64,000 nt of DNA, taken from NCBI GenBank assembly GCA_010909165.1, contig MU008189.1, positions 310,001 to 374,000 on the forward strand, written 5' to 3'. Shown here piece after piece: positions 1 through 64,000 of the stretch (its first letter is position 1; every line of letters starts with the position of its first letter). Below the pieces are notes generated by a model that did not search any database, was not told where the DNA came from, and saw only the letters and a list, made by a program, of their open reading frames with translations. This DNA is from Anthoceros angustus (lineage: Eukaryota > Plantae > Anthocerotophyta). The position numbers and the translations under genes are program-made.

Positions 1-1485
1 TATTTCCTTCCGTCCGAAGTGTAGTTTTGTCTGAGCGAGTCCCAGCCAAGGTCGCCCCAACATGACCTCGTACCCCAGAGGTCCGGCGGGTCTGATGACG
101 ACGAAATCTAATGTATAGGGGGCTTCCGCTATGGTGGCTTGGACTCCGGACAACTCCCCCGCTGGCGCTCGCCGCGACATGTCCGCCATCCTGAGGGTCT
201 TGGTGGATGGCTCGAAGGTGGTGAACCCCAGCCGTCTCGCGGTGGCCTCGGTGATGAGGTTCACTCCTGACCCCGTGTCCAGGGGTACGTTTTTAATCAC
301 ACACCCCGCAATTTCCACCTGAACCACTGGCGCCCCAGGGTCCGTATGAGATACTACTCTTACCTCCAGCTCCCAATGTTCGTACCTCATCATCTGTAGA
401 CGTCTCACCATTGCTTTGATGTCCTTGTTTTCTTCTACGCCAGGTTGGAGTTCCACGATGAGTTTCTTCTTTAGCTCTCCGTCCTCCAAATTGGATTCCT
501 TCTCAGGACAAGGTACGGTTGTGTACCTCCGTTCTTCTTCTTTCCCCATGTCAGGGCGTGTTGCTCCAGATAACATGCCGTCCACAGGTGTGGAGGGCTG
601 TGTCCCATCCACAGATGGTACGGGTCTGGGCCTCACAGTGTCCGAGGGTGGGAATTGGTGAGCGCCTGGGGGTGCCGATTGCTCCAGCGTCTGGAGCACA
701 CCCTCCAGCTGCCTCTCCAATCGGGCTTGGCCCTCCCCCACCTGGACTTTGATCCGATCGACAGCCCGCTCTACCTTTGCCAACTGTTGGTCTTGTCTTG
801 ACAAAGATGAGCGTAATTCGTCACATGTCTGTTCGACGTTGGCTGTCCTTTCCTCCATTCTTCGCAAGGTGTCTGTCCGATTTGCCTCACCCCCGGCTGG
901 CTCACCAACTATGGTCTGTGCAGGATGGCGGCGATTCCACTGGAGTGCCATGCTTCCTCGGACGCCCACGTCGCCGGATTACCGGCTCTGAGGCGTAGTC
1001 AGCGGTACTCCTGGAGTATCCGGCTCGGGGTCTGACCTCCGTAATCGGATCTCGGCCTCTTCTCGGGCCAGGAGGCGGCGAGTGTGCTCTCGGCTATGGC
1101 GCTCCTGGTCAGCCGACATTTCTGCAAGCTCTTGCCCCGGTGGTGGGATGCGAGGGAGACGGCCTTCTGAGGAATTGTGGAGGTGCTGTTGTGCGCGGTG
1201 GCGCACCCTTTCCCCAATTCCTTCGGATGGCTGGTCTTCTTCCCCGCTTGCGCTGGAGGTTGCCTGTTCCTCTGCTGGAGGCAAGGCGCGATTGCTCATG
1301 CTGGCTTGCCTCGAGAGATCTCCAAGACTCCTCCTTGTTTCTGCGCTTCCTCATGGTTGGTCAATCCTCTGTCGCTGATGATGGTTGCGGCAAATTGCTG
1401 CTACCACCTCTAGGTGCTCCCGAACTTGGCCTCTAGATCCTGGCTGCCGGCCTTGATCCTCGATCCAAGGGTGGCTAGCTCAGTG

Positions 1486-1497
1486 GCTCTGATACCA
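1486..1497 (-). promoter_or_regulatory. Primer-binding site complementary to initiator tRNA-Met
   Basis: The + strand GCTCTGATACCA reads TGGTATCAGAGC on the minus strand, 4 nt from the LTR end. Confidence 0.9.
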
Positions 1498-1501
1498 AAG
1501 A

Positions 1502-1856
1502 TGTTACGGGGCAGCTCCAGTTTCCAGCTTCAGGGAATGGACGTTTTTTCTATGTTCGGAATGGCTACAAATACATGTGTGTGAGCAAGGCCAAGAAGGC
1601 TGTGTCTGCCCGTCTAACTACCCTATTTCTTGGGGTTTTACTGGTACAACGGCTTTTGGTTATCAGACTATCTTATTTACTGCTATTTATCTATTTAGTT
1701 ATTTATCATTTTATATCAGCTGATTATACAAGGGAAAATACGTGTATTTCGTAGGGTTCCCGCTACCTGGTCATGGTAGCATCGGCTCCATGGTTGTGCG
1801 GTGGATGACCTGAGTGGCCTGCTCGTCATCGGTTGTTTCAGATCGACACCATAACA
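1502..1856 (-). repeat. 5' LTR (about 355 bp)
   Basis: Bounded by inverted TGTTA...TAACA termini and adjacent to the PBS. Confidence 0.75.
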
Positions 1857-2253
1857 AACATGGAGTGAACTTTAGTATAAACTTAAAAACAAAACCTATA
1901 CTACCTATATTTCGACATAGACCTACTTTCATAACCAATTCATTATATCTTTAAACTTGTGATAAAGTCGGCTTCACATTATAATTTTAATAATATTTAA
2001 ATTTAACTAACCATTCACTATATCCTGAAAAGCTCATGCTAAATAAAGATTAGGTTCATACTGTATTTATGTATCTCACTACCTCAACATCCAAAAACTA
2101 TTTTAGGGTTGCCATATTGTTAATCCTCTTTCTGGTTGTTATATTATTACATAATGTATTTTTTATCTTTAAAATGTGAAGTTTTTAATACGTAAAGCGA
2201 AGTTCGCAAACACAAAACATCAGAGAGCAATCCAGCCGAGTACTGGTTCAATA

Positions 2254-4685
2254 CTACAGGCCTGGACTATCATGTTCCCAGGGGTAGGGACGCCGGGGCC
2301 GAGGAACAGGTTCTTCTGGTCTCCCGTCTATCATGTTCCAAAGATTTATGAGTGCTCCACCTCCACTCTGCCTCACGGTGAGTTGTGCTATTCCAACGCC
2401 AGCCGCTTTCCAATCCACCGCAGGGCGCTCGAATGTACCCTTCAGTGGAATCTGCCATTGAAAGACCTAAAACATGACGAGAGTCTGCGAAGAGTAACAT
2501 ATAAGCTTATAGATTGCAGTAAAACGCTGCCGTACCTTCCAGTGATAATCATCTGGAAGATCTCGAAGACCTAGAAGCCCCCGCAAAGTGCTGCTTGGTA
2601 TGGCCATGATCATCTGCATTGTCTCCTTTACCCAATTTACGTGGCCCCATACAGCTAGATGTACGTGGTCTGATAACAGATTCATGTGAGGAATGGAGCA
2701 CGCAAACAGTGAGGATCACGCCAAAGACAGAGCCAGGAATTGAAACAGAAACAGAAACAGAAACAGTGGAAAACATGGAACAATCTGGTGCAACTACAAG
2801 AATACATGAAACATTGGCCTCACCAGCAATGAGAACATCCATGCGGGAACACTCGAGGTCTCCTTGCATGTCAAGCTGGGCCTCAATTGTAGAAGTCTGC
2901 ATTGTTAGTTCTCTGTTTGCTGGACCCACCTTGGTCTCCTTAGAAAGCAAGGATAGTACTCCATTTAAAATTGGGCCCCTACCAAGAATCTGCAAAAACC
3001 CAGAATCTTTGTTGACAGAACTGCTCTTAGGACGAATACAATCACAGATATCTTAGGCTTTTCGTAAATAACGCCTACCGCCTTCATGGGCTCTATTTGA
3101 ACCTTGTATTGATCAGCTGGAAGTATCATAGCGGTGGGAGTGATACGAACAGTCAGATCAGGCATGTCCTCATCCCTTACAGCTGGCCCAAGAATGTCAC
3201 CTAACAGGGGATTGACTCGCATAAGATATAGTTGCGCAAGTTCAGGCGTTAAATCTGCCTGCACAGCGAAGTCGATAATCACTTCCACAGCAAGCCAGTG
3301 CTGATACAAGTTTGGACGAAAAAAGGCCAGCAACTATACCTCAACGAGTAGAGGCTTCAGTAGCTCAATCTTGCCTTGCTTGATGTTGAGCAGGCCAATA
3401 GCTTTTGCCTCAACGCATTCTGCCCACATTCCAGCCATTATCGGTATACCAGGCCTTCCAGCACCCAATTTTCTGACATCCTGGTCAGAATCCGAGGCAT
3501 AGTGCCCGGCTGAAACGTCCACATACACCCGCTTGCCCAAAACAGCTGCCAAATCTGCCGGCAACACAAGCCTTCCATCGACAAGCTCGAGACCGCCTCC
3601 TGGAGCAGCGATTTTAGACTCCAAGTCCACAACCACTGCACGTTCCTTGACTGGTGGCTTCTTTTTGGCTTTTTGATGTGGAGGAAGAAGCTTCTCCTCA
3701 GGTGCCAGAGCCAAAGCTAGCCGAAGTAGACCGCTTCTCTCATCTTGCTGCAGGTCAATCACAGGTGAAATGATTGTACATTCCCCTGTATCAGGCCAGA
3801 TCACTCTTCTGTTCGTGACCCATTTGATTCACCCACCTCTCATCACACACAACATCAGCAAATCATGACATAAGGAATTGCTGCAAAGCAACGCTCCATC
3901 GCACCTAGACCAGCCCTCCCAGTGGCAATTGCCCAAAGAGGAGCCTCTGTTTCCAGTCTGGGCACTTCTAGGACGTCCTTCTCGTCCACACCCTTCAAGT
4001 TGATGCCGTCCACACGCACTGGCTTCGTCCACCCGATCGAGGCGGATTTTATGGTGAGAGTTCCTGCCATGAAACTTAAGACCTTCACACCATAAACCGG
4101 CAGAATTCCTAGGCGTAAAATAACTTCAAACCACGCCCAGTTATACCTGGAATGAAATTGTTTACAACAGAGACAGCACTGCGTAAACCTACTGGCCATG
4201 ACAAGAATGCTGGTGTGCCTGCTACAACGAGCCCAATGGCAAGTAGAGCAACGCCAACCACCTTCAGCACACGACGCGACCAGCCACGCAACCGATCAAC
4301 CAATCCACCCAAGCTTTCCGTTTGCTGCCTCGCTCCGCCATCATGGAAAGCACGAGGAGATACTCGAATCCTTCTGAATTTGTCTTTCCTCCAGATCGCA
4401 GCCTGGTCTGAGGCAGTTCGCCTAAACCTGCCGATCTGTCCATATTCCCATCCACGATAAGAATCTCTTTGAACGCAAGTCGCGTGGAGGTAAGCATAAG
4501 TAGCACTAGATACCTCACCTGCGTGTAAGTATGCACAGGGACCAGCTTAGCGTGCTTCCAAACATCGAGCCTCGGGATTGTAAGGAATCTGCACCAATGC
4601 GCACATTTAGCTGCAGCTTTGCATCACAGCAGCTCCACAAATTGATAAGTATGCTCACTTTGGAGCAGGCGTTCTGCGAAACCAT
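2254..4685 (-). CDS. Multi-exon, probably plastid-targeted protein of unknown function with AsmA-like features
   Basis: Consecutive minus-strand exons with GT-AG boundaries. An R/S-rich transit-like N-terminus is followed by a TM helix (VLKVVGVALLAIGLVVAGTP), beta-rich segments, HLAVWGHVNWVKETMQMIMAIPSSTLRGLLGLRDLPDDYHW and a C-terminal IPLKGTFERPAVDWKAAG...PRPRRPYPWE; stop at 2254-2256. The start codon and the family call are tentative. Confidence 0.65.
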
Positions 4686-5193
4686 GGCTGCGGCTGCAGC
4701 AGCAGCAACAACCGGTACTGCCGCCCAGCCATGGCCATCGTCATTCAGAGAAGATCCACAAGTCTCGATGGTGATGAGAACCCTAGATTTCAGCCAGTTG
4801 GCATTCTCAGCTTACGCCAAATGTTGCTGTGCGCGCTGGAACTCAACGAACAACAAAGTCATATATACAGGATGTAATGAAGGGTCTTGGCACAACAATC
4901 ACCGAGCATAAGGAGGGAGAAAACTTTTCGAGACATGATTAAGAAGAAAGTCTGGGCCAAGGTAGACTTCGGAAAATCGAGGTCAAGCCGCATGACGGCG
5001 TGAAGTATATGCATGGACTGTGCAGTGATGAGCACATAGCCCATTTCCAAGAGCAGGGGAACAGCCTCAGCTTCAGCATACGTTGGTGGCAACTATTCCC
5101 CCGCTGTACCATTTCGCGTTGCTTACTTCACTAGGCCTCGCTGGTACAAGGTGCATCTTACAGCATTCGGTGATCTCTTGAGAACCAAGATGG

Positions 5194-6832
5194 TTAGACA
5201 AACATGCTCGCACTTGTACTATCAGGGCCGTGAATTCTGTGGCTTGGGCTTGTAGGCCCAGAGACATCTTTGTGCTTTTTAGCCCACTTCCCCACGCTGT
5301 TCCAGGTATTGCGTCGAAACAACTTTGTTGCCACAGAGCTGATGAAATTGCTCACCAGCGCCCCGAGAGCTGCCAGGAAATCGCTGTTGAAGGGGACAGT
5401 CAAGGACACAGACTAAGTAAGGGCAGATAGCGTGAAAAACAGCAAAACAACAGAACTAGCAGCAACATCGCTAGGCAACACTGCGCCAAGGACATAAAAC
5501 AGGGTGCAGCTGGTTTGGAAAATCTCGACCAGTACAACAACAAATGACTGAATAAGACCGAGCATCAACATTCACACACAGAGAAGGATAGGCTGCGAAC
5601 ACAGAACCTTGCTTCAGAATCGGATACAACAGCTATTCTAACACAAGAGCTAAAGTGTTGGAAGCAAATATCAACAGAGAAACTGATGCCATGATGGATA
5701 CATTGCTGTGCACGGAGAACGCCCGCCATTGACGTAAAAGACATACACATAAGCATCGTAGTACTGCCCGTTGATGTAATAGAAGTTGTGGAGCTTCCGC
5801 AAGCATTGAAACGAGTTCTTTTCGTAGAACAGAATGGCTGTCTTGTTATATGAGATTACGTGCAGGTACACTGCCCTGCACGATGAGATGCTCGAAGCAT
5901 ACTCTATAACCTCCCCGATCAAGGCAGAAGCTGTAGAAAAACATAAAAGTCAAGTCTTAGCATTGAACTTGGAATGAAAAACCAAAGCAACCTTCGAATG
6001 ACCCGCTTTTGAGTTGAAAACAGAAATACTGGTCCAAAAAACAGTGAACAAACTGCCCTTACATACCAATTCCACAATTACGGTACGGTCTAATGACACC
6101 CAACGTCAATATATAGATAAGAGTACGTCCTGTGTGACCATACTCATATCCCAGCATCTCAGCCTCCTGCAACAAATCCAGTGGCATGACAATCTGAAAG
6201 GATAATGTTGCAAGAAAACGTAGTCACTCTGAACAGAAAATCACATCATACTCCAGCTTCAGTTGCAGTCACCACACGGGATGTCACAAAACCAATCAGT
6301 TCGTCACGATTGACATCCGATCTGTTGGCGTCTACTGCGGCCCACGAAATGATCCCTAGTCCATGTACCACATTTGTAAAAAACTCAGGCTCGTACCTGC
6401 CGACCACATGCACGTCAAACCATGTCTGGGTCATACAGCTTCCAGCTAGAACGTGCCAACGAGAGCCACCTGCAAATACTAAAATTCTAACACGAAAGAA
6501 AAAAAAAAACCGACGAGAACGCTTCAAAGAACCACTGACTTGATAGGAAATAATGCCTCGTGAACGTCCTTTAATACTTCCAGATCAGAGGGGAGAATAG
6601 GCCTGTAGGCGATTGCCGGTGGAACAGATATGTTCAAAACCCTTGATGCAGAGTTCGGTGGCAAATAGCCGGGATCGTCAGGACCATCTGCGTAGCTGGA
6701 CGACGAGCCTGGGACAGATCCAGCATTTCCAGGATACCCATCAACCGCACCCCTTTGCTGCTGTGACTGTTGCTGTATGTGATACAGCTGGTTCTGCATA
6801 AGCTGCATAAGCTCAACATCCCGAAGCAGCAT
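5194..6832 (-). CDS. NAA60: N-alpha-acetyltransferase 60 / histone acetyltransferase MCC1 (GNAT), 5 exons
   Basis: Exons read IAYRPILPSDLEVLKDVHEALFPIK / YEPEFFTNVV..ELIGFVTSR / LIYILTLGVIRPYRNCGI / AVYLHVISYNKTAILFYEKNSFQCLRKLHNFYYING..GGRSPC, with GT-AG introns. Confidence 0.92.
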
Positions 6833-7337
6833 AAGAACGAATCAGGCTCGACCCCCCTTCGTCCCCTGCGCATACAACAGCAGATGAAGCACGAAAACGA
6901 TATGCCACGAGTTGCATCTCACCAACTTATTTAGTTTTCCTTCCACAACTGGAGGAGCCGCCTGCAGTGTGGCAACATCGGCGACGAGGAATTGCACCAC
7001 AACCAAAACCGTCAGCCACAGCTCAGCCCTTGATCTGCAGCAGATTGCAGTGCGCAAGTTCGCATCTCCACCTTCCAGCTCCTAAAACCTCCATCCGATG
7101 TGAGAAAGGATCAGGCATCTGCAGCAACCGTAGCCCGACCCGATCGGGTCCGTAGGGTTTTCCACTCTTCCGTGCGGGATTACATTCCCGGGTTTTTGGC
7201 CCTGATGAAGCTCTGGGACAACGTGTCATGACTTGGCATTATATTACAGTATTTAATTAAATTAGGATTCAATCCGAGCAATTCCACGCGTTCCTCTCCA
7301 TATTACATACCTAATGTACCTACCTACGACGTTCTTA

Positions 7338-7600
7338 CACATTAATAAGAACGTCGCTGTTAAGCATCGAGCGCTTAGACGGGTGCTCAGATGGGGTGTC
7401 TACAGGAGTGGATGCCCTTCGGGCCAGTAGCTTAGGCATACCATGATACAAGTTGTTAAATAGGCCAAATGGAATACACTTATAAGAACGTGTCTATTCA
7501 ACATCCTACACCTAGATCGGTACTTAAATGGGGTGCCTAAAGGGAGTGGATGCCTTTGGTGCAAGTAGCTTAGGCACACCATGGTATAAGTTGTTAAGTA
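7338..7600. repeat. Two diverged direct copies of a ~140-bp unit
   Basis: Both copies share ..TAAGAACGT....ATGGGGTG....GGAGTGGATGCC....AGTAGCTTAGGCA.ACCATG.TA.AAGTTGTTAA. Confidence 0.7.
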
Positions 7601-8226
7601 CCAAGTCCCATGACGGAAATTCGTCCTTAGTGGACTTAAATAAAATTCTTCTTCTTCTACTATTTGAGCGACTCTTAGATGGGATACTTAGTTGTTAGTT
7701 CTCTATGGGTTATCCAGATTAAAATCTTAGTGTGGGACTTCGATGTATATTTTGAAATATTTATAAAGTCTCAAAATTTATTTTAAAATAAAATCTAAGC
7801 CCCCTTTTGTATTTTTCAAGTGGATTGTATGTATTTGGTAGTTCTCATACTTTCTAGCAACTACTAGGTTATTTGCCTCTAAGGGTTCTCTCTTGAAGGA
7901 GTGATATTCACACATGAGTTCATTGGAACTTGTGGTCTAGACTAGGGTGTCATCCATTTCCTGTTGCATGGCCCTATGAGGCTGCCTATTGCAAGGAGGC
8001 CATGGGTGAAATGCACGATACAAATTTACTATTAAAAAAATTCTGACTCTAAAGAATTTTGGACATATAAGAACTCGGATGGGGTATTACCCATGATCCC
8101 TTGTTTCATGGCCCTACGGGGTTGCCTATTGTAAAACTCCCTGTTGGGCCACCAATTGTTAGAAACGGAGCTTGGGCGTTAGGAGAGGGGCAAATGAGAG
8201 GGGGGACCAAGTGAGACAAATGTATC

Positions 8227-10470
8227 TTAATTTAAGGTCCTACCGGATGAGGTGGTTGGGAGGGAGATGGAAAAGGGGGAGGGGGGAATGGGGAGTAGGC
8301 CAATTCGGGAGTCTAAGAGGTTCAAATTCAAGCCGTTGAAGCCAATCAAAGGCCTAAGAGAGCCAACAAAAAGAAGTTTGGGAATCAGTATTGAGCCAAA
8401 GGGAGCGAGAAGACCTATATACAAGGAGATGGTAGGGGGGAGGGCTGGGGTTAACAATGTCAAGGAGGAGGAGGCGTCAAAGGAGACAGGCTAGGATAGG
8501 CGAAAGAGGCCATCGACCTCAAGAGGGAAAGCAGCAAACTCAGAAAGGAGGATAGGTAAGGGAGTCGAAAGTTTACAAGCAATGTGAGGCTTTTACCCTT
8601 TCCACCTTAGCCCAGGAGGAAGAGGGAAGACCCGGGCCCCAAACTTCAGTGTCTTATAGAGCGGAGGGGATGACCAGTGTGTTGAAAAGCTGCTTATGGA
8701 GGTTGATATCCTGAATATTCATCCTGTATAAAGCCCGACGCAGAGCACCAGCAGAATCCATCCCCTTGGCGGCGCGGAAAGAGGCTAAAAAAGTCTAGTT
8801 GAACTTGGGACCAAAAATCGTAACGAGGAAGGTGTCAATTCGGGAGATGAGTGAAAAGGTTTATGAAGTGGAGGCAATCAGCGTTGGACATCGGTAGACA
8901 AGGGGGTTTATAGTCTAAGGATTATAAGGCTGATTGCAAATTCTATTATGATGGTCAAGAGGTGGAGATGGTTCGCTTCTATACGTACCTGAGTGCTTGC
9001 GCAGATTGACAGTGAGACCCTTGGCTTTGCAAAAATTAGAAAGCACGTCGAGTTGTTGCTGCAAGCCCCCCAGGGAATGCGAAAAAAGCACAATATCATC
9101 TGCATATAAAAGGATAGAAATATTCTCGAGGAACAGGCGAGCGCTAGGATCACCAGATGACAGAAGCCATGCCTCAAGCTCGTCAATGTACAACCCAAAA
9201 AGATTTGGGGACAAAGGATCACCCTCACGAACGCCAAGCTGGGTGGGAATTTGGTTAGTAGATAAACCAGGGGGAGTTTGGATGCGAGCATAAACCCAGC
9301 TGTAGAGGAGAGTAGATGCATGCCATAGATGGGAGAGCATCTCTAGAGATTTCAGCCTGTTAAATAGCTTGTCCCAAGGCACAGAGTTGAAAGCCCACTT
9401 AAAGTCCACAAAGCCGCAATACACATACTTCTTCCCGCAACGAGCCTCATCAATAATAGCCCAAAGGGTAAAAATATTGTCCAAAGTATTCCGGCCAGGG
9501 CGAAAACCAGTTTGACCACGGGCACGTACCTTAGGCACCTCAACCCAAGAGGTAGTGAGAATCTCCAAACAAGAGCTGAGAATCTCTTAGCATAGATAGA
9601 CTCCACTGTGATAAATCTGTAGTTAGAAGGGAGGTGAGGGTCGCCGACTTTAAAAATGGAGTGAATATCATTCTCATACCAGGGAGCGGGGAAACGATGA
9701 GACAGGGCGTAGTTAAATAGATTGGCAAGGTGAGAAGAAAGGGAGACAGGATCAGCAAAACAGAATAAATCCTCGGGAATACCCGCAGGGTCTGTCTGAT
9801 GCGGCACCACTTCTCAATTTCCGGATGGCACGAGCCACGAGATTGGCGCTCAAAAACCTGAGGCCGGGATTAGAGGAAAGAGGGGCAAAGAGGGCAGAGA
9901 GGATGTCTATCAATGTAGGAGAGCAGCTTATAATTAGGGCTATCAATGTAGGAGAGCAGCTTATAATTAGGGCCAGCTTTGAGTAGGATGGGAGAGCGAG
10001 TATGGAATTTCTTCCAAAAGGCAAAGCCACTAAGAGACGTCCGGAAGAGGGAGGTAAGACGAATGTGTTCCAATTGGAGGAATTGAGACTTTTCATGGAA
10101 AGGAAAGTTTTATAAGGTTTGCCAATGGCTTTGTAGAGGGAAGAATGATGAGACCCAGGAGAGAGGTGAAGCTGGCGCAAGGTAAGATGTAATTGAGAGC
10201 GCATGCGCTTATAGTCGACATCAAACCAAGGATGGCGAGGGGCCTGATTTTTGCGGGGAGGTTGGTAGAATTTGAAAGGAAAAGTAGAACAAGCAGAGAA
10301 GAGAGCAGTAGAGGAAAGAACAGCAGAGGAGGAAGGAGCGGCCCGAGAAAGAAAGGGGAAGGGGAGGTCGGGGGGATGGAAGCTAAGGAGGAACGAAGTA
10401 TGTGGGAGAATCGGGGAGCAAGTTCAAGGGAGAATGTAAATCTGGTTGAGAGACCATGTGTGGAATGAAG
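8227..10470 (-). mobile_element. Degenerate LINE ORF2 (endonuclease-linker-RT remnant)
   Basis: ORF 8915-9568 carries GQTGFRPGRNTLDNIF, FVDFKWAFNSV, GVREGDPLSPNLFGLYID, LLYADDIVL and GLTVN. Upstream are RFPAPW..IHSIFKVGDP..NYRFIT; there are frameshifts. Confidence 0.9.
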
Positions 10471-12229
10471 GGGAGGAGGAGGGGCGGTAAAGGTACGGAG
10501 ATCAATATAGTCAGCAGCATGATCAGACTCTTCGTACCCTTCGTAACGTCAGCAACTATAATTGGTTTTAGTACTCAAAGCCAGACTACGAAGGCTCAAG
10601 ACATCGTAAAAGGCACTTTCTAATAATATATTTTATCTCCTGGGTGACTCTTCTTGGCTCCAGGCAATTATTGCGGCACACCATCTTGGGTCCATTGCTT
10701 CTTCCCACTATCGGTACCAAGGAAAAAAGTTTAAAGCCTCAGTTCGTTTCTCATTGTGTGGCACAAACCCCAATGGACAATTACATGATCAACTTGGATA
10801 ACTTTTCAATGCTGATTATATATAAAAATAAATACATAAAAGGAAGGAAACCCTATCTTTGAAAACCCGAATCATAGGGTGGTGACTCTTACTAAAGGAG
10901 GGATTCTAAAGAACTTATGAACTTAGTGTTGTGTTCTTCAGAGTCCACCTGAGTATGGATGAGCTGACGAAGGGTAACCGAGATTCTACGGAGAGGCCTA
11001 ACAATCACGTGAGAGTCAACCATCCGTTGAATGTGATTGAAGGTGTGCCATCGAAATGCAGAACCTCTACTTATCTAGGCTCGCGTGCATCACCTAAAAC
11101 CACTAGCTGGACAGGATTACGGGGGATGATGCCATGTCTGAAGAAATGCTGCATCATTTGTGCAACAAAAAGAAGAACTCTAACATCGGCCATGACCATG
11201 CTGAATGTTGGAGTATACCACTGCAGAAGCCGGACCTCCTGAATGAACTTAGCCGGGTTTCAGCGTAGGTCGCAAACAACTGCCAAGTCCCAATTCCAGT
11301 CGAACGATTGAGAGATGGCGAAGGAAGTAACAGACCTGAATCTTTGAGGAACGAGTGACCGGAGTTGGAGAACATGGTCACGTCAGGACAAGATTGGTTA
11401 TCAACCAATCTGTCCAATTCTTGAAGAAGGTGAGATAAGGCAATCAAAGGGTCACAAATGGCGATGTACACCTGCCTTGTATGCAAAACACTATCCTAAG
11501 AGGGAGTGGGGAGGGGAGCAAGGTGATGAAGCAAGACATGTGGCAACGGGAGGTCGATCCTCCCAGGCGCATCAACTAGAGGGGGGATGGGTCAGGAGTT
11601 GTAGAACTCAAACTCATCTGTAGATAGCATAACCTTCTCTTTGTTGATTACATCAAGACATTTGTTTCTAAGAAGGTTCTAACCTCTTGGAATCTTCTTT
11701 TTCCCAATTCCGACATGTCATGTTGGCTCAAGGTCATTAAAAACACCCTTCTAAGAATTACCATCTTACCTCTCTACAAGTGCTACATTCTTCTATTTTC
11801 GTATTGTTATTACCAAATATTTTGAAAGATATATAAAAGTAACTTCTCATCATCTATTTTAAACTTCCAAGTGACCAACGAGGGGTTAGATCCATATTTC
11901 AAGATCTTATAGTTAAAATTACATATCACTATACACAGACTAAGTGTTTCAAGGTTAACTGGTTAGTTATATATCATTGGAGGCTCAAGTAGGTTGTGAC
12001 AACTATCTAAATTATTTCAAGTTGAAATAGGTTAGATAGTTCTTCATCTGAAGTTGCATATCGCAAATAATAATCTTCTAAAGGAATTGATGCCTTCCTA
12101 GGAAATCTTGAACACTTGAGAGGGCTCCGCATAATTATGCAAACCTTGCTATATTAACATGCTTCCATTTAGGGAGCGCCCTTACACCCTGCTCAACAGG
12201 GTTTCGCTTAGGGCAGATCTATTTTTGAC

Positions 12230-12760
12230 CCCAGGGGATCAAGTTTCGGTTGCTGATGTGGTAGTAACCGATCCTATCCAGGATAGTGTCTGCGAACATG
12301 TTATTCTTAACCCTCCAGGTTGGGCGGCAGAGGGATGCGCGACGGCTAAGGTCCACAAGTACTCTTCTATGTAGAACGGCCATGCCTTCGTCCCCCTTGC
12401 CATTGAGACTCACAGAGCCATGGGCAAGTATTTCTCTAGGTTTATCAAGACCTGCGCCAAGGCTTATCATAACCACAAGAATGGGGTTGGCCTCCCCCTT
12501 TCTTGTATTGTTGCTTCTTCCCAAAGGGTTTTCATTCGCTCTGGGCGTTAACAGCAGGTAAAAAGCGTAGAGCGCGGGGATGCAGCTTCTTCGACACCGG
12601 TGGTAAGTAGGCCTTTTCACATCCCTGACCACGAAGTTCTTTGTGCGGTTGGTAGTTTAGAAATGCGTGATCGTGGGGGCTAGTCCCCCTGGCATGTTGC
12701 CCTTTGTTGGGTTTTTCCCCCTTTGTTTTTTGGGGTGGATGGGTTTTTCCCATCTCTTTT
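12230..12760 (+). mobile_element. 3' end of a CRE-like non-LTR retrotransposon (restriction-like endonuclease domain plus 3' UTR)
   Basis: + frame reads VADVVVTDP..PGWAAEGCATAKVHKY(stop)GHAFVPLAIETHRAMG..QRVFI, matching the D-V-x-V / K-x-x-K-Y / F-x-P-L-A-x-E-T RLE signature. Confidence 0.7.
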
Positions 12761-15162
12761 CAATAATAAAGTCTTCTTTTCCCTATATTAACATGACTGA
12801 CAATCTAACAAGTCAATCATAGACCCAATATTGTGATAATAAGTAATCACTCCATAAAGTAGGACGTTGGGAAATAATGGAGTTCTACATAACCCGTAAT
12901 AGAAGTACTTCTAGGGTTGTAAAAAGCTTAACATTATAATCCTTGGTGTAACATAGGGGAATCAGAACCCTTGCTGAAGATTTCTCCCCCTGGGTTGTTT
13001 TGCTTTATTTTCAAAATACCAAATTAAAAAAAATTATAATCCTTGGTAATCTTAGTAAGATTAGAAATTGTCACTTTACCAACTTCTTTTCAATTGGTGA
13101 TTCCAATCAGGACTGTCACAATCATGATGGACTAACCTTGTATTATCTATGGACTAGTAAAGTAGAGAAATAAATTGCCAAAATGGTTATCTGTTATCTT
13201 ATTTAATATTTTATAAAATTATTATTTTACAGTGTACTACTACAATATTATTAGATAAAAATGATATAGAACTCGTCATCCTGTTGAAAATTCTTAATCA
13301 TAAACTCTTGCACACGTTTTCAACACCTCATTGAAGTTTGCATAAGGAAGAAAATACTAAGGTTGAGAACAATCCCATAAAAAACCAGTCAAGATTTTTT
13401 ATAGCATGAGCATATAAAATCTCATCGGGCCAAACTTGGCTATCTTTTACAAACATAGCATGAAAACTTGCTGTGTTAATGTTTGGTATTTCAATTCAAA
13501 TTCAAAGTACTGAATTTCAATGGATCAGTAATACAATCCCACTTGCTTGCTTCCTTACAAGAAAGCCCTACTTGTGGTTAGCCCCATGCTCCAACATACG
13601 GCAGTTTCCTACGAGTGAGACATTGAGGCACGAGAGCTTCTTTCAGTACTCAGCAATATTGTTGAGTTCTCTGGACGGAGGACACAGTAAACATGAGCAT
13701 ATACTCCACAGCGTCCCTAAGTGTGATATTGCTACGATGGAGGTCCTGCTCATGTTTAGTTTTTCAATTTAAAATCACCTCAACTTCAACTCTTTTAGCA
13801 GATCAATGACTAAGATGAGGATCCCACTTGCTGCTCTAAACAAAACCCCAGAGGAGATCATGAGACTTCCCGGGTTAGAAATGAGCCAATTTTCTTTCAT
13901 GTACAAGATCTAAAGGTGTGAGACTTGCTTTCAATATTCAACATGAATAGGAAAAAATACAAAAAACTGAAAATTAGCTTCGCAATTTTAAGAGATTTAC
14001 AAAAAGCTAAAAATTAACTTTGCAATTTGAAGAGATCCATAGCATAAAAGTTATGAGTGCAGTTTCCACTTGCCATTTTAATCCTCCGTGATAGCCTCAA
14101 TAATGATATTGTTAGAGTCTTTAAAACCATGTGCTTCGAGCAGCTTTTGGTGATGGTCTAGAGGTACATTCATGCGGGATGTGATCATGAATTTGTCAAG
14201 GCTACAAAATTTGCTCCTTGTATTGTTGGGATGTGAAACAACCCAAGAATGTGTTTCTTCTATGTGGTCCTTGTAAGCATAGGGTTCTTCAATCTAAGCA
14301 CCTTTTACCGTGGGAGTTTAGCAGAGTTAATAAAGGGGATACCAATTGACCTTCCAATCCCAAATGCATTTGCTAGAAGCTGGCAACATACATATAAGTT
14401 GGGCTAGCTGGTTGCCACTAGTATTCTCAAGGCTTCAATTCACCTTTGTCCTTACCATATATGTTCTTCACCCTTTATCTTTACAACGTCTGTCTCATTT
14501 TCTTATCTCAGATATGTTCATGTTCTCAGTCCTCTTTGCCAATGCTGAAGTTTCACTTTTACAAGCTTATCATGTGCGTATGCACGTTTAATGTACATGT
14601 AACTAAGATGTGGTTCCTGATAAAATTAGTTTTTTTAGTCAAAAATATCTCTATCATATGTTATGTTGTGGGTTTTTTTACGCTGATGGCTGATGTATCA
14701 CATGAGGTAAATTAGTCCTGTTAAATATTATTTGAAGTATTTTACGAACTTTAGCAGAATGTGAGTTTTAAGACCCTTAGTGTGGTCGTAGTACATATAA
14801 TACTTGCTAACCCACTTATGGTTTCTAGTTTCATCTTGATGTCAAGACTCTCAAGAACAACACTCCAATGATTAGACACGAGAGAATGATAGAGTTAAGG
14901 AAGTATGAGAGACATACACATACATTTATCCAAAAGATTAAAATGATGCATACCGATTTTTCTTTCTTGAAGATAGAATTACACACAGACTTACCAAGAT
15001 GTTGACCCTTGAGACACCCCTGATATTTCATTGATGATTACATCTTGTTGTGATGAGTCGCATCAATTCTCATGTACATTGAGCCATAAGCAACCACAGA
15101 TAGGCATATAAAAAGTAGGCACCCAGTTGGATCCTCTAAAGAGAGTAGTAGTTAAATTCCAA

Positions 15163-16143
15163 CTATCTAGAGCCTTTAAACTTATGGACCATAATAGCTT
15201 CTCTCACATTATCAAATGTTGCTACTACATCTAAATAAGGGATCAAATCTAACAATTCATGGTCATTGGGATCATCCATAAAAGTAGAAATAGGAACAGC
15301 ATTTTCAGGTTGAAGAGAATAGCAATGTGGGCTATTATCCACAATAATCGTGTTATTTAGATCTCTCCCAAGAAAGGAAAGATCTTTCACGTAGCCGCCG
15401 TCAATATGACGACAAGATTCACGATAGAGGCGGTATCGGATGCTTGAGTGAATATCAAGTTGATCAACCAATGGATCAGCATACTTTCTCAAGCTTGCCG
15501 TAAACAAGATGACCTCAAATTTTGGGGCAACAGTTTTGAGAAATTTCTCCACAAATGGTCTCTTTAGAACATATACCACTGTCATCTTATTTTCTACCTC
15601 CACATTGAAGATGAAATCATAGCTACTGATTGGCTTAAACGAAGAATGAACAAGGGTCTCATCTAGATCTAAAACAAGAGTCTTCTTACCATGGTCTTGT
15701 GTCAATTGTGGAGGTAATGTACAAGATTCACGAATAGAATTTTCATTTGCTTCTGAATGTTCATCTTCCATCCCTGCTGCATCTGAGTAGTGACCAAACC
15801 TTGGATGATGATCCATGTTAAAAAACGCGTCACTAGAGGCTTTAGTCAAACTGAGACAATGCATGATGGCACGCCATAAGCGAGAACCACCAATACTCGG
15901 TGAATGGTGTGATTGGGAAAAGGGCTGCATCGACTGAGATTCTCTACATGGGTTGATTAATTTATTTTGTAATCTAAAATAATTGGTTTGATGATATATG
16001 TTGCTACTATAAGCAAAATATCTCACAAGCAACTCCACACTTTGAATGGTTAAAGAAAATTCAAGTAAATGATTTAACCTGGATAATTGTAATTGTGCCA
16101 AGGCCATAGATGATTTTACACATTTGAAAGTCAAGCAAACCAA
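15163..16143 (-). CDS. CTD small phosphatase / SCP1-PSR-like HAD phosphatase (NIF domain), intronless; true start probably ATG at ~15930
   Basis: KKTLVLDLDETLVHSSF (DxDxT), KRPFV..FL, FTAS..YADP, RLYRESC, YVKDLS.LGRDL, IVDNSP, PENA. Confidence 0.9.
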   Translation of the reverse strand: MVCLTFKCVKSSMALAQLQLSRLNHLLEFSLTIQSVELLVRYFAYSSNIYHQTNYFRLQNKLINPCRESQSMQPFSQSHHSPSIGGSRLWRAIMHCLSLTKASSDAFFNMDHHPRFGHYSDAAGMEDEHSEANENSIRESCTLPPQLTQDHGKKTLVLDLDETLVHSSFKPISSYDFIFNVEVENKMTVVYVLKRPFVEKFLKTVAPKFEVILFTASLRKYADPLVDQLDIHSSIRYRLYRESCRHIDGGYVKDLSFLGRDLNNTIIVDNSPHCYSLQPENAVPISTFMDDPNDHELLDLIPYLDVVATFDNVREAIMVHKFKGSR

Positions 16144-17658
16144 TGAACCTAGTCTCCAAAATCTTCAAAACCTCCAGAATATAGTATGCCTAATTCAGAC
16201 ACAGGTTGACAAACAATGATATATATGATATATCCTAAACTTAATAGCATAAAAATAGCTAGTATTGGAGCGAGAATTTTTCGAGGAAGTGCGTTTGCAT
16301 TTGAGTTTTGAGAATTGGGTATGTAGAAAGAAGGAATATTTGATGAAGAACAAGAATTAGCTGGAATATGAAGAAATGAAAAGGACACAAACACTAGAAA
16401 AAGAAAAGCATTAGGAAGAAAAGAACGTGGTATACGCATACGATCAACAAAAATATATATTCTTCACATGTTATTCAATGCAGTCTATTTATGTAAGAAC
16501 AAAAACAATAAAAACAAAAGCAAAGAAGTTAAAATAGCTTCTATGTTGTAACATAAGGGAAGACAAAAAATGCAACTAGGTAATTTAGCTGGTTGACTAT
16601 CAAGCTGCACAAATTCCAAGCAAAAAAAATTAATCAGAATTGCATTATTACAAAAGATATTAATTTCCCCAAAACTAGGGAAAGAGGAGAATTGCATCTT
16701 TAGTATGTTTCAAGAAACTTGTTCTATGAAAAGATAAAATAGTTCAAGCCTCCTCTATTCATCATTCCTTCTTGAATCTACCTTATATAATGTAAAGAAC
16801 ACATCCTGACACATAGTAATGTGTTTTTTAATGCAACAAGACAGCAAATTCACTATTTTCTTGCTTTTTAACTTTCCTTAGGGTGAGTTGCAATACAAAA
16901 TCTTCACATGAATCGAATCAAAAGCTCTATGAACATTATTGTACGTGTTTATCTTACCTTCTATTAGATCCAAAAATCCCCATTGTCACATAATAGTAAG
17001 AAGTTCACACCCCTAGATAAAGAGTTATATTTAAACAATAGAAGGGCCAATAATTGAGGCAGTTTCAGAACATAATTACATAAATACTTGAATAAAATTG
17101 AAGTTATAATTTATTTCATTATATATTTCATGATTTAATTATTTAAAAATTAATAAAAACTTAAAATAGGTACCTAGTAGTTTTGCTGCTTTGTCTTCCT
17201 TGAATTTCATGATAGTATCCTATAAGGCTGAAGTGAGGTGCCAAATGCCTTTGGGTCTCGAGGATAGGGACAAACGATTGGCCAAAAGAAGCTAGAACAT
17301 TTGCTCTCTGCCAAGTTTGATGTCAAAATATCGGAGTAAATAAAATACAAATCGGGATCTCAATAGTAATCTATAAAAGAAGTTGTATGTAGCAGAGATT
17401 GACGCTCATTAGTTTCCTGAGAGATACATGGAGCTGAGTTTCAAGAGAGGAGAATATATTATTTTACTAGAATATTATTATAATATTATGCAAAGTATTG
17501 CCTCCTAGTACGCAATATTATACAAGTAACGCCCCTTAGTAGTAGGTACTTGGTTTCAACATTTGGTTGGGTGGGGAAGTCTTAAGGTGCAGTACTAGGA
17601 TAGTGGATTGGAGCATTGCCTGGAAGGATGGAGGTGCACAGAATAGAGATGGATGAGA

Positions 17659-19589
17659 TCAATAGAGCGAGTCGGAGAGACGAGGAGACGGCACGGCCAT
17701 GAGGCGGTGAAGCCTGGCGATGCTGAGGATGCCTTTCTCCGCCATGTCCAGGTCCTGCGGTTTCAACGCGTGCGGGAGAGACCAGTGGAACATGTGCACC
17801 AGGCGAGCCACGGTGAGGAGCACCACCACATCTCCCAGCGGCATTCCTGGGCAGCTTCGCCGGCCAGCCCCGAACGGCAGCAGCTCGAAGTCCTGCCCGG
17901 TGTGCGAGACGTCTCGGGCTGAGAATCTGTGAGGGTCGAATTTTTGTGGGTTCGGCCAGTTCGTCTCGTCCCTGTGGATGGCGTACGCGTTCACGAATGT
18001 TATGGTGTCCTTGGGGATGTCGTAGCCTCCTACCTTGCACGCTTTGCTGGAGCGGTGCGGGATCAGGACCGCTCCCGCTGCGTGCAGCCGGTAGCTCTCC
18101 TTCACCACGTTGAGCAGGAAGGGCATTTTGCGCACGTCTGATTCTTCCACCACCCGGGATTGGTCCACCACGGAGTCCACCTCTCGCTGCAGTTTGGCCA
18201 TCACATCTGGGTTGCGGATCAGCTCTGATAATGCCCACTCGACTGTAACGGCTACCGTCTCGGAACCCGCCACCAGCAGCTCCTGGAGGTTGATGCGTTC
18301 GGGAGGGAAGCATATAGCGTATGAAAGAAGTCTTGTCAATGAAATGAAAGTATGAAACTGAAATTGAAGCAAGGTCTCGCGGTTTATGGTGGCTGGGAAG
18401 TTAGAATTTGATTGAAATGCTTACCACGATGAGGGCTTTGATCTCGCTGTCGCTCAGGGTCTTGGTACCCTTGGCCCCCGGGAGGGTGAGGAGGACGTCC
18501 AGGAAGTCCCTGTTGCTAGAATGCGTTTCCTCCCTGCTCTTGTGTAGTCTCCGGTCTTGGATCAGCTTGTCCAGGTAGGCGCTCATGGTGCCACGGGTTT
18601 TGCACATGGCGGCTTTGAAGTTCTTAATCCTGTCCAGGAAACCCAGCTGCGGGATCCAGTCGCCTATGATGGGAGCGCCCGTCAGGAAAAAGTAGGCTTC
18701 CACAGTCTCGCGGAACATGAGGGCCTGATGAGCAAGAGAGCAATTTTGTTGGCAACGGGTAAGCAGGATCAGGCATGGATGCGGTTTTAGGGTTCCATGT
18801 TGATCACCTCTTCGGACTCGTATGCACCGCCATGGGTACCGTCGTACTCGTAGCATCTTCTCCCCATGAGCAGGCGAGTCATGTTATTGGAGGAGAAGAC
18901 GAATGTCATGTGATGCAGGTCCACTCCATCGGGATCCTGGCGTTTGCAGCCCTTCCAGATGGACCTCAACATACTGGAAAGCTCCTCCAGCCGCACACTG
19001 GCGAACTCTTCCACCCGCTGGGAGTTGAGGAGCTGGGAGGTCATGATCTTTCTGCATTACCTAGGCACATTTTTATGATCAAGGAACTTGCTTCAATGCA
19101 CAACTCTTGCAACAGACAATCACGGATGTCGATAATTTGTGGCTCCCGGATTGGCTGCACCTCGTACCTCAAATGAATGTAGGTAGCATCGTAGTTTCCC
19201 ATGACAACGGTGTCATCACCGTAGAACAGGTTGTGTCTGGCTGTATTGTGAGGTCGGTTAGCGAAGCTCTGGTCCTGAGTCTTGAGCACCTCTTTGGCCA
19301 GCTCGGAAGTGGAGACGACGATTGCCTTGGTCGGCCCGATCCGAAGCATGAAGATTGGGCCAAGCTTCTTGGCAATGTCGGTGAAGGTAACATGGAGACT
19401 CGGTGAGCTCAGCACAGACAGATTGCCCACCAGCGGGAGCCCAGGAGGGCTAGGAGGAAGCCGCAGCTTCCTCGAGCCCAGCTTTCCCGCGAGAACAAAC
19501 AGAACACCCAAAACGGCGGCTATGCCCGTCAGGTATACCACCCATGCTCCACCTTGAGAGCCTTCAATTCCTTCACCCCAATTCCCCAT
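17659..19589 (-). CDS. Cytochrome P450, CYP71 clan, 4 exons, intact
   Basis: N-terminal TM helix, LPPSPPGLPLVGNL, I-helix AGSET, ExxR (ESYR), PHRF, heme motif FGAGRRSCPG; GT-AG introns at about 19167-19052, 18815-18725 and 18425-18285. Confidence 0.95.
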
Positions 19590-20509
19590 TGCCTCGCGGT
19601 TGGTGATGGGCAGATCTCCTGAAGTCCTGTCTGTCTGCAGACACCAGTGTGCCTCCCACCACCTTTGTAGGGGGAATCACCCATGGATTCTGTAGACTGG
19701 ATTACTGTTTCCGAGGTGCCTTCGGGCATCATATTTGCTTTGGGAAAGGTATCTTGGAGTCGTCCAGACAGGGGGCTCGAACGGCAAGTGGGCCCGGGGC
19801 TTATCCCGTCGAGCATGACCATCCTTCCTGCCGTATGTTCATCTTGCTAGCGTTCTTCGTTGGGCGGATTTCCATGGTGGTCGACCGCCTTAAGAGGTCT
19901 TCTTCCCCGCCTCTTGCCTGGATGCATATGGCCTTGCCGCCTACAGGCCGGATCATATGGCCTTGCTGCAGAGTGTACTGGGCGGGGCGGACTTTTAAGC
20001 GCACTCCATGGTGGACGATCACCATAGTTTTCTTCTCCTTCTTTCCCGGCGGAATTTTGTTCTTTAGTTCGTCTTCTTCGGCGGATTCATCCGGCAGCAG
20101 TTTCTGTTCATTGAGGACCACCACTCAAATAGAGTAAGTGTTCTTCTGCTACAGCGGAGTTGGACAGGGCACTATGAGAGCGTCCCAGTGTCTTCTCTCA
20201 CACAGGAAAGCAACCAGGGATTTTACCGTGGAAACACGAGGCGAGGAGTGATGTGGATTTCATTCATTTCGGTCTACCAGTATGTACATCGATCTGCACG
20301 CTCGGTTACATAGACTCCCCCCAATTTGCCAGGCTAGGCAGTCTCCTCTAAAAGAATTTCTGGAGTCTAATAAGAGCGTGCAAGGGCAGCTGGTGTTGTT
20401 GCACAGCCGACTGGATGGTGTGGGATCCCAGAACCTCAGCGAGTGAAGCATGTTCGGTGAGAAGAAAGAAGAGAGGGAGGGAAGGAAGGAGGCAGGACTG
20501 TCTGATGAA

Positions 20510-21684
20510 TTATGAATGGGCACGAGGGTCCTGGGGGCTACTCTTAGGTTTGAGAGTTGCTGCGTCTGAGAAGCGACCGACAAGTCTGGTATGCGGCAGG
20601 CTAGGCTCACCTTGGATCAACGCTCGTAAGTTGTCGACAAGGAAGGTTTTGGGCATCCTTCCCACAATGTTCCCCTCTTCATTCCCTTGGCCATCCAGAA
20701 AGGTGAAGTGTGGAATGCCCTCCACGCCAAACTCGTCCAGTTCCTGCTCCCACTTGGTGTTGTCCACGTTGAGCATGACGAAGTTTACCTGGTCCCTGAG
20801 CAAGGGGTGAGAACGGGGATGAGAAAGGCGTGAAGAGAATAGCCTACCCTAGCCTGATTGCACGGACAGTAAGGCCGAGCTCTCACAAAATGACACTCAC
20901 TTGTACTCCTGCTCCACACCATACACATCCCGAGCCATCTCTCGGCACACCTCGCACCAGTCGGCGTAGAACTCTAACACCGTTGGCCGTCCGTTGCTGA
21001 GAGCCTGCACACCACACCACACCACAAGGAGGTTCCAAAATGAGGCCAATACCATGGCAACATCTGTGCAGCCAGGCACACAAGACTCACCTCACCTCAC
21101 CTCCTCATAGGGAACAGCTGCCGCAGCAAGCTGACCCAAGTCCGGGCCCGCACTGATGAGCCGGGGGGCCAGGAACAGACTCACGGCAACAGCACAGGAA
21201 GCGAGGGCCAGGATCTGGTTGCTCCTCTTGCTCGGCCCCTCCTGATATGAAGAGGCAGACTCAACCACAGGATCTGCGACTTCAGCTTCAGCTTCCGCTT
21301 CCGATCCAGCTCCAGCCGCATTCACACTCTCACAGGCCTCATCGCCTGTTGCCGCCTGCTGGATCGGGGAATGTGCCTCAACAAAAATGCACCACAATTG
21401 AGCCAATCCGATCCGATCCGATCCCAGCCAAGCCAAGCCTAATGCAAAGCTAAGGTGAGACCTACTTCATCTCGTGAAGGAACGGCCTGAGCTGCGAACC
21501 TCCATTTGGCAGACTGGTGAGCTCCCGCCTGCTGAGCCGTGGCTACCAGCTGATAGCTGCGGCTGCTTCCACCCGCTCTCATCAGGCTTGGTTGTCTCAT
21601 CACGCTAGGATGTCTCGCCACTGAGAATTGCGAGTGGCAGCACAGCTGCACGGCAGGCAAAACGGAGGCCATGATAGACGCCAT
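20510..21684 (-). CDS. HCF164: Thylakoid thioredoxin-like protein HCF164, 4 exons
   Basis: Transit peptide and TM helix, then [24 protein letters not shown] (CxxC) and [30 protein letters not shown]. Confidence 0.95.
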
Positions 21685-21812
21685 TGAATCTCTGCGCCGT
21701 TCGATCCCAGGATAAGCAACAAATACGGAAGTCGACGGCCTGCCTTCAACACGACACTGCCGTTAGGGTCTTATGCGCCTTTCAAATTACAGTCGTTTGA
21801 TGTGATACGCAG

Positions 21813-22125
21813 CCGGGAAGGGTTTGCTCAGGATGCAGGTGAGAAGCCTTTGCTAGGAAGCGTTTGTTCAGGATCCAGCTGGGAAAGCGTTTGCTCAGGA
21901 TGCAGGTGAGAAACGTTTGCCAGGAAGCGTTTGTTCAGGATTCAGCTGGGAAGCGTTTGCTCAGATCCAGCTGGAAGGCGTTGCCCTAGGATTCAGCTGG
22001 GAGGCGTTTCCCTAACATTCAGCTGTGAAGCGTTTGCTCAAGGTTCAGCTGTGAGGCGTTTGCTCAAGGTTCAGCTGAGAAGAGTTTGCTCCAGATTCAG
22101 CTGGGAAGCGTTTGCTCAGGTTTTA
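21813..22125. repeat. Minisatellite, ~22-25-bp unit GAAGCGTTTGCTCAGGATTCAGCTGG
   Basis: About a dozen imperfect tandem copies are visible, 130 bp upstream of the HCF164 start codon. Confidence 0.9.
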
Positions 22126-22565
22126 CTCCGTGCTTGAATGCTGGCAAAGCTGTGCAACAGATTCCCCCTTTCATCCTATTTCTGATCATGAGACGTGAGT
22201 CAAGAAAAACATGTCTTTTTTATCTTCTTGGCCCTGCTAAGCATAGGCTGCGATGATCCATGGTGCGGTTGGAGAACTGGCCATTGGCAAACATATGCTC
22301 ATCAATCCAAAGTTTGCGTAGTAGGTAGTCTGGAGCCCCTTTCAGCACCATCGTGATGTATTCATGCATCATACATTATCACGGTATAATTACCCTTACC
22401 CCTTAGTAAGGGGTCCGTAAGGGTTTTTTTTATTACACTTAAATTACACCAAATTACAAATTTATTACAGTTGTAAGTTTGGTAAAATTACATTGTTTAC
22501 ATAATTTACATTTCGAACAGGTCGCTCAATCAGGGCTGACTTGTACTTTGTCCGCGGAGACCTGG

Positions 22566-22815
22566 TTTCGGTGGCGGATGAGGTGGTTACTGACCCTACT
22601 GGTTACTGACCCTATTTCGGTGGGGGATGAGGTGGTGACCCTATTTCGGTGGGGGATGAGGTGGTTACTGACCCTACTCGTTACTGACCCTATTTTGGTG
22701 GGGGATGAGGTGGTTACTGACCCTACTGGTTACTGACCCTACTCGAGACACATCTTCGCTCAGTGGCGGATAAGGTGGTTACTGACCCTACTCGAGACAC
22801 CATCTTCGCTCAGGT
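22566..22815 (+). repeat. Compound minisatellite of GGATGAGGTGGTTACTGACCCTA / GGTTACTGACCCTA units
   Basis: Tandem copies are visible directly; the unit translates as (VA)DEVVTDP. Confidence 0.9.
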
Positions 22816-23250
22816 TATCACTTACCGTCCTGGTTGAGCTGCCACTGGTGTTCCGGCTCTCAAGGTCAGAAAGTATAGTGGATGCAAGCGGGCCACTTCT
22901 TTATTCCGCTCGCACTCAAAACGTATGGGGTAATGGCTACGGACTTCGATCAAATCCTACCACGCCCGCAAGCATGGCGCGGGTTGCTCCTTTTCTTATT
23001 TCACAGCTTACTTGAGACAGCGAGTCTCCGTTGCCCTTGAAAGGGCCATCTCGACGGCAATCCTTCACAAGGCGGCGGGGGCAAGTGACCTTCTTCCTCT
23101 TCCTCAATCATTTGCAGGCCATTTGTTCTTCCTACATATGATGCTCTAGGAGTAGTAGGTAACTTTAGGTAAGGGCTTAGTCGCTCTTTCTCACCTTAAC
23201 CCCCGAGGTCTACCATCATATTGTCCTATGCTAGATGGGTTTTTCCCATG
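22770..23250 (+). mobile_element. Second 5'-truncated CRE-like non-LTR 3' end (RLE domain)
   Basis: VTDPTRDTIFAQVITYRPG(stop)AATGVPALKVRKYSG...YLRQRVSVALERAISTAILHKAAG aligns with the 12.3-kb copy. Confidence 0.7.
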
Positions 23251-23843
23251 GTTTTTTCCCTCATTAAAATATGAAGATTTTTAATTTTATTGACATGATC
23301 TTGTTTTTTTAATCTTGAGAATAATAACTAAGTCGCAACATAATAATATTTTATGTATATGGGATAATTATGAGGTCTTTCACATCTAAAGTTGTACTTG
23401 GATTAGCTAAGTCTTCGAGAATTATTATGAAGGTGATTAACATAAAAGGCGGACAGCGAGATAATATTTAGTTTATTAAGTTTTTGGCTTAGCCTCTTAG
23501 CCGGGGCCGGGGCCAGTGTGGTCTAGATCCCATGCTCCACACAACCATAGCTACATGGAACGGATCCGATACCTTTATGGGCATGCCTGGAGGTCATTAA
23601 TGTGCTTGATGGAAGCATTAGGCAAGTTAATTAGATTAAGCAAGGGCCTGAGAGCTATGAAGGCCAGACCAGAGTGAGGATATTCGGCATAGGAGTCCTT
23701 TGCAGCAGCTAAGCATTTGGAGCATGAAGGATGCAGAGGCAGAAAGAGGCCAGTGAGCAGCACTTATCTACATTGGGTCGGCCGAACGCGCGAGCGGGGT
23801 TGGCTACGGCAGTCAACCTATCGGACTCCCTTGGTATGGCCAG

Positions 23844-25900
23844 TCAAGCTTGTTCACAGGTGAGTTCACTCACAATTCGAGACATGAAGTGAAATGGTAC
23901 AGCGAACGGAGGCGGTTGCACAATGCAGGCGGTTTCGATATGCTTCCTAAGCGTCTTGATCTGCTCCCTCTTCCTCTGCATCGACATCTCCTTGTGCACC
24001 GAGGATGTGAGATGGCACCGCGTTCTTGCATTCAGCAACCCTTGAAATTCAAGTAGCCTCACAAATCCAGCCCCTGCAGCACAAGGTTGTCTTGCAAGCT
24101 TAAGCCTGATAAGAGGGCCAACGCCGCTGACTCCAGCTCTTTAAGGAATGCACGCAGTTCCAGCGCTTGCGTCAGACGGTATGCCTTGGCCTTTCTTTTC
24201 CCACGAGGTGCCCTAGCCTCCATAGAGATTTGCTTCAGGTTGGTTCTAATTGGTGGACAGAGATGCAGTCAGGTCTTCAAATATATCCTCGTCCTCCAGC
24301 CCTAGGCAGCCATGTGCATCGAACACCACCCCTGTGCAGGGTATGACGGGTGCTGGCTGCTGTCCTGTTTGCATATTAGATGCGCATAGGGCATGTCATG
24401 GGGGCACGACGAGGGCTGCAGGATCTTGCAGCCACGGCATGGTACGGCAACAGCGCGGCTGGGGTCACTGGCAACAGATGGAAGGCATGCAGAATGATTG
24501 GGTACAGCAGCAGGTTGGGTAGAACTCAAGCGTACCAGGAGGATGAACAGGATATGAAGCGGGCCAGGCGGATTCACTCGACACAGGGAGAAGCAGCATA
24601 GGAAGTGTATGCAAAGTGTGTGCTGCAGGAGGAGGGCTGCAGGATCTTGTAACCACGGCATGGTCCAGCAACGGCACGGTGGGGTCACTGGCAGTAGAAG
24701 GCTTGCATAATGATTGTAGTGAGCTGTTGCAGGAGAGCTCCTCAGAGCAGGGTTTCGATTGCAGGTTCTACGAGAACTCTTGAAGTTCGAACTGTACAGG
24801 TGTTGAAGCACGTGAATTCTATGATGCTGCTGTTGTGAGCCAGACAAGTGCCCACAACCCGCGATGCACAAAATAGCTGGTTACTGTCATGAGCTCCAAA
24901 CTGGTACCGGTTTTGCCCAAAGTATGCCAGCCACAACTTCTGCGAGCCTAGCCTTCACAGAGCGCTATAACCCCCCTGTGCCCACCCTGCTGTTACCTCA
25001 GGCCGGAGCTTGGTGATGGATTGATTGAATGCGGAACGGCGCTTGGATTGTGAGACTGCGACTCCGACTGAGAGAAGGAGGATACGTGGTAGCTCAAGGC
25101 AGCCAGCGAGGAATCAACATGGGCCGAATGGATTTTTCTCACAGTATGCTGCGCGCCCGCATCATTCATCCCGACAACATGTCATGGTCCCATTCATGAT
25201 TTATATAAAAAGTTTGTCTCGATGTAAGTGCGTGTACATTAAACAAGACCGCAGATACTGAAAAGAAGAAAATGGTCATATCTAAGGAGGATCATTCTTT
25301 TGAGGATCGAAGTGAGAAGCGATAAAACCATAGTTAGTAGAGAGAGAGATAAGGGCAGGGAAAAGAACCAGATCCTGCATGCCATGGATGTATGTATTCA
25401 GAGTTGTAGTTACGAGTAAGTGCCCTTTCCTTGAAAAGTACAGTTGCTATGTCTGCAGAGCATTGAGGCACACATATCAGCATTGAAACAGCATTCTGGT
25501 TCCTGGGGCAGTCACACCTATGTAGCACTAGTGACAAGGCTCGAACATGCACCGATGATTATATGCCGTTCCATGCTTGAACTTCACTCAGCTGATCATG
25601 CTGTTGACAAACATTGCACCTACGATGCCACCTTCATTTCTGAGCACTACAGATCACAGCGTGGGCTTTGAAATTCAGCGTTGGATGAGGCGTGCAACAC
25701 CTATCGACACCACTAGCATGACCGAACAGCAACAACAACCCAAGATGCTAAAGCAGTAGTGGAATTGGGATGCAATAGCAGTAGTAGAACAGCTGGTGGG
25801 CTCGGGTAAGATTTGAGATTCACAGACCTGCATCAAGATGTTTTTGTTAGAGAAAGATTGGATTGACGGTTTCTGGGACGGAAGGGTGGATATATTTACC
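23844..25900 (-). mobile_element. Highly degraded coding remnant, possibly a KDZ (Kyakuja-Dileera-Zisupton)-like transposase
   Basis: Fragmented minus-strand frames: Cys-rich HRCDCPRNQNAVSMLICVPQCSADIATVLF (CxC-like) and helical ISMEARAPRGKRKAKAYRLTQALELRAFLKELE. No catalytic motif was confidently seen. Confidence 0.3.
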
Positions 25901-27287
25901 AAAAACGGATGAAAACCCGACCAATATTGAATGCGCTTGATAGGTATGCCGGTGGGGCGTGCACAAGAATGGAAACCCTAAAATCACCTGCATTGCGCAT
26001 CAAACGCACTAGCTCGTCAGCAAGGGTGTATCCAGAGGGGCACAACATAGTATCCTGGCAGCACTGTGCAGCAGTACCTGAACCAGTGCAGCGTACGAAA
26101 CTGCTGTTACAAATTCTCACAGTGACAAGGTCTGCAAACATGGATGTAAAATTTTGGGTAAGAAAGAAACACAAGTAGATTGAGAAGGTGGCCGACGATC
26201 AACATCAAGAGGTTCAAGCAGCAGGGGTGGTGCATAAAGCAACACATTCATCTTCACTTGCTCCAGTACTGCTGCTGGCTTGTGCACATGGGCAGGCTAA
26301 GGTGATCTATCAGCTGTGTCCCATGCTGCCAGCTGGGGGGGAAAGAAGACCAATTTGTCTCCAGCTGTTTGCTGTGTTTTTCCCAGCTGACCTAATGTAC
26401 TCAGCTGATTTGGTGATTCATGACAATCACCAAATCCTGATTTGGTGATTCATGATTCTCAGGGTCTCTCGATCTGTCAGTCGGGTGCCGTAGTTGCTAC
26501 TTTGTTGTGACAATAGCAAAAGACGAAATCGCACTTGCAGCATTTGCTCAGCGTAACCTAAAACCGGAGCCGGTTTGTGCTAGACAGGCTAGTTGCCACA
26601 ACACACAAACCGGATAAACCAGATGACAAAGACGAGCTATTAAACCTACTCAGCACTCGAATGACACGACCGATATCTGACTCCCATTGTGAATCCCAAT
26701 TGCAAACGTTTCGCATTCAATCTCAGAGCGACAGTTGCAAGCGGCATCTTTTGACACGCAAACAAAGGAGACGCTCCAAACCTTATCTGCATAGCATCTG
26801 GGAACGTAGAAGGAAGGACGACTTGTGCAGCATTGCGCTAGGCACAGTGCTTACCGATTTTAGCCAAGTCTTGGAAAGGAATCACGAGGTCCGGATCATC
26901 TCTGGTGCAATTTCGATAACAGAGCTTATGGAATGCACTCTCCTGCAACATGCTGTGAAGCGGGCTCACCACACGAGGGATAGAGGACAAGGAAGAATCT
27001 ATCAAAATGGAAAATGCTGCAGAAAGCCTGCCCGGCTACGTCGCCGCGACTTCCTCACTTCTCACAGCACATGCATGCATGGCGGGCTGCTGATCTGCTG
27101 TGGAGTTTCGTAACGCCCATGAATGCATATAAAATGCTGTCGTGATCCAACTTCCAAGCAATGCCCTTGAAACTGGTGCCTCTCTCCTTCAGTCCTGAAC
27201 CAGCTACTCCGCAACACATTCAAGTTCAGAACGGTAGAGCCTTGGATTGCACAATTGTTGCCCTCGAAAACAAGCAGCTGTTGGATC

Positions 27288-28819
27288 ATGGACTGGGTTG
27301 ATGCAATCCTGCTTGCGGTAGCGGGATTGTTGGCCATTGTCCATATTGCGACTCAAGCAGATAAGTGGTCCAGCAGCGGAAGAAAGTTTCGCCTTCCCCC
27401 AGGCCCGCCAACATGGCCAGTGGTGGGAAACCTCTCCATTTTCTCCGATCCCAGTCCCCACTCCCGCCTGGAGGAGCTGGGCAACAAGTTCGGACCTGTC
27501 ATGTCCATCCGCCTGGGCTCAAACCTGGCTGTGGTTGTCTCATCCGCGGACATGGCTAGAGAGGTGATGAAAGTGCAGGACAACAATTTCGCATCCCGAC
27601 CCCCGCTTACAGCCTTCCATCACCTGGTTTTCCAGGAAGGAACGTGCGGATTTCAACCCCTCGGACCCAGGCACCAGTATGTGAGGTAAGCCTGATTGAT
27701 GGTCGTTGCAAGATTACAAATCTTGCAACCTTAACTTGCCCTGGTGCACACATGATGGACATGGTTCAGTTTTCAGAAAGATCATGGTGACAGAGCTGTT
27801 GACTTCCAAGCGAACTCAGCGATTCGAGGGATCCAGAAGCCAAGAACTGGATGCTGCCATCAAATCCATTCTGCACAAGAGTGGGCAAGAGGTCGACATC
27901 CACCACCTGGGAATCACTCTGACCATGAACAACATGACACAGATGTTGATGAGCAAGCGCTTCTGTGAATTCGAGCCTGGAGAGCAGATTGTAGAAAAAT
28001 CTGCCCTGGTTAGCTCCAGAGCTTCTTCTATCGTCCTTGGCCGAAATCCTGGACGAATCTGAATCCATATGCTCCAGCCTGGAGCATTTCAAGAGCTAGC
28101 GTGCATAAAACGTCCTGACATGTGGCATCTATGGTGTGCAGGTAGATCCACAGGAAGCAGCCGAGTACGGCTGGTTGATCTGTGAGATCAACCGGTTGCT
28201 GGGAATCCCTGTGCTCGGGGACAGCATTCCTTTCCTGGGATTTCTGGACATGTTCACTGTAAGGAGCATGCAGAACTCTAGGAGCAGGCTGAACAACTTT
28301 CTGTCCAAGATGATCGATAACCAGGCAGCGAATGAGCCAATCCAGTACCCCCTAACCACATGACTTCCTTGAGGTATTGCTGAACCTCCAGGGGGAGAAA
28401 GTAGTCGACAGAGATCAGGCCACCAAAGGAATTTTGACGGTAGGACAAACCGAAAGCTTGATCATCCGACCATGATGGTGTTTTGTGCACGCCAGATATA
28501 CTGTATATGCTCACTCTCAGATTGTGTGTCGTCCTGAGCTGCGATCGCAGGATATGTTGCTTGCTGGAGTCGACTCCTCTGCCGTGGTAACAGAATGGGC
28601 TTTGTCAGAACTGTTCAGGAACCCGTGCATGCTAAAGAAGGCACAGCAAGAGGTGGACTGGGTTGTAGGGAAGGATCGTCAATTGCAGGAATCAGATCTG
28701 GCTAATCTTCCCTACGTTCATGCTGTTGTGAAGGAGACGCTGCGACTGCATCCCGTCTCTCCCTTACTTATCCCACATTATTACTCCATGCAAGACAGCA
28801 CACTTGGGGGCTACGACGA
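27288..28819 (+). pseudogene. Cytochrome P450 (CYP71 clan) paralogue, frameshifted and 3'-truncated before the heme motif
   Basis: MDWVDAILL..LPPGPPTWPVVGNL, RKIMVTELL, AGVDSS, KETLRLHPVSPLLIPH. A frame change at about 28320-28360 is needed to reach HDFLEVLLNL. The sequence switches to retroelement DNA right after GGYD. Confidence 0.85.
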
Positions 28820-31100
28820 AAGCATAAGGCTTTGTTCAGCATGTCGTCTTCCGCCTGTTGGATGGCTTCCAACACCATCCGTCGGAGTGAGCGGTACTCC
28901 GGCCGCCATCGGGCTTCTGGTGCGCCGCTGCACCCCCGACGTGTTGTTGGAGGGCCGTAAGTGTGTCCACCACGGCCCTGCGTCCTTCCGTCAACCTGAG
29001 CCCTGTCACGGCTCGAAGCTGAGACCGGAGTTCCGCTACTTCGGCCCGGGAGTCCCTACCCTCCAATTCGCGGACCCGGTCTTAGAGGAGCTGGACCTCG
29101 GCTATTAACCGCGTTCGGTCCTCCTCCCTGAGAGTCCGCTCCGCCACCCAATTGTGGCCGGTCTGCGTCTGCTCCAGCCGTAGGAGGCCGAGCTCGGCCC
29201 GGAGGGCGATCGCTTGCCGCCGTTGAGCCGCCTCTCCTGTCTGTGCTGTGCTCAGAGCGGCGTCCGCTCGATCGGCGCGCAGGATGCCTCACCCGCCATC
29301 GTGAGGGCTCCCTCGGTGCGCTGGTTGGCTTCCCCCAGCTTCTTCTGGAGGTCGCCCCGTTCAAGATAAAGTTTTACTTGGTTTGTCTTGAGTATGTATA
29401 TCATTTGAAAGATTTGAAAAATCTTTTTGCGACGTGCTTCCGGCAGGCCTCCTGGGCCTCCGTCTCCTTCTGGGCCCAAACGGTCCTTGCCGCCACCAGC
29501 GCGGCTTGGACCTCTTCCCGTTGGCTGGCCTCTGCGGCAGTCCTCGCCTGAGACGCTTCCTCTCGGCGTAGTCGGGACTGCTCCTCCTCTGCTGTCCGGG
29601 CTGCCCGCCCGGCTGCCTCGAGCTGCTTGGTCAGCTCGGCTTTCTCCCGCTCCAAGCCATCAGCCCGGGTTTGGAGCTGCGCCGTTGCGCCCTTGGCCTC
29701 ATCCCTCTCGGCCTGTAATCGAGTGTTGTCTTCTCGGATCCCGGCGGTGGCGTCCGTGATCCGGCTGCGAAGGTCCCTCAGTTTCTCCTCCGCTTCATCT
29801 ACGGCCTTTCGAAGGGCGACGTTTTCGCCCTCCCGGGAGGCGGTTTGGGAAAACGCCCAAGCCAACCCCTCCGCCACCGTGGCCATCACCCCCTGAGCCG
29901 CTGCCGTCGCCCCTTCGGACGTTGCTCCGTCGAAACGTCAGTTGGAGTCTGGCAGCTTGGCCCGCGTGAAAGAGGACCAAATGGCCCTCCTCATGGCCTC
30001 GGGGTCGGTGATGCCGCCGTCGATGAGGACCTCCAGCACGATCGACCAGGGGAGATACTTCCTCCGGTCGCGCTCCTCCTGCTCTGGTCGGGGAGCCGGA
30101 GGGGGTATCGTACCAGCCGGCGGGGGGCTGGGCGACTTCGGACCTCGCCCCTTCTTGCGACCGTGGGGCGACGGAGGCCTCTTCGCCCCCGATACTCCGA
30201 TCCCGTGCTTCTCGTTGTAGTCCAGCTGGGCGGCCAGCTGGGCTAACTCCACCTGCTCCCTCGTCAGGGTGGTGTTGCCCGAGAGGGCCCACGGGAGCGC
30301 AAAGTCCTCTGGCTCCGGACTGGTGGGCCTCCGGAGCTCCGTCGGACCTTCCGTCATAGTCCTCGACCTCTTGGTGGTGGGCCCGCCTGCCCGCGTCACC
30401 GCCGGTCGTTTCCGACTGGGTGGTGGAGTCGCCACCCGCGCGACCGGAGTGGCCTCGACCCCCGTCGCTGGAGGGGCTGCCGGTCCTGAGGCCCCAGTGT
30501 CCGCCGGACCTGACACTGGCTCCTACGGGGCTGGCAGTTGCGATGGCTGAAGTGGCAACTGCACTGGCTGTTGAACCGGGCAGGTCCGTCGCCTTGGCTC
30601 TGCCGCGGGGGTACCCTGAGTTGGAGGGTCCCCGGAGCCTTTTGCGCCCGCTGCTCTCAACTGCTCGTCCTCCGATAGAGCGTTGAAATGCCCCCAAATA
30701 TGCGTCGGCGCCAGCCTTGACGGCGGGGGCTTCTCCTGGCGAAGTCGCTTCACCTCCGCCTGAATTCGATGGGCCACCACCTTGCCCCAATCCACCCGCT
30801 GATTCTCGGAGAGCCCGTAGACAAGCAACAGCACTCCGTCGGCGATGTGGTCGGTCTTCTGCACCAGCACCCAGTGCACGAAGAGCTTGGCGACCGCGCG
30901 CACCCGCTTGTCCTTCAAATCGTGAATCAACCACCCGTTGGAGGTCTTGAAGGACCCTTTGGTCAGCATCGCGTCCTACGCCTCCTTCAGCGCTGCTTTG
31001 TTGCGCTGCGCGCCAAGGTACAGCCCTCCGCATTCCTCCGAGGGCCGGTCGTAGACGGAAGATTATACCTGATTTGGCGGGCCCATGAATCTACCTTCGC
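28820..31100 (-). mobile_element. Internal fragment of a retrotransposon (Ty3/Gypsy-type accessory and coiled-coil ORFs)
   Basis: GC-rich co-oriented ORFs at 30523-30969 (SNGWLIHDLKD..VDWGKVVAHRIQAEV), 29938-30516 (Pro-rich) and 29401-29889 (coiled coil). They resemble accessory ORFs of plant Gypsy elements. No LTR was seen. Confidence 0.6.
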
Positions 31101-31329
31101 GTGTAGTTTTGGGACACGTGGCGAAATTTGGATTATTTGCCATATGGCCATATTTGCCTACGACACTTGGCTAGTCTTCGGAGTGTGCGTGAAGTTAAAA
31201 CAAAAAATCCTAAATCCTAAACCCTTAAAATAATTTTTAATTTTATATTTAAATTTTTATTTTTTACCGTTTTTCACTAATACTCTGAGTTATGGCATAT
31301 AGATTGTGCCTCCCAGCGAAAACTCCCCT

Positions 31330-33430
31330 CCCTATGGCATACCAAAGAGGACATAGGAGACGGGGCATTTTTTTTCTCGCGAAAGCCATGCAAGGCATAG
31401 GCATCTAAAGGAATATACCCTACATTCCAATACGGATTGTTTTCACAAAGCAAGGTGTTATTATGTCCGCTTTGGCGCCTAACCAAGAGCGGCCAAGCAC
31501 CAAAGGGACACACACTTTTCCTCCTCAAACAAAGCAGGTGTTTGCTTCAAAATTTTGTGTCCTTCCAACTTTGAAAACAAAGAGCCGGACACTATGTTTT
31601 CCTGCCTTCCGCCCTACCTTCGATTATGTTTTCTTGATGCTATCCCATGGCGCCAAACCCTAACCCGCCCCATCGGTTGCCAAACCCTACCTCACCATGC
31701 ATGGTCTTCAGTAATGGCCGCGGCCGACAGCCATGTTTGCGAACCACCGCACACGCCCACGGCCGTGTCCCCGTCTTCGCAGACTAGGGACTTTGCAATC
31801 GTGTATTTGTTAGGAACCCGCGATCGAAACATTAGCATGATCCTCTTCCAAAGCGGGAAGAAGCACGATCCCTCGAAACAAGCGGTGTTTGCTTCAAAAT
31901 TTTGTGTCCTTCCAACTTTGAAAACAAAGAGCCGGACACTATGTTTTCGCCTTCCGCCCTACCTTCGCGATTATGTTTTCTTGATGCTATCCATAGCGCC
32001 AAACCCTAACCCGGCCGCCATCGGTTGCCAAACCCTACCTCACCCATGCATGGTCGCAGTAATGACGCACGGGCCGACGGGCCATGTTTGAACCTGCACA
32101 CGCCCACGGCCGTGTCCCGTCAGCCTAGGGACTTTGCAATCGTGTATTTGTTAGGGAACCGCGATGGAAACATTAGCGATGATCCTCTTCCAAGCAGAAG
32201 CACGATCCCGTCAAACAAGAAGAGGGGATGAATGGAACATGGAACATGTCACGGCTTTAGAGGCGGGGCCTTCACGGTGGCATACCTCTTATTACAGTTG
32301 GGTGCACTAAACATCGTCCATACAACTTCAATCCCCACATCATGCCCAAGTCCTTGAACAACACCATGATTCCAACCCTTCTATACTACCAAGTCGCTAT
32401 ACGCGAGACCTTTCATTCCTCCGGTTCTGCGGTGGCCATCGGATCCCAAGCTGATGGGAGGGAGGCGGAGGAGGGCCGGAGGTCGCGGAGCGTGAGAGGA
32501 GGGGCCGAGGCGGGGCCGAGGCGCCGGCCTCGGATGGAGGAGGCGGGCATTTTTTCTCGCGAAAGCCATGCAAGGCATAGGCATCTAAAGGAATATACCC
32601 TACATTCCAATACGGATTGTTTTCTCACAGCAAATGGTGTTATGTCCGCTTTGGCGCCCTAACCAAGAGCGGCCAAGCACCAAAGGGGACACACACTTTT
32701 CCTCCTCGAAACAAACGGGGTGTTTGCTTCAAAATTTTTGTGTCCTTCCAACTTTGAAAACAAAGAGCCGGGACACTATGTTTTCCTTCTTCCTACCTTC
32801 GATTATGTTTTCTTGATGCTATCCATAGCGCCAAACCCTAACCCGGCCATCGGTTGCCAAACCCTACCTCACCATGGCATGGTCTTCAGTAATGACGCGC
32901 GCCCGACACGGCCATGTTTGCGAACCCTGCACACGCCCACGGCCGTGTCCCCGTCTTCGCAGCTAGGGACTTTGCAATCGTGTATTTGTTAGGGAACCCG
33001 CGATGCTGGAAACATTAAGCAGCATGATCCTCTTCCAAACAGGAAGAAGCACGATCCTGCTCGAAACAAGAAGAGGGGATGGTGCTGGAACATGGAAGCC
33101 GCCTTCACAGCTTTAGAGGCAGGGCCTTCACAGCAGCTGGCATACCTCTTATTACAGTTGGGTGCACTAAACATCGTCCATACAACTTCAATCCCCACAT
33201 CATGCCCAAGTCCTTGAACAACACCATGATTCCAACCCTTCTATACTACCAAGTCTGCTATACATAGAGACCTTTCATTCCTCCGATTTCTGCCATCACC
33301 GATCCCAAACGCTGCGGATGGGAGGGAGGCGGAGGAGGACGGGCCGGTCGCGGAGCAGTGAGAGGAGGGGCCGAGGCGGGCGGGGGCGCGGATGGCGAGG
33401 CGGAGGGTGAGGCGGGCGAGGCGTATGGCG
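31330..33430. repeat. Complex tandem duplication A-B-B'-C-A-B-C (B about 345 bp; A-B-C about 860 bp)
   Basis: A anchor GCGAAAGCCATGCAAGGCATAGG at about 31379 and 32558. B anchor TTCAAAATTTTGTGTCCTTCCAAC at about 31545, 31893 and 32727. C anchor CATACCTCTTATTACAGTTGGG at 32281 and about 33141. Confidence 0.9.
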
Positions 33431-34041
33431 AGCAGACTCAGCGCAATATCAGTTCTTGAAAGCCTCTTTTGCGCTTTGGGCGGAGGTTGCCACCCTTTCT
33501 CATATCAAGCAAAACACGTGTTTTTAAAAGAGATGTCTTGAATGGCGGGTTCCACTTAGAACAATGTAAGTAATATCGAGGTTTTTCCATGTATGCACAC
33601 TTTTGTTTTGATCGCGTCGGCGCACCCTTCCAGACTTACTGGGGAAAGGCGAGTGCCCGACTATGGGTCCAAAACACGTAATATGCATTCAAATCAAAGT
33701 CGGGCATTTTCCACGAAGGGTCAAAAGCAGGAATTATACGGTCAACGGACGAGCCCCTCATCTACAAGTCACAGCTACCCAAAGGGTCATCTACTTCAAC
33801 CAAATTGAGCTCCGAATCGCACCGTTTCTACATTTTCCAAATCCACGCCTTTCCGTGTCACCAAAGTCATCGCCTTCAACTGCAAAGCGAGCGTCGAGCC
33901 TCTTACTGCGGTAGTAGTGTGCCGTTTTCATCCCATATTGTCAATGCCAGTTGGTCTTCAACCGGCCGGTCGTCCTGGGGTCTGCGGAGTCCTTCATTCT
34001 GACCCTTCTTTCCAAGCAAGCTATACACTTGCATTTTCCTG

Positions 34042-36906
34042 TCAATGCCTCCGTCTGCACAGATCTCCTTTGCCCAAAACTTGCAGGCCCCAAAACTTAT
34101 CTGTTATTTCTTGAACTCGTCCGGCCGCTCCGTTCACTCGTTGTGACATATACATTGAGCATCGTGCGTCTTTGTCAATGGCCCTGGCGTTCCTTTTCCG
34201 TTGTATCCGGCCACCAAAATGATCCCGATCCCGCACGGTCAACAATCCGATCGTCTTCGTTGGAGAACATGTTCACCAACATGCCTAATAAGCCCACGGG
34301 TTTACGATATGGCGTCGACCATCTTATCACCGATGTGGTAAATCGACTTCTTCACCACGGTCCATGTCGGATAACTCTTGGCACTTTTGTTTGATGTCGG
34401 GAAAAGAGGAGCTTTTCCGACATTGGACTCTGTCCTCACTGCGCTTCATCAAATATTCCACTTTCACGGCACCAGCTTAGGTGGGATGTTGGTTTTCTCC
34501 CATACCAGGGTCTGAATGACTCCTTTCCTGCACCAAGACCTCAAAGCCTCCCTGGCTTGAATCACCCCATCCACCCCATGCATAAGAATTATCCGGAACA
34601 CATCGCTCGTGGTCTTCTCGTTGAAAGAGCTGATGATCTCTTTCAATTCTTCTTCAACGAAAGCCTTGTCATTCTCATGCCGCTGTAAACCTCGAGGGAG
34701 GTCGCAGAAAAGAAGAGTATACCTCCTCGGTGGCAAAAATCCTTTCATATCCAAAATGTCTCGATGCACCACGATATGCCACTTTGTCCAAGACCGGGCA
34801 CTCTGGCTGCTCACCACCATCCATGTCCTTGTCGGCCATTTGTTTTCGCTCTTCTTCCATCCGTTTCGATTCGCGCTATAAACAAAATCTTGGAAAGGTT
34901 TTGGCGAGCTTTCAAATCCTCAATGTCTCCCGGTTTACGCAAGCAGCGGTGGTGGTCGAAAACTCATTGGCGGCTGGAGTCGCGGTCGGTGGCGCACTTT
35001 TGTGCGGTCGCGGCGCCTCCACCAATGAACCGGCCACGGCAAATGCGCGCGGTGGCGGCGAGTCGGTCGGCCAGCGTCAGCGGTCGCGGTCGCAGCGCAC
35101 TAGTCGCGGCGGCCAGCGCGATGCGCGGTCACGCCTGCGTCGCGGCCGGCGCACTCGCGTTGCCTCTGGAACAAACAACAAGAGTCGCGGTCGGCCGGCG
35201 CACTGATCGCCGGTGGCCGGCGCCTCTATACACTCACTTACCACTTCATAAAAATTGTTTGAAACCAATTCCTTGGCCTCGGTATGTTTGGGAAGCTGTT
35301 TGGCGACTTGATGTCGCACACTTCATAGCCTTCGAAGGCATGCTCGATAAGGTTAATCTTCTTCTGCCAACATGTATCCATATCTTTTAGCTGCGGTTTC
35401 CTTGGATGACCTTCGGGTCACGCTATCAACATCTCTTCACCTTTCGTCCTTGGGACTCCTTGGAATGCTCTCCATGCCCTTAGAGCATTGGAGCCGGACG
35501 GTCGATTAGGGGCCCACTGTGTAGTTGGGTCTTGTGGCTTCCGTTTGCTTTCGCCCCGTCGTCACAGCTGTTCACCGCCGGGAGTTCGCACTTCTCCCAC
35601 ATCGGAAAATGGTGTCCACGTTCTCCCACAATTTACCCCTGCACCTCATCCTCAGCAGCGAGTCTTCCATCCACCATCTTACATGCATAATCGTGTCCTT
35701 GGAGTTTCCAGCCTCCTCCGGCATCCCCAGCAACTTGTACACATTGAACTTCCACCACAGTGGTTTTCCATCGGTGTGTCCGGTGCCAAATCTCAAGCTC
35801 ATCATGTATGTAGCGACTTGTTCAATAAAACCAAGCTTCTTCCTCTTATGCATACACATTGTGATCAACGCCCGGACCCGCATTTCTTCCTCTGTCAAGC
35901 TGCATATACATGGCCCTCAAGCCATTGAAATTTATCTTCCGGATACATTTGCGATTATAGCATGGCGGCATAGCAATGGTTCCCTCCCGGCACCCCTAGG
36001 GTGTAATCTTTGAGCTCGATCTCCTCGGTGCATCTTCTTCTTCAAGCACCGTCTTTGGATCAATCATGCACAAAGTGGGAGCGTCCCTTCCTTCAGGACA
36101 CATGCGCATCATCGAACAAGGCACTTCATCCATGCCTCATCCACCTTCCTTATCGAGCATCGTTAGAAATGAAGCGGGACGTAAATGGATATGTGAATGT
36201 CGAATGTTGTGGTTTGCACCCGCTTCTTGTAGGCCCGAGTCGAACCATCTCCGGATAGTCATCCTCCTGCGAAAGGAGCTCCGGTCGTTCGGCATCGTGG
36301 TCGTCCGGACAGCTTCCTCTTCGCATGCTTCCTCGACTTCCTTAATTTTTCCGCCTCGCCCACCTCTTCTCCATCACCACGAGATCTTGCCTTCCTCTTT
36401 CGCTTGATTGGTGTGCTCTCTGCATGGAAATCAAAACAAGATGCTTCAATTCTTACATGCGTTCATTGCGGAGGCGGGGCAAGCATTCTTATTCGCCTTC
36501 TCATCTTCGGTGACACGGGCAGTTGCGGATTCCCTTCTTCTTCTTTCTGGTGCGGCTGCCCGGCGCCTCCTCTTCGGACGAGGAGGGTCACCTCCTCCTC
36601 AAAAGCCTCATTCAAGACCCCGAGGCTGGACATGTTGCGAGCCATGGGCCCCTCGAGCTCGCCTCCGCGCCGGACCACGAGGCGAGGCGCTCCTCCTCTT
36701 CCGGAGGCTCGGCTCGGCACAGCCACCGGAACCTCGTCCTCCTCCATCTCCGGTTGCATAATCCGGGCATCGTTTGATGCACACACAACCCACCCGCTGA
36801 TAGCGGCGGTGCGTTCACCGCCTCGCTGCCCGATCACCGGTCGATCACTACACCTCTGTTCTTGACACCTTGATAGCGGAGTAGAACGCAAAATTGTTCT
36901 CCCCAT
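34042..36906 (-). pseudogene. ParB/Srx-like domain plus beta-class N4C/N6A DNA methyltransferase gene, frameshifted (decayed or sequencing-error-disrupted)
   Basis: Reconstructed across frames. ParB-like: SIRKVDEAWMKCLV..ELKDYTLGVPGGNHCYAAM..YPEDKFQWLEGHVYA.LTEEE (GGNH at 35976-35987). MTase: VVHRDILDMKGFLPPRRYTLLFCDLPRG (motif IV, 34689-34703), QTLVWEK (about 34500), KVEYLM, MVD-PYRKPVGLLGMLVNMFSNEDDRIVD-AGSGS-LVAGYN-KRNARAIDKD (motifs X, I, II; 34165-34312). Confidence 0.8.
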
Positions 36907-38129
36907 TCATTTTAAAGAGGAAAACAATGAGTAAACCGGCTGAAACCCTAAGCGAAAATGGGAAGTGATACATGGTGACATACAATGACTTACATCTTGA
37001 ACACTTTTGGAATCACGCATAAGGCCGATTTCAACTGGGCAGCTCGACGAGGCATTATCTTGGCAGCATCCATTATCGGCGGAGATGTGTGTTGATGTCA
37101 TCGTTTATGTGCAAATGAGGTTTCTTGGTGACCAAAAGCGTATGTGCATATCTTATTCGTCCTTTGTTGCACATAGAATCCATCCTCTTGCACAGGAATC
37201 CCCTCAATACCATTGTAACCGTTAATCCATAAGGCCGGTAGTGGAATCCAAGGCACTGGATCTTGGGTTCTTCTTCGCAACAACGCTCCACTCTTTATGT
37301 CATGTTGTACCGCCGGAAGAGAATCCGGAGCTTTTCACCGGCCTCCACAAAGTTAAAAGCATGAGGAATCGCGGTGTTGCATTTCCACGAGGTTGGTGCT
37401 CCCTCGGCCATCAATGTCTTCATATCCTCTCCTGACTACCCTTTGAGGTGGACGTCCGGACACTACCATGAGAGGATTCTCTCAATTGCATAATAGCGGT
37501 GGGGTTCTGTTACCACATTCGGGGATCCATCCCCTCATCCGTCGCGCCCTTGCAGCGATCCTGCTGCTCTTGCAGCCGCCGCATTTTTCCGCTTCGATGC
37601 GTGGCGGCCTCCAGCAGTGAGGGGTCGATCTCTGCATGCTTATTGCTCCGTAGCGTCCTCGCGATCACCATCCTGCAATCTTCAAAAACCTCTGCGGGAA
37701 GTTGGCGGGAGGAAGTAAGAGAATTGTCCGGACTCTCGAACTCTTGATGAAAAGGAGAGGCTCGAGCTTACGTGGAAATGAAATATGGATGTTTGAAGCG
37801 CATCAACGGGATTACGATAAAGCCTTAACACACCGCTAGTTACGCTTGGCTCAAGTTGTAGCAACGGTTGGGTTCAACACGGTCATCATTCATTTAACCT
37901 CAAATGCCTAAAATAGGCCCATTACAAATTCGATGCATCCACCTCATCTTATGCCGTCATTTTCTAAGATGTGCACTCTCATTCAAGGTCCATCGATTCT
38001 GCAATTCTTATCATCCCCCTCGCAATTATAAATCATCCAACACCACACGGTACCACCTTATGTCACATGTCTATAATTGTGGGTGTGACTTTGATCTTGA
38101 TTCAAAGTGCGTTCTTCCCTCGCATGCAG

Positions 38130-39345
38130 GTAGCTCTTGAAAATTTGCCGATGTTGAAGCGGTGGAAGGAGTTCTTGAAGTCAAAGGACTTGGATGCTAT
38201 CGTTAGGCGAGCGAGATTCCTCCCGATATGCAACACTCGGTCGAGGCATCAGCGCGGTTCCACTTGAAATGCCTATCGGCGGTCAAGGTATTCAAGTTGA
38301 AGAGGAGAACTAGATGAAGGTGCAAACTCGTGCGGAAATCGATTGCATTCAAAGGCTCTTGAACATGATTCCGGATGTGTGTTATTCGTCTGCGGTGCAC
38401 GGCCTCCACCACTTCCGCGATAAGCGCATCCATTCCAAAGACACCTGCCCGTTTCAGTATGTTGGATTCCATTCACGGAAGTCCTTCTCCGCCAGGACAG
38501 GCCTCGCCGTACATCCCGGCCATCCGCAAGACTACTCCTCTGGGAAGTGCTCCACGCCGGGACGACACGCCGAATTCGGATATGGCCGCTTCCGTTGGGG
38601 TGAATGCCAACTCGGTTTGCAGACCGGTTGTATCTAGAAGATACCTGTTTCCACCTGCTGTGGCCCCAGCACGTTCGGTGGAACCTGTTGTGGAGGAAGA
38701 GGACTCAGATGACAGTGCATTTGAACATCCACCTCCAAAGGCGTACATACAATTTGAAGCCCGGGTCCGAATCATTTATCGAGCATGGCGACCACCACGT
38801 AGGCCAAGTAGGCGGCAATCTAAAGTGCACGAGATGAAATGTGAAGAGGTTCGTATTACGTGATTTTAAAACTGTTGTGGTAGACAATGCTTGAGGACAA
38901 TAGGGAAGGCAACCTTTTGAGATTTGAGGTATCGGTTCCTTAGAATGTGCGAGGAGGCGGAGATGCACCTACAATCCCTTTTGATGTCGATTATGAGGCG
39001 ATGGAAGGGTTAGGGTAGACTCGTTTCTTGTCGGACGAGGAAAAGTGTATTGTTGTAGAGGCCTTGAGCGTTTATTGTATCGGGTCTGGCAGTGCAGAAG
39101 CGGCGAGGCGATCGGAAACATTGCGTGATGCGCGCCTTCGTCTGGCCAAGATCGACATCTTTGCTGTGACTCTGGCGTGGATGAACCAACTTTATGCTTA
39201 TTGCCGAGAGAATGCCAAACATTGAAGTGTATCACCTTCCTGACTCTTACTCAAAAGGCGAGGTGTTTCAAGAATACAAGCAACATATGCGGCCTTTCGG
39301 TCTGATGTTTCTCATTCCTACTTTTTGTCGACTTTGGAGCTCTTG
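38130..39345 (+). pseudogene. N-terminal half of a CMC (CACTA/Mirage/Chapaev)-type transposase, disrupted; catalytic core absent
   Basis: NCCGRQCLRTIGKATF.DLRYRFL (about 38870-38940), then LAWMNQLY..AERMPNIEVYHLPDSYSKGEVFQEYK..PTFCRLW (39170-39340). This Cys-rich plus MP-x-HLP-x-K-x-TF-x-LW pattern is recalled from DUF7869-associated transposases. Confidence 0.6.
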
Positions 39346-39954
39346 TAGACTTTCGCTGATGGCCAGCCGGGCGCGCACAATCCCGTGTCGTTGTAGGAAG
39401 AAGTCCGTTCCCAAGGGAATGGTTTCGTGCTTAATGCTGAGCTCTGACCCTATCGCTGAGCGGACTTCATCATGTTGGGTCCGGCGGCTCCACAACCCTA
39501 AGTGTGTGGCCCTCCACAACTCGTCGGACCAGACGCGCAGCCACCGGACCTTCCCACAAACCCCGCCCGGGTTTCTCCAGTACCACCGGAACAGGTTTAG
39601 CGACGCGTTCCTCCGTCGGTCTACGTACTCTAGCGGCCCAGCGCTCCTCAACTCTGTCCGGCCACAACTCCACCTCAACACACACGCCGCAACGCGACCC
39701 TCCTCTTGTCCATCACCGTAGTCACAACACCGCCGATGTATTCACACCGGGCCGCCTTTGCCCCTTAGGGCTTCACGTTCAGAAGCGCTTGCGACTACAA
39801 CCCACGCTCCGTTCAGCCTCAGGATGGCTTCCTTGAGTCACCCCAAGCGCCTCCTAATCCCCTCAGAGCCTTCACGTTACAAGTGGCTTCCCTGCAACTC
39901 CAGCCTCCGTTCAGCCTCAAGGATGGCTTCCGCGGTCACCCCAGCGCCTCCTAA

Positions 39955-40179
39955 TTGTAAACGCCAACGTTGTAAATGACGCTAAACGGCTACCCGGACA
40001 CCTTACCCGTCCGGTTAGGTGACGTGGCGGCCACGTCAGAACTTGCTGACGTGGCAACCTTGCCGCCACGTCAGCATTTTACAACCTAGTTGTACATAAA
40101 CGTAAATGCCCGCTTTTACAACGTGAGGTTGTAAATTACGTTGTAAAATGCGCTGTAAAACACCGCGATTCTTGTAGTG
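39955..40179. mobile_element. CACTA element terminus: TIR plus subterminal repeats
   Basis: Ends ...CACCGCGATTCTTGTAGTG at 40179, whose reverse complement is CACTACAAGAATCGCGGTG. It is preceded by direct and inverted TTGTAAA/TTTACAA and GACGTGGC/GCCACGTC motifs. Confidence 0.9.
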
Positions 40180-40559
40180 CACATCAGCGATATAAATTTG
40201 CTCTCCCTAGTGTAAAACAGTCCACCCCGAGTGACATGCCATTACGCAATGTATATGACCGCCCCAGATGTAAAAATCCGCCTCCATAGTTATCGAAAAC
40301 ATGACATCGCGACAAAGATCAAGGCGAGTAATACGCTGCCCCCGGACAACGGGCCAAAATGGGATCCAGAATCGTCGATGGCGGCTCGACAACCGCACGT
40401 GGAAAAAGAAGAGGCTAGAGGATGAGCTAAACCGAGGCGGACCTCATCGCAATCGAAAGGACTGTGCGATTCGAACGCCGAATGCAGGCCGAGCCAAAAA
40501 GCCGTGAACCCGCCTTTCCTCGAATAGAACGCAGGCAGCCCGCCAAGACCGGGATGGAG

Positions 40560-40990
40560 GAGTCCAATGAGGACCCTCTGCCAAGAATATTGCTTCTCCG
40601 GAGAGAAGCTTGAAGGCCATGCAACCCTTCCTTAGAGAAAGAGGAGAAAGGAGGCATGGCTTCCTAGCCTCAAAAGGAAAGGGAGTCCCTAGCCCGCCTA
40701 AGAGAGACTCGAAGGCCCTCCTCAACACTCGAGACGAAGGCTTCCCGGAAGGGGAGTCCTGACAAGAATCGAGAGGCCAAAAAAGCGAGGGCCCAACTCC
40801 CGAGGAAAGCCGCCAGAGCCGAGGCCTCCATGGCCGCAGTTGCCTCCAAAGGCCACTAACAATGATGCTGTTTCCATGCCAAGTCACCGCCGACGATTCA
40901 AAGGTGCCGGACGATAATGTCCCCAAGCGCCTACATANCAACCGCACCGCAGCTTCCTGGCGTCGCCCGAGCCCCGATCCCACTTCACAA
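40560..40990 (-). mobile_element. Possible CRE-like RT C-terminal fragment
   Basis: Minus frame ASALAAFLGSWALAFLASRFLSGLPFREAF resembles the A-x-x-LGSWA motif downstream of the RT in CRE-type elements. There is a single N at 40938. Confidence 0.35.
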
Positions 40991-43900
40991 GGCGGCTAGC
41001 AACCGGCCCCATACTAAAGCTAGATTCAAAATCAAGGGTGCACCAAACCGTGGCCAAAAATGAACCCTTTTATCACCACTCACCCCGGTCAATGACCACT
41101 TTCTTGCCCGTTTTTCACCTACGAAGGTTAGTTCTCACCTCGCGATTAATTTTCCTACTAGGATTTTTACAGAGTAGACATTTTTCATATTCATTCCCAT
41201 ATATTTAAAACTCCATCAATTTCATATTTCATTAAATATCATCAAATATTCTTTTTCCATAATTATTTTATCCTAAGCTCAAAATTTACTCAAGAAGTAA
41301 ATCAGCTTTAATTTTACTGGGAATCATTGTCCATATTTTCTTTTGCTAGTTCTATAGCCCTCAACACTATCTACAACTTTGCTTCACATTGTATAGTGAA
41401 AACACGACTTGAAGGTCCTCATTTTCAAATCCTTGTCGAAACTATTTTACGAAGTTTGTCATTTTATATCTCCTTCATGAAAATCCAATGACAATGAAAC
41501 TTGGTCCATGTACTTCATACTACTTTTGAGACTACTCAAAAAAAAGTCTATTACTATTGTCATGTGTGAGATATTTCAAATTCCTCTAAAGGTGACAAAA
41601 AGTGACACGTTGCCCTTGTTTCGTCTGTTACCACTGTTAGTGAATACTCAAACCATGCATGCACCCAGAGGGACAGCAATCCTTGGATAGTGTTTGGCAG
41701 CCTTCCACGACCCCTGACGACGACGACACAAGACTAAACGAAGACACTAGGGCCTTGGGGGAGAACGATAGCCGATGAAGAGGAAGTGGGCGCATTAAAT
41801 CGCTATTGTGATGGATTCGAGTTACTCTACCCCGGACGAGTCCCAAGTTAGCCTTAGGGAGTAGGCTTAGTGGTCTCATGTCATGTGCATCTGCCGCCAG
41901 CTTAGTTCGCAATCACTTATGGACCCGTTGCATTGAGGCAATTGATGTCTTGATTTCCCTTGTTCAAAGAATCAATGAAAAGCGCGGCCGGCGCCCGCCA
42001 CCGCTTTCATGTCTTTGTTGTGCGATAACAGTTTTTCTCAATACCTACTCGTTGGAACATGGTCGACCTTTTTTTAAAAAGAGCCAAAACGCGTATTTCG
42101 GGACTGTGTGAATTGTGCCAAGGGGGTTTTCATTTCACGGAAGGGGGTTCGGATATTCACACCCTTCACAAGATATCGTGTTGCCGGTAGAAAGGCTTGG
42201 TGGATTGGGTGGGAAGGAGGGCAAGAGAGGTTACGGAGAAGAGAACGGAGAGAATGGCGTTGAAGACGGATCTCAGTGGGCAGAAGGAAAGCTTCAAATT
42301 CAAGGGCCTCAGTGGAGGTGGTTGAACGCCCGATGGTGCCTTACAAGCAAGGCGTTGAACCGGTGAAGATGTTGAATATATCGTGCCCGCCATTAAACCA
42401 AACACCACAGCCATAATCGAGTTTAGGCAAAACAACGGTAACATATAGTTGTCGCGGAGGTTAGCTTTGAGTCCCCAAACAGAGGTACCAAGGAGATAAT
42501 AGGCGATGACGCATATGCGTAAGCACATTGCACATGGGTGTTCCAAGTTAACTTGGAGTCTAAGTAAAAGCCCAAGAATTTGACACACTCTGAGGGAGTA
42601 ATAAGGGAGCCATCGGGTAGAGAAAGAGTATACTCCTTAATATTTTCCTTGCGCTTGAGAGAAAAATGAATGAGCTCGAACTTGTTGAGATCAAACTCCA
42701 CGAGGTGCGTGGAGGCCCACTCTGAAGCTACATGTAGCATAGCTTGAAGCTTTTTTGTGGATTTCTTGCGAAGGAGCGTTGGCATATGATGTCATCAATC
42801 CAACCAGTGCTGCCGCCCATAGATTGAAGTTGAGAGATAAGGCCGAGGTGAAGAAACGAGAAAAAGAGGAGAAATAGGCGAACCTTGTGGTAACCCCTTG
42901 CAGACCGGCGCAGAGTGTCTGTGCCATCCAAACATAGTGAAGTTGCACGTTGAGATAAAAAGTGAAAGACCCAATGAATTCGATGCGTTGGAAGACCTTT
43001 CGCATAAATAAATAGGAGGACGATGATTAAGCGAGTCAAATGCACCCTTGATGTCCATAAGGAGAAGGGAAAGAACATGGCGTTGTCCCAAGCCCTGAAT
43101 ATCTTGTACTAGAAGAGTTGTTGCATCACTTGTACTCCGTCCTGGCCGACCCCCCAAGTGACCGTGGGGAAGAAGGCCAACATGAGTTTCAACCAAGAAA
43201 GAAAGTCGTGAGGCCATAAAACCCTCCAAAGCCTTGCCCAAGCAATTAAGAAGTGCAATAGGGCGATAAGAACGTGGCAGTGAATAGTTAGCCGGTTTAA
43301 CTTGCGGAGAATGACGGTAAGCGAGTGACGCCACGCTACAGGATGATAACCCAATATAGAGCACGCCTGAAAGATAGATAAATAAAAGCCTTTGAGGAGA
43401 TCCCACTCTCTCTGGAGAAACCCAGCAGCAATAGTGTCTGGGCCCGCCGCCTTCCACGCCTTAACACCAAAGATAGCCTTATGCACCTCGTGCAGAGTAG
43501 GGATCAGCCACTCGAATTGAGAGTTTGCTGAAGGTGGTAGGGGAGGGGTACCGGATGAAGAGGGAAACAAAGCAGATCGGAGGGCGCACATTTGTCGACA
43601 TGAGTGAACAAGTGACCCATCCCAAAGTAAATGGGGGTGAAAGAAGGGAAGCGATAGTAGAGCGATAAATCCTCCAAATAAGTCGCTAGCCTGCAAAATG
43701 TCTTCAATGGTCCTTCTTGGCCATTTTAACCATGAAAGTACTCATTCACGGCTCGAAAAATCGCAATGTCCGATGGGCTGGGTGGTGCGCATAATCCGTG
43801 CAGAGCTAGTCCCTTACGCAAAGAAGACAAGGTAAGAGACCACCAAGGTTTGCGGAGGTGAGGCGCTGAGGTAGAGGCGGAAATTGCCCTTTGGAGAGAG

Positions 43901-44780
43901 AGGGTGACTGCGCAACTAGGTGATCAATGAGGGGTCGAGGAGACCTAAACCGACCAAGTTAGTGGAAATTTCAGCAGCTAAAGTGGAGGAAAATTTGACC
44001 CCGTCAATAGCTCTAACATTAAGGCGGGGTGGAGCGGAGGAGGGTTGTGAGGAGGGAGGAATAGTGAGGATTAAACCAATAACTTGGTGGTCAGACCCTG
44101 CCTCAAGATCAGGAAGAATGTCACAGAAGTCTACCAAGTGACGAACATCATTAGAAGAAAGAGTTAGATCCAAAGTGGAAGCGTTATTGGAGGAAGGCAC
44201 ATAAGTGGGGCAATTTGGCGAAGTTAGGAGGAAGAGAGGAGTGGTGTTAATGAAGAGGACAAACTCATCAGCCGCCGAGGAAATAACTTCATTAGATGAA
44301 GAAGATTCCCACAAAGGATGATGGAGATTGAAATCCCTGAGAGTAAAACAATGGTGGGAGAGGAAGGAGGCATGGGGTGTGAGAATGCGAATGGTACTAT
44401 CGGAGTCAGGGGGATTGTAGAGATTAACAAAGTGAACGACGACCAAGAGACTTGGACACATTGGATATCAGGGTGATTAAAAAGGTTCCAGCGGGAAGAA
44501 ATACTACTAGAACAAAGACTTTTGTTAACATAAGTGAGGACCCTAGGGCGAGTAGGGAGGCTGGGAGAGGGGAGGATGGGAGTCCATTGCGGGTGCGAAA
44601 TCGCAGTGGAAGGGTTGATGACATATGGTTCTTGCAAGAAAAGAATGTCAAATGAAGAGAATAACATATTGAGAATAGTGGAGATGACGATACTGGATCG
44701 ATGGCAGTTGAGTTGGATAATCTCGAGAGTGTTCATGAGGGGACTGGCCGAGAGAAAACCTTGGAGTTGGCTGCAAACCG

Positions 44781-45096
44781 AGTGGGGCATGAAGGGTCAG
44801 AGGCTCGATGAGCACCTTGACAGTTGCAACATAGTGGGGCTGTCACCCTACAGTCAAAAGCCGAATGAGGCCCTGCAGTTCAAACACCGCACTCCGCAAA
44901 AGGTTTGAGTGTGACCAAAGCGTTGACATCGAAGCATTGAGTGGGGCATGAAGGGTCGAGGCTCGATGAGCACCTTGGCGGTTGCAACATAGTGGGGCTC
45001 ACCCTAGTCAAAAGCCGAATGAGGCCCTGCAGTTCAAACACTCACTCAACAAAAGGTTTGAGTGTGACCAAAGCGTTGACATCTGAAGCATTGAGT
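44781..45096. repeat. 159-bp tandem duplication at the LINE ORF1-ORF2 junction
   Basis: GTGGGGCATGAAGGGTC..GAAGCATTGA starts at about 44782 and again at 44941. Confidence 0.9.
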
Positions 45097-45963
45097 AGGG
45101 CGTGCATTGGGGACAAATGGAGTCACCCGCAGCATGCGACCTTGTAAAGCAAGCCCGCGACGAAAGATCGCAGAAGCGGATTCTTCGTCGGGGAGGGATA
45201 CCAGAACAGATGAATGACGACTGGTGGAGAGATCCTTGAGGAGCCACCGAGGTTCATCTTCAAAGGAAATATCGTTGTCTACGAGTACTTCTGACTTGAA
45301 TTCTTCCAGTGGTAAAGTCACAGGGACATCATGGACCAAGATCTGATGGCGGATGCGCGGAGTTGAAACCGCTGAGAAAGATGGAAAAGCTAGTGGACCC
45401 CATTCCGAAGCTGATTCGATGACTTTGGCGCGCACAGCCCCAGACTCAACAATAACACCAAGAGACGTGCGGAATTTTTGCACAGCTTGAATTGTAACTG
45501 GACCGACCCCAGCCGCAATGAGAGCCCCATTAATTTTGGTCTTCAGTTCTGCATGAGTCAGATCTTGGGGATAGTCTCCATTTGTGAACCTGACAAATAG
45601 ACGTTCCTCGGTAATTGGAGGCGGTCTTGATGGAGGAGTGCTACCGCCGCTAGAATGGATGGCCGCGGCATAAGATAAAGGACGAGCTACCTTGACCTCA
45701 GACTTCACTTCGTTGGAAGCAAAACGGATAACCTGTTTCAAGTCTTCATTGCATGTAAGCACTTGTTGTTGGATTGCTTCCAAAAGAGTGGCCTCCCCTG
45801 ATAGTGTGACAACAGCCCTCTCCAAGAGACCCTTCGCTTCATTCTTCTTGCATATGGAGATATTTTTAGGCTCCGCCTTGAGCATAGCAATAACATATTC
45901 GATCAATTGGATTGCCTCAGAGCGACCAGTATCAGGTGCCATGGTTGGGAGAGGAGGGGCCAT
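45046..45963 (-). CDS. LINE ORF1 (gag-like, CCHC zinc knuckle)
   Basis: Open 305-aa frame containing IRHQILVHDVP, PRWL and CFRCQRFGH. Confidence 0.85.
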   Translation of the reverse strand: MAPPLPTMAPDTGRSEAIQLIEYVIAMLKAEPKNISICKKNEAKGLLERAVVTLSGEATLLEAIQQQVLTCNEDLKQVIRFASNEVKSEVKVARPLSYAAAIHSSGGSTPPSRPPPITEERLFVRFTNGDYPQDLTHAELKTKINGALIAAGVGPVTIQAVQKFRTSLGVIVESGAVRAKVIESASEWGPLAFPSFSAVSTPRIRHQILVHDVPVTLPLEEFKSEVLVDNDISFEDEPRWLLKDLSTSRHSSVLVSLPDEESASAIFRRGLALQGRMLRVTPFVPNARPTQCFRCQRFGHTQTFC

Positions 45964-46303
45964 GGTTTGGTGCCAAGGCTAACACCACGGATATTATATA
46001 CAGAGCCTCTTGTTAGTCCATGCCATGACATCTCCCTACTAAGGTAAGGAGCCAAGTATGAGAGGCATGCAGCCCTCCATCTAGTTTAATAAGATATATG
46101 GTTAGTGGTAGTGAAGCTTAGCTTAGAGCTTATGGAAGGTAGTCTATTTTAAGTAGTTATTTGGGATGAAGTAAATCTTCCTAGTAAAGATAAAGAGCCT
46201 TGCGTGAGAGGCATGCAACCTGAATCTCATTCAATAATAGGCAGGCTACTTGGAGGCCTCCAATGCTGGTGTTTGGTAGTGTTGCTGCTTCCACCACCTC
46301 TCT

Positions 46304-46523
46304 AGAAAGGGGGTGTTACTACATACTTACATAAATAGTTTCCAATAAGAAAGGGGGTGTTACTACATACTTACATAAATAGTTTCCAATAAGAAAGGGG
46401 GTGTTACTATATACTTACATAAATAGTTTCCAATAAGAAAGGGCGTGTTACTACATACTTATATAAACAGTTTCCAATAAGAAAGGGCGTGTTACTACAT
46501 ACTTACATAAACAGTTTCCAATA
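46304..46523. repeat. 44-bp tandem array x5
   Basis: Unit AGAAAGGGGGTGTTACTACATACTTACATAAATAGTTTCCAATA at 46304, 46348, 46392, 46436 and 46480. Confidence 0.95.
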
Positions 46524-46751
46524 AGAATTTATGTTAGGTATTAGGTACTTAGTATTATTCTAGGATTGGTGTAGGCTCTGGGTACATACATGGATGTCTA
46601 AATGGAGCAGAAGCGAGGATGTTGCTTGACTTAGCAGCAACACATAATTTTATTTCTCCTAGCAAGGAGAGCAAGCTTGGTTTGACATGGGCTAGTACAT
46701 TTGAGCCATGTAGAGTGAAACAAGCTAAAGGAATGCTGCAACATCCACTCA

Positions 46752-48214
46752 AGTAACACCCCTCACTGCGCAGCTAGTAAGGAAGCGACAAGTGCTGGCT
46801 TCCCAGCGGTCTAGGACCTCGCCAATTCACTCCACAAGAGACTTGCATGATTCTCAACGCTCTCAACCTCACAACACAGCACTAGGCTCCAAGTAGCCCG
46901 CCGTTCACTGGCGACTCGCAGGCCACCTCCTCGAGGTGCTACTCTTTATTGCAAGAATAGAACGATGGAATCTGGCTATCTACGCCCAACTGGCTACTGC
47001 CCTTGATTCCATGACAAGCTCACTAGCTAGCTCTCCACAACTCTCTCAACACAAGGCTTGCAGCCACACTTGCCTGCTCTCTCAAAGAGTGAGTCCCACT
47101 TGTTCCTCAAAGCCCTTGCTCTAGCCCTTATATACCCCCAGACTGACCTTAACTAGGTAGCTTCAAGTAGGAGACAAGGTGTGGGTGAAATTGAAGAATT
47201 TCCCACTGCCGCAAGGGCTGACCTCAAAGTTTAGGCCTAAGTATGGAGGACCTTTCGTAGTTCTGAAGCGCATTGGAAATGTGGCTTACAAACTACAGAT
47301 GCCTGAATGAATCTTCTCTCATAATGTGTTTCATGTCTCTTTGCTGAAACCATTTGTGATTTCGAAAGACAATGAAGATATGAACAGAAAGGATTATGTC
47401 ATCCTGGTTCAACACAATCATAGTGCGGAGATTGTTGAATTCTGGCGGAGAGAAGCGCCCGTCTGTGGTAATGTACCGTAGTATCCGTAAGGCTTTGGTT
47501 ATCACCGGATCTTGCAGGTTTCACTTGAAGATGTGCAACAAGGATCATGCATGATCTCGCGTTACACTGGAGGTCATTGAGGACAATGACATCTTCCCAG
47601 TGGGGAAGAGAGTAACGGTACTGGTGAAACAAGGTAGAAAGGTGAGGAGTTGAAAAAGGTAAAAAGCTAAGTTAGTAGCTGCCCTGTTAAGAAGATGCAT
47701 GTGTTGCATGCTTCATGCAAACTCTTGTTAGAGAGGAATTGCTACAGCCACAAATGAAGAGCTGCCTAGAGAGGACTCTTAGTGATTAGTGGCCTGTAAA
47801 AATCCCTAGTTTTAACAGCTGCCTAGTTAAGGTCAGTCTGGGGGTATATAAGGGCTGGAGCAAGGGCTTTGAGGAACAAGTGGGACTCACTCTTTGAGAG
47901 AGCAGGCAAGTGTGTCTGCAAGCCTTGTGTTGAGAGAGTTGTGGAGAGCTAGCTAGTGAGCTTGTCATGGAATCAAAAGGGCAGTAGCCAGTTGGGTGTA
48001 GATAGCCAGATTCCATCGTTGTATTCTTGCAATAAAGAGCAGCACCTCGAGGAGGTGGCCTGCGAGTCGCCAGTGGACGGCGGGCTACTTGGAGCCTAGT
48101 GCTGTGTTGTGAGGTTGAGAGCGTTGAGAATCGTGCAAGTCTCTTGTGGAGTGAATTGGCTGGGAAGCCAGCACTTGTCGCTTCCTTACTAGCTGCGCAG
48201 TGAGGGGTGTTACT
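46752..48214 (+). mobile_element. Rearranged Ty3/Gypsy remnant: inverted partial LTR, integrase C-terminus, PPT, full LTR
   Basis: 46752-47161 is the reverse complement of 47818-48214. The middle encodes VGDKVWV..RPKYGGPF..VAYKL..HNVFHVSLLKPF. PPT AGTGGGGAAGAG at 47599-47610; LTR 47611-48214 with AGTAAC..GTTACT ends. Confidence 0.85.
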
Positions 48215-48554
48215 GTGTTACCACAATTTCCAATAAGAATTTATGTTAGGTATTAGGTACCTAGTATTATTCTAGGATTGGTGTAGGCTCTGGGTAGCTT
48301 CAAGGATTTCGTTAGTCCTTGCCTTCAGATGGTTCAGCTTCTTGCGTAGACTCACAGACATAAGCTAGCCTTCAAGTTTAGATCGCAATTCTTTACAGCT
48401 TGAAAGATTAACACCCTTGTAAAGCTGAAAGACCTAGGTGTAACAATGGTTCCACAAGGCAGTGCATTTGCTAGCACTTAGGCTGACAGGTTCTGAGTCT
48501 TGAATTCGAGGGGGCTTTCACCAACTTGGCAATCAACCCACTGACAGATCCCAA

Positions 48555-49139
48555 TTAGGTGGAACCTTGAGGCCGATTACCATCTTCAGGATGTCCCCTG
48601 CTTGGCACCCGACTCAACCACTGCTCTTCAGGAAGAGATCGAGCCCAATCAGGGCTAAACCCTCCCAACGTAATTCCTCTCATGGCATCAACGATAGCCC
48701 TACAATGTTCAGGAGGGAGAGGGGCAGACCTTCTCGCAACATCTGCACGATCAGCCTCCTGAATTGCTCTTTCAGCCTCAGTTCTCTTCCGCTCCTCCTC
48801 CTGCTCATCCTCGCTGTCCAGAAAAAGGGACTCGGCATGGTTGCCAGCCTGGTCCAGAAGCTCCAACCCGCTCACATTGCCATACACGTGAAAGTCCATG
48901 CCATTGACACTGATTACTCTACCTCCCGGCGGAGGCTGGCTGTTCACTGCTGCAGCAGCCCCGTTGCTCACAGAAGGCACGTCCACTTCCGGAGACCCGT
49001 TCTCCAGAAGCTCGTAGCCATCGGAGCCAGTAGGAGCTTCATCGCTTGCGTGGCTGGGGGCATCGGAGATGTGAGTGTACAGGAGCTCAACTGTGGCCAG
49101 TCCTAGCTGAGGGACTTCTTCCTCTGCCTCACAGAGCAT
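48555..49139 (-). CDS. MEA1 (male-enhanced antigen 1)-domain protein, single exon
   Basis: Acidic region followed by AIVDAMRGITLGGFSPDWARSLPEEQW, matching the MEA1-family I-x-x-x-M-x-x-I-x-L..P-x-WA..PEEQW pattern. Confidence 0.7.
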   Translation of the reverse strand: MLCEAEEEVPQLGLATVELLYTHISDAPSHASDEAPTGSDGYELLENGSPEVDVPSVSNGAAAAVNSQPPPGGRVISVNGMDFHVYGNVSGLELLDQAGNHAESLFLDSEDEQEEERKRTEAERAIQEADRADVARRSAPLPPEHCRAIVDAMRGITLGGFSPDWARSLPEEQWLSRVPSRGHPEDGNRPQGST

Positions 49140-50150
49140 GGCAATCAGTTCGGCATAAATTGCAGGCCGCCGGAAAGCCTAATTCCCAACCCTAGACGCA
49201 GCATCTGCCTCAAGCAACGGGACGAGAACATGACCCCAGATCTGCTTGCTACCTGGGAAGTGAACCAACATGTATGCAGCTCTCTACATTGCTCCAAGGC
49301 AAGCATAATGAACGTTGTGATTGAACATCCCGCCTCACCTCAACATAGAGTCCCCCAGATGTGCAATTTCGGGATATCATTCAGACTCCAAGGAAATTGC
49401 GACGCAAAACCCTGGAAAGTGACGACAGACATGGCATACCTGCAGACGGCGTCAAAGAGGGCGCCATGGACATGCGCATTCCAGCAGTTAGGACACCTTA
49501 GGGATCCCTACTGTGCTCCACTCCGACATTGTCTGTGTCTCCACGTTCCCGACGCTTGATCCGCCATGACAAACGTGAGGTTATGGATCCCGCACTCAAA
49601 CTTCCGCACAGCAAAGACGCCTTCTTTCTCTGGTTCGCATTGGGTTAGAACTTGGGTTAATTGACATGTCCGTAGCAGCATCACACGATTTACTGGAGCT
49701 ACATATTGGTTATTGGTTCAGCAACACAGCAACACATGTAATACTCAAACGCAACATCACCCTGGGCAACACGGACTCCAATGATATTGCCTCGATGTAC
49801 ATATCTGCTTGACATAGGTAATGTATGCTCGGGTTTGAGACCAAAGATTGATATGTATTCTGAGGAAGTTGGCTCTCACATCTGCTTAGGGACTTAGAAC
49901 TGAATCTGATTTTGTGACTGCTTCTTGCATTTTCTTCGTCGCACAAACCAATGCCGATGTTCTACTGAAGCAAGCAATTCCGATTCCGACATTCAGAATC
50001 TGATGTCATCAGTCTTCGCATACATTAAAATGAATAGAAATATAAAAAAATAACTCTGGACAAAATTGGTCCTTCAATGGCACAATCAGAGCACCGTGGA
50101 GGACGATTCGAGGTCCCCCCGAACGTCAAATAGCTGCACTTTCAGCGCTG

Positions 50151-53100
50151 TCAAACTGTATGCCCAGACGACACACTGGATTGCTCTTGATGAGTTTTAA
50201 ATCCACCTGAAGACAACACGAGACTGGAGTGAGAAACCGTGTGGTCCAATCCTGAGTTCATTTCGTAAACAAAGTTGACATCATTCACCTTATGTCCAAA
50301 CAGGTCACGAATGTTATCGATGTGGTACAAAATCATGGTGGGTCTGCAAACAGCAGGAGCTTAGTTAGTTACACATCCTAGAAGTGCATGTAAGTGAAAG
50401 CACACGTTCGGGTGACGGAGAACTGACCTTTCCAGAGACAAGCCCCAAGCAATAACAGACACATCCTCCGGAAGGCCCATGGGCAAAAGCATCTCTGGTC
50501 GAAACATGCCCGAATTGCCAACCTCAACCCACTTCTTCAGCCCATCATGGTAGCTGATCAGCAGGTACAGCAAAAGCCATGAGACTCTGATCAACACTTG
50601 GACAAACAGTCAACATTCAGTTAGCTGAACACACAAAATTACCTGAAAATCTCCATGCTGGGTTCCGTGTAAGGATTGTAGGCTGGCTTGAAACGTAGCT
50701 CTTTCATGCCTACACCGGATTGCAGTCAAAGAGCAACTGCCTCAGTACTTGGACAGGATCGCATGGCACTATGGCAGTTTTATCTCCACATCGTTTCCAA
50801 TGCAGGCAACAGAGAGCTCTGACTCACCAAGTCGAGAGAAAAACTCATTGAGGACGCCAATCAAGTCACCCAGAGTAAGACCTCTGTCGCAAATGAGTCC
50901 TGCAGATCGATAAGAGTAATACTCTTTTGAGTGTTCATCATTGCCACTCTGGAAGAGATAGGAGCAGACAAACCCAAGGAACAAGGCCCTCTACTTGCCT
51001 TCAATTTGGTGGAATTCAGCCAGATGAGTGCGATCCACAGCTTCATTACGGAAAACGCGATCTATCGAAAAGTATCTTTTGGGTACAAACTCTTTCTGAC
51101 ATCACGTGCTTCCATTTCTTCAGCAGATGAAGTACCTCAACGGAGTCACCTTAAGATCAGCTTTTAAGTACCTGGGCAAGTTTATAAAGCATTCGGGAAG
51201 ATACAGCAGTGGTGTGTGTCCGCAACAGATTCTTCTCTGCCTCATCTCTCTTCCAGTCATAGTTGTAGCTGTTTCAGTGAACTCAGTTCAATGCATCATC
51301 GAGCAAGGCAGAGACCTGGAGCATACATGCTTGAAGACAAACATACCCAATGGATCCATGGCCCCCTGACTCGTGCATTGTCTTCACTCTCTGCAAGTAG
51401 TCCTCAGGGAAAGTCCGAGCCTTTGCTGGCTCTGCAGTTCAATGAACCAGATCAGATAGCCCGCATAGGAAATAGACCAAGTCACAAATACGGCACTGGG
51501 CAACAAACCTTTCAAGAAGAAGGTATCATGAGAATCTCGAGCTGGATGCTGCTGTGGCTGAAACAGAGCATCAAAATTCCAAAAACTGCAATCTGAATGA
51601 CCACATTAGACATCTTGAATGCAATGCTCCTTCAATAAGTTCATTTACAGGCTGAGGGCACAGAGGACAGGTTTCAAGAGTCAATACCTGCTCTCCACAA
51701 AATTGTTGGTGGGCATCTCTTCGAACCTGTGCATGTTTGCACGGTATGAACAGTCATGAAAGGGATCTCATCAGGGAGAAGACACATTGAAATGAACAAG
51801 TAAAATATTCTTTATCAGTAACATGTTTCTAAGACTACATACCCCATTTCGAGAAATATTTGCCGGAACTGAGCCCTCACCTGCCATGTCAGAAGTGAAA
51901 ATATCAGTCAACACCCAGAGTCACAGTTGACGTAGGAAAGCCATTGAACATATGACAGCCTGCACAATGAGTAAAGCTAAGTCAACAGGTTCCCAAACAA
52001 GATAGGGTGGTTTCATCCTGAGGTGGATGAGTTGGGTGAGTCCTCCAGAAGGCACAGAAGGCCACACCTTCAATAGTGGGTGCAAATGCCCACCATCTGT
52101 AGGTTGACCCAGTGCGTTCAGATTATAAGGTTTGAACCCCACATTTTGCCACTGATTACTGCGCACAACACATATTCTCTTTAGCACCTGAAGAACGAAA
52201 ATGATCTGGCTGTGCATGATCAGAGTTGGACAACTTGGGAAAGTCGAAAATCAACAAAATCTACCTCTGCAGCATATCGCGAGTCAAATCAGTCGCAAAT
52301 TTCTGCCTCACTGGTGCATAGTTGATACCTTTCTGCAGTGAGTAGCACTTGGAGGTTCTGCATGACCAGATCCAGTCATTGACCAACTTAGTCATGGAGT
52401 GGCAGCGCACAATGCAGCCATAGCAAACTGCAGATGCTGCTGTCCACAGAACGCAGCACACCAGGATATTACGGCATAAGTACCTAAGTTCAATCAACTT
52501 CCTCTTCTTCAATTCTGTGATATCTGCATCAGAAACGGCTTTCACCTGATGGAGACAAGTCAACAAACAATTTCATTTTCAAGGTGGCAACAGATCAGAG
52601 CTAATAAGACGCTGCGACCGTTGACTTCTATGACCTCGACATCTCCAAAACCCCGCCCAGCCCCATTTTTCGGCTCCAGAGTCACAACACACGTACACAC
52701 AGCAATCTAGACCATGATGATGGGGTACACTAGGCAGCGCTATCCTTTACCTCGCCATTCTTTAGAGCAACAAGCTGCCGCTTGACAACATCCTCCACTT
52801 CAGCAACCTGGTCAATAAATGCAAGGTGAGGGTTCAAAATCTTAGAAAAGCACCATGGACGCGTTCCAAACAGATCAACGATTCTGCCAAGACCTTGCGC
52901 GAAACTTTAGGTTTTGCCTCCAGCCATTTGCTGGCCATAGCCTTGTTAAATCCAATCTTAAACACTGCAGCACCGACTCGCTCCTGTATACAGGCAGAAT
53001 GCAGACCGTATCAGGATTGCTTGAAATCACCAAAGAATTCCAGTACCACGAAAGTTGCAACATTCAAGTACCAGCAGACCTGTAGGTCATTCCGAGATAT

Positions 53101-53441
53101 GCCTTCCGCAGGAACAGCGGCGAACACCTGATACTCAGGAGAACCATTCACAGCGTAATCAGCTCCCTCAGAGGTCAACACCCACGTCTTCTTCTCAATG
53201 TCCTGCCCAAAACCCCGAGGTTTAGGAGCTGCCTCTAACCAGCTCAAAGAAATCAGTGCATTGCATTTCTGGCCAATCTTACCTGCACCTCAACGAAGCT
53301 AAACCCGTTCAAGCTTCTGATCACATCCGCAAGAGCGGCATGATCTATACCTTCCTCCTCCGCCCAGACCTCAGAGTTTGGGATTTCGGAATGGGACTTG
53401 AGGTATGACAACACTTTCTCCTCCACCACCTGGCTCCCCAT
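50151..53441 (-). CDS. FARSA: Cytosolic phenylalanyl-tRNA synthetase alpha subunit, many exons
   Basis: [132 protein letters not shown]; ends VCRLGIQF-stop. Confidence 0.96.
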
Positions 53442-54341
53442 CACGTCGAATTCCACCTTCAAGCAGGCCCCTTCCCTGAGCTCCGGAGGCAAGCGTTTGC
53501 CCCCTCAAATTCGCAATCGGGAAATTCCCACTATAGAATCTCCTTGCCAGTCTCCTGACAGTGAACCTCCGTAAATCCGTTCCGTGACAACTTGGCATTC
53601 GCAACAACGTGATAAATCATCATAATGTGGAGACTGTATGTAACAAAAGAGATGGAAAAACAGCGTGATAAATACATGTAGAGGGTTTCCCATTCCTACC
53701 ATTGCACATTCAAGGGAGTACCTACCTAAGCTCGGGCGTCTCAATTAGAGGGTTTCCCATTTACAGAGGTCCCGATTAGATGGAACCGACTGTATTAGGT
53801 GTTTAGTTATTGGATAAACCACCCCTGTTTTAGGGCACCAGGGTCGACTGTGGTGCCTGTCTCTTTGCCCTAACTTCTGCCGGGTATATAAGCGTGGCAG
53901 GCGCGAAATTAGAGGTCTTGTCTTGTTTGCGCTTCTGTCTCTCTGGCTGGGAAGCGGAATGTGCAGGGTCTGTTAGTTGTGCTGCTTTTTGCCTAAGGTG
54001 GTCGATGAGTTACGGTAGGCTCCGTTTATGGTGTCGCAGCTGCCCAAGTAGCCCGGTTTGAAACAAACTGTTTTGTGCGATCTGTTAGCTCAACAGTGAC
54101 CGCTCCTTGAATGGTCATATGCTGTTTCTGAGGTTGATTTTTGCCATGGATTGCATCGGGTGGCGCATTTCTTAGATGTTTCTCCCGTGTATCTGAGTGT
54201 GCCGATTAGAGTCAATTGCTAGAGGTAGAGGCCTGTGACGAACAATACTCGGCTTTCTATGATGCCAATAAGGCTCAGGATTCGACACAGATTTTTCTCC
54301 TGAGGTCTCACCTACGCTTGCGAAGGTTGTATGTGTGAGTT

Positions 54342-54915
54342 TGTCTGGCTATGAAGTCGTTCGTGTGCTAGAGGGGAATGCCCAGCGACAGTAAGAACCG
54401 ATTAGGGTTTTTGGCTGAAGTTCAGTTAACTTGGTTGGCTGGAATTGTGCGCGATGATGAAGTTGCCTTGTAGGCTTTTGCGAGAGGTGCCTGTCACCGT
54501 GAGCAAATCTTAAATCGACTTCTTCTTCCACTGAGCGCGTTGATTGCATGGTCTTGGTTCTGGAATGGTTCGATTTGTCCAAAAGCATCCTGTGAGGGGT
54601 AATAATGTTTTCTGGCAATAACTTCCAAACTCACGGTTCCCCTGTCCACCTTCAGCCCTCCTTATATCGAGTTTGCTTGGCTATGAAGTCGTTCGTGTGC
54701 TCGAGGGGAATGCCTAGCGGCGTTTCATGTTGTGGGATGTTGAGGCCCGTGGGTTGGAGGTGCGCGATGATGAAGTTGCCATGTAGGCTTTTGCGAGAGG
54801 TGCCTGTCACCGTGAGCAAATTTTAAATCGACTTCTTCTTCCACTGAGCGCTTTGTGTGCTTGGTCTTGGTCCTGGAACGGTTCGTCTGGTCGTACAGCA
54901 TCCTGTGAGGGGTTA
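54342..54915. repeat. Diverged ~250-bp direct repeat pair within an unidentified repeat-like region
   Basis: GGCTATGAAGTCGTTCGTGTGCT..TGCGCGATGATGAAGTTGCC..GCATCCTGTGAGGGGT at about 54342-54603 and 54672-54915. Confidence 0.85.
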
Positions 54916-56456
54916 AAATAGATTCGCTCAAAGACTTCCATGTTCACGGTACCCATGTCCATCACCAGCCCTCTTTCGATCGACTCGGAACAGAGAATCC
55001 TCGTAAGCAGGCTGCCTTGCACCATTTCGGAACTGAGGATTGTTGGCACGAGCTTGAAGTTTTAGCGCGTTACAGACTACACACTTCAACGGAAATCCTT
55101 GCTGAAATGACGTCGTCGACACTGTCGGTAGACAAGATTTCCGAAGTATTAGGTCACCGGCAGCATCACAGGTTCAGCCTGCAAGGAGTGACCACTTTAC
55201 TGATGCAAAACTCTTGCCCTAACCTTGGCCGAGTTTGAACCGGCCGTGGTGCGCTCCTGCGCCTCGCTAGTCCTCTCCTACTCGTTGGCCTTTAGCGGGT
55301 GAGGGGATCGTGCAGGCCTGCGTGGATGGAGTTGTGTGTCTCATGACAGGTCCCGTTTCGTGTTCTGTTGGGAAATACCGGGTTGACACAAGTGGCTTTG
55401 TCGGATCTGTGAGCACATCAGTTACCGTGTTTCCTAAATCCTTGTGAACGCTGTGGTTGAGGTTGATACGTGTTACAGCTTACAGCGTCCTTTACTATGA
55501 TTTGTCCTCCCTGCTAGAGCCGAGGTCGCCTATGCCAGTCTTCTTTCAAAGACTTATGGTCATGTGGCCAAGAGATGGTTGAAGCCAGAGGCACTGCAAG
55601 CAAATTCAAAAGCAGCCAGATTGAAGCTTGGTTAGAGCGAACTAGAGTAGAAAGTTACAATCTAAGTAATTGGTGAAACAGAGGGGCCGTGTGACGATGT
55701 CCACAGGAATCATCACCTTAGAATTCACGCCTGCACCGGGGTCCCGTGACAAGAAGCTACTAGCTAGGGTTTGCTGCGGAGAAGAGGTACCGGGCGCCGT
55801 TGCTGGTTGTGGTGGACGATGGGAACTCTCTCAGGCTACTATGAGCGTGTCACGTATGTACATTTGCGGGATGGTGCGGATGTTTGCTGTGAATCAACTG
55901 GAACTACGAGTATTGCGCGTTCCCGGCATCGCAATAGGTGCACTCACCCGGTGGAGTACTTGCGACCCGCTCGCGGCTGCAAAAATCACCTATCGGCAGG
56001 GTGGACCATCAGCGTTACAAATACAGACTTTGAAACTCGGGACTAGGACGCTGCGACTAAAAGTGACGAACACCATGGCGTTGCCGTGGAAGCTACTGCC
56101 TAGACCCATGTACTAAACCCCTCTCGCTATCCAGCATAGAACGTAGAGAAAGCTGCACAACAACGGTGAACAACATCCCACGTCGACAATCAATTTTAGG
56201 TGAAGATATAGGAATCAACTCAATGGAAACATTTTTCCACAGAATGCCATGAGGCATTTATACAATTAACTGCAAGTCATCACCGTTGGCTTTAAATAAC
56301 CATATCGGCCCGGCTTCCTTCGGAAAACATGGTTTCCCTGGCGAACTCCTTGGCAGAACCTGGATCGATGAGTCAGTTTTTTTACACAGCGATACAAGTT
56401 AAATTCGGCCAAGTTAGAGAAATCCGCTGATTTGCGACTGAGATGGGGGTTAGAAG

Positions 56457-58901
56457 TTAGCTAGGTTGACTGGATCCTCTGGATCTGAGAGTTATGTTTG
56501 AGCTTGAGATCACCGACGCACCCGGGGAAGGGTTAGTTCCTGTCCCACCCACGTGATCAATCACCCAGAAGAGGGCCCATTTGAGGTCGCATAACGTGAA
56601 TTTCAGAGCCTTGGTCCACTTCTCTTGGCGGTTGAAGCTCTGGGTAATTGTTAAGCCTTCTACCTTGTCATCCTCGATTCTGAAAGATGGCAAGAGCATG
56701 TCAACGCTCAGTTTCAGAAGGAAAAAACAAATCAAATTTTATGCTGTGCCCAGGGCGTGGACGATTCTGCAGACACTCATGATCAGTCGGGAAGGTGCAG
56801 AAATAGAAGCTTGAAGGGTTCACTACTTACTTGTAAGGCAGCTTAAACAATTTGTCTTCGGGCTTATTCCTTTTTTTGTCTGCGGCCCTCGCGAATTCAG
56901 CAAACTCTTTGAGACAAGCAATGAACAATGTCATTGCTTTGTCGTAGCGAGTACTCCAAAACAAGTTCACGGGACCAAATCTGGATGCACGGAAACTTTG
57001 AGGGAGGTCAGTCATGATGCACGTGATCGAATAATACAAACGAACCAGTTTCGAGCCCAGCGTTGCTTACAGCTCATAAGTTTGTTGGCTGTCTGATATG
57101 CGAGGGTAGCTACCCAGCGGCATGATTCTGTACCTGTTGTTACAATCAAGTAAGTCAGTAGTGCTACTAATGCATGAAACACACACGCGACAATTGGAAG
57201 TTCTAATGCACATTCATATGAAAGACAGCTTACTTCAAAGTCACGTGACAAAACTGGGCCATGGTGGACAACAGTAAACATGCCTGTCCCCATGCAGCAT
57301 TGATCTCATCCCATTCTACCTACAGAGGACAGCAGGTGCCAAAGATGAATCATGTTAGACCAAGGACCTGACTTGTGGCTATCACAAAGCAATCTGACAA
57401 GCCAAGGAGGGCAACTCACCGGAATATTAGGCAAACGCCCGAGTCGGAAATTATTAATTGTGCCAAAGTCCCCATCGTGCCATATGAAGAATGCATCATT
57501 TAGGACATTGGTACGCTTCAGCATCTCCAGCTGTGCCTGAGCAACCTCGATCTTAGCCAATACTGAATCCCTGTTATTCTGAAATCAGGAACACATGCAG
57601 ATAAGCTATAGTCGCTGTCAAGTGACGAGAAGCAGGAAGGACAACCAGAAAGGATCCAGGAATGTGAGGTGAACCTGATGGGCTGCGAGCTGAAACCTGT
57701 ACTCGTTGACATCGTGCCAATAGCTGCAATTCATAAAGCAAGCACATGAGCGAAATTCTAGAGAGGAAGGAGTAACACGGCACTACAAGCATCACTTACC
57801 TCCTCTCCAAGTCCTCAAACTCCTTTGCTTTCTTCTCAATCTCGTGCAATCGAACCCTTACTCCATCCGTTTCTGACTCAACTGCCCTTATTTCTGCTTC
57901 TAGCCGTTGTTCTTCATCCTCGATCTGAACAACGAGGTCCAACACAAACGTTTAGGATCACACACCATCAGATCTACTACGACATAACAATGAGAAAGGC
58001 CCAAAGCTCTCACCTGCTGCTTATCCCGTGCAAACTCTTCTTCACTAAGAGCCTGATATGGCTCCTTCTTGAGACGCACAAGGGCCTCCTCATAAGCCTT
58101 GATCTCTCTCTGAGCTTCTGCCACTTGCTGATCAAGCTCCTCAGACAACAGTCTCATGCACTCAACGCAGAGAGGATGCTCAACCTTCAAAGACGAACAA
58201 AGCCCCCCGCCCGTGAGCGTCAAAGCCGCACAACACAAATCCCGTACAACACAACAAGACCGCACAGATAACAAGACCCGTACTGCCATGACGCTACCCT
58301 AACCTGTGACTCTGCTGTCGCAATGTCGAATACACGGTTCAGAACATTCACACTGGCATTGAAGCTAGCATTGTTAGTATGCTGCATGCCTCCACCAGCC
58401 CCAGCATGCTGCCCCGCGTCAGAAGGAGCCTCGACTCCATACATGGAAGCAGCTGCCGAGGGCAAGACCACAAACGACCCCTCCATAGCTCTGCCAGCCG
58501 GGCTCTCCCTATCCCCTCCGGCAGCTGGATGCAGCACAGGCTGCATCCCGGCACCGGCCCCAGGCACGGGATAAGGAATTCCGCTTCCCCGAGGCCGAGG
58601 AGGAGGAAACCCTCCAGCACCCCTCCCCTGCTTCGGCAACACAACGAACGACTGATCCATCCGTATTCCAGCAAACACGCTTCCCCCGCCATGGACAGAA
58701 GCTTGCGCACCTGCAACCCGAAGCCACGGCTTCAGCACACCACCTCACAAACCCAGTCCAACCCACCACAGACTCTGACCCCTGCTTGCCTGCTCTGGAC
58801 GCCTCCCCAGTCCGCTCCGCGTACACATCCGCGCCCACCACAGCAAAGGGATGCCGGCATTTCTGGCAAAGCCATCGTGGCACAGTTTGATCCAACCCCA
58901 T
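56457..58901 (-). CDS. ATG6: Beclin-1 / ATG6 / VPS30, multi-exon
   Basis: W-x-CQ-x-C start, MDQSFVVLP and [78 protein letters not shown]. Confidence 0.96.
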
Positions 58902-59466
58902 CACCTAAACACCACACCAAACCACATCCCCTGTCCATCACGTTTGTCCTCAATTGTTCCAAACACGGAATTCCACACCCCCGGCTGCCGAAAGAAAAAT
59001 CCCGGCTCATTCACAGACGGAAGGCCACGGTGGCAGGATAGCTCCACCCGCATTTCACATCCAGTTTAAACCAGGTTTCCAATTTGTCTTGATCATACCT
59101 TGCCCTCCCGTGGCCTTGCCATCTTCCTTGCCCTAATTTTGCAGCATCCTACCGCCAGCTGCAGAGCCGCTAGCTGCGTGATTTGGGATGCAACGGTTCC
59201 ATAAGCTCTCAAGATTCATCGAAAAGAGGGAACGACTGCGATTATAAGCTTCCTGCCGAAGGTTGCGTTTCTAATCGCGGACGTTTCCTTTTTTCTCCAT
59301 TGCCATTCCCACTCCAAGGTTAGTTCCTGCGGAGCTCCTACCTCGCAAGTCTCCTTCTTCTTCTTCTCGTAAGATCCTTCACCACTGCGAGAAGAAGATA
59401 GAAGATGAGGACCTAATAACATCATCAATAAAATATAGAGTAATAAAAAAGAATAATTAAGTTTGC

Positions 59467-60987
59467 ATGCGAAGGAACGGGACTCATGTGACCGAGGAGC
59501 TGTTTGAAAGAGTTGGTTCTCCAGGCTTTGCAGCGATGGCGGGTGGGAAGGGAAAATTGGCCCTGGCAGATCTGCAGAAGACGGTGGTGGAGCAGCTGCT
59601 GGCAGTTCCAGGTGAGGAGGCCATGCAAGAGTACTACGGGGATGTGGGAGCTTCAGGCGTGGGTGAAGGGCTGGAGGTGCGTTACATCGGGGAGGGGATG
59701 GGGAAAGGGGTTTTTGCAGGCCGGGATTTTGGTGAGGACGATGTTGTGCTGAAGGAGCCGCAGCTGGTGGGAGCACAGAGCACGCGGAGCAAGATGCATA
59801 GCCTGAACTGCAGCTTCTGCTTCCGGTATATCGGCTCTTTGGAGCTGCAGGTGGGCAGGCGGCTGAAGCTGATGGCGGAGCGTGGGGATGGTGGGGAGGA
59901 TGCCCATCAGCATGATGGTGATGCTGATGATGGTTATGGGTCGGACATGGGCATGGGAGAGCACACGCTTGGCGAAGAGTATGACTTGGGTTTTGTGGAG
60001 GTTGGAGAGGAAGCAGCAAGGAAGATGAGAGAGCGTGAGAGTTTGGCAGAGGGGCTGTTGAATGGCGGCATTCAGCTGCCCTACAGCAGTCTGTTCCCGC
60101 TGCCGCCAGTGCAGAGGTGCAGTGGTGGATGTGCTGAGGAGTTTTACTGCAGCTTGTCCTGCGCAGAAGCTGCCTGGGAAGGGTATCACTCTCTGCTCTG
60201 CACGGGTCCCGGATCCTCGTGTCGGGACAGGAAAGCGCTTGTGTGGTTTCAGCAGCACGCAGACACGACTAACGATGCCTTCCGCATTGCTGCCCAGGTC
60301 ATTGCCAAGACCATGCTCAGGTTTCGCAGGATCAAGCAGCTGAAGAGGGACGTGACAGACGAAGCTGCACTGCTGGAAGCTTGGAAACCGTTTGCCATGG
60401 GGTGGAAAGGCTTGATGTGGGAGACCATGGCACGACCGGAAGATGTGGATTCTGATGAGGAGACGGAGTTCAGAGACAGCATCAAGACTCTCGCAGCTGA
60501 TTCCTTGCACCTTCTTACGCAAGCAATCTTCTCTCCAGAGTTCGAACCTTTGTTCACCTTGGAGGTGTATGGCAGCATCATGGGCATGTTCGAGCTGAAC
60601 AATCTCGAGATTGTAGTCTCGAACCCGCTGGAAGACTACTTGATCCACATAGACGAGCTGCCACAGGAAGAGAAGGAAGAAGCGGAGAAGCTAACTCGGC
60701 CACTTCTGGAAGCCTTCGGGGACGACTACGGTGCATACTGCGAGGGCTCCGGCTTCTTTTGTCTACAGAGTTGCATGAACCATTCCTGTAACCCGAACGC
60801 AAGGGCATTCAAGAGGAGTGAAGACATCGATGGGCAAGCTGTCTTGCTAGCCAACAGGGTCATAGGCAAGGGGGAGCAAATCACCATCTCGTATGTGGAC
60901 GAGGATCTGCAATTCGAAGACAGAAGGCAAGCTCTGGCGGACTACGGTTTCGAGTGCCACTGCGAGAAATGCGCTGCGCGTGTATGA
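59467..60987 (+). CDS. ATXR2: SMYD-type SET-domain histone lysine methyltransferase (ATXR2/SDG36-like), intronless
   Basis: GKGVFAGRDF, split SET with MYND-type Cys (CSFCFRYIG..C.GGC..E.YCS..CAEAAW..YHSLLC), CMNHSCNPNA, ISYVD, post-SET FECHCEKC. Confidence 0.92.
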   Translation: MRRNGTHVTEELFERVGSPGFAAMAGGKGKLALADLQKTVVEQLLAVPGEEAMQEYYGDVGASGVGEGLEVRYIGEGMGKGVFAGRDFGEDDVVLKEPQLVGAQSTRSKMHSLNCSFCFRYIGSLELQVGRRLKLMAERGDGGEDAHQHDGDADDGYGSDMGMGEHTLGEEYDLGFVEVGEEAARKMRERESLAEGLLNGGIQLPYSSLFPLPPVQRCSGGCAEEFYCSLSCAEAAWEGYHSLLCTGPGSSCRDRKALVWFQQHADTTNDAFRIAAQVIAKTMLRFRRIKQLKRDVTDEAALLEAWKPFAMGWKGLMWETMARPEDVDSDEETEFRDSIKTLAADSLHLLTQAIFSPEFEPLFTLEVYGSIMGMFELNNLEIVVSNPLEDYLIHIDELPQEEKEEAEKLTRPLLEAFGDDYGAYCEGSGFFCLQSCMNHSCNPNARAFKRSEDIDGQAVLLANRVIGKGEQITISYVDEDLQFEDRRQALADYGFECHCEKCAARV

Positions 60988-61121
60988 CCTTCATGGACAA
61001 GGCCTATGATACAGAAATCTGCAACAAGCAAGCAACAACCATCCTTTAATATACAAAACACAATTCACTTCTGGCTTCCCAGAAGCTGAGATCAGCCTCC
61101 ATGCCCGGCCCTCCTCCCCGT

Positions 61122-61919
61122 CTAAGCAGCCGGGGAAGGGGTGAGATTTTGAGTCCTGGGGAGCTTGGGGCAGTTGTCGCTCTTGGGCTGGGCGATGGGG
61201 CAAAACTGAGAGTAGCAAGCCTGCTGGAGGGCCTTGTCCTCCTCCGGGGGCGGGGGCTGCTGCCCGAAGATCATCTCACAGCTCATGTCCTCGTAGTTGG
61301 GATTCATGGTGAGCGGGAGGCCGAAGTCGTTGGTGAAGAAATCCTGGGTGGGAATTTTGCACATGTTGACGCACATGCCGACGCAGCCGCTCACCTCCAG
61401 GTACCGGCACTTCTTGATCTTCACCCCGCTCATCTGCTTCTCCCCGTTCACCTCCACCTCCACGCGCTCCGCCGGCCCCACCAGCCACTGGAAGAAGGGC
61501 ACGGTGATGGCGGCGTTGAGCTCGCACGAGAACTTGGTGGGCGGGAAGAGCTTCTTGAACTGCTCCGGGGCCCCTGGGGGGAGCGTGGACATGAGCACCT
61601 CCCGCACGGCGGCCTGCTGCTCCTTGGCGCTGCGGCCCTGCATCACACCCCGGGAAACGTCCACGAAGCCGTCGTAGCCAGGGATGTCGGAGCTCTTGCC
61701 CGTCAGGTTCTCCATCTTGCGCTGGAACAGGCCCATGAAGGCCTTGTCGAAGAGCGAGTCCTTGTACTTGGTCTTCTCCCCGAACGGGGCCGGCTCTCCT
61801 GATGGTTCCGCGATCCCGCATCTCACACGCACGAGCGAGTGTCTGGGAGCGGGATGCGGAGTCGGGCGGATGGTGAAGCAAGCCCCTGAGTGGAGCTTCA
61901 TCGTGCCTAGATGCTCCAC
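61122..61919 (-). CDS. DWARF27-like beta-carotene isomerase family protein (DUF4033), intronless
   Basis: Transit peptide, SGEPAPFGEKTKYKDSLFDKAFM, FFQWLVGP, KCRYLEVSGCVGMCVNMCKIPTQDFF, GLPLTMNPNYEDMSCEMIFG. Confidence 0.93.
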   Translation of the reverse strand: MEHLGTMKLHSGACFTIRPTPHPAPRHSLVRVRCGIAEPSGEPAPFGEKTKYKDSLFDKAFMGLFQRKMENLTGKSSDIPGYDGFVDVSRGVMQGRSAKEQQAAVREVLMSTLPPGAPEQFKKLFPPTKFSCELNAAITVPFFQWLVGPAERVEVEVNGEKQMSGVKIKKCRYLEVSGCVGMCVNMCKIPTQDFFTNDFGLPLTMNPNYEDMSCEMIFGQQPPPPEEDKALQQACYSQFCPIAQPKSDNCPKLPRTQNLTPSPAA

Positions 61920-62801
61920 CAGCTCAGTGCGCGCTTGCTATCTGGGCCTGCCTGAAGCTTCATCTGCTTGCAGCTTGCATTCCAGTGTGCAATGCGAGCA
62001 CAACATGCCGTGCGTGAACGAGGCCATTGGTAATGCCCAGGAAACAAAGAATGCCTGTGGAGAGCTAGGATGAGCGGTGCGTGTCCGCCACACGCTCTGC
62101 TCCCGTGTGGCTGCCTAGCGGCCACACATCGGAACCATCGTGCATAGGTCCTTGAGAAAAAAAAAACAACGCTCTGAAAAAGGAAAGGGGAAGCTAACGA
62201 ATGACAGAGGATTCTTGAAATGAGCAACCTGTAAACTTGTGAGAAATCAGCGATAAAACCCTTCAAAAATATATGACCCGAAATCAAGGAGGTCTTGAAG
62301 CCACTCCAGGGAATCTATTGCTGAACTCAATCTATGGTTTGACATATAGTACATATGCTGGTGCAAGAGGACTATGAGGAGAGGTGTTCAGCTTGGACTC
62401 CAAAGGCCAAAAGGACTTGTGCTAGCGAAGAATGCTACTTGCTCTCCCCTTCAAACATCAGATAGTCATTGTGCAACTCAATTGTTTCGAGAGCCAACCT
62501 TTGAAACAAGAGTATCAGATACATTCCGTTCTGTAGAACCAGTAGCAAGGCCGGGTCACAAAGAGGTAGGATTTTCCTTTGACGACCCATGCCTAACATT
62601 AATTCTTGAGCGAAGGAGTGCTCTTTCATCAGCAATCCATGGGCCCGGCCCTGAAGGCTCAGCTCCGATGACATCAGAGATTTCCAAGGTTGTGTGGGAG
62701 TGCAGGAAAGGGCGAGGTTCTGCCCTGACATGATGTGGGCGGTGAAAGAAGGCATATGGATGCACAAAGGCGCGGCAGCATTTCCAGATTCCCCTGCAGA
62801 G

Positions 62802-63049
62802 ACTGAGATATTGTGCGAGCATCTGCAAGAGGAAGGGTCTCTGGAAAATCTAGGTCCACCTGCAACATGCAAACGGAAAAGAAAGATGAGAACTTGTTGG
62901 TACTCAAGACTTGGGACTAGTAGTTACTGAGATATTGTGCGAGCATCTGCAAGAGGAAGGGCCTCTGGAAAATCTAGGTCCACCTGCAACATGCAAACGG
63001 AAAAGAAAGATGAGAACTTGTTGGTACTCAAGACTTGGGACTAGTAGTT
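62802..63049. repeat. Near-perfect 124-bp tandem duplication
   Basis: 62802-62925 and 62926-63049 differ at about one position (GGGTCTCT vs GGGCCTCT). Confidence 0.92.
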
Positions 63050-64000
63050 CAAGAGCAGCGGGCCATCTTGATGAGAAGTTGACAAGACCCCACAGAGAAG
63101 AAAGTTCCCACTGTGTAGCCTCGGACGGCCCGGATCTGCTCGATGTGCTGGTCGTGGTTGAATGCCATGTATGTCACTTTCTGCAAGAACTCTGGGGATG
63201 CTGATTTGCCAACAAGAGAGGCTGCCAGACAGACACATGGTTATCCTCACTAGGTGGCTGTGAAGCATGTAAGGCTATGGATGCCTGAAATATACTAATC
63301 TGCATGTTCCAGAATTGTTCTTGACCAGACGGTGATAGTATACAGAGCCAAAATGATGGCCCCACAGGATCAAGCCACCATGTAACCCTGGCAAGAAAAG
63401 GCCTGCAGTCAGGCCTACAACATTTGTGCTGATGTCAAAATAGTGATCCTGCCCCAGCACCGCCACCCAGATCAGTTAAAAGTGAGAAGCTATTGACCCC
63501 AGCTGTTGCCTGCAATGTTGCGGTGAAAACACCAGGCGAACACATTCTAGAACAGGAGGAACGCCTGGGCGTAGGCAGATGTGTCGGACCCCTGTTCGAA
63601 GTTGCAAAAAGATTCAGCAGCGTCTCCTCTTAGAGCCTTCTGGGCACATAACCTACATATCCAATACCTAGATACTTGTGTAGCATAAGGGCAATATAAA
63701 GCAGACTACCGTATGATCTTAATATTTTTATAAGTCACATATTTATAAAAATTTAATTCAGGATTATCCGCTTGTGAGGATATAGACTACAACATCCAGG
63801 TACTACACAATTATATAATATATCTAAAAAACTAATATTATCATGAAATCCAAGAACACATTTTGAGTCTATTTGGCTTGGACAAGCATCCAAGTCCTCC
63901 TCAACCATGTTAATACCTCCAGCGAATTGAGGGGCTGGACATTTTTGTATCAATTGTAGTCTTGCTGCTTCTAAACAAATTTTTAGTTGTTCTTCAAACA

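Follow-up and report, generated by a model that had tools for sequence, protein, structure and literature searches.

The segment at approximately 33.96-40.18 kb of the window, by which is meant the whole 64,000-nt stretch of DNA that was analysed, is probably a decayed copy, internally deleted and non-autonomous, from a little-known family of plant cut-and-paste DNA transposons whose hallmark is a head-to-head gene pair. Judged by sequence similarity, both genes are homologous to those of a DUF7869/methyltransferase transposon family. The earlier note on this DNA had proposed a plant mobile element with its own bacterial-type amino-methyltransferase, and this is supported, as the pair recurs in six other loci and lies inside inverted repeats in intact relatives from the liverwort Riccia. 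The features are given below with the evidence for each.

33964-34342, minus strand: methyltransferase domain, C-terminal (AdoMet-binding) half (tblastn with P0001/L003, L004, L001 and L006 ORFs; frame analysis)
34467-34781, minus strand: methyltransferase domain, N-terminal (catalytic) half (phmmer, tblastn)
35421-36041, minus strand: what remains of the "ParB-like" N-terminal region and linker typical of the family (HMM ranking, collinearity)
36042-37800, minus strand: presumed 5' part of the accessory gene and upstream region (position only)
38873-39420, plus strand: N-terminal part of a DUF7869-type transposase-like gene (phmmer, HMM, tblastn)
39421-39750, plus strand: expected site of the DDE-like core (IDGMDQKKT...LDNT.RENKN...GHTHD.IDQ), missing; presumed deletion junction (core HMM negative)
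39750-40179, minus strand (reads inward): terminal region (sequence scan)

Remnants of two divergent genes

By homology and motif order, the minus-strand remnant at approximately 33.96-34.78 kb is a true relative of the beta-class N6/N4 DNA methyltransferases. A 151-aa piece of it gave 12 matches among 1.84 billion representative proteins (phmmer, best E 4e-12), five of which exceed the Pfam cut-off of 26.7 bits for PF01555 (N6_N4_Mtase), while no copy of the gene with more than 50% identity was present in these libraries. Scores of 30-50 bits against PF01555 were obtained for P0001, P0004, P0005, P0006, P0010 and the L008 and L012 ORFs. The raw window pieces match no Pfam family, PF01555 included, and the profile match proposed earlier as a check was thus obtained for the homologues only; membership of the window gene follows by transitive homology, from the window piece to its homologues (E 4e-12) and from these to PF01555. 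The N-terminal half is also matched in tblastn by L003/L001 (E 2e-18) and by Riccia L008 (4e-11). Its ORF (34467-34919) contains DLPRGL, a variant of motif IV (34686-34703), and VWEKTN (34488-34505), and the C-terminal half contains PYRKP (34298-34312) and the motif I sequence VDRAGSGS (34220-34240) within 34175-34330, along with AIDKD (34168-34182). On the minus strand, motif IV therefore lies N-terminal to motif I, a permuted order that indicates the beta class, and the claim of a bacterial-type amino-methyltransferase is borne out.

The gene is dead, and this copy is unable to make the enzyme. Frameshifts occur at approximately 34330 (between DKMV and TPYRKP) and 34215 (inside GSGS/GG), an in-frame stop (34464-34466) stands just after the N-terminal half, and frame analysis spreads the C-terminal half over three reading frames, with frameshifts within conserved blocks. 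With at least two frameshifts and one stop inside the domain, the reading frame is not intact. Motif IV itself departs from the canonical (D/N/S)-P-P-(Y/F/W), reading DLPRG and not DPPY. D-L-P-R-G is found in the window and in the five SRR33208241 relatives, D-I/V-P-Y-G in the Riccia/ENA clade and D-P-P-Y in the phages; since the Arg variant is kept across proteins that are 35-55% identical, it is a feature of the clade and not of decay. The aromatic residue of motif IV stacks on the flipped base, and because DLPRG has no such residue, intact members of this clade may not methylate either.

Directly upstream of the methyltransferase domain, and collinear with the N-terminal region of the family, the minus strand retains YTLGVPGGNHCYAA (GGNH, 35976-35987), LTEEEMR (35878-35898) and LRAWRAFQGV (35457-35474), broken by stops and frame changes. 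When 2005 window ORFs were compared with family HMMs built on the corresponding region in L004, L001, L003, L007 and L008, the GGNH, LTEEEMR and WRAFQG ORFs ranked top, each being weak when taken singly (E 0.5, 0.05 and 1.1, respectively). The family signature comprises YV(L/I)GG(N/S)H..A and GL..(E/D)E....D.N, of which the window retains GGNH and LTEEEMR; the Arg of the ParB GxxR/DGxHR box, which in ParB precedes an acidic helix with a terminal N, is absent from the GGNH version. It is by motifs alone (GGNH and GL..EE..D.N) that the region looks ParB-like. Pfam searches at thresholds from E 0.1 to E 10 gave no ParB (PF02195, ParBc) match for the window pieces or for ORFs of L004, L001, L007 and L008, nothing was returned from the PDB (phmmer, hmmsearch), no ParB match was found in PHROGs, and two AlphaFold models of the region (pLDDT 44 and 50) had no Foldseek matches. 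An alignment with three phage ParB-methylases (hhalign) placed the motifs in register, but with E 0.18 and a probability of 0.3%. Of the ParB fusion put forward in the earlier note, the collinear region with GGNH-type motifs is present, whereas the profile, structure and alignment searches lent it no support. Further upstream, positions 36042-37800 contain a charged low-complexity ORF (36466-36906) and show no significant similarity in Pfam or in tblastn with the relatives' ORFs. They are presumed to be the 5' part of the accessory gene and its upstream region, given that in L004 and L008 a low-complexity N-terminus precedes the ParB-like block.

The plus-strand gene is, by homology, a piece of a DDE-like protein of the DUF7869 (PF25273) type, corresponding to its DNA-binding N-terminus. 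It features the Cys motif CCGRQCL (38873-38893), a 7-mer identical in L001, and a winged-helix-like block, PNIEVYHLPDSY/PNIEVYHLPDSYSKGEVFQEY...FCRLW...IPCRCRKKS (39215-39406), both shared with full-length DUF7869 members. Positions 38873-39420 are matched by an L001 ORF (phmmer, 5e-9), by an HMM built from the N-terminal portions of 25 DUF7869 members (2e-8) and by Riccia L007 and L008 (tblastn, 7e-7 and 3e-5), and the same domain is exon 1 of an annotated 1076-aa DUF7869 protein in L008 (Riccia P0056). The remnant occupies at least two reading frames, with frame switches between pieces. The Cys-rich transposase N-terminus noted previously is a genuine gene remnant, but it belongs to DUF7869 and not to the TNP2/CACTA transposases.

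In L004, L006, L007, L008 and L012-L014, the DUF7869 core (D...DN..NKN...GHTHD.IDQ) is present. An HMM of L004 and L006 did not find it anywhere in the window (best E 0.85), which argues for an internal deletion in this copy. DUF7869 proteins occur in multiple copies in Riccia, Ceratopteris and Adiantum and match only PF25273 (E 1e-49 to 5e-55 in L004, L006 and L008); comparison with solved transposase structures gave no match, and the literature searched makes no mention of DUF7869. The protein is presumed to be the transposase, with "DDE-like" being read from its conserved acidic residues.

Relatives, the terminal region and rival readings

Six further loci, which come from four sources, have the two genes head to head, namely L001 and L004 (SRR33208241), L008 and L012 (Riccia sorocarpa, GCA_046195345.1) and L013 and L014 (ENA assemblies); in L006, both genes are also present but tail to tail. 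Perfect 21-nt inverted repeats enclose both genes in L008 (4043-4063/15055-15075), and this element is inserted inside an Ion_trans/EF-hand (channel) gene. L012 has 37-nt inverted repeats (883-918/14464-14500), and its 89.7% identity to L007 ends at the right repeat. In L014, a 26-nt perfect inverted repeat is flanked by CACTG/CACGT, the exact tip not being resolved, and the 99.6% identity to L015 ends 9 nt past it. The Riccia termini read AACAKCCGCTA, and palindrome arrays are found in L008, L007 and L012. With regard to the 3-bp target-site duplication of CACTA elements, the bases flanking the relatives' repeats are ambiguous (L012, AAAA/AAAA; L014, TAT/TTT). Given the recurrence in six loci and the terminal inverted repeats of L008 and L012, the linkage of the two genes no longer depends on proximity alone.

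In the window, the CACTA terminus with subterminal repeats described previously is indeed present, ending at 40179. The end, CACTACAAGAATCGCGGTGTTTTACA (40154-40179, minus strand), is unique in the window, and the terminal region also contains a duplication of approximately 98 bp (39802-39955), six GTTGTAAA/TTTACAAC subterminal motifs and two palindromes, TGACGTGGC-G-GCCACGTCA (40020-40038) and one at 40047-40073. No second CACTA end was found in the 64 kb with up to three mismatches allowed, and no target-site duplication was identified for the window copy, its left end being missing. The element status of this copy therefore rests on its relatives. The terminal region is presumed to belong to the same element on account of its position and because L008 and L012 have comparable palindromes close to their transposase-side ends. 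Nothing corresponding to the CACTA end is seen in the Riccia termini, and it could thus belong to another element.

A rather unlikely reading is that a true En/Spm-type CACTA (TNP2, CMC) element ends at 40179, and that it either captured a fragment of a dead DUF7869/methyltransferase element as a passenger or survives as a broken terminal piece that happens to adjoin this fragment. The first 11 nt of the end, CACTACAAGAA, correspond to the classic En/Spm-type terminus of plants, and the accompanying subterminal repeats are short and occur in both orientations. In Riccia, relatives of the gene pair have other termini, and in the window the DUF7869 gene stops approximately 350-700 bp short of the end. 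Against this, the ORFs of 19.6-42.6 kb contain no TNP2 (PF02992), TNPA-like or other CACTA protein domain in Pfam, and the 64 kb contain no left CACTA end. The CACTG/CACGT flanks of the L014 repeat suggest that CAC-type termini may occur within the DUF7869 family, and the order and distance from transposase gene through palindromes to end agree with L008, L012 and L014. The assignment to the CACTA/CMC class, for which two inverted CACTA(C/G) ends are diagnostic, is not borne out: the window has one such end and no TNP2-type domain, the partner is DUF7869, and the Riccia ends are not CACTA. The co-occurrence that was to be looked for in other copies is likewise found in part, with the methyltransferase and transposase-like genes together inside inverted repeats, but not CACTA repeats in Riccia.

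It is very improbable that the pair represents domesticated host genes, or their pseudogenes, outside any mobile element. No left element boundary can be drawn in the window, and eukaryotic co-options of amino-methyltransferases exist, as in N4CMT (PMC8885841) and DN4MT1 (10.1101/2021.02.12.428880); yet frameshifts and stops run throughout both window genes, and the relatives occur in multiple copies between inverted repeats, with one inserted in another gene. Misassembly of contaminant, endophyte or phage DNA into the plant contig, for which the bacterial/phage type of the methyltransferase domain might speak, is extremely improbable. The GC content is continuous with the flanks, the gene has decayed in the manner of eukaryotic transposable elements, around it lie LINE fragments, P450 genes of the plant A-type, and genes of the SET-MYND and NIF phosphatase families, and the Riccia homologues have introns and lie in chromosome-scale scaffolds.

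Proposed mechanism and significance

In intact elements of the DUF7869/methyltransferase family, the presumed transposase, which combines an N-terminal Cys motif and RFX-like winged helix with a DDE/D-like core, would bind the ends via its winged helix. The large accessory protein begins with a low-complexity N-terminus, continues with a GGNH domain of ParB-like appearance and a helical linker, and ends in a phage-type beta-class N6/N4 amino-methyltransferase. It may dock on family-specific, parS-resembling palindromes scattered through the element and then methylate the element's own DNA. The most likely product would be 6mA, since motif IV begins with Asp, as it does in adenine enzymes and in the relatives from phages. 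It is plausible that such a mark could label the element or shield it from host silencing or nucleases. Nothing of this can operate in the window copy, in which frameshifts and stops interrupt the methyltransferase gene, the transposase gene has lost its core and a single end is left.

To our knowledge, DNA methylation in land plants is treated as a 5mC system, with sperm 4mC in Marchantia as the one exception. The enzyme that writes this mark is bacterial in type and of unexplained origin. A liverwort and fern transposon family that has multiple copies and a phage-type amino-methyltransferase offers plant genomes a concrete internal source of such enzymes, together with a case in which self-marking by a transposon can be tested. 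With it, a phenomenon so far described in red-algal (methylase/ParB) and fungal (TET/JBP) transposons alone extends to land plants, and Pfam DUF7869 gains a likely function, that of a transposase, and a genomic context. The broadest reading, that DUF7869 elements form an undescribed superfamily or deep branch of the cut-and-paste transposons of eukaryotes, living in land plants and equipped with a ParB-like, palindrome-reading self-writer of 6mA/4mC, and that, with Riccia as their Marchantiales host, they were the route of PF01555-type enzymes such as MpDN4MT1 into liverworts, is speculative and quite unlikely to hold as a whole.

Comparison with known systems

The closest precedent comes from Plavaka elements of red algae, in which the methylase and ParB genes are separate. 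In Bostrychia moritziana, giant Plavaka (EnSpm/CACTA superfamily), Zisupton and Mutator elements carry a PAG cassette in which PAG2, a methylase-SET protein, and PAG3, a ParB-2OG oxygenase, are separate proteins; inverted-repeat arrays have been put forward as binding sites, the majority of copies are degenerate, and the cassette moves between transposon families (preprint, 10.1101/2025.02.11.637652). Here, by contrast with the published description of the PAG proteins, the GGNH (possibly ParB-like) region and a beta-class methyltransferase are on a single protein, the partner is DUF7869 instead of a Plavaka or Zisupton transposase, and the hosts are land plants (liverwort, ferns) along with those of the other assemblies. 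No SET or 2OG-oxygenase domains were found in the methyltransferase-bearing accessory ORFs of L004, L008 and L012-L014.

The relatives match the phage DNA methyltransferase families phrog_67/498 and 210 phage records at approximately 25% identity, including ParB-methylase fusions of approximately 420 aa that adjoin terminase genes. The ParB-terminase locus of phages is known to encode fusions of ParB and N6_N4 methyltransferase (Iyer et al., 2016, PMC4738411; PNAS 2025, PMC12704722), the examples compared here being L009-L011. Shared with them are an N-terminal domain followed by the methyltransferase, the beta-class motif order, an Asp-first motif IV and the x(K)P and GSG motifs, and hhalign sets GGNH/GGHQR and GL..EE..D.N / vD.s.eeEkalNvalN in register, at an E value (0.18) that gives similarity at the ParB level no statistical support. 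While the phage proteins have canonical TDPPYN, the transposon proteins extend to approximately 850-1100 aa, read DIPYGF or DLPRGL and contain a helical linker of some length.

Like plant En/Spm (CACTA), the window copy features a terminal CACTACAAGAA with short subterminal repeats in both orientations; unlike En/Spm, it has one end only and DUF7869 in place of a TNP2 (PF02992)/TNPA-type gene, and its genes are divergent where those of En/Spm are co-directional. Fungal KDZ/Plavaka transposons are reported to carry TET/JBP dioxygenases (Iyer et al., 2014; PMC12730594) and are likewise DNA transposons with a DNA-modification enzyme as an accessory gene, although the enzyme there is a 5mC oxidase and not an amino-methyltransferase, and the transposase and host kingdom are different. 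Bdelloid N4CMT (PMC8885841) and Marchantia MpDN4MT1a/b (10.1101/2021.02.12.428880) are single-locus host genes with demonstrated 4mC activity. They share with this family a permuted, PF01555-type enzyme of prokaryotic origin in a eukaryotic nucleus, and Marchantia is a liverwort of the same order as Riccia; in contrast to these host genes, as DN4MT1 is described, the methyltransferases of the DUF7869 elements are transposon-borne and multi-copy and have an Asp-type (adenine-like) motif IV.

A mobile gene pair in land plants

That this family represents a land-plant mobile element with a methyltransferase gene inside it can be regarded as settled, because in relatives the same pair of genes is recurrent and bounded by inverted repeats, and because the DUF7869 proteins (Pfam PF25273, presumed transposase) are multi-copy. 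The earlier note had linked the methyltransferase to a transposase, and the relatives bear this out: the accessory gene, which encodes the methyltransferase, and the DUF7869 gene lie head to head on opposite strands in six loci, and inside inverted repeats in L008, L012, and L014.

Loci with the head-to-head pair
L001 and L004: Logan SRR33208241
L008 and L012: Riccia sorocarpa chromosomes
L013 and L014: two ENA assemblies

At two further comparison loci, the genes stand tail to tail (L006) or the accessory gene is truncated (L007). In L008, both genes are enclosed by a pair of perfect 21-nt inverted repeats with about 11 kb between them, and the element sits within an Ion_trans/EF-hand gene. 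The 37-nt inverted repeats of L012 are 13.6 kb apart, and the locus is 89.7% identical to L007 as far as the right repeat, where the similarity stops. L014 features a perfect 26-nt inverted repeat with CACTG in front of one arm and CACGT in front of the other, and the locus is 99.6% identical to L015 up to a point 9 nt past the inverted repeat. DUF7869 proteins are found in multiple copies in Riccia and are also present in two ferns, Ceratopteris and Adiantum. No nucleotide similarity was found between the window and any comparison locus.

Two details of these loci deserve mention. In L008, a 100-N gap (3944-4042) directly abuts the left terminal repeat, leaving the repeat's first two bases and the left flank unreadable. 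L001 holds a Peptidase_C48 (ULP-like) gene at 11918-12892 (-) and a RecQ-type helicase fragment at 15394-15961 (+), 5-9 kb from the methyltransferase gene, which may be further element cargo or part of a neighbouring element.

The copy in the window

The window copy of the element is dead and incomplete, and the interest lies in the family that it reveals rather than in the copy itself. The observations of the earlier note largely stand, while its interpretation does so only in part. Because raw ORF pieces at 34.0-37.8 kb (-) had no Pfam match, and the 29 raw pieces of 34-39.8 kb yielded nothing useful from Pfam, homology was reached through a phmmer search of 1.84 billion representative proteins, in which a 151-aa piece (34467-34919, -) found 12 proteins (best E 4e-12). 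Five of the 12 pass the Pfam cut-off for PF01555 N6_N4_Mtase, each in its C-terminal half. The family alignment follows the beta-class order of motif IV (D-L-P-R-G or D-I-P-Y-G), W-x-K-x-N, Y-Q-K-P, and D-x-C-x-G-S-G, and the claimed beta-class methyltransferase is confirmed by way of these homologues. As word-indexed queries, P0001 (a related protein from SRR33208241) and the N-region of L004 found only 3 proteins and 1 protein, respectively.

Remnants of the accessory gene in the window
34220-34240 (-): VDRAGSGS
34298-34312 (-): PYRKP
34488-34505 (-): VWEKTN
34686-34703 (-): DLPRGL, motif IV
within 35421-35561 (-): LRAWRAFQGV, N-region remnant (family HMM)
within 35575-35916 (-): LTEEEMR, N-region remnant (family HMM)
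35958-36041 (-): YTLGVPGGNHCYAA, N-region remnant (family HMM)

The frame shifts between DKMV and TPYRKP and again within GSGS|GG, both inside conserved blocks, and a stop lies downstream of VWEKTN...LVP; the window methyltransferase gene is therefore a pseudogene. Its relatives fall into two clades, one with motif IV D-L-P-R-G (the window and the SRR33208241 proteins P0001-P0005 and P0019) and one with D-I/V-P-Y-G (Riccia, two ENA assemblies, and SRR18067573). Throughout the clade containing the window, Arg replaces the aromatic residue of motif IV, and it is kept among proteins just 35-55% identical. Since motif IV starts with Asp, established motif usage favours adenine rather than cytosine as the predicted target. 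Among phages, the relatives match two DNA methyltransferase families (phrog_67 and phrog_498) and, with identities of about 25%, 210 records, including proteins of about 420 aa that have an N-terminal ParB domain and adjoin terminase genes.

The relatives carry the methyltransferase at the C-terminal end of a long protein: L004 has a 517-aa ORF upstream of the domain, and the annotated Riccia product (L008) is 856 aa. A block conserved in this N-region reads R.L...V..L.KKM...(V/F)V.(V/L).P...(K/S)Y.YYV(L/I)GG(N/S)H..A......(Y)P...V.(A/V)GL..(E/D)E......D.N. The three N-region remnants in the window lie in the correct order immediately upstream of the methyltransferase domain and outrank the rest of the 2005 window ORFs against the region HMMs, each match being weak (E 0.5, 0.053, and 1.1). 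A frame-0 reading of the ParB-like remnant (PPCYNRK) was rejected, as the HMM places GGNH in a different frame. The fusion to ParB proposed in the earlier note is a reasonable lead for the GGNH block and not a result, because none of the comparisons made supported it. The pieces tested had no ParB match in Pfam at thresholds up to E 10, and none came from PDB sequence and profile searches or from PHROGs. When aligned by hhalign (full and trimmed alignments) with the N-domains of three phage ParB-methylases, GGNH falls on GGHQR and the acidic helix on vD.s.eeEkalNvalN, at E 0.18 and a probability of 0.3%. Two AlphaFold models were of low confidence (pLDDT 44 and 50), and their Foldseek matches were noise.

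The divergent gene was described in the earlier note as a Cys-rich transposase N-terminus. Such an N-terminus is indeed there, but as part of another transposase-like family, DUF7869, and in truncated form. An ORF of L001 (254-781, -) matches window 39185-39420 (+) at E 5e-9, and an HMM built on the N-terminal portions of 25 DUF7869 family proteins matches the window at E 2e-8. Upstream and in a different frame, NCCGRQCLR (38870-38896) repeats CCGRQCL of L001. In Riccia L008, the same N-domain forms residues 469-575 in exon 1 of an annotated 1076-aa protein, the second exon of which encodes the DUF7869 domain (E 5e-55); this core is absent from the whole window. DUF7869 proteins conserve IDGMDQKKT.LP, LQLDNT.RENKN, and VGHTHD.IDQMFS, and their acidic residues may form a catalytic triad of the DD(~40)D type. 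The N-domain shows a weak resemblance to RFX (RFX5 in PDB, E 0.17; RFX_DNA_binding in Pfam, E 0.016). Against PDB, the DUF7869 profile matched no transposase, only the RFX5 winged helix, weakly and in the N-domain; neither this search nor the literature on Academ and other superfamilies allowed assignment to a superfamily, and no mention of DUF7869 was found in the literature searched.

Ends, palindromes, and genomic setting

The CACTA terminal repeat of the earlier note is present as an end with subterminal repeats, but it has neither a mate nor a CACTA-type protein domain. The window's end sequence is CACTACAAGAA; CACTACAAGAATCGCGGTGTTTTACA, which occurs just once in the window, lies at 40154-40179 (-) and reads inward, and GTTGTAAA-type repeats precede the end. 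Searches of the 64-kb window with exact and degenerate terminal repeats, subterminal motifs, palindromes, and the last 480 bp (blastn-short) found no left end, and no Riccia-type terminus was found in the window. We lean somewhat towards reading the sequence at 40154-40179 as the true end of a deleted element. The families of this element have differing termini, and CAC may be the start of one of them. The alternative that the end is a foreign CACTA fragment, or belongs to a capturing CACTA element, appears unlikely; the CACTA tip speaks for it, and the lack of CACTA-type protein domains among ORFs of 19.6-42.6 kb against it.

As a left end, GAATCGCGGTGTT at 37366-37378 (+), which corresponds to the terminal repeat's inner 13 nt in inverted orientation, was rejected as a chance-level match (E 0.37) without the CACTA tip; if genuine, it would mark out an element of 2.8 kb, with the methyltransferase left outside. 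The match is followed by GCATTT, a string that in the terminus comes after a gap of 7 nt. CACTACA strings close to genes of L006 and L001 were likewise judged to be chance.

Riccia elements contain many copies of a perfect palindrome specific to each family (ACTGTATGCGCGCATACAGT in L008; CACCCCATGCG-N-CGCATGGGGTG in L007 and L012), located between the genes, within introns, and close to the transposase-side end. Between its accessory and DUF7869 genes, L014 carries an array of inverted repeats. Two units occur in the window at 40020-40073, TGACGTGGC-G-GCCACGTCA and a variant with a spacer; they lie 100-160 bp from the CACTA end, and none occurs inside the element.

The window is eukaryotic and plant-like. 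GC is about 0.52 across the element and continuous with the flanks, and nothing suggests contamination. The DNA is not from Riccia, which has a GC of 41-45% against 52% here and gave no DNA matches.

Genes and retroelement fragments in the window
8918-10548 (-) and 42694-44796 (-): LINE-type reverse-transcriptase/endonuclease ORF fragments
17585-19676 (-): A-type cytochrome P450 gene, one intron
27171-29105 (about 27.1-29.1 kb) (+): A-type cytochrome P450 gene, one intron, opposite orientation to the other

A PPGP/PPSP hinge and EWA(L)SEL are found across both P450 genes, which give the strongest hint of a land-plant origin; a NIF-type phosphatase ORF, a SET-MYND gene, and a MEA1-like ORF are also present. 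One LINE fragment matches an ORF in Riccia L008 (19697-20080, E 4e-7). Just left of the methyltransferase remnant, direct repeats spaced about 340 and 840-1180 bp (31370-33260; families D5, D7, D8, D10, D12, and D14; one 118-nt pair 100% identical) may stem from a satellite, from a different element, or from the transposon itself, as its disrupted left portion. At 29404-31090 (-), a 431-aa ORF and those that overlap it have no Pfam family; within them, the frame 30526-30975 resembles plant transposon-protein domains by eye. A 44-bp tandem array of about 6 units (46260-46571) adjoins a large foldback (46752-48214) in which nested inverted repeats (56, 184, and 160 nt long, 97-100% complementary) surround a centre of about 650 nt, with an 88-nt direct repeat at 46511/48223; the structure looks like a foldback or MITE-like element. 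Short tandem arrays of 26-bp and 67-78-bp units occur at 21815-22118 and 22556-22760, and a single N lies outside the element at 40938.

Comparison with known systems

Independent eukaryotic acquisitions of phage ParB-locus methylases have been listed (Iyer et al., PMC4738411), and the preprint on Marchantia DN4MT1 (10.1101/2021.02.12.428880) gives no transposon link. The closest precedent is found in the red alga Bostrychia (preprint, 10.1101/2025.02.11.637652), in which Plavaka elements carry comparable arrays beside a ParB-domain gene, the protein being proposed to bind the arrays. By analogy with this red-algal model, the accessory protein of the land-plant family would bind the family's own palindromes.
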